Positions 1 through 28,749 of a stretch of 28,749 bases of DNA are shown piece by piece; the stretch's first letter is position 1; every line of letters starts with the position of its first letter. This DNA comes from an uncultured Bacteroidia bacterium (GTDB lineage: Bacteria; Bacteroidota; Bacteroidia; Bacteroidales; UBA932), in assembly GCA_902797895.1 (NCBI GenBank), contig CADBUS010000078.1:1-28749 (forward strand), in the 5' to 3' direction. The notes beneath the pieces were generated by a model. It searched no databases, was not told where the DNA came from, and saw nothing but the letters and a program-made list of their open reading frames with translations. A program made the position numbers and the translations under genes.

Positions 1-1047
1 ATTTGTTTGAGGCAGTAAGGCTGCGCGAGCAAACTTGTCGCTACTCTCACATATCGGCCCAACTACATCGTAACACTCTGGTTTTCCTTTAGATGTAAGA
101 TTATCTATAAAGTGGTGAGCCTGATAGAGTGCAGGGCGAATCAAATCATTCATACCTGCATCCAATATCACAAACTTATTCTCCCTGCCAATTTTAACAT
201 ACAAAACTCTGGAAATCAGATAACCGCACTGTGCCACAAGCGCCCTGCCCGGCTCAAAGTGGACTTTCTGTCCAGGGCGAACTATCAAGTTCTTGTGTAT
301 CAGCTCAAAATACTCCTTAAAGTTGGGTGTGGGATTTTGCAAAGGGGTATCGTAATCTATCCCAAGTCCTCCGCCAAGATTAAGATTCTCTATCTCTATT
401 CCACGCTCTATAAACCAGCTCTGCAACTGCTCTACCATCTTGCACAGCAATGGAAATACGCTCATATCGGTAATTTGGGAGCCTATATGAAAATGAAGCC
501 CTATCAACTTAACATTAGAAAGGCTTTTTAGCTTCTCAACCACAGCCTCAAATTCCCAGGGGCTTATTCCAAACTTATCTTCTTTGCGCCCTGTGGAGAT
601 ATATTTATGGGTGTGTGCATCTATATCGGGATTAACTCTCAGCGATATATTTGCCACCTTTCCCAGCCCTGCAGCCAAATTGTTAATAACCTCAATCTCA
701 GGAATACTCTCGCAGTTGAAGCTGAAGATGCCGGCCTTTAAGGCGGCCCTTATCTCCTTGTCGCTCTTACCAACACCGGCATATACTATCTTAGATGGAG
801 CAAAGCCGCTCTTTACAGCCAACTTAACCTCATTTCCGCTAACGCAATCTGCCCCAAGACCAAAACTACGTATTATCTCCAAAATATGCGGCTCTGCATT
901 GGCCTTAATTGCATAGTGAGCATTATAGCCATACTTGTCAATCAAAGAATTATACTCAGATAGAGTCCGTTTAAGCAGCTCAACATCATAGTAATAAAAG
1001 GGTGTTGGCAGCTTCTCGAATCTCCGTATGGCCTCTTTAGAAATCAT
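1..1047 (-). CDS. lysA: Diaminopimelate decarboxylase (3' end runs off the window; absent from the ORF track)
   Basis: Manual translation from ATG at 1047: MISKEAIRRFEKLPTPFYYYD...HYAIKAN (PLP Lys)...HFHIGSQ...LNLGGGLG...FEPGRALV...DVVGPICESSD; frame open to position 1. Confidence 0.95.
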   Translation of the reverse strand, partial: MISKEAIRRFEKLPTPFYYYDVELLKRTLSEYNSLIDKYGYNAHYAIKANAEPHILEIIRSFGLGADCVSGNEVKLAVKSGFAPSKIVYAGVGKSDKEIRAALKAGIFSFNCESIPEIEVINNLAAGLGKVANISLRVNPDIDAHTHKYISTGRKEDKFGISPWEFEAVVEKLKSLSNVKLIGLHFHIGSQITDMSVFPLLCKMVEQLQSWFIERGIEIENLNLGGGLGIDYDTPLQNPTPNFKEYFELIHKNLIVRPGQKVHFEPGRALVAQCGYLISRVLYVKIGRENKFVILDAGMNDLIRPALYQAHHFIDNLTSKGKPECYDVVGPICESSDKFARAALLPQTN

Positions 1048-1051
1048 CGTA

Positions 1052-1059
1052 CAAAATTA
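1052..1059 (-). promoter_or_regulatory. Bacteroidota housekeeping -7 promoter element (TAATTTTG) for lysA
   Basis: Exact TAnnTTTG match 4 nt upstream of the lysA ATG; no clear -33 TTTG. Confidence 0.6.
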
Positions 1060-1097
1060 ACAATTTTTTCTTATCCATATTTGTGCGTAGCTGTGGG

Positions 1098-1135
1098 AAA
1101 GAGAAAGGGGGTGCCAAATACTTTTTGGTACCCCC
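1098..1135 (-). terminator. Intrinsic terminator after the lipoprotein gene
   Basis: Minus strand GGGGGTACCAAA-N5-TTTGGCACCCCC (12-bp stem, one mismatch) followed by TTTCTCTTT, about 30 nt after the stop at 1164. Confidence 0.8.
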
Positions 1136-1163
1136 CACCTTCTATTTGTTCTCAGAACAGAAT

Positions 1164-1694
1164 TTACTTTAGGGCAACGCTCTTGATAATTTCGTGAACA
1201 TCAGCATTGGTAGGATCGTCGGGAGTAGCCCAAACAATAATCACTTCATTGTTAGGCATCTTGCCCAGATAGCAAGTGTTGTACTCGTCGCGAGTAGCCT
1301 TATAAACCTGCCAAACAACCCCGTTGTCGGCAACAACATCCTCTCCACGATTCTCTTTGGTACCACCACTGTTGGCAACGCACTTGTCAAAGTCGCCTGT
1401 AGGATGCTCACGAAACCTAAGTGTCAGATTCTTGGCTTCGTTCTTGACAATCATTTCGGCTAAATACTCGTCAGCTACCCAACCTGCAGGAAGCGTAACG
1501 GTGTAGTCGGCTGCATAACGTTGGTGAACTTCGGGCTCAGCAACCACTTCGGGTTCTGGCTCAGCAACCACTTCAGATTCGGGCTCTGTTGCAACACTGT
1601 CAACAGACTCTGTTGTGGTGTTGGTATTGTTTCCGCAAGAGACCATTATGCTGACTGCTGCAGCAACTATGGTAAACGAGAAAATCTTCTTCAT
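1164..1694 (-). CDS. Hypothetical lipoprotein with acidic Pro-rich linker and small C-terminal domain (possibly PsbP/DUF1795-like)
   Basis: Signal peptide ending MVSC (lipobox Cys20), Thr/Glu/Pro-rich linker, then YTVTLPAGW...IIKSVALK. The fold call is inference. Confidence 0.75.
   Translation of the reverse strand: MKKIFSFTIVAAAVSIMVSCGNNTNTTTESVDSVATEPESEVVAEPEPEVVAEPEVHQRYAADYTVTLPAGWVADEYLAEMIVKNEAKNLTLRFREHPTGDFDKCVANSGGTKENRGEDVVADNGVVWQVYKATRDEYNTCYLGKMPNNEVIIVWATPDDPTNADVHEIIKSVALK
1534..1574. repeat. Intragenic direct repeat, 17-nt core with 24-nt period, encoding EVVAEP twice
   Basis: GGCTCAGCAACCACTTC at 1534-1550 and 1558-1574. Confidence 0.9.
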
Positions 1695-1752
1695 TTTCTG
1701 CTACATTTTTAAGTTAAACATTAATATGGGGCGACATTGTCCCATTTGGCCG

Positions 1753-1760
1753 CAAAGTTA
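1753..1760 (-). promoter_or_regulatory. -7 promoter element (TAACTTTG) for the lipoprotein gene
   Basis: Exact TAnnTTTG followed by CGGCC, 58 nt upstream of the ATG at 1694. Confidence 0.7.
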
Positions 1761-1823
1761 TACATTCGCTTCAATAGAGCCAAATAATTAAAACATAGTG
1801 CAAGTCAGATAAATCAAAACTCC

Positions 1824-2408
1824 CTACTCGTTATCTTTAGTTAGATTTTTTATTTGCTCCAATGTCTCATCTGCCTTGTTTAGTACTTTTCTGCGCTTTA
1901 TCAGCCCTATTACAAGTCCTAATATTCCGCCAAAAGCGCCTCCTACCAAAAATGTTTTTGCTCTATCAATCCCAATTGCCGGATTATGTGTTAGCTCGTA
2001 ATAAAGTCCTATCGCCCAAAGAATTAAAATAGGTATTCCCCACCAAAACCATTTACTGTAAACTTTCCTAAAATGTGCTACTCCTTTGGCAGCTGTTATC
2101 AAATCGGTATTCATATTCGGCAATTTGCGATTTATCATAAACTGCCCTATCAGAGAAAAGGCTAACATAATTTCTGTGGCTACTATAAAAGTAACAGAGA
2201 TTCCATAAGTTATCATAGGTAGCCAACAAAGCATACCAACTATTGCGATAATTAAATCACCCAAAGCCTTTTTATGAAGATTGCTGAGAGTTTTACGATA
2301 AGCCTTGCGGAGTAGTCTGTCATTTATAATAGTCTCTTGCTCCAATTTCTCTTTCATCTGCTGCAACTGTTGCTGCATATCGTTGAGTCTCTTTTCTACA
2401 TTTTCCAT
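1824..2408 (-). CDS. Membrane protein with about 4 TM helices, putative anti-sigma factor
   Basis: N-terminal coiled-coil-like segment plus four hydrophobic stretches; starts 2 nt after the ECF sigma stop. Confidence 0.6.
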   Translation of the reverse strand: MENVEKRLNDMQQQLQQMKEKLEQETIINDRLLRKAYRKTLSNLHKKALGDLIIAIVGMLCWLPMITYGISVTFIVATEIMLAFSLIGQFMINRKLPNMNTDLITAAKGVAHFRKVYSKWFWWGIPILILWAIGLYYELTHNPAIGIDRAKTFLVGGAFGGILGLVIGLIKRRKVLNKADETLEQIKNLTKDNE

Positions 2409-2410
2409 AA

Positions 2411-2881
2411 TTACTGCATCTTTTTAAGTTGTTCTTTAATTCTTACAAGGCGGACAGAGACATTAGAGGCCGAAATTCCAACTATTTGCCCAATCTCCTC
2501 ATAACTAAGGTTTTCTAACCATAGCAAAATGATAGCTCTATCAAAAGGGCCAAGTTGAGAAATCCTCTTTTTAAGCATTTGCCCCTGGCGCGAGGCATCG
2601 TCGCTCTCTTCAAAGAGGTTGAAGCTCATACTCAGCGGCTCCCTCTTTGGCATACGCCTTTTTTTGCGGTCAGAAGAGATACAGGTGTTGAGGCTCACCC
2701 TCCATATCCAGGAGTTTATGCTGCTCTCCCCACGGAAAGTTCCGGAGCCTCTCCATAGGTTAATCAGTATCTCCTGAAAGAGATCTGCCACCTCCTCATT
2801 GTCTTGAGAGAACATATAGCAGACAGTATATATTGTCCCCTTATGCTCCCTCACCATTTTTTCGAACTCTTTTTCTGTCAT
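2411..2881 (-). CDS. ECF-type RNA polymerase sigma-70 factor (likely start ATG 2881, 156 aa)
   Basis: Region 2 DLFQEILINLW...SWIWRVSLNTC; region 4 LGPFDRAIILLWLENLSYEEIGQIVGISASNVSVRLVRIKEQL. Confidence 0.95.
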   Translation of the reverse strand: MTEKEFEKMVREHKGTIYTVCYMFSQDNEEVADLFQEILINLWRGSGTFRGESSINSWIWRVSLNTCISSDRKKRRMPKREPLSMSFNLFEESDDASRQGQMLKKRISQLGPFDRAIILLWLENLSYEEIGQIVGISASNVSVRLVRIKEQLKKMQ

Positions 2882-2929
2882 AGTCACTCTTGTTTGCTTA
2901 TTAGACGCAGAACATTCCCAAAAACTACA

Positions 2930-2937
2930 CAAATATA
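2930..2937 (-). promoter_or_regulatory. -7 promoter element (TATATTTG) for the ECF sigma unit
   Basis: Exact TAnnTTTG 48 nt upstream of ATG 2881. Confidence 0.55.
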
Positions 2938-2964
2938 AATATAAGGAGAAAGAAGGGGTAGTTT

Positions 2965-2995
2965 TTTGAAAAATCCCCCTTTTTTGTTATATTTG
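2965..2995 (+). promoter_or_regulatory. Full Bacteroidota promoter TTTG-N19-TATATTTG
   Basis: -33 TTTG at 2965-2968, 19-nt spacer, -7 box at 2988-2995; 65 nt upstream of the DHS-like ATG. Confidence 0.8.
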
Positions 2996-3060
2996 TTGAA
3001 TCTTTGGGCTATTGTGCTCAAGGTTAATTTTTGATTACTAACACTCAAAACTGATAGATT

Positions 3061-4044
3061 ATGGCAAAAGGACCTATTACCCAATTTATTGACCATCATT
3101 ACCGTCATTTCAATTCTGCAGCCTTGGTAGATGCTGTTAAGGCATACGAGCAACTTTTGGCAGAGGGTGGAAAGATGATGCTTGCAATGGCCGGCGCAAT
3201 GAGTACGGCTGAACTTGGGCTTTCGCTTGCAGAGATGATTCGCCAAGATAAGTTCTCTATTATCTCCTGTTCTGCTAACAACTTGGAGGAGGATATAATG
3301 AACCTTGTGGCACACTCTCACTATAAGAGAGTTCCAAACTATAGAGACCTTACACCGGAGATGGAGCAAGAGCTGTTAGACAATCACCTCAATCGTGTTA
3401 CAGATACTTGTATTCCGGAGGAAGAGGCTTTCAGAAGATTGGAAGACCACCTGCTTGATGCTTGGAAAGATTCTGCAGCAAAGGGCGAAAGGCTATTTCC
3501 TTACGAGTTTATGTATAAGATTTTACGTAGCGGAGTTTTGGAACAATATTATGAGATAGATCCTAAAGACAGCTGGGTACTTGCTGCCTGCCAAAAGAAT
3601 ATACCTATTGTAGTGCCGGCTTGGGAAGATTCTACTACCGGTAACATCTTTACCGCCCACTGTATTAAGGGAGAGCTTGACCCTCACTTGGTTAAGGGTG
3701 GTATAGAAACTATGATGCACCTTGTGGATTGGTACAAAGCCAATAACCGCCCTGGTATAGACAGAGGTACGGGCTTCTTCCAGATTGGTGGTGGTACTGC
3801 CGGAGATTTCCCAATCTGCTGCGTACCAATGATGGAGCAAGACTTACAGTGGAAAGGTACTATGCTATGGCAATACTTCTGCCAGATTTCAGACTCCACA
3901 ACCTCGTATGGTTCATACTCCGGAGCTGTTCCAAATGAGAAGATTACTTGGGGAAAGCTCGCCACCGATACCCCTAAATTCATAATTGAAAGCGATGCCA
4001 CAATAGTTGCTCCGCTTATGTTTGCCCATATACTCGGCTGGTAA
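3061..4044 (+). CDS. Deoxyhypusine synthase family protein
   Basis: LAMAGAMSTAELG, SANNLEED, GFFQIGGG, SDSTTSYGSYSGAVPNEKITWGKL (catalytic Lys in EKITWGK), ESDATIVAPL. Confidence 0.92.
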   Translation: MAKGPITQFIDHHYRHFNSAALVDAVKAYEQLLAEGGKMMLAMAGAMSTAELGLSLAEMIRQDKFSIISCSANNLEEDIMNLVAHSHYKRVPNYRDLTPEMEQELLDNHLNRVTDTCIPEEEAFRRLEDHLLDAWKDSAAKGERLFPYEFMYKILRSGVLEQYYEIDPKDSWVLAACQKNIPIVVPAWEDSTTGNIFTAHCIKGELDPHLVKGGIETMMHLVDWYKANNRPGIDRGTGFFQIGGGTAGDFPICCVPMMEQDLQWKGTMLWQYFCQISDSTTSYGSYSGAVPNEKITWGKLATDTPKFIIESDATIVAPLMFAHILGW

Positions 4045-4064
4045 TAACCTTTTAATTTATAACT

Positions 4065-4751
4065 ATGAACAGATTTTTTGCTTTTTTATTAACCTTTGCC
4101 GCACTACTTGCTACAAGTAGCTGTAAGGATGGTAGTACTACCACTAAATCAGAAATAGAGAGTAGTACTTGTTCTGAGATATATAAAGATGCTCCTATAG
4201 GTAGCCGTTCTTATCACGATGTTTACGGCCCTGTTAAGAGAATTGTATATGCAGATGGAAGCGCTGTGGATTTTAACGAGCAGGGAGAAAGCCTACAAAT
4301 GCTCGAAGATGACAAGAAATACAAAGAGTTTAACAAAGAGTTTTTAAGTGAGGGGGAGTCTTTGATTAAGTATGACGATAAAGGCAGGCTTATCAGTTTG
4401 CAAGATATCTATACAGATTGCTATACAGAATTTGAGTATAACGGCAAATATATTATCAAGAGAATATTCCATCCGAACGATTTAGGGCCTTATGAGTCTC
4501 CGGATTATTATGCCTATAGTGCTAACGGAGAGCGTGTTGCTTCTTTTAATGCAAAAATTACCCCTTACAAGGTTCAAAATAAACCAGAAGATTTTGAGTT
4601 AATTCTTTGTATGCCGGATATTCTCACTTGTCAAATAGAATATTATACCATACTCAAAAGGGATAATTATGGCAATTGGACAGAGAGGCAGACAAAAGAC
4701 CTTGAAGGCAATATTACCACAGAAAGAAGAACCATAGAATATTTTGAATAA
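4065..4751 (+). CDS. Hypothetical lipoprotein with YD-like beta repeats
   Basis: Signal peptide with lipobox TSSC; KYDDKGRL and KRDNYGNWTER segments. Confidence 0.7.
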   Translation: MNRFFAFLLTFAALLATSSCKDGSTTTKSEIESSTCSEIYKDAPIGSRSYHDVYGPVKRIVYADGSAVDFNEQGESLQMLEDDKKYKEFNKEFLSEGESLIKYDDKGRLISLQDIYTDCYTEFEYNGKYIIKRIFHPNDLGPYESPDYYAYSANGERVASFNAKITPYKVQNKPEDFELILCMPDILTCQIEYYTILKRDNYGNWTERQTKDLEGNITTERRTIEYFE

Positions 4752-4771
4752 TAACTTAAAAATCAACAACT

Positions 4772-5311
4772 ATGAAAAGAGTAATATTTGTATTGGCACT
4801 TATTGCAACCACTTTGTTAAGCGCAAGTTCCTTTGCACAAAAAGGAGTGGATAAGGATATAGAGGAGATTAGAAAACAATACTCTGAGGCTCTTGAGAGC
4901 CTTCAGTACAGAACGGATGAAGAATACCCTGCCCGAAATCTTGTAACTGTAAACTCAGATGAGATGTGGCCGGGCAGCGGAGGGCACAAAACCTCCACCA
5001 CCATCTTTTTTGATGTAGATTTAGATGAGGGAGCCGGAATTGTGCGCACTCCTTTCTTTGCTCGTGTAAAGTACAACATTGCTGCAAGAAACTACTACTA
5101 TGAAGTTTTGTTTGACAGAGATGGTGGCAAACCCCTATTCTACTACACCAAAATTGAGACTTACGACAAGGGGCCTGTGGAGTGCCGCTACTACTACAAA
5201 AACGGCAAAGCAATTAAAACAATCTGCCCTGTGCAACACGAAGAAATTCCATCCGCACAGCAAGCATATCAAGAGGGAGAGAATTTGACAAAGCTGTTAT
5301 CACTCTTTTAA
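4772..5311 (+). CDS. Hypothetical secreted protein
   Basis: Sec signal peptide ending SFA|Q (Bacteroidota-style N-terminal Gln); Tyr-rich beta C-terminus. Confidence 0.7.
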   Translation: MKRVIFVLALIATTLLSASSFAQKGVDKDIEEIRKQYSEALESLQYRTDEEYPARNLVTVNSDEMWPGSGGHKTSTTIFFDVDLDEGAGIVRTPFFARVKYNIAARNYYYEVLFDRDGGKPLFYYTKIETYDKGPVECRYYYKNGKAIKTICPVQHEEIPSAQQAYQEGENLTKLLSLF

Positions 5312-5375
5312 TCAGAATTTTAAGACAATAATTTTAAGTAACATTTGTTGAAAAACAATTAAAGCTATAATACTT

Positions 5376-6971
5376 ATGTCAGATAAACTTTTACTACTCG
5401 GCGATGAGGCACTTGCCCTGGCCGCAATACATTCGGGGCTTTCCGGTGTATATGCTTACCCCGGCACGCCATCTACCGAAATCACCGAATTTATTCAGAA
5501 TCATCCTCTTGCCAAAGAGAGAGGGCTTCACTCCAAGTGGAGTTGCAATGAGAAAACCGCTATGGAGGCGGCTCTCGGAGCATCGTTTGCCGGAAAAAGG
5601 GCGCTTGTTTGTATGAAGCACGTTGGTATGAATGTTTGTGCAGACGGATTTATAAACTCTGCAATGACCGGCACCAACGGCGGCCTTGTTGTGGCAGGTT
5701 GCGACGATCCTTCTATGCACTCTTCTCAAAATGAGCAAGATTCTCGCTTTTATGCAGACTTTGCAATGGTGCCTTGCTTTGAGCCATCCTCACAGCAGGA
5801 GACCTATCAGATGACAAGAGATGCCTTTGATTTTTCAGAAAAAGAGAAACTACCTGTGCTTATGCGCCTTACAACACGTATGGCACACTCCAGAGCTGTT
5901 GTAAAAACAGGCGAGATAAGAGAGGAGAATCCTCTGCGCTTCTCACCAGAGGAGGATTCAAGGAGATGGGTACTTCTGCCGGCAAACGCAAGGGTTAGAA
6001 ACGAGGTGTTGGTTAAGCAATATTTGGAGCTGGAACAGGAGAGCGCAAAGAGCCCATACAATAAGCTGACAAAGGGAAAGGATAACTCTATAGGTATAAT
6101 AGTGAGCGGTATAGCTTATAACTACCTTATGGAGAACTACCCCGATGGTTGCCCATATTCAGTACTGAAAATATCTCAATACCCTCTTCCTAAGTCTCTT
6201 GTAAACGAGCTTGCACAGCAGAGCAAATCTATTTTGGTTATTGAGGAGGGGCAGCCTTTCATAGAGCAAAAGATTAAGGGAATACTTCCTACCCCTATTC
6301 CTATACACGGCCGCTTGGACGGTACACTTCCACGCACAGGAGAACTAAATCCTGATTGCGTAAGAAAAGCTCTGGGTATGAAAGAGTTGGAGGCAGGTAA
6401 AAAATCTGAAGTAACTGTACCTCGCCCACCGGCACTCTGCCAGGGATGCGGCCATAGAGATTTCTACACCGCCCTAAACAATGTTCTTAAAGATTATCCT
6501 ACTGCCAAGGTATTCAGCGATATAGGCTGCTATACTCTCGGTTGGTTAGCTCCTTTCCACGCTTTCCACACCTGCGTAGATATGGGAGCCTCAATTACAA
6601 TGGCAATAGGAGCAGCAGAGAGCAAGGTACACCCATCTGTGGCAGTTATAGGAGACTCTACCTTCACCCACAGCGGAATGACCGGCTTGTTGGATGCAGT
6701 TAATATGAAGGCAAACATTGTTGTCTGCATTTCAGACAACCTTACCACAGGTATGACCGGCGGCCAAGATAGCGCAGGAGTTGGAAGAATAGAGTCTATC
6801 TGCCAGGGCATTGGAGTTGCGCCTGAGCATATAAGGCTTATTGTTCCGCTGCCAAAGAACTATCCTGATATGGAAAAGGCAATCAGAGAGGAGCTTGAGT
6901 ATGAGGGAGTTTCTGTTATAGTTTGCCGCAGAGAGTGCATTCAAACCGCTAAAAGACATATCAAAAAATAG
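5376..6971 (+). CDS. iorA: Indolepyruvate:ferredoxin oxidoreductase alpha subunit
   Basis: YPGTPSTEI, NEKTAME, MKHVGMNV, DDPSMHSSQNEQDSR, RPPALCQGCGHR, SDIGCYTLG, TPP motif GDSTFTHSG...DN. Confidence 0.95.
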   Translation: MSDKLLLLGDEALALAAIHSGLSGVYAYPGTPSTEITEFIQNHPLAKERGLHSKWSCNEKTAMEAALGASFAGKRALVCMKHVGMNVCADGFINSAMTGTNGGLVVAGCDDPSMHSSQNEQDSRFYADFAMVPCFEPSSQQETYQMTRDAFDFSEKEKLPVLMRLTTRMAHSRAVVKTGEIREENPLRFSPEEDSRRWVLLPANARVRNEVLVKQYLELEQESAKSPYNKLTKGKDNSIGIIVSGIAYNYLMENYPDGCPYSVLKISQYPLPKSLVNELAQQSKSILVIEEGQPFIEQKIKGILPTPIPIHGRLDGTLPRTGELNPDCVRKALGMKELEAGKKSEVTVPRPPALCQGCGHRDFYTALNNVLKDYPTAKVFSDIGCYTLGWLAPFHAFHTCVDMGASITMAIGAAESKVHPSVAVIGDSTFTHSGMTGLLDAVNMKANIVVCISDNLTTGMTGGQDSAGVGRIESICQGIGVAPEHIRLIVPLPKNYPDMEKAIREELEYEGVSVIVCRRECIQTAKRHIKK

Positions 6972-6977
6972 AGGAAT

Positions 6978-7562
6978 ATGAAAAAAGATATAATTTTATC
7001 AGGAGTTGGTGGCCAGGGTATTCTCTCCATAGCCACCGTTATAGGCTGGGCCGCATTAGACCAAAACCTCTATCTCAAACAGGCAGAGGTACACGGAATG
7101 AGCCAAAGAGGCGGCGATGTGCAGAGTAACCTCAGAATTTCATCTTCTGAGATTTACAGCGATCTTATTCCTAAAGGAGAGTGCGATATGATTATCTCTA
7201 TGGAGCCTATGGAGGCACTACGTTACCTGCCTTGGCTCTCGCCAAAGGGATGGATAATTACCAGCAGCGCACCATTTGTAAATATCCCTAACTATCCTCA
7301 AATTGAGGAGATTGAGAAAGAGCTAAAAAAATCTGCCAATCTTATAAAAATAGATTCAGAGGCTATTGCAAAGGAGATTCAGGCCCCAAGAAGCTCAAAT
7401 ATGGTACTGCTTGGAGCTGCTGCAAGATTTATTGAGATTATTAAAAAAGAGAATCTGCAGGAGGGAATAAAGAATGTATTTATGCGCAAGGGAGAGGAGA
7501 TGGTTGCCACCAACCTCAAAGCCTTTGAGGCAGGATACGAGTTTGCCCAAAAGAGTCTGTAA
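6978..7562 (+). CDS. iorB: Indolepyruvate oxidoreductase beta subunit
   Basis: GVGGQGIL, EVHGMSQRGGDV, SNMVLLGA; 6 nt after iorA. Confidence 0.95.
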   Translation: MKKDIILSGVGGQGILSIATVIGWAALDQNLYLKQAEVHGMSQRGGDVQSNLRISSSEIYSDLIPKGECDMIISMEPMEALRYLPWLSPKGWIITSSAPFVNIPNYPQIEEIEKELKKSANLIKIDSEAIAKEIQAPRSSNMVLLGAAARFIEIIKKENLQEGIKNVFMRKGEEMVATNLKAFEAGYEFAQKSL

Positions 7563-7603
7563 TACTCTATGGCATAGAATATTGTTTAACCAAAAAAAAA
7601 GTA

Positions 7604-8923
7604 ATGCTAAATAAACCTATAGAAAAGAGCGTATTGGATGGCATCCTAAAAGAAATGGATATATCCGATATATCAAATGCCACTATAAGACAGTGTGTTG
7701 CAATAGCCAACAAGTTGGAGGCACTTTGCGGAGAGGAGTTTATACATCTTGAGATAGGCGTGCCCGGAATACCGGCCTGCCCTGTAGGAGTTGAGGCTCA
7801 AAAGAGAGCTTTGGACAACAACATAGCGCACGAGTATCCGCCTGTTGGTGGTATTCCTGTGCTTAAAAAGAGTGCCTCAAAGTTCTTGAAGGCATACGCC
7901 GATATTGATATAGATGCCGAGTGCATAGTACCTACAGTAGGCTCAATGCAGGGGAGTTTTAACCTTATATTGGAGTGCTCACAGTTAGATCCTAAAAAAG
8001 ACACCATACTCTTTATAAACCCTGGTTTTCCGCCAAATATGGGGCAGGCCAAAGTATTGGGTATCAGGTCTGAATCCTTTGATATATACAACTATAGGGC
8101 AGATAAGCTCAGGCCAAAGTTGGAGGAGTATCTCTCTACCGGCAGAATTGCCGCAATACTCTACTCCAACCCTAACAACCCTGCTTGGATATGCCTGAAC
8201 GAGGATGAGCTTAAAACTATCGGCGAGTTGGCTACCAAGTACGATACCATAGTACTTGAGGATTTGGCCTACTTCTGTATGGATTTCAGAACAGATCTCT
8301 CCAAGCGCGGAGAGGCTCCGTTCCAACCTACAGTTGCCAGATATACAGACAACTACATAATAATGCTCTCCGCCTCAAAAATATTCAGCTACGCAGGAGA
8401 GAGAATTGCTGTGGTAGCCTTCTCCAACAAGCTCTTCAGAAGGGAGTATCCTGAACTGCGCAGAAGGTATAAGATTGGCAGAATGGGAGATAACTATATA
8501 CTTACCTACCTCTATGTAGCCTCGTCAGGTGTTTCACACTCAGCGCAGTATGCCTACGCCGCTCTTTTAGAGGGTGCTGCAGAGGGCAAGATAGATTTTA
8601 TCTCAGAGATGGTCAAGTATGGCAAGAGAGCCCACAAATCAAAGGAGATTTTTGAGAAAAACGGTTTCCACATTGTATATGACAAAGATTTGGACAAAAA
8701 GGTTGGAGACGGATTTTTCTACACAATAGGCTACAAAAACTTCTCCTGTTCCGAGCTTATTACCGGCCTGCTCAGATGTGGAATTACCGCAATAACACTC
8801 AACACTACAGGCAGTCTGCAAAACGGAATAAGAGCGTGTGTATCAAGGCTTTCTACAGATGAGCAGTTTGAGGCTTTAGATAAGAGGCTTGCAATGTTTG
8901 CAGCTCTGTATGAGAATGCTTAA
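7604..8923 (+). CDS. PLP-dependent aminotransferase, class I/II
   Basis: NPNNP, EDLAY, SASKIFSYAGER (PLP Lys), C-terminal GIRAC. Confidence 0.9.
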   Translation: MLNKPIEKSVLDGILKEMDISDISNATIRQCVAIANKLEALCGEEFIHLEIGVPGIPACPVGVEAQKRALDNNIAHEYPPVGGIPVLKKSASKFLKAYADIDIDAECIVPTVGSMQGSFNLILECSQLDPKKDTILFINPGFPPNMGQAKVLGIRSESFDIYNYRADKLRPKLEEYLSTGRIAAILYSNPNNPAWICLNEDELKTIGELATKYDTIVLEDLAYFCMDFRTDLSKRGEAPFQPTVARYTDNYIIMLSASKIFSYAGERIAVVAFSNKLFRREYPELRRRYKIGRMGDNYILTYLYVASSGVSHSAQYAYAALLEGAAEGKIDFISEMVKYGKRAHKSKEIFEKNGFHIVYDKDLDKKVGDGFFYTIGYKNFSCSELITGLLRCGITAITLNTTGSLQNGIRACVSRLSTDEQFEALDKRLAMFAALYENA

Positions 8924-8971
8924 AAAAGAGTAAGGAGCGTTTTATTGAACATTATCAAATAGATTATTTTT

Positions 8972-10273
8972 ATGGAGCAGATAAAATATGTAACGCCCCA
9001 AGAGGCTGTAATGTGCGTAAAATCCGGAGACGGAGTCTATTTCCAAGGTAGTACCTCCGTACCTGAGGTTTTGCAACAGGCGCTCGCAGAGAGAGGGCCT
9101 CAGCTGCGCAATGTAAAGGTTTACAGCGCATTCTGCATACCAAGAGGAGAAGCCCCTTTCTGCAAAGAGGAGTATAAAGATTCCTTTATTGTGCGGAGCC
9201 TCTTTTTGTGTGCAGACCAAAGAGAATGGGTTGCCAAAGGATACGGAAGTATGATTCCTGCCTTTTTGGGAGAGATTCCCTTTCTGTTCAGAAGCGGGCA
9301 GCTACCTGTAAATGTGGCCTTTATCAACTGTTCCCTGCCTGATGAGGAGGGATATTGCAGCTACGGCATATCTGCAGACTTGGCGGTTTCTGCCGTTGAG
9401 AGCGCACAATATGTTGTAGCTCAAATAAATAAAAGTATGCCATACCTCTACGGAGGAGCAAGAATACATATCTCCAAGATAGATGCAGCTGTTGAGTGCG
9501 ATATTCCGCCTGTGGCTTTGGAGTTTGGGGAGCCTACCCCTACCGAAACCGCCATCGGTAATTTTATTGCAAATGAGATTCCGGACGGGGCTACGCTCCA
9601 GATTGGAGTTGGAGGTATTCCAAACGCTGTACTCAATGCCATTAAGCATCACAAACATCTTGGATTGCATACAGAGGCAATGACAGACGGAGTGGTAAGG
9701 CTTATGGAGGAGGGAGTTATAGACAACAGCCAAAAGAAGTTCAAACCAGGGGTTAGCGTAGGCTCCCTCGCATTGGGCTCAAAGCGTATGTATGAGTTTT
9801 TGCACTACAACAAAGATGTTGAGTTCCACGATGTTGCCTTAACTAACGATCCTCAGATAATAAGGCAGAATCCAAAGGTTATGGCAATAAACTCGGCACT
9901 TGAGATAGATCTTACCGGCCAAATATGTGCAGATAGTATTGGAGAAAAAATCTTCTCCAGTGTTGGCGGCCAGCACGATTTTATGTATGGCGGCGCACTA
10001 TCGGAGGGTGGAAAAACCTTTATCGCTCTGCCGGCTGCAACCAACAAGGGAAAGAGCAAGATAGTTCCAACCCTAACTCCGGGAGCAGGTGTTGTAACAA
10101 CCAGATTCCAAGCTCAATATATTGCAACAGAGTATGGTATAGCCTATCTGCGAAACAAGGATTTGGCAGAACGTGCCAAGGCTCTGATTGCCATTGCAGC
10201 ACCGGAGCATCGTGAGGCTTTGGAGAAGGCTGCCTTTGAACGCTTCGGCTACTCGTTCAAGAGGTTATTCTAA
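8972..10273 (+). CDS. Family I acyl-CoA transferase / acetyl-CoA hydrolase (Cat2/AbfT-like)
   Basis: LQIGVGGIPNAV, GLHTE (catalytic Glu), INSALEIDLTGQ, GGQHDF, IATEYGIA. Confidence 0.92.
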   Translation: MEQIKYVTPQEAVMCVKSGDGVYFQGSTSVPEVLQQALAERGPQLRNVKVYSAFCIPRGEAPFCKEEYKDSFIVRSLFLCADQREWVAKGYGSMIPAFLGEIPFLFRSGQLPVNVAFINCSLPDEEGYCSYGISADLAVSAVESAQYVVAQINKSMPYLYGGARIHISKIDAAVECDIPPVALEFGEPTPTETAIGNFIANEIPDGATLQIGVGGIPNAVLNAIKHHKHLGLHTEAMTDGVVRLMEEGVIDNSQKKFKPGVSVGSLALGSKRMYEFLHYNKDVEFHDVALTNDPQIIRQNPKVMAINSALEIDLTGQICADSIGEKIFSSVGGQHDFMYGGALSEGGKTFIALPAATNKGKSKIVPTLTPGAGVVTTRFQAQYIATEYGIAYLRNKDLAERAKALIAIAAPEHREALEKAAFERFGYSFKRLF

Positions 10274-11610
10274 GAATGTGCAGGGCTTAAAAGGTCCTGC
10301 ACACTTTTTACAGGGTTGAATGTAGAGAGTGGCACCTCAACAAATTGGGTATTCCAACGGCTCATAGAGCCATTCCACAAACCAGGTAACTCCTTGTAAT
10401 ATGCAGTTTTACCCTCAAAGCTCTTTTCCACATTCAGAGCGGCGGAAAAGTCTGCAAACTTTTTCAGATTGAATTTCTCTCCTGCAAAGTTCTTGATGCA
10501 ACAGACTATATCCACAGGGTTAAAGTGGGTAGATTGTTTCATCAGGTTCTTATCCTCAATTTGCACGCTCTCGAGTATTTGCAAACTTGTAGAGCCATCG
10601 GCCTCGTTGCAGATAAATGGCCCTCCACCCGGCTGCCCCTCATTCTTAACCATTCCGCAAACCCTTATAGGGCGATTGAGCTTTTCTATAACTCTGTCTG
10701 ATAGGTCAAAAATATCGCCCTCTTTTTTCATAACCACAGAGAACTCTCTGCTCAAAAATTTAAGTGCAGCATCTATCTCATTTTTAAGCCTATCCATAGC
10801 TTCAGAGAATGCGCTGCTCCTCTTTGGGCCATTAGCGGTAACGGCATCTTGCACCGCCTCGCAAATATTCAAGATATGCAGATAGCACTCTCCCTGCAGC
10901 TCTACGGCTCTGCCGAGCAACACTCTCTTCCAATGAACAGTATCCTCCAACAGGCTCTCCTTAACCACATTATCTATATTCTTAATAAAGATGAAATCTG
11001 CATCTATGCTCCCCAAGTTCTTTAGCAGAGCGCCGTGCCCGCCAGGTCTTTTAAGCAAAGAGCCATCTGCAAGGAGGAAAGGCTTGCCCTCTTTGGTATA
11101 TGCCTGAACATCGGTAGAGGCAGATTGTACGGAGAATGAGATATTGAACTTGCAGCCCAAGTCTCTCTCAAGCTGTGGCACCACCCTATTGCAGAGCCTC
11201 TTAAATGCGGCTCTATGCTCTTTGGATATTGTAAAGTGCAAATTAACAACATCATCGCTCCCTTTGGCATATAAGGCCCCCTCTACAAGATGCTCCTCAA
11301 AAGGTGTACGCACTCCGTATTCATACTTATGGAATGGTATAATCCCCTTAGGCATTGAGTAGTAACGCTCTATATGCTCCACATCTATAGCCAAACGGTT
11401 ACTGCCGCTCTTTAGCTCCTTTATCACCTGCTTGTTGTTCTCAAACAGTGGCTTGAACATTCTGGTTGCAGCACCGCTGCTCGGCACAAACTTGCACAAC
11501 GAGCCATTAAAAGAGTCTGCACTTTGCAACGCTCTCTTTATCTGCACCTTAGATAACTTCTTAATACCGCCGTTCTCCACAGAAGCGGCCTGACTAATAC
11601 TTAAACTCAT
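10270..11610 (-). CDS. DUF4301 family protein (UDP-sugar pyrophosphorylase-like)
   Basis: PSSGAATRMFK, RPGGHGALLKNL, IKNIDNV, GQPGGGPF, HFNPVDIVC, ELPGLWNG, FVEVPLSTFNPVK. Confidence 0.88.
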   Translation of the reverse strand: MSLSISQAASVENGGIKKLSKVQIKRALQSADSFNGSLCKFVPSSGAATRMFKPLFENNKQVIKELKSGSNRLAIDVEHIERYYSMPKGIIPFHKYEYGVRTPFEEHLVEGALYAKGSDDVVNLHFTISKEHRAAFKRLCNRVVPQLERDLGCKFNISFSVQSASTDVQAYTKEGKPFLLADGSLLKRPGGHGALLKNLGSIDADFIFIKNIDNVVKESLLEDTVHWKRVLLGRAVELQGECYLHILNICEAVQDAVTANGPKRSSAFSEAMDRLKNEIDAALKFLSREFSVVMKKEGDIFDLSDRVIEKLNRPIRVCGMVKNEGQPGGGPFICNEADGSTSLQILESVQIEDKNLMKQSTHFNPVDIVCCIKNFAGEKFNLKKFADFSAALNVEKSFEGKTAYYKELPGLWNGSMSRWNTQFVEVPLSTFNPVKSVQDLLSPAHS

Positions 11611-12661
11611 TCCTTAAAGTGTATTGGGTTCTTATTGTTTCAAAATCTTGTGGTGTGGCCCGTAGCTGCTTATCAAGCTCCATAATGGGGAAGAAGGAGA
11701 GCAGTTGAGAAGATATATCCCCCTCTATATTAAGCAGATGGCGGCAATCTGCAGCGCTCGCCTTAAAAGAGACCAACTGCTCTATGCCAAGATAGGATGC
11801 CACTGCTCTTACTACGGCCGTTGTTCCATTCTCCTTTCCCTCAACAGAATAGCCGGCAATGTGAGGGGTGGCAAGAGAGGCTCTTTCAAGCAGTGCCAAG
11901 TTTATATGAGGCTCCCCTCTCCATACATCTATTATAACATCAGATACTCCTTTGGCAGCAAGTAGGGCTGTCTCATCCACCACCTCTCCTCGCGATGTGT
12001 TTATAAAAATTGCCCCACTCTTCATTTTTGCAAAAAACGAGGCATCTGCCATATTTGCAGTACTCTCATTCAAAGGAATATGCAGCGTTACTATATCAGA
12101 ACAAGAGAGTGTCTGCTCTAAAGAGTAGTATGGCAGCCGCTCCCCCTTAAAACCATCGGCCAACTGCTCCAACTCCTTGGGAGGATCGTTTCTCATAACC
12201 TTGAATCCCAATGTAGTAGCAAGGCGTGCAACCTTTTCACCCACATTGCCGGCCCCTATCACACCTATAACCTTCTCGCCCCTTGCACCCCTATCGGCAG
12301 GAATCTTAGAAAGCGCTGCCAATGAGGTATATACATACTGCATCACTGCCGCAGAGTTACAACCCTGTGCAGAGGCCACCTTAATCCCCCTACTCTTGCA
12401 ATACTCCAAATCTATATGGTCTGTACCTATGGTTGCAGTTGCAATCATCTTTACATTCACTCCACTCAAAGTTGCGGCATTGCACTTGGTTCTGGTCCTT
12501 ATTATAAGTATATGCTCCTGCGTAGCCTCTCTATCACTCAAAGAATCAAGATATTGCGCAATATCTGAACCTTGCAGATAGAGCACATCTGCACACTTTT
12601 CAAACACCCCTTTTATAAAGGGTATATCAGCATCTATTACTATCTTCACAGCCATACTCAT
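11594..12661 (-). CDS. pdxB: 4-phosphoerythronate dehydrogenase (start may be 12655)
   Basis: DADIPF, IRTRTKCN, TATIGTDHID, GCNSAAVMQY, GVIGAGNVG, INTSRGEVVD, TPHIAGYS. Confidence 0.92.
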   Translation of the reverse strand: MSMAVKIVIDADIPFIKGVFEKCADVLYLQGSDIAQYLDSLSDREATQEHILIIRTRTKCNAATLSGVNVKMIATATIGTDHIDLEYCKSRGIKVASAQGCNSAAVMQYVYTSLAALSKIPADRGARGEKVIGVIGAGNVGEKVARLATTLGFKVMRNDPPKELEQLADGFKGERLPYYSLEQTLSCSDIVTLHIPLNESTANMADASFFAKMKSGAIFINTSRGEVVDETALLAAKGVSDVIIDVWRGEPHINLALLERASLATPHIAGYSVEGKENGTTAVVRAVASYLGIEQLVSFKASAADCRHLLNIEGDISSQLLSFFPIMELDKQLRATPQDFETIRTQYTLRNEFKY

Positions 12662-12668
12662 AGCGCAG

Positions 12669-12959
12669 TTACCTTAAAATTACAGCCTTAACAAAACTCC
12701 CCCCAAGTTGCTGATTTAGTTTATATACTATAGAGGGAAGCCTGCTGTGCAAAACCGTCCTTAACAGAGAAGAACCTATCGTACAATAGAGTACGCCATT
12801 GTTATAGTATTTGTTAAGAGTGGCCTCCACCACATTCTTCTCCATTACAACATCCCAGGCACGCATAACCCTTGCACTCAGCAAGCCGTTACTTACATTT
12901 ATCTCCGATTTATACTGCTTTAGCAGCTCGCCTAAAACAATAGGTTTATTGCGCTTCAT
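12669..12959 (-). CDS. dciA: DUF721/DciA family protein
   Basis: 96 aa, AWDVVM...GVLYCTIGSSLLRTVL...VILR; directly after recF, its usual neighbour. Confidence 0.85.
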   Translation of the reverse strand: MKRNKPIVLGELLKQYKSEINVSNGLLSARVMRAWDVVMEKNVVEATLNKYYNNGVLYCTIGSSLLRTVLHSRLPSIVYKLNQQLGGSFVKAVILR

Positions 12960-12960
12960 A

Positions 12961-14082
12961 CTACTGTACCTCCCTAATTACCCCTTTCTCTACCTCAAAA
13001 ACTTTGCACTCCCCTCCTATTTTATCTATCAAGTTCTTCATTCTCACCTTGTTGGAATCTGTAATAAAAATCTGCCCGAATGAGTTTCCGCTCACAAGCT
13101 GCAACAGATACTCCACCCTGCCCATATCAAGTTTATCAAAAATATCATCAAGCAGCAATATAGGAGCGACATCGCCGTTAAGGCTCTTCATTATAGAGAA
13201 TTGTGCAAGTTTAAGCGCTATAAGAAAGCACTTCTGCTGCCCCTGGCTGGCACATCTTCTAACAGGATAAAACTCCTCATTTCCAATCTCAAAGAGTATA
13301 TCATCTCTATGCACACCGCAGGTGGTATGTTTTAACATCTTATCTCTCTCGCGACTGTTTTGCAGAAGCTGCGCAAGTTCCCCTTTATAAAGGTCTGAGC
13401 TATAAGTAATTCTCACATTTTCGCTACCTCCGCTCAACTGCCTGTAATATTCAGAAATGGTCTGATTCAAGCTGTTGCAGAGCCTTTGGCGGGCATCAAA
13501 AATGTAGCTTGCACTCTCACTAAGTCCGCTATCCAAGGCAGATAGCAACTCCTCGTTGGGTTCCATATCTTTAAGGAGCTTGTTACGCTGGGCCAAAATT
13601 TTGTTGTAGCGCAATACCTGATGGAGATACTCCTTATCTACCTGAGAGAGAAGGGCATTTATAAACCTGCGCCTCTCCTGGGCAGGCTGGTTTATCAGCA
13701 CCGTATCAGATGGGGAGACCATAACTATCGGGAAGAGGCCAATATGGTCTGCCAACCTCTTATAGATTTTGCCATTGCGCTTTATCACTTTGTTCTCCGC
13801 CCCCTCTTTCTGGTCATAAAGCCCTATAGATATGCGGTTTATTGTGCCGTCCTCCATAGTGTAACAGCCAAGCAGGGCTGTGGCGGTGCAACCGTGAGAG
13901 ATTGAGAAAGAGTCTGGAAAGTGGAAATAGCTCTTGGTCATACAGAGATAATATACCGCATCTAACAGATTTGTTTTTCCCTCTCCGTTATTGCCGGAAA
14001 TACAGTTGATCTTGTGGGAAAAATCCAAATCAGAATGGGCTATATTCTTGAAATCGGTAACTGTAATCTTGCTTAAAAACAT
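12961..14082 (-). CDS. recF: DNA replication and repair protein RecF (likely start ATG 14082)
   Basis: MFLSKITVTDFKN, Walker A GNNGEGKTN, SQGQQK, Walker B LLLDDIFDKLD. Confidence 0.96.
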   Translation of the reverse strand: MFLSKITVTDFKNIAHSDLDFSHKINCISGNNGEGKTNLLDAVYYLCMTKSYFHFPDSFSISHGCTATALLGCYTMEDGTINRISIGLYDQKEGAENKVIKRNGKIYKRLADHIGLFPIVMVSPSDTVLINQPAQERRRFINALLSQVDKEYLHQVLRYNKILAQRNKLLKDMEPNEELLSALDSGLSESASYIFDARQRLCNSLNQTISEYYRQLSGGSENVRITYSSDLYKGELAQLLQNSRERDKMLKHTTCGVHRDDILFEIGNEEFYPVRRCASQGQQKCFLIALKLAQFSIMKSLNGDVAPILLLDDIFDKLDMGRVEYLLQLVSGNSFGQIFITDSNKVRMKNLIDKIGGECKVFEVEKGVIREVQ

Positions 14083-14087
14083 ATTTG

Positions 14088-14095
14088 CAAAATTA
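14088..14095 (-). promoter_or_regulatory. -7 promoter element (TAATTTTG) for the recF unit
   Basis: Exact TAnnTTTG 5 nt upstream of the recF ATG. Confidence 0.65.
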
Positions 14096-14139
14096 GAATT
14101 TTTATCTGAAATTTGCACCTTGCAAAAAATAAAAGTAAA

Positions 14140-14823
14140 ATGGCAAAAATTGATAAGAGAAGTGCAGAACGCGAGGCTAATATAGCCGAGGCAATTTCTA
14201 AGACAGAAGATTTTTTTGAGGCTAACAAAAAGAGAATCCTCTACGGCTTTTTAGCTCTTGCAGCCCTTGTGGCCATAATTTTGGGATGGTACTATCTGAT
14301 TAAGGTGCCTAATAAGAAAGAGGCTATTAATCAACTCTTTACAGCAGAGAGGTACTTTAGGACAGACTCCTTTAACATTGCCCTCAATGGAGATGGCAAC
14401 ACTCTGGGCTTCAAGCAGATTATAGACAAATATGGTAGCAACACTCCTGAGTCTGCATATTTTAATGCAGGTGTATGTGAGCTAAGGCTCGGCAACAACG
14501 AGCAGGCCATAAAATATCTGAACAAATACAGCAGCAAGGATAATATAATGGCGGCAAGAGCAAAGGCTCTTATTGGCGATGCTCTTGTAAACAAGGGAGA
14601 TATCAAGCAGGCCGTACCATACTTTGAGGAGGCGGCCAAAAAGAGCAACAATGTTCTGAGCGCAGGCTATCTCTTTAAGGCTGCCCTCTGCTATGAGGAG
14701 CTTGAGCAGCCAAAACAGGCTCTTGATATCTATAACAAGGTAAAAGACCTCTATCCGGATGCTCCTGAAGCAAGTGAGATAGACAAATATATTGCCCGTA
14801 TAGAGGCACAGATGGCTAACTAA
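14140..14823 (+). CDS. Membrane-anchored tetratricopeptide repeat protein (YfgM-like; likely start 14140)
   Basis: One N-terminal TM helix then TPR units (AYFNAGVCELRLG, ALIGDALVNKG, YLFKAALCYEELE); divergent from recF. Confidence 0.85.
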   Translation: MAKIDKRSAEREANIAEAISKTEDFFEANKKRILYGFLALAALVAIILGWYYLIKVPNKKEAINQLFTAERYFRTDSFNIALNGDGNTLGFKQIIDKYGSNTPESAYFNAGVCELRLGNNEQAIKYLNKYSSKDNIMAARAKALIGDALVNKGDIKQAVPYFEEAAKKSNNVLSAGYLFKAALCYEELEQPKQALDIYNKVKDLYPDAPEASEIDKYIARIEAQMAN

Positions 14824-14839
14824 AAATCTACAGGCTATT

Positions 14840-15580
14840 ATGGGAAGAGCGTTTGAGTTCAGAAAGGAGAGAAAGTTCAAAAGATGGGGCAATATGGCCA
14901 AAGTCTTTACCCGTTTGGGCAAAGAGATTACCATTGCGGCCAAAAACGGCGGGCCGGACCCCGGCTACAACCCTACTTTGAGAACTCTCATTCAGACAGC
15001 CAAGAACGAGAATATGCCCAAAGAGAATATAGACAGGGCTATCAAAAGAGCTGTAGAGAAAGACCAGAGTGATTTTCAAGAGATTGTATATGAGGGCTAT
15101 GGCCCTGGCGGAATTGCCTATCTTATAGAGACCGCTACCGATAACCATACCCGCACCGTTGCAAACATAAGAAGCTATTTTACAAAGTATGGAGGCACGC
15201 TCGGAACAAGCGGCAGCGTAGAGTTTATGTTTGACCATAAATGTGTCTTCAAGATTAAGTCTGAGAAGGGAGAAATTGATACAGATGAGCTTGAACTTGA
15301 GCTTATTGACTATGGTGCAGATGAGGTATTTAAGGAGGAGGACGAGCAGGGCAACTCTACCGTAATGATTTATGGGGCTTACAAATCCTTTGGGGATATT
15401 CAAAAGTACATAGAGGAGAAAGGTTACACCATTTTAAGCGGTGGATTTGAGAGGATTCCTACCGTAGATCTCAAGACACTGCCACAAGAGCAAAGAGTTG
15501 AGAATGAAAAGCTTATAGATAAGATTGAAAATGACGATGATGTACAGAATGTATATCACACTCTAAATTTGAGCCAATAG
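14840..15580 (+). CDS. yebC: YebC/PmpR family protein
   Basis: MGRAFEFRK, MPKENIDRAIK, YEGYGPGG, ATDNHTRT, DDDVQNVYH. Confidence 0.96.
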   Translation: MGRAFEFRKERKFKRWGNMAKVFTRLGKEITIAAKNGGPDPGYNPTLRTLIQTAKNENMPKENIDRAIKRAVEKDQSDFQEIVYEGYGPGGIAYLIETATDNHTRTVANIRSYFTKYGGTLGTSGSVEFMFDHKCVFKIKSEKGEIDTDELELELIDYGADEVFKEEDEQGNSTVMIYGAYKSFGDIQKYIEEKGYTILSGGFERIPTVDLKTLPQEQRVENEKLIDKIENDDDVQNVYHTLNLSQ

Positions 15581-15605
15581 GCTATATCTTTTGAGATTGG
15601 AATTG

Positions 15606-15638
15606 AACGGGGTGGCTTTTAGCTGCTCCGTTTTTTTT
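15606..15638 (+). terminator. Intrinsic terminator after yebC
   Basis: AACGGGGTGGC-TTTTA-GCTGCTCCGTT hairpin with G-U pairs, running into an 8-T tract. Confidence 0.85.
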
Positions 15639-15672
15639 GCTCTTTCTTATTCTTTTTAACCCCTTTTTTTAC

Positions 15673-15680
15673 TACCTTTG
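15673..15680 (+). promoter_or_regulatory. -7 promoter element (TACCTTTG) heading the mce-mmd-V-ATPase run
   Basis: Exact TAnnTTTG just after the yebC terminator and 42 nt before the mce ATG. Confidence 0.7.
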
Positions 15681-15722
15681 CCAAATTAGGAAAAAATAAT
15701 AACAATTTAAATATCACAAACT

Positions 15723-16136
15723 ATGCAGTTAACTCATATTGAGCATCTTGGTATAGCAGTTAAATCCCTTGAGGAGTCTATACCATATTATGAGAAGATG
15801 TTGGGCCTTAAATGCTACTCCATTGAGGAGGTGAAAGATCAGAAAGTTAAAACAGCCTTCTTTAAGATAGGGCAGACCAAGATTGAGCTTCTTGAAAGCA
15901 CAGATCCTGAGGGCACAATAGCCAAATTTATAGAGAAGAGAGGAGAGGGAATACATCACATTGCCTTTGCAACCCCTTCTGTAACAGAGTGTTTAGATGA
16001 GTTAAGCCAAAAGGGCGTTCAGCTTATAGATAAGGCTCCGCGCAAGGGAGCAGAGGGGCTTAATATCGCCTTTTTACACCCAAAATCAACCCACGGTGTT
16101 CTTACCGAGGTTTGCGAGAATCCTAATGAAAAATAG
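15723..16136 (+). CDS. mce: Methylmalonyl-CoA epimerase
   Basis: HIEHLGIAV, KIELLE, GEGIHHIAF, FLHPKSTHGVLTE (VOC metal ligands). Confidence 0.96.
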   Translation: MQLTHIEHLGIAVKSLEESIPYYEKMLGLKCYSIEEVKDQKVKTAFFKIGQTKIELLESTDPEGTIAKFIEKRGEGIHHIAFATPSVTECLDELSQKGVQLIDKAPRKGAEGLNIAFLHPKSTHGVLTEVCENPNEK

Positions 16137-16152
16137 TTAAAGTAAGAATATT

Positions 16153-17703
16153 ATGAGTCGTCAACTCGAAGAAGTTAAATCGTTAATCTCGCTAAGAGAG
16201 AAAGCACGTTTGGGGGGAGGTCAGAAAAGAATTGACTCCCAGCACGAAAAGGGAAAATTTACAGCAAGAGAGAGAATAGCTATGTTGCTCGATGAGGGCA
16301 GCTTTGAGGAGTTTGATATGTTTGTAACCCACCGCTGTACCAACTTTGGAATGGAGAAGAACCGTGTACTCGGCGATGGTGTTGTAACAGGTTATGGTAC
16401 TATTGGCGGCAGGCTCGTTTATGTGTTTGCCCAAGATTTTACTGTATTGGGAGGCTCTCTGAGTGAGACCTTTGCACAAAAGATATGCAAGGTTATGGAT
16501 ATAGCTATGAAGGTAGGCGCACCTGTTATCGGAATCAACGATTCCGGCGGAGCGCGTATCCAAGAGGGTGTAAATGCCTTGGCCGGCTATACAGAGATAT
16601 TCCAGAGAAATATTCTTGCAAGCGGTGTCATTCCGCAGATTTCAGCCATATTCGGCCCTTGCGCAGGCGGTGCTGTTTACTCCCCTGCCCTAACCGATTT
16701 CAACATTATGTCCAAGGGGAGTTATATGTTCCTCACAGGCCCTAAGGTTGTAAAATCTGTCTTGGGAGAGGATGTTACTCAGGAGACACTTGGAGGTGCA
16801 AGCGTACACAGCAGCAAGAGCGGTGTGGCTCACTTTTCCGTTGATAATGAGGAGATTGGTATAGAGACAATAAAGGAGCTTCTCTCCTATCTGCCTCAGA
16901 ACAATATGGAGAGGACTCCACTTGTTCCAACCAACGATCCAATCAACAGAATGGACGATCTGCTTAACGACATTATACCGGACAACCCTAACAAACCATA
17001 CAATATGTACTCCGTTATCCAATCCATTGTTGATGACGGCAAGTTCCTTGAGGTGCATAAAGATTATGCAAAGAGCCTCATAGTTGGCTTTGCAAGGTTC
17101 GACGGAATTGCAGTAGGTATTGTTGCCAACCAGCCATCTGTGCTTGCAGGTGTATTGGATTCAAATTCAAGCCGCAAGGGTGCAAGATTTGTTCGCTTCT
17201 GCGATGCCTTCAATATCCCTATCATAACTTTGGAGGATGTACCGGGCTTCTTACCTGGCACACAGCAGGAGTACAATGGTATTATTCTGCACGGAGCAAA
17301 ACTGCTCTACGCATTTGGCGAGGCTACCGTTCCTAAAATAACAGTAGTTTTGAGAAAAGCCTACGGTGGTGCATACTGCGTTATGAGCAGCAAGCATTTG
17401 AGAGGAGATATCAACTATGCTTGGCCTACTGCCGAGATTGCAGTTATGGGTCCGAGCGGTGCCATTGAGATTCTCTATGGCAAAGAGCTTCAGGAGGCAG
17501 AAGATAAGGAGGCGTTCAAGGCAGAGAAGGAGAAAGAGTACAGAGATGCCTTTGCAAACCCTTACAATGCAGCCAAGTATGGTTACATTGATGATGTAAT
17601 TGAGCCACGCAATACCAGATTCAGAATAATCAGGGCTTTACATCAGCTTGAAAACAAGAAACTTACTAACCCTGCTAAAAAGCACGATAATCTTCCACTC
17701 TAA
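16153..17703 (+). CDS. mmdA: Methylmalonyl-CoA decarboxylase alpha (carboxyltransferase) subunit
   Basis: [43 protein letters not shown]; clustered with mce, biotin carrier and beta subunit. Confidence 0.93.
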
Positions 17704-17717
17704 AACAAGGAGAAGAA

Positions 17718-18710
17718 ATGAAGAGAATATTTTCAATAATAGTAGTCTCTCTGCTGCTCATCTCCAAGGGAGTCTTTGCCCAGAGTCCTGTTGATATAAG
17801 GATAAATGAAGTTTTGCCTTACAACATCTCCGGAGTAACAGACGAGAATGGAGAGAGATGCGGCTGGATAGAGCTCTTTAACACCGCCTACGGAATGGTG
17901 GATGTTGCAGGCTTCTATCTTACAGACAATAAGGATAATCCTACCAAGTATATGATTCCTAAAGGGAACAATGCTACCATTATCCCTTTGAGGAAATATT
18001 TGGTGCTTTATGCAGACGGGCAGCCTAACAAAGGGCTCTTCCACACCAATTTCACTCTTAACGGAGTAACCCATCTCTACCTTTACGATTCAGATGGAAA
18101 AACTCTGTTGGATGAGATTGAGATACCGGCCAATATGCCTGAAGATAAATCATTTGGCCGCGTTAAAGATGGCGAGGGAGTACACGTGCCTGTAGGATGG
18201 AGCAAACGCTCGCTCAGAAAAAACTCTATAGATAGCAAAGTTGGAGCAGACGGAGGATTGGCTATTCTGGAACATCCTACTCCGGCCCTTACAAACACAA
18301 CAAAGGCTGTTCAGAGCAAGTCTGAGATAATGAAAGATATGGATCCATACGGAGTTATCTTGGCTCTTACAGCAATGAGCGTGGTATTTCTCTGTCTTGT
18401 AATACTTTACACAGTATTCAAATCTATAGGCAAACGCGCGCTACGCAAAGAGGCCGAGAAGAGAGAAGCTGTTAAAGAGAGCAAGGTGGTTAAGATACCT
18501 TCCGTTGCTAATATCAAAACAGCAGACGGAGCTATCAATGAGGAGGTTATAGCAGCAATAGCTATTGCCTGCCATCTCTATTCTAATGGTATAGACAGCT
18601 CTGTACACGATGTGGAGAGCGGAGTTCTTACATTCAATCGCGATATTTTGAATAACTCTGCTTGGGGCTCCAAAAGCCTAACCCTCAAAGAGGAACCAAT
18701 TATAAAATAA
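17718..18710 (+). CDS. OadG/MmdD-type subunit with N-terminal signal peptide and lamin-tail-like domain
   Basis: Signal VFA|Q; INEVLPYN...DENGERCGWIELFN...GFYLTD; TM helix at about aa 212-235 (AMSVVFLCLVIL); IAAIAIACHLY...HDVESGVLT. Confidence 0.82.
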   Translation: MKRIFSIIVVSLLLISKGVFAQSPVDIRINEVLPYNISGVTDENGERCGWIELFNTAYGMVDVAGFYLTDNKDNPTKYMIPKGNNATIIPLRKYLVLYADGQPNKGLFHTNFTLNGVTHLYLYDSDGKTLLDEIEIPANMPEDKSFGRVKDGEGVHVPVGWSKRSLRKNSIDSKVGADGGLAILEHPTPALTNTTKAVQSKSEIMKDMDPYGVILALTAMSVVFLCLVILYTVFKSIGKRALRKEAEKREAVKESKVVKIPSVANIKTADGAINEEVIAAIAIACHLYSNGIDSSVHDVESGVLTFNRDILNNSAWGSKSLTLKEEPIIK

Positions 18711-18736
18711 TATAAACAACAGAAAAAAATAAAGTT

Positions 18737-19117
18737 ATGAAAGAATATAAGATTAAAGTAAACGGAAACGAGTATAATGTATCTGTAGAGGAGGTAGGTG
18801 GAACTATCAGCAATGTTAGCGTATCTGCTCCAAGACCAACTGCAACAGCTGCACCAAGCGCAGCACCTGCAGCAGCTCCTGCAAGCGCACCTGCATCTGC
18901 AGGCGGAACAAAAGTAACCTCTCCACTTCCTGGAGTTATATTAGATGTGGCTGTAAAAGAGGGAGATGCAGTTAAGAAGGGAGATAAGGTGATTGTTCTC
19001 GAGGCTATGAAGATGGAGAATATCATTGAGGCTACTGCAGATGGAGTTATCAAAGAGATAAAGGTTAAAAAGAGCGATTCAGTACTCGAGGGAGATACAC
19101 TTGTTATAATAGGTTAA
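18737..19117 (+). CDS. mmdC: Biotin carboxyl carrier subunit of the decarboxylase
   Basis: EAMKM biotinylation motif after an Ala/Pro linker. Confidence 0.95.
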   Translation: MKEYKIKVNGNEYNVSVEEVGGTISNVSVSAPRPTATAAPSAAPAAAPASAPASAGGTKVTSPLPGVILDVAVKEGDAVKKGDKVIVLEAMKMENIIEATADGVIKEIKVKKSDSVLEGDTLVIIG

Positions 19118-19140
19118 TTTGTTGTAAAGCATAGCAGATT

Positions 19141-20292
19141 ATGATTTTAGAATCAAACTTTGCAGCAAATCTCAATCAGTTTGCTCAATATACAGGCTTC
19201 GCCAATGTTACGGCAGGGCATATTATAATGATCCTGATCGGCTTGGTGTTTGTCTATTTGGCCATTAAGAAAGACTGGGAGCCTCTGCTGCTGATTCCTA
19301 TCGGATTCGGTATGGTTATAGGCAACATCCCTCTCTTCCCAGGTATGCAGGTGGGCATTTATGAGGATGGCTCTGTACTAAACATTCTCTACCAAGGAGT
19401 TAGGAGAGGTTTCTACCCTCCGCTGATTTTCCTTGGCATTGGTGCTATGACAGACTTCTCCGCCCTTATCTCCAACCCTAAGTTGCTGCTGGTTGGCGCT
19501 GCTGCGCAGTTCGGTATCTTTGCCGCCTACGCAGGTGCGCTTGCATTGGGCTTTACCCCTGCAGAGGCAGGAGCTATAGGTATTATAGGTGGAGCAGACG
19601 GCCCTACCGCCATCTTCCTTTCCGGTAAATTGGCTCCGGATTTGATTGGAGCTATATCGGTATCGGCCTACTCCTATATGGCCTTGGTGCCTGTAATCCA
19701 GCCTCCTGTAATGAGGATGCTTACAAGCAAAAAGGAGAGACTTATCAGAATGAAGGCCCCAAGAGCCGTATCGCAGCAGGAAAAGATTATATTCCCTATT
19801 GTGGGCTTTTTAATCACCGCCTTCATAGTGCCGTCAGGTATTCCGTTGCTCGGTATGCTCTTCTTTGGTAACTTGCTTAAAGAGAGCGGAGTTACAAGGC
19901 GACTTGCAGAAACTGCACGCGGTCCGCTCAACGATATAGTAGTTATACTTATAGGTATTACGGTAGGTTGTTCAACTCAAGCAGACAAATTCTTGCAGGG
20001 TAAATCTGTGCTGATTTTTGTACTTGGTGCAGCTTCTTTCTTTGTTGCTACATTTACAGGAGTGCTTTTCTGCAAGATTATAAACCTCTTCCTAAAGGAG
20101 GGCAACAAGTTGAATCCGCTTATTGGAAATGCCGGAGTATCAGCAGTTCCGGACTCTGCCCGCGTATCGCACGTACAGGGGCAGAAGTACGATCCGTCAA
20201 ACTTTTTGCTTATGCACGCAATGGGCCCTAATGTGGCAGGTGTGATAGGCAGTGCTGTGGCTGCAGGTATCCTGCTCGGATTCCTCAGCTGA
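19141..20292 (+). CDS. mmdB: Na+-translocating decarboxylase beta subunit (OadB/MmdB)
   Basis: Polytopic; FLGIGAMTDF, GIIGGADGPTAIF, SYMALVP, AGVSAVP, MGPNVAGVIGSA. Confidence 0.96.
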   Translation: MILESNFAANLNQFAQYTGFANVTAGHIIMILIGLVFVYLAIKKDWEPLLLIPIGFGMVIGNIPLFPGMQVGIYEDGSVLNILYQGVRRGFYPPLIFLGIGAMTDFSALISNPKLLLVGAAAQFGIFAAYAGALALGFTPAEAGAIGIIGGADGPTAIFLSGKLAPDLIGAISVSAYSYMALVPVIQPPVMRMLTSKKERLIRMKAPRAVSQQEKIIFPIVGFLITAFIVPSGIPLLGMLFFGNLLKESGVTRRLAETARGPLNDIVVILIGITVGCSTQADKFLQGKSVLIFVLGAASFFVATFTGVLFCKIINLFLKEGNKLNPLIGNAGVSAVPDSARVSHVQGQKYDPSNFLLMHAMGPNVAGVIGSAVAAGILLGFLS

Positions 20293-20321
20293 TAATCAGT
20301 TTTTTAACAAACATTTAAGAT

Positions 20322-20933
20322 ATGCAGGATAAATTGCAAGAGCTCACCCAAAAGCTCTATAATGAGGGGCTCGAAAAGGGCAAGCTGGAGGCCGAGCAGA
20401 TTCTACAACAGGCCAAGAAAAGGGCCGATGAGATTGTAGCGGAGGCTCAAAAGAGTGCAGCCGATATTATAAACGGTGCAGAAAAGCAGGCTCTGGAGCT
20501 TAAAGCAAAGGCAGAGGGCGATATCAGAAGCGCCTCTATGCAAACCATCTCCCAAGTGCGCCACAGCATAGAGGAGGCGGTAAAGATGGAGTGCGTAGAT
20601 AAACCTGTAGCCCAGGCTTTTAACTCACCCGATTTTATGCAGGGTATTATACAGACAATAGTTTCTGCATTCTCTCCGCAGAGTGAGAGCAGCTCTTTGG
20701 AGCTAATTCTGCCGGAGAGCAAAAAGGCTGAGCTTGACGGTTTTATACAGAGCAAACTGAAAGCCAAGTTTGCAGAGGGGCTGAGTGTTAAATATGATAA
20801 AGGTGTAGATAGCGGCTTCAAAATAAGCAGTAAAGGGAGTGGCTACTTTATCGATTTTACACAACAGGCTTTCCAAAATATGATAGCCGGATATATCAGG
20901 CCAAAGACCAGAAAACTTTTATTTGGTGAATAA
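20322..20933 (+). CDS. atpE: V/A-type ATPase subunit E
   Basis: Heptad-rich N-terminus MQDKLQELTQKLYNEG...; GFKI motif; first gene of the cluster. Confidence 0.85.
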   Translation: MQDKLQELTQKLYNEGLEKGKLEAEQILQQAKKRADEIVAEAQKSAADIINGAEKQALELKAKAEGDIRSASMQTISQVRHSIEEAVKMECVDKPVAQAFNSPDFMQGIIQTIVSAFSPQSESSSLELILPESKKAELDGFIQSKLKAKFAEGLSVKYDKGVDSGFKISSKGSGYFIDFTQQAFQNMIAGYIRPKTRKLLFGE

Positions 20934-21606
20934 TTATCACTACATAATAGCCTCGCTTCCGCAGCTCTCAAAGAGTTGGGCAGAGAATAGCTTTGATATT
21001 GATAAGGTTATAGCTGAGATTGTAGAACAGTGTTCTGACTCAGACAGGCAAGCCGTAGAGTTCTTTATAAAGGGCTCTGACGGCAACGGCCTGAGTCGCG
21101 AATACTACGCCAAGGCAGAAAAGAGCCAAAGCCGTTTTACAAAGCTCTACTATAACTTAGATAGGCAGATTCGCAATTTGAAGGTCAAGGCTGTTGCGCA
21201 GGCTCTTTATGGCCCTGAGGAGGCAAAAGAGAAGATTGAGCGCTACTCAATAGAGCTTAATCAGAGCGATCCTTACGGAGAGTATCGCGAGGAAAAAGAG
21301 GATCTTTCTCGGTTAGACAGTGCTGATATTGAGGCACTTTCCGCAATTTTTGCAAACAGCAACATATTGGAGAAAGAGAGGCTGCTTGACGATTTCAAAT
21401 GGGAAAAAATTAACATTTTTACTACATTCGATTACTTCAATCTCGATTACATATTGTCTTTCATTTCCAAATCTCTGCTGATACAGAGGTGGATGAAGCT
21501 CGATAAGGAGAACGGTAAACACCTGTTCCGCAAGTTGGTAGATGAAGTAAGAGGAAGTTTTGATAAAAATAAATTGATTTACCGGATAGATGAAAACAAC
21601 GGGTAA
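20926..21606 (+). CDS. DUF2764 family protein, putative V/A-ATPase subunit C (GTG 20926 or TTG 20923 start)
   Basis: NYHYIIASLP start, LEKERLLDDFKW, FNLDYIL, RWMKLDKENG; lies between E and A. Confidence 0.78.
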   Translation: MNNYHYIIASLPQLSKSWAENSFDIDKVIAEIVEQCSDSDRQAVEFFIKGSDGNGLSREYYAKAEKSQSRFTKLYYNLDRQIRNLKVKAVAQALYGPEEAKEKIERYSIELNQSDPYGEYREEKEDLSRLDSADIEALSAIFANSNILEKERLLDDFKWEKINIFTTFDYFNLDYILSFISKSLLIQRWMKLDKENGKHLFRKLVDEVRGSFDKNKLIYRIDENNG

Positions 21607-23341
21607 AGTAACAGGTATTGTCTCCAACCTTGTAACGGTTGAGGTTAATGCTCCTGTGGCACAAAACGAACTGTGTTACATAGAGTTGGAGGATACAAAG
21701 CTAATGGCGGAGGTCATAAAAGTAAACGGCTCAAGCGTATCTGTACAGGTATATGAGAGTACGCGCGGCCTCAAGGTTGGATGCAGCGTTGTATTTGAGG
21801 GCAAGATGCTTGAGGTTTCACTCGGGCCTGGCTTGCTATCAAGCAATTACGATGGATTGCAGAATAACCTTGCCACAATGGAGGATGTATTTCTCAAAAG
21901 AGGCGAATATACTGCCGCCTTGGATGCAGATAAAAAATGGGAGTTCACCCCTATCGTATCTGCAGGCGCAACGGTTGCGGCAGCAGATTGGCTCGGAGAG
22001 GTAAAGGAGGGATGGTTGCCTCACAAGATTATGGTACCTTTCTCATTTGCAGGAGATTATACCGTTAAGCAGATTGCTCCGCAAGGCAGCTATACCATTA
22101 ACGATACCATTGCTACCCTAACCGACAGCAAGGGGGAGGAGTTTAAGGTAACTATGTGCCAGAGGTGGCCTGTAAAGGTTGCCATAAAGGGGTACAAAGA
22201 GAAACCGCGTCCATACAGAATAATGGAGACCGGCGTTAGGGCAATAGATACCTTCAATCCTATTGCAGAGGGTGGAACAGGCTTTATACCAGGCCCTTTC
22301 GGATGCGGCAAAACCGTTATCCAGCACGCGATAGCAAAGCAGGCGGAGGCAGATGTTATAATAATGGCTGCCTGCGGAGAGCGAGCAAACGAAGTTGTGG
22401 AGATTTTCAAAGAGTTTCCGGAGTTGATAGATTCCAGAACAGGGCGCAAGCTAATTGAAAGAACCACAATAATTTGCAACACCTCAAATATGCCTGTTGC
22501 AGCCCGCGAGGCATCTGTATATACGGCAATGACTATCGCTGAGTATTATAGGGCTATGGGGCTTAAAGTGCTTTTGCTTGCAGACTCTACCTCGCGATGG
22601 GCTCAGGCACTCAGGGAGATGTCAAACAGAATGGAGGAGCTGCCGGGTGCAGACGCCTTTCCTGTTGACCTATCATCCATTATATCCAACTTCTACTCCA
22701 GAGCCGGAATAGTGGTACTGAACAACGGGCAGACAGGCTCTGTAACATTCCTGGGAACTGTCTCACCTGCAGGCGGTAATCTTAAAGAGCCTGTAACAGA
22801 ATCCACCAAAAAGTGCGCAAGATGTTTCTACGCGCTCAACCAGAATCGTGCAGACAGCAAACGCTATCCTGCCATAGACCCTATAGACTCCTACTCCAAA
22901 TACCTTGAGTATCCTGAAATGGAGGAGTTCTTTACGGAAAAGCTCAGCAAGGATTGGGTTAGCAAGGTACTTGCTGCAAGGAATATAACCCTTAGGGGAA
23001 AGGAGGCTTACGACCAGATAAACATTCTTGGAGACGATGGCGTTCCTATGGACTATCACCTCAGATATTGGAAGAGCGAACTTGTGGATTTCATTCTGTT
23101 GCAGCAAGATGCGTTTGATGCAATAGATTGCCAGACTCCACTTAAAAGGCAGGAGTATATGCTCAATTTAGTGCTTGATATATGCAACAAAGAGTATAAG
23201 TTCAGCAGATTTGAGGAGTGCATACAATTCTTCAAGAGCCTTATCAATATAATGAGGCAGATGAACTTCTCCGAGTTTGGCAGCAGCCGCTTCAACGAAT
23301 ACCAGAAACAACTCCAAAATAGAGTAGAAAATGTCCTCTAA
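21590..23341 (+). CDS. atpA: V/A-type ATPase catalytic subunit A
   Basis: Walker A GPFGCGKT, CGERANEV, NTSNMPVAAREAS, DSTSRWAQALRE. Confidence 0.97.
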   Translation: MKTTGKVTGIVSNLVTVEVNAPVAQNELCYIELEDTKLMAEVIKVNGSSVSVQVYESTRGLKVGCSVVFEGKMLEVSLGPGLLSSNYDGLQNNLATMEDVFLKRGEYTAALDADKKWEFTPIVSAGATVAAADWLGEVKEGWLPHKIMVPFSFAGDYTVKQIAPQGSYTINDTIATLTDSKGEEFKVTMCQRWPVKVAIKGYKEKPRPYRIMETGVRAIDTFNPIAEGGTGFIPGPFGCGKTVIQHAIAKQAEADVIIMAACGERANEVVEIFKEFPELIDSRTGRKLIERTTIICNTSNMPVAAREASVYTAMTIAEYYRAMGLKVLLLADSTSRWAQALREMSNRMEELPGADAFPVDLSSIISNFYSRAGIVVLNNGQTGSVTFLGTVSPAGGNLKEPVTESTKKCARCFYALNQNRADSKRYPAIDPIDSYSKYLEYPEMEEFFTEKLSKDWVSKVLAARNITLRGKEAYDQINILGDDGVPMDYHLRYWKSELVDFILLQQDAFDAIDCQTPLKRQEYMLNLVLDICNKEYKFSRFEECIQFFKSLINIMRQMNFSEFGSSRFNEYQKQLQNRVENVL

Positions 23342-24647
23342 CATATTTCAGAAAATATACACCAAGTTGGAATCTATAACAAAGGCTACTGTAACGCTCA
23401 AAGCTACAGGAGTTTCCAACGATGAGCTTGCCAAGGTGGCAGGCCGTTTGGCGCAGGTTGTAAAAATTAAGGGCGATTTGGTTACCCTGCAGGTATTTGA
23501 GGGTACGGAGGGTATTCCAACAAATGCCGAGGTGGAGTTCTTTGGCGAGCCGCCTGCACTCAATGTGGGAGAAGAACTTAGCGGCCGTTTCCTGAATGCC
23601 TACGGAGAGCCTATTGACGGCGGTCCAAAAGTTGAGGGAATCAGAAGATATATCGGAGGGCCGAGCGTGAATCCGTTCAAGAGAAGGCAGCCGTCTGAAC
23701 TTATACCTACCGGAATCGCCGGCATAGATTTGAACAACACACTCGTATCGGGGCAGAAGATTCCTTTCTTTGCAGATCCGGATCAGCCTTATAATCAGGT
23801 TATGGCAGATGTTGCCCTCAGAGCCGATGTAGATAAAATCATACTTGGCGGAATGGGACTCTCCAACGATGACTATCTCTTCTTCCGCCAAAAGTTTGAA
23901 GATGCAGGTGCGCTGAATAAAATAATCTGCTTTGTAAATACTACGGAGGAGCCGCCTGTGGAGAGGCTTCTTATACCTGATATGGCACTTACTGCGGCAG
24001 AGTATTTTGCGGTAGATAAAAACGAGAAAGTGCTTGTGCTTCTTACAGATATGACTCTCTATGCAGACGCTCTCAGTATTGTGAGCAACCGTATGGATCA
24101 GATTCCGAGTAAGGACTCTATGCCTGGCTCGCTCTATTCAGACCTTGCAAAAATTTACGAGAAAGCTGTGCAACTGCCGGACGGAGGCTCTATTACAATC
24201 ATAGCTGTAACTACACTCAACGATGGCGATATTACCCACGCAATTCCGGATAATACCGGCTATATCACAGAGGGGCAGCTCTATTTGAGAAAGGATACCG
24301 ATACCGGAAAGATTATTGTAGATCCTTTCAGAAGTTTATCGAGGCTTAAACAGCTCGTTATCAATAAAAAGACAAGAGAGGACCACAGTCAGGTTATGAA
24401 TACCGGTGTAAGGCTCTTTGCAGATGCGGCCAATGCCAAAACAAAGCTGGAGAATGGCTTTGACCTCTCTGATTACGATATGCGTTGCCTTGAGTATGCA
24501 AAAGAGTACTCAAACAAACTCCTCTCCATAGATGTGAATATAAAGATAGAGGAGATGCTCAATACCGGTTGGAGTCTCTTCCGCAAATACTTCAAACCGG
24601 AGGAGTTAGGTATAAAACAAGAACTTGTAGATAAGTATTGGAAATAG
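23331..24647 (+). CDS. atpB: V/A-type ATPase subunit B
   Basis: TGIAGID, GQKIPFF, LLTDMTLYADAL, PGSLYSDLA, PDNTGYITEGQ. Confidence 0.97.
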   Translation: MSSNIFQKIYTKLESITKATVTLKATGVSNDELAKVAGRLAQVVKIKGDLVTLQVFEGTEGIPTNAEVEFFGEPPALNVGEELSGRFLNAYGEPIDGGPKVEGIRRYIGGPSVNPFKRRQPSELIPTGIAGIDLNNTLVSGQKIPFFADPDQPYNQVMADVALRADVDKIILGGMGLSNDDYLFFRQKFEDAGALNKIICFVNTTEEPPVERLLIPDMALTAAEYFAVDKNEKVLVLLTDMTLYADALSIVSNRMDQIPSKDSMPGSLYSDLAKIYEKAVQLPDGGSITIIAVTTLNDGDITHAIPDNTGYITEGQLYLRKDTDTGKIIVDPFRSLSRLKQLVINKKTREDHSQVMNTGVRLFADAANAKTKLENGFDLSDYDMRCLEYAKEYSNKLLSIDVNIKIEEMLNTGWSLFRKYFKPEELGIKQELVDKYWK

Positions 24648-24656
24648 CCAATAGCT

Positions 24657-25265
24657 ATGGCAATTAAGTTTCAATATAATAAGACCTCTTTGAACAACCT
24701 TAACAAACAGCTGAAGGTGAGGAAGAACGCCTTGCCTACCCTTAAAAACAAGGAGAGCGCGTTAAGAGTTGAGGTTAAGAATGCAAAGAAAAAGAGCGAG
24801 GAGCTTATTGAGCGCCTTGAGCAGACTTTGCGCTCTTACGACTATTTGGCACCTATGTGGAATGAGTTTGAGAACGGGCTTATATCTGTTAAAGATGTGA
24901 TGCTCAAAACAGAGAAGGTAGCCGGAATTAAAACCCCTGCAATAGAGGAGATTATATTTGAGATAAAGGATTTTGACCTCTTTAAGAAGCCGCTTTGGTA
25001 TTCAGACGGAGTGGAGATTCTTAAAAAGATGGCCAAATATGGCATAGAGTCTGAGGTTTACAAAGAGAAGATGAGGATTCTGGACTACTCCAGAAAAAAG
25101 ACCACTCAAAAGGTTAATCTCTACGAAAAAGTTCAGATTCCGGGCTATATGGAGGCCATAAGAAAAATCAAGCGATATATGGAGGATGAGGAGAATCTCT
25201 CCAAAGCCTCCCAGAAGATTGTAAAACAAAGACACACATTGGAGGAGGAGCAAGAGGATGATTAA
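24657..25265 (+). CDS. atpD: V/A-type ATPase subunit D
   Basis: ALPTLKNKE, KKTTQKVNLYEKVQIP, YMEDEE. Confidence 0.93.
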   Translation: MAIKFQYNKTSLNNLNKQLKVRKNALPTLKNKESALRVEVKNAKKKSEELIERLEQTLRSYDYLAPMWNEFENGLISVKDVMLKTEKVAGIKTPAIEEIIFEIKDFDLFKKPLWYSDGVEILKKMAKYGIESEVYKEKMRILDYSRKKTTQKVNLYEKVQIPGYMEAIRKIKRYMEDEENLSKASQKIVKQRHTLEEEQEDD

Positions 25266-27135
25266 ACCTATGACAAAATACTCCTTTGTGATTTTCCACA
25301 AAGAGGCAGGCGAGTTTTTAGCCAAGCTCCAAGAGATTGGCCTTATGGATATTACGCGCTCTACCAAGCCGGCTACAGCAGAGTCAAAAGAGCTGTTTGA
25401 GAAGATGCAAAAGCTCTCGGAAGCACTCCATACCCTTGGGGAGATTGATAAATCTGTAAAGGATGGCAAGCTCAAAATAGATAAGAAGAGTGTTTTGGAA
25501 GGTGGTGTGTCAAAAGGCTCGGAGGAGGAGCAAGCCCTAATCATTGCCTCTTATACAGAGGAGCTTGCACAACAGAAAAAGAGGATTGAGGGAGAAATAT
25601 CCACTCTCGAAAACGAGCTTAAACTCGCGCTCCCTTGGGGAGATTTCAATCGAGATGATATAGAAAAAATAAAGGCTCTCGGCTACACTCTGCACTACTA
25701 CTGTGTTGCAGAAAAGAGGTTTGAGCCGGCTTTGGCAGAGCAATATCCGTTGCAGGAGATAAGCCGCAACGCAGAGAAGGTATATTTTGTAATACTCTCG
25801 CCCAAAGGAGATAACAGCGCTCTGCCGCCAAGGCTAAAGGAGATTGCAGCTCCCACAAGGGCGCAGAGTGAGATAGCCGGAGATATAGCGCGGCAGCGTT
25901 CCGAGCTTGAGGAGATAAACTGCAAACTCTACCTCCTCTCTCAAAAAAGCGGAGTTATAACAAGCACAATAGATACCCTCAAATCTCGGGCAGATTTGTT
26001 CCTTGCAGCAGAGGGTGCTACCAAGGAGGCGGAGCAGAAGCTCGATATATTCGAAGGCTTTGCCCCTACCGAAAGTGATTCTCAGATTAGCTCATTCTTA
26101 GACTCTTACAGCGGTGTACTCTATCTAAAACAGGAGGCCACCCTACAGGATAATCCGCCTATTGCGCTAAAAAACAATCGGTTTACCAGAATGTTTGCGC
26201 TCCTTACAGATATGTACGGCAGGCCGGCTTACAACGAATTTGATCCTACCCCATATATCGCCATCTTCTTTATGCTCTTTTTTGCAATGTGTATGGGAGA
26301 TGCAGGTTATGGTATATTGCTTATAATAATATCGTTCCTTCTTAAAAAAGCCAAAGGTGCTGCGCAGTTTGCACCGCTTGTGCTCACCCTCGGAATAGCT
26401 ACCACAGTAATAGGCTTTGTGTTGCACACATTCTTTGGGGTTGATATATCGCAAGTTAGCTGGATGCCTTCTGTGGCCAAGAAGTTTATGATAACAGGCA
26501 AAATTGCAGGCTACGATGCCCAAATGCTACTCTCATTTGCCATTGGCGTATTCCATATATGTGTGGCTATGGTTGTAAAGGCCATCTACTCAATAAAGAA
26601 GAACGGCTTTGCCGCCTCGCTCGGCACCTTAGGCTGGACCCTGCTTATAGTTGGCTCAGTAATAGCCGGTTCCATAGCGTTGGCCGGAGTTATGAGCGCG
26701 GCTGTTACTAAAATTGTAATCATCGCGATAGGAATACTCTCCGCCATTGGTATATTTTTGCTCAACGATATTCATCGCAATCCGCTCAAAAACATTGGCA
26801 GCGGACTTTGGGAGACCTACAACACAGCAACCGGCCTGCTTGGCGATGTTTTAAGCTACATAAGGCTCTATGCACTCGGCTTGGCCGGCGGAATGTTGGG
26901 CGCTGCATTCAATCAGCTTGGAGGAATGATAATTGGTGATACAGAGGGCTTTACAATAAAATGGATATTCTTTGTATTAGTGGTTGTACTTGGTCATACT
27001 CTCAACCTTGCAATGTGCTGTTTGGGAGCCTTTGTACATCCGTTAAGGCTTAACTTCTTGGAGTTCTTCAAAAACAGCGGCTACGAGGGGAGCGGCAAAA
27101 CCTATAAACCTTTGACAATAAATAATAATAACTAA
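25258..27135 (+). CDS. atpI: V/A-type ATPase subunit I (a)
   Basis: Soluble N-half; YGRPAYNEFDPT, MGDAGYG, DVLSYIRLYALGL (essential Arg), HPLRLNFLEFF. Confidence 0.96.
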   Translation: MIKPMTKYSFVIFHKEAGEFLAKLQEIGLMDITRSTKPATAESKELFEKMQKLSEALHTLGEIDKSVKDGKLKIDKKSVLEGGVSKGSEEEQALIIASYTEELAQQKKRIEGEISTLENELKLALPWGDFNRDDIEKIKALGYTLHYYCVAEKRFEPALAEQYPLQEISRNAEKVYFVILSPKGDNSALPPRLKEIAAPTRAQSEIAGDIARQRSELEEINCKLYLLSQKSGVITSTIDTLKSRADLFLAAEGATKEAEQKLDIFEGFAPTESDSQISSFLDSYSGVLYLKQEATLQDNPPIALKNNRFTRMFALLTDMYGRPAYNEFDPTPYIAIFFMLFFAMCMGDAGYGILLIIISFLLKKAKGAAQFAPLVLTLGIATTVIGFVLHTFFGVDISQVSWMPSVAKKFMITGKIAGYDAQMLLSFAIGVFHICVAMVVKAIYSIKKNGFAASLGTLGWTLLIVGSVIAGSIALAGVMSAAVTKIVIIAIGILSAIGIFLLNDIHRNPLKNIGSGLWETYNTATGLLGDVLSYIRLYALGLAGGMLGAAFNQLGGMIIGDTEGFTIKWIFFVLVVVLGHTLNLAMCCLGAFVHPLRLNFLEFFKNSGYEGSGKTYKPLTINNNN

Positions 27136-27145
27136 TAAACAATAA

Positions 27146-27571
<426 letters not shown>

Positions 27572-27577
27572 TTGCAG

Positions 27578-28749
27578 ATGACTCTGATTAAATCAATTTC
27601 CGGAATTAGAGGAACTATAGGCGGAGAGGTGGGCAATTCCCTCTCCCCTATTGATATTGTGAAGTTTACAGCCGCTTACTGCACTCTCCTCAAAAAGAGA
27701 AACAGCGGTAAAAAGCTAAAGATTGTAGTTGGAGCGGATGCTCGCCTGAGCAGAGAGATGGTAAACAGATGCGTTTGCGGAACTCTGCTTGGTTGCGGAG
27801 CCGACATTATAGATGCCGGCCTGGCCTCCACCCCAACCACAGAGATGGCCGTAATACTCTCAAAAGCAGATGGCGGAATAATACTCACCGCCTCCCACAA
27901 TCCAAGGCAGTGGAACGCCCTAAAACTGCTCAACAGCAAAGGCGAGTTCCTTACTGCGGAAGATGGAGAGGAACTATTGCAAATAGCAGAAAAAGAGGAG
28001 TTTGAGTTTGTAGATGTAGATGCTTTGGGCAAAGCTGAGCAGAGAGATTTTACTATGGCTCATATAGATGCAGTTCTTGCAGACAGCTTGGTGGATGCCT
28101 CTGCCATTAAGGCCGCAAAGTTTAAGGTTGTTTTAGATGCCATAAATTCTGTAGGAGGAGTTACAATGCCACTCCTTTTGGAAAAACTTGGAGTTGAGTG
28201 CATTAAGCTCAACTGCGAGCCTACAGGCGACTTTGCCCACAATCCGGAACCGCTCCCTCAAAACCTTGTAGAGCTCTCAGAGAGAGTAGTTAAGGAAGGG
28301 GCAGATATGGGTATCTCGGTAGATCCCGATGTAGATCGCCTCGCCTTTATGTGCGAAGACGGCACACCATTCGGAGAGGAATATACACTTGTGAGCGTAG
28401 CCTCATACGTACTTGAAAAGAACCCTGGAGCAACAGTTTCAAATCTCTCATCTACAAGAGCTTTAAGAGATGTTACCGAGGCGGCAGGGCAGAAATACCA
28501 CCCCGCTGCAGTTGGAGAGGTTAATGTTACCTCAAAGATGCACGAGGTTGGAGCTGTAATCGGCGGAGAGGGCAATGGAGGAGTCATCTACCCTGCTCTC
28601 CACCACGGCAGAGATGCCTATATGGGAGTTGCACTCTTCCTTACAAACCTGGCACATAAGAGGTTAAAGATGACTCAGCTCAGAGATTCATATCCTCAAT
28701 ACTTTATATCAAAGAACAGAATAGAGGTAGCGGATAGTGCTGTTGCAGC
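27578..28749 (+). CDS. glmM: Phosphoglucosamine mutase (runs off the window; absent from the ORF track)
   Basis: MTLIKSISGIRGTIGG, TASHNP (phosphoserine), DPDVDRL (metal loop), GGEGNGG. A phosphomannomutase paralog cannot be excluded. Confidence 0.85.
   Translation, partial: MTLIKSISGIRGTIGGEVGNSLSPIDIVKFTAAYCTLLKKRNSGKKLKIVVGADARLSREMVNRCVCGTLLGCGADIIDAGLASTPTTEMAVILSKADGGIILTASHNPRQWNALKLLNSKGEFLTAEDGEELLQIAEKEEFEFVDVDALGKAEQRDFTMAHIDAVLADSLVDASAIKAAKFKVVLDAINSVGGVTMPLLLEKLGVECIKLNCEPTGDFAHNPEPLPQNLVELSERVVKEGADMGISVDPDVDRLAFMCEDGTPFGEEYTLVSVASYVLEKNPGATVSNLSSTRALRDVTEAAGQKYHPAAVGEVNVTSKMHEVGAVIGGEGNGGVIYPALHHGRDAYMGVALFLTNLAHKRLKMTQLRDSYPQYFISKNRIEVADSAVA

Follow-up and report, generated by a model that had tools for sequence, protein, structure and literature searches.

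A candidate operon linking aromatic amino acids and arylacetates in a rumen Bacteroidales bacterium, with a CoA transferase in the place of the PaaK ligase

By analysing a 28,749-nt stretch of DNA (hereafter the window) from a rumen bacterium whose genome is 84% complete, we identified a set of four genes which, judging from the encoded proteins, most likely converts aromatic amino acids to phenylacetate-type acids. The set comprises iorA (5376–6971, 531 aa), iorB (6978–7562, 194 aa), an aminotransferase gene (7604–8923, 439 aa) and a CoA transferase gene (8972–10273, 433 aa), all on the + strand. With moderate confidence, we propose that they constitute one reversible module interconverting aromatic amino acids and arylacetates, operating mainly oxidatively in a peptide-dependent rumen host, in which the transferase is a dedicated replacement for the PaaK ligase and acetate is probably the acceptor. 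The aminotransferase would convert Phe or Tyr (perhaps Trp) to the arylpyruvate; IorAB would decarboxylate it to the arylacetyl-CoA, reducing a separately encoded ferredoxin; and the transferase would pass the CoA to a small acid, most likely acetate, freeing phenylacetate or 4-hydroxyphenylacetate while keeping the thioester energy. The gene identities, the intact catalytic residues, the conserved linkage and the exclusive swap with PaaK are observations. The aryl substrate, the net direction, the CoA acceptor and co-transcription are what we infer.

The initial annotation had described four same-strand genes separated by 6, 41 and 48 nt, and both the ORF calls and the family matches bear this out. 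The synteny search that it suggested showed that the four-gene order occurs far above chance: 9 genus genomes, 3 of 4 carriers from two other families and 60 of 80 metagenome loci have it, and a separately assembled sample whose transferase is 98% identical has the identical gene order. A literature search of partial coverage did not find this order. Of 80 loci retrieved with the transferase as the only query, 70 have iorB or iorAB adjacent, in three gene orders, and 10 of these 70 are without the aminotransferase (11 clusters at 90% identity). Short gaps, the absence of internal hairpins and the kept order suggest that the four genes are co-transcribed. An earlier statement that there is no clear terminator holds for the 41- and 48-nt gaps and for the region upstream of iorA, where stable hairpins are absent (z 0.3–0.5), and fails after the last gene, where a strong terminator-like hairpin with a 12-pair stem, followed by a U-run (10277–10303, + strand), begins 4 nt past the CoA transferase gene. 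Its folding energy is –20.6 kcal/mol over 10268–10315, with a z of –5.4 for a hairpin chosen after the fact; it falls within the 3' end of a convergent DUF4301 gene and is not conserved among relatives. At the other end, iorA is only a putative transcript start because three more + strand genes (3061–5311) sit upstream with gaps of 20–64 nt. For iorA, a possible –7 promoter element of the Bacteroidota type (5340–5347, + strand; one mismatch to TAnnTTTG) lies about 36 nt ahead of the ATG and is weak taken alone; at the same place, exact or near-exact –7 elements occur in several relatives. The nearest exact upstream –7 match that also has a TTTG at the proper spacing lies at position 2988, before a DHS-like gene. 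A sigma-70 promoter scan gave hits at chance level (21 versus 16.9), the sigma-70 consensus being the wrong one for Bacteroidota.

The expectation that a CoA transferase stands here where Bacteroides has PaaK was strongly supported, the two being mutually exclusive within one genus. Nine genomes encode the transferase but lack true PaaK, and five have PaaK and no such transferase; in those five, PaaK (TIGR02155, 572 bits) fills the same slot and the sole transferase is the distant housekeeping one. True PaaK was likewise not found in the host genome or in the four transferase carriers of the two other families. Although not homologous to PaaK, the transferase would take over the role that this ligase has in sister species. 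The mutual exclusivity, the transferase's own clade and linkage to iorAB, and the presence of separate POR, KOR and VOR genes argue that it probably serves as a dedicated arylacetyl-CoA transferase in place of the ligase. We are fairly confident that it handles the acyl-CoA product of IOR, in whichever direction. Whether it represents an arylacetyl-CoA:short-chain-acid CoA transferase subfamily that has so far gone undescribed, is common in Bacteroidales of the rumen and the human gut, has displaced PaaK and lets auxotrophs release arylacetates with energy conserved or rebuild aromatic amino acids without ATP, we regard as evenly poised.

The fold of the transferase is clear from its sequence, and its two domains, the catalytic Glu and a GVGG motif (212–215) place it in the PF02550+PF13336 group of family I. 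Full-length homology (E 1e-65 to 1e-112) connects it to AbfT of C. aminobutyricum (3GK7), P. gingivalis 3EH7 and 3D3U, T. thermophilus TtCoAT (9VAG) and Yersinia RipA. It has the catalytic Glu (Glu235, aligned with AbfT Glu238), the G(V/I)G loop and the GGQ motif in common with the AbfT/Cat2-like group, but differs in that Ala follows this Glu, two residues are inserted near position 57, and Gly26 stands in the place of AbfT His31, the proposed 4-hydroxybutyrate contact (PMC3180442); the clade has smaller residues where AbfT has His31 and Met239. In the phylogeny, 42 sequences form a separate clade (support 99/100), apart from the housekeeping paralogues, in which Q25-G26-S27-T28, GVGG at 212 and HTEA at 233 are invariant (42/42). 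An AbfT/Cat2 (4-hydroxybutyrate) identity was rejected because Gly26 replaces His31 in 42 of 42 clade members and because iorAB and the aminotransferase gene, instead of 4-hydroxybutyrate genes, adjoin the transferase. In genome G018, a 4-hydroxybutyrate-type cluster surrounds a different transferase paralogue. Only two transferases of the PF02550+PF13336 family are encoded in the host genome, and the other one (C164) retains the His. A But assignment, tried by profile score and pocket residue alongside AbfT and succinate CoA transferase, was also rejected; TIGR03948 gave 279 bits (cut-off 675).

A succinate acceptor, as first suggested for this locus, would have aromatic oxidation yield succinyl-CoA for the mutase, the epimerase and the Na+-pumping Mmd. 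All three are encoded in the host genome, which at 84% completeness has no match to ScpC or SucCD and, with two transferases of this family, belongs to a clade without the genus-wide housekeeping transferase. Moreover, TtCoAT, the best-characterised structural relative, accepts succinate among many acids. However, the separate clade is not ScpC/Cat1-like, and a succinate CoA transferase identity (ScpC/Cat1/AarC, about 500 aa) was rejected for this 433-aa protein, which is 24% identical to E. coli ScpC and scores 93 of 659 bits with TIGR03458 and 74 of 500 with NF053853. Its P. gingivalis relatives did not use succinyl-CoA (PMC4949257), mmd genes lie within the fetched flanks of 4 of 89 iorA+transferase loci, the mmd in the window is 5.4 kb off, beyond a convergent block, and a KOR-like enzyme can provide succinyl-CoA directly. 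With the genome at 84% completeness, a succinate transferase may also have escaped assembly. We therefore find the feed of succinyl-CoA to Mmd quite improbable, and retain acetate as the probable acceptor: characterised relatives of the transferase use acetate or acetyl-CoA (PMC4949257; also TtCoAT). Against our proposal speak the breadth of TtCoAT as a short-chain enzyme and, for the onward use of acetyl-CoA, the lack of a good match to ackA/pta in the 84% complete genome.

IorA and IorB are a textbook subunit pair. The best match of IorA is TIGR03336 (E 1.5e-158), at 529 bits below the cut-off of 651; it spans model positions 2–539 of 595, and the C-terminal ferredoxin part is missing. The CxxCxxCxxxC motif is absent in 62 of 62 IorA homologues examined. 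By these matches, IorA is a short Bacteroidales form, lacking the 2[4Fe-4S] ferredoxin domain with which the canonical alpha subunit ends. It has YPGTP at 28 and GDSTF at 426, and we take Cys355, Cys358, Cys385 and Cys521 to be the likely ligands of one cluster, as in the PFOR family. IorB passes the NF005324 equivalog (IOR beta) with 313 bits against a cut-off of 222, as does one control genome, presumably that of B. thetaiotaomicron. Profile matches and the TPP-binding and YPGTP motifs place the pair in IOR (EC 1.2.7.8), with the canonical ferredoxin domain absent. To call the operon self-contained was therefore an overstatement: a separate ferredoxin is needed, plus a keto-acid acceptor and a CoA acceptor.

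By family membership, IorA is presumably the ortholog of B. thetaiotaomicron BT0430, and BT0428 is, we assume, a PaaK-type ligase beside BT0430-0429. The BT0430-0429 enzyme (PPFOR/IorAB) resembles the present one as a two-subunit IOR and is reported to take part in forming phenylacetate and 4-hydroxyphenylacetate: deletion of BT0430 decreased 4-hydroxyphenylacetate (PMC10746243) and abolished phenylacetate (bioRxiv 10.64898/2026.09.28.754936). In contrast to B. thetaiotaomicron, an aminotransferase and a CoA transferase follow iorAB here, in a genome where true PaaK was not found. The family and the BT0430 genetics suggest that IorAB acts on arylpyruvates. The aromatic assignment is further supported by the host's separate ilvE-vorDABC, KOR-like, POR-like and ptb/buk-like genes; with POR-, KOR- and IlvE–VOR-type enzymes encoded elsewhere, the aromatic 2-oxoacids are left to IOR.

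The aminotransferase is a class I/II PLP enzyme (Aminotran_1_2, PF00155) with a PLP-lysine motif (256–267, Lys259), Asp220 and Arg410. Its closest structure and only close relative, PDB 3G0T (E 3e-129; next match 7e-16), is uncharacterised, and the best score to a named aromatic or aspartate aminotransferase equivalog is 76 bits, all being far under their curated cut-offs. In the literature examined, no substrate is reported for the 3G0T family or for the transferase clade. Across Bacteroidales, the gene adjoins IOR- or VOR-type oxidoreductases and PaaK or CoA transferase, making an aromatic or multi-substrate transaminase probable. Its position beside VOR-type clusters in six other families, and the frequent promiscuity of the transferase family, are what could be expected if both enzymes were generalists that handle bulky acyl groups, including branched-chain ones, and served VOR as much as IOR; the operon would then be a toolkit for oxidising amino acids broadly instead of aromatic ones in particular. 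Many Cryptobacteroides-type loci keep the aminotransferase–transferase pair, in genomes with VOR-sized oxidoreductases; iorA was not found in 5 of 5 such genomes examined, so the pair is useful without IOR, and no decayed iorAB was found upstream of IOR-less pairs. Against such generalists, the host has its own IlvE–VOR cluster and Ptb/Buk-like pair, a VOR alpha gene is near 0 of 80 transferase loci compared with IOR near 70 of 80, and the swap partner PaaK belongs to an aryl-specific ligase family. We consider this broad role improbable and favour the dedicated aromatic module.

The direction of this module is less clear. Oxidation, as the initial annotation had it, is plausible given the BT0430 knockouts and the broad auxotrophy of the host, which favour it; yet every step is reversible and sister species hold an activating ligase in the same slot. 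The ligase exchange and rumen phenylacetate salvage favour the reverse, in which the transferase would spend acetyl-CoA to activate phenylacetate, hydroxyphenylacetate or indoleacetate from the rumen, IOR would carboxylate the product with reduced ferredoxin, and the aminotransferase would make Phe, Tyr or Trp for an auxotroph. In the rumen, Phe is known to be made from phenylacetate (PMC7356843), and M. maripaludis uses the same enzyme class and intermediates reductively in aryl-acid salvage (cited in PMC3462420), whereas acid activation here would be by the transferase. Prephenate dehydratase was found neither in the 7-genome clade, which also lacks detectable prephenate dehydrogenase and TrpA, nor in four 99–100% complete carriers from two other families, and is present in 5 of 5 genomes without iorA; the Fisher p of 0.04 overstates the association because kin are not independent, and such tests were not taken as proof. 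However, the same genomes also lack HisD, which served as a control, pointing to general rather than aromatic-specific auxotrophy, and the prephenate dehydratase loss, which leaves the direction undecided, was dropped as evidence for salvage. The thr, leu, ilv, trp and arg pathways were not seen in the 84% complete host genome either, so amino acid uptake would be required anyway. Furthermore, G001 and G006 have the operon plus de novo Phe/Tyr genes, G009 (95% complete) has neither, and the Bacteroides knockouts indicate oxidative flux. We consider a primarily biosynthetic role unlikely, if far from negligible, and prefer a mainly oxidative module. Among the products previously suggested for it, phenylacetate and 4-hydroxyphenylacetate are the most likely, and indole-3-acetate the least, because 0 of 66 Bacteroidota strains gave quantifiable amounts (bioRxiv 10.64898/2026.01.29.702580).

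Peptide fermentation in Thermococcales employs an aminotransferase, IOR and an ADP-forming acyl-CoA synthetase. This route and that of Clostridium scatologenes (HpdDEFG-HpdJ-HpdK; PMC13285125) likewise lead from amino acid through arylpyruvate and arylacetyl-CoA to arylacetate, reducing ferredoxin and conserving the energy of the thioester. Unlike them, the present operon ends in a single CoA transferase rather than a phosphotransferase/kinase pair or an ADP-forming synthetase, yields no direct ATP and has an IorA without the ferredoxin domain. The chemistry is thus already known and this is not a new kind of system; what differs is the last enzyme, a CoA transferase instead of the ligase of sister species. 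In Bacteroidales, the step from arylacetyl-CoA to arylacetate is commonly credited to an unnamed thioesterase (PMC10809373), and the operon offers a concrete candidate enzyme for arylacetate release that would conserve the thioester. Rumen synthesis of Phe from phenylacetate has long been known, and the module is a candidate for carrying it out. Many of the loci derive from human-gut metagenomes, and phenylacetylglutamine and p-cresol arise from phenylacetate and 4-hydroxyphenylacetate.

The iorA (5376–6971), iorB (6978–7562), aminotransferase (7604–8923) and CoA transferase (8972–10273) genes on the + strand form a real, conserved cluster, probably an operon. The four open reading frames and the gaps of 6, 41 and 48 nt in the initial annotation were confirmed, and profile searches bore out its gene identities: IOR alpha, IOR beta, class I/II aminotransferase and PF02550+PF13336 CoA transferase. 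A separate assembly has the identical gene order. The 41- and 48-nt gaps fold no better than shuffled sequences; beyond the last gene, a 12-pair hairpin and U-run lie within the end of a convergent DUF4301 gene, and relatives do not preserve this structure. The Bacteroidota –7 element is matched exactly at 2988 and with one mismatch at 5340; because the latter lies where relatives have their –7 elements, the sequence suggests that iorA probably has its own promoter.

The closest loci belong to rumen Bacteroidales MAGs, followed by Candidatus Cryptobacteroides and Prevotella, and Prevotella and others often share the core iorA-iorB-aminotransferase. Among compared genomes of the same genus, the transferase fills the fourth position in G000, G001, G003, G004, G006, G014, G016, G017 and G022, and a PaaK-type phenylacetate-CoA ligase fills it in G007, G010, G011, G012 and G020. 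None of these carriers has both; the 26–34% PaaK matches in transferase carriers were assigned to a distant ligase family. Since there are few independent events, this alternation is a pattern rather than a statistic. Against selection bias, 80 metagenome loci (11 clusters at 90% identity) were fetched by the transferase alone: IOR and the aminotransferase are present in 60/80 (one of the 60 rearranged), IOR lies directly beside the transferase without the aminotransferase in 10/80, and most of the remaining 10/80 are too short for judgement. Of 300 genomes sampled evenly across the order, 4 carry the transferase type and 3 of these have all four genes in this arrangement, showing that its distribution is patchy. 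Based on this linkage and the exchange with PaaK, we are fairly confident that the transferase serves IOR.

In our tree, all 42 aminotransferase-adjacent transferases fall in one clade (99/100) with invariant signature residues; two paralogues, one a genus-wide housekeeping enzyme and the other AbfT-like, fall outside it. Glu235 is equivalent to Glu238 of the 4-hydroxybutyrate CoA transferase AbfT, the GVGG loop is present, and Gly occupies the position of AbfT His31, the proposed binder of the 4-hydroxybutyrate hydroxyl (PMC3180442). Identity to ScpC is 24%, and assignment as But or a succinate transferase was rejected, scores being under both cut-offs. IorA retains its YPGTP and TPP motifs, along with four cysteines that might coordinate one cluster; it lacks the ferredoxin domain, as do 62/62 homologues, so an external ferredoxin would be needed. 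The aminotransferase has the PLP lysine motif, its sole close solved relative being the uncharacterised 3G0T.

The most likely reading is the oxidative route of the initial annotation, here with acetate as the CoA acceptor, in three steps: the aminotransferase would convert an amino acid to an arylpyruvate, IorAB would turn this into arylacetyl-CoA, CO2 and reduced ferredoxin, and the transferase would release arylacetate and form acetyl-CoA. The genome (1.68 Mb, 84% complete) separately carries ilvE-vorDABC (contig C49), KOR-like (C84) and POR-like (C108) genes and a ptb/buk-like pair (C77), recognised by length, order and motif; the separate VOR, KOR-like and POR-like genes would leave aromatic 2-oxoacids to IOR by division of labour. 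We are less sure of the direction than of the transferase-IOR pairing. The operon may instead run in reverse, salvaging arylacetate to aromatic amino acid: PaaK, the exchange partner, is an activating ligase, Phe can be formed from phenylacetate in the rumen (PMC7356843), and the Methanococcus IOR is reported to run in the salvage direction (PMC3462420). However, deletion of BT0430, the Bacteroides thetaiotaomicron IOR gene, lowers 4-hydroxyphenylacetate (PMC10746243) and abolishes phenylacetate (bioRxiv 10.64898/2026.09.28.754936), and an organism with general auxotrophy has to take up amino acids regardless; both points favour oxidation. In the 84% complete genome, no pheA, tyrA, trp, leu, ilv (ilvE excepted), thr or arg pathways were found, and his genes are represented by isolated his-like matches only. 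Within the genus, the clade to which this genome belongs, a 96% complete member included, likewise yielded none of prephenate dehydratase, prephenate dehydrogenase, TrpA and HisD, and both prephenate dehydratase and HisD are missing in four 99–100% complete carriers from two other families. Oxidation and salvage may both occur, depending on condition.

By analogy with characterised relatives (PMC4949257; bioRxiv 10.1101/2025.10.31.685773), acetate is the likeliest CoA acceptor. Succinate, raised in the initial annotation as a possible acceptor that would feed Mmd, is less likely but may also be used: TtCoAT accepts it (bioRxiv 10.1101/2025.10.31.685773), and in the 84% complete assembly, where mutase, epimerase, Mmd and Rnf-like genes are present, neither ScpC nor SucCD was matched and no succinate-activating enzyme was recognised. 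However, mmd genes lie near 4/89 loci, downstream DNA being sufficient for judgement in 45/89.

Thermococcales peptide fermentation, Clostridium HpdDEFG-J-K (PMC13285125) and Bacteroides PPFOR resemble the overall route but differ in the last step: the pathway is known, and its last step here is altered. A limited literature search turned up no publication describing this gene order, nor any describing a Bacteroidales arylacetate CoA transferase. The transferase offers one clear enzyme for testing.

The housekeeping CoA transferase (loci L060–L076, L080) has a distinct His-rich pocket segment and was not found in the G000 clade; it is a candidate propionyl-CoA:succinate transferase in a genus mostly without ScpC. 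Locus L162 (G018:C66) encodes a dehydratase-like protein, AbfT-like transferase, Fe-ADH and acylating aldehyde dehydrogenase, resembling a succinate-to-butyrate route via 4-hydroxybutyrate. As a notable exception to the link with IOR, many Cryptobacteroides-type loci (L091–L118; genomes G041–G045) retain the aminotransferase and transferase as a pair; in the five genomes G041–G045 no iorA was found, and prephenate dehydratase is present. In other Bacteroidales families (L171, L172, L174–L177) the same aminotransferase adjoins a four-subunit VOR-type cluster, and in L171 and L172 the upstream genes include those for PaaK and an ACT-like protein. Bacteroidales-type iorA-iorB-aminotransferase in L149 and L153 (labelled Vescimonas and Oscillibacter; Bacillota) reflects either horizontal transfer or misbinned contigs.

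Upstream of iorA on the same strand, a deoxyhypusine-synthase-like gene (3061–4044; PF01916, scoring under every named cut-off) probably serves polyamine (homospermidine-type) synthesis; a divergent gene of the decarboxylase family (PF02784/PF00278) lies nearby. A hairpin at 3002–3023 (z about –3) separates the exact –7 element from the start of the deoxyhypusine-synthase-like gene and is a possible leader structure. Two probable exported proteins encoded on that strand too (4065–5311) have signal-peptide-like N-termini, the first lipoprotein-like, and no Pfam or NCBIfam match; the pair is kept in some close relatives and missing in others (L081–L084). Downstream, the DUF4301 gene (10270–11610) shares 4 nt with the transferase gene at its stop codon. 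In G033 (L046), iorAB is followed by a co-oriented DUF4301 gene with mmd genes alongside; this may be an old neighbourhood. A single run at 15723–28747 holds methylmalonyl-CoA epimerase, mmdA/D/C/B and a V/A-type ATPase operon, its mmdD-like ORF carrying an extra lamin-tail-like domain.
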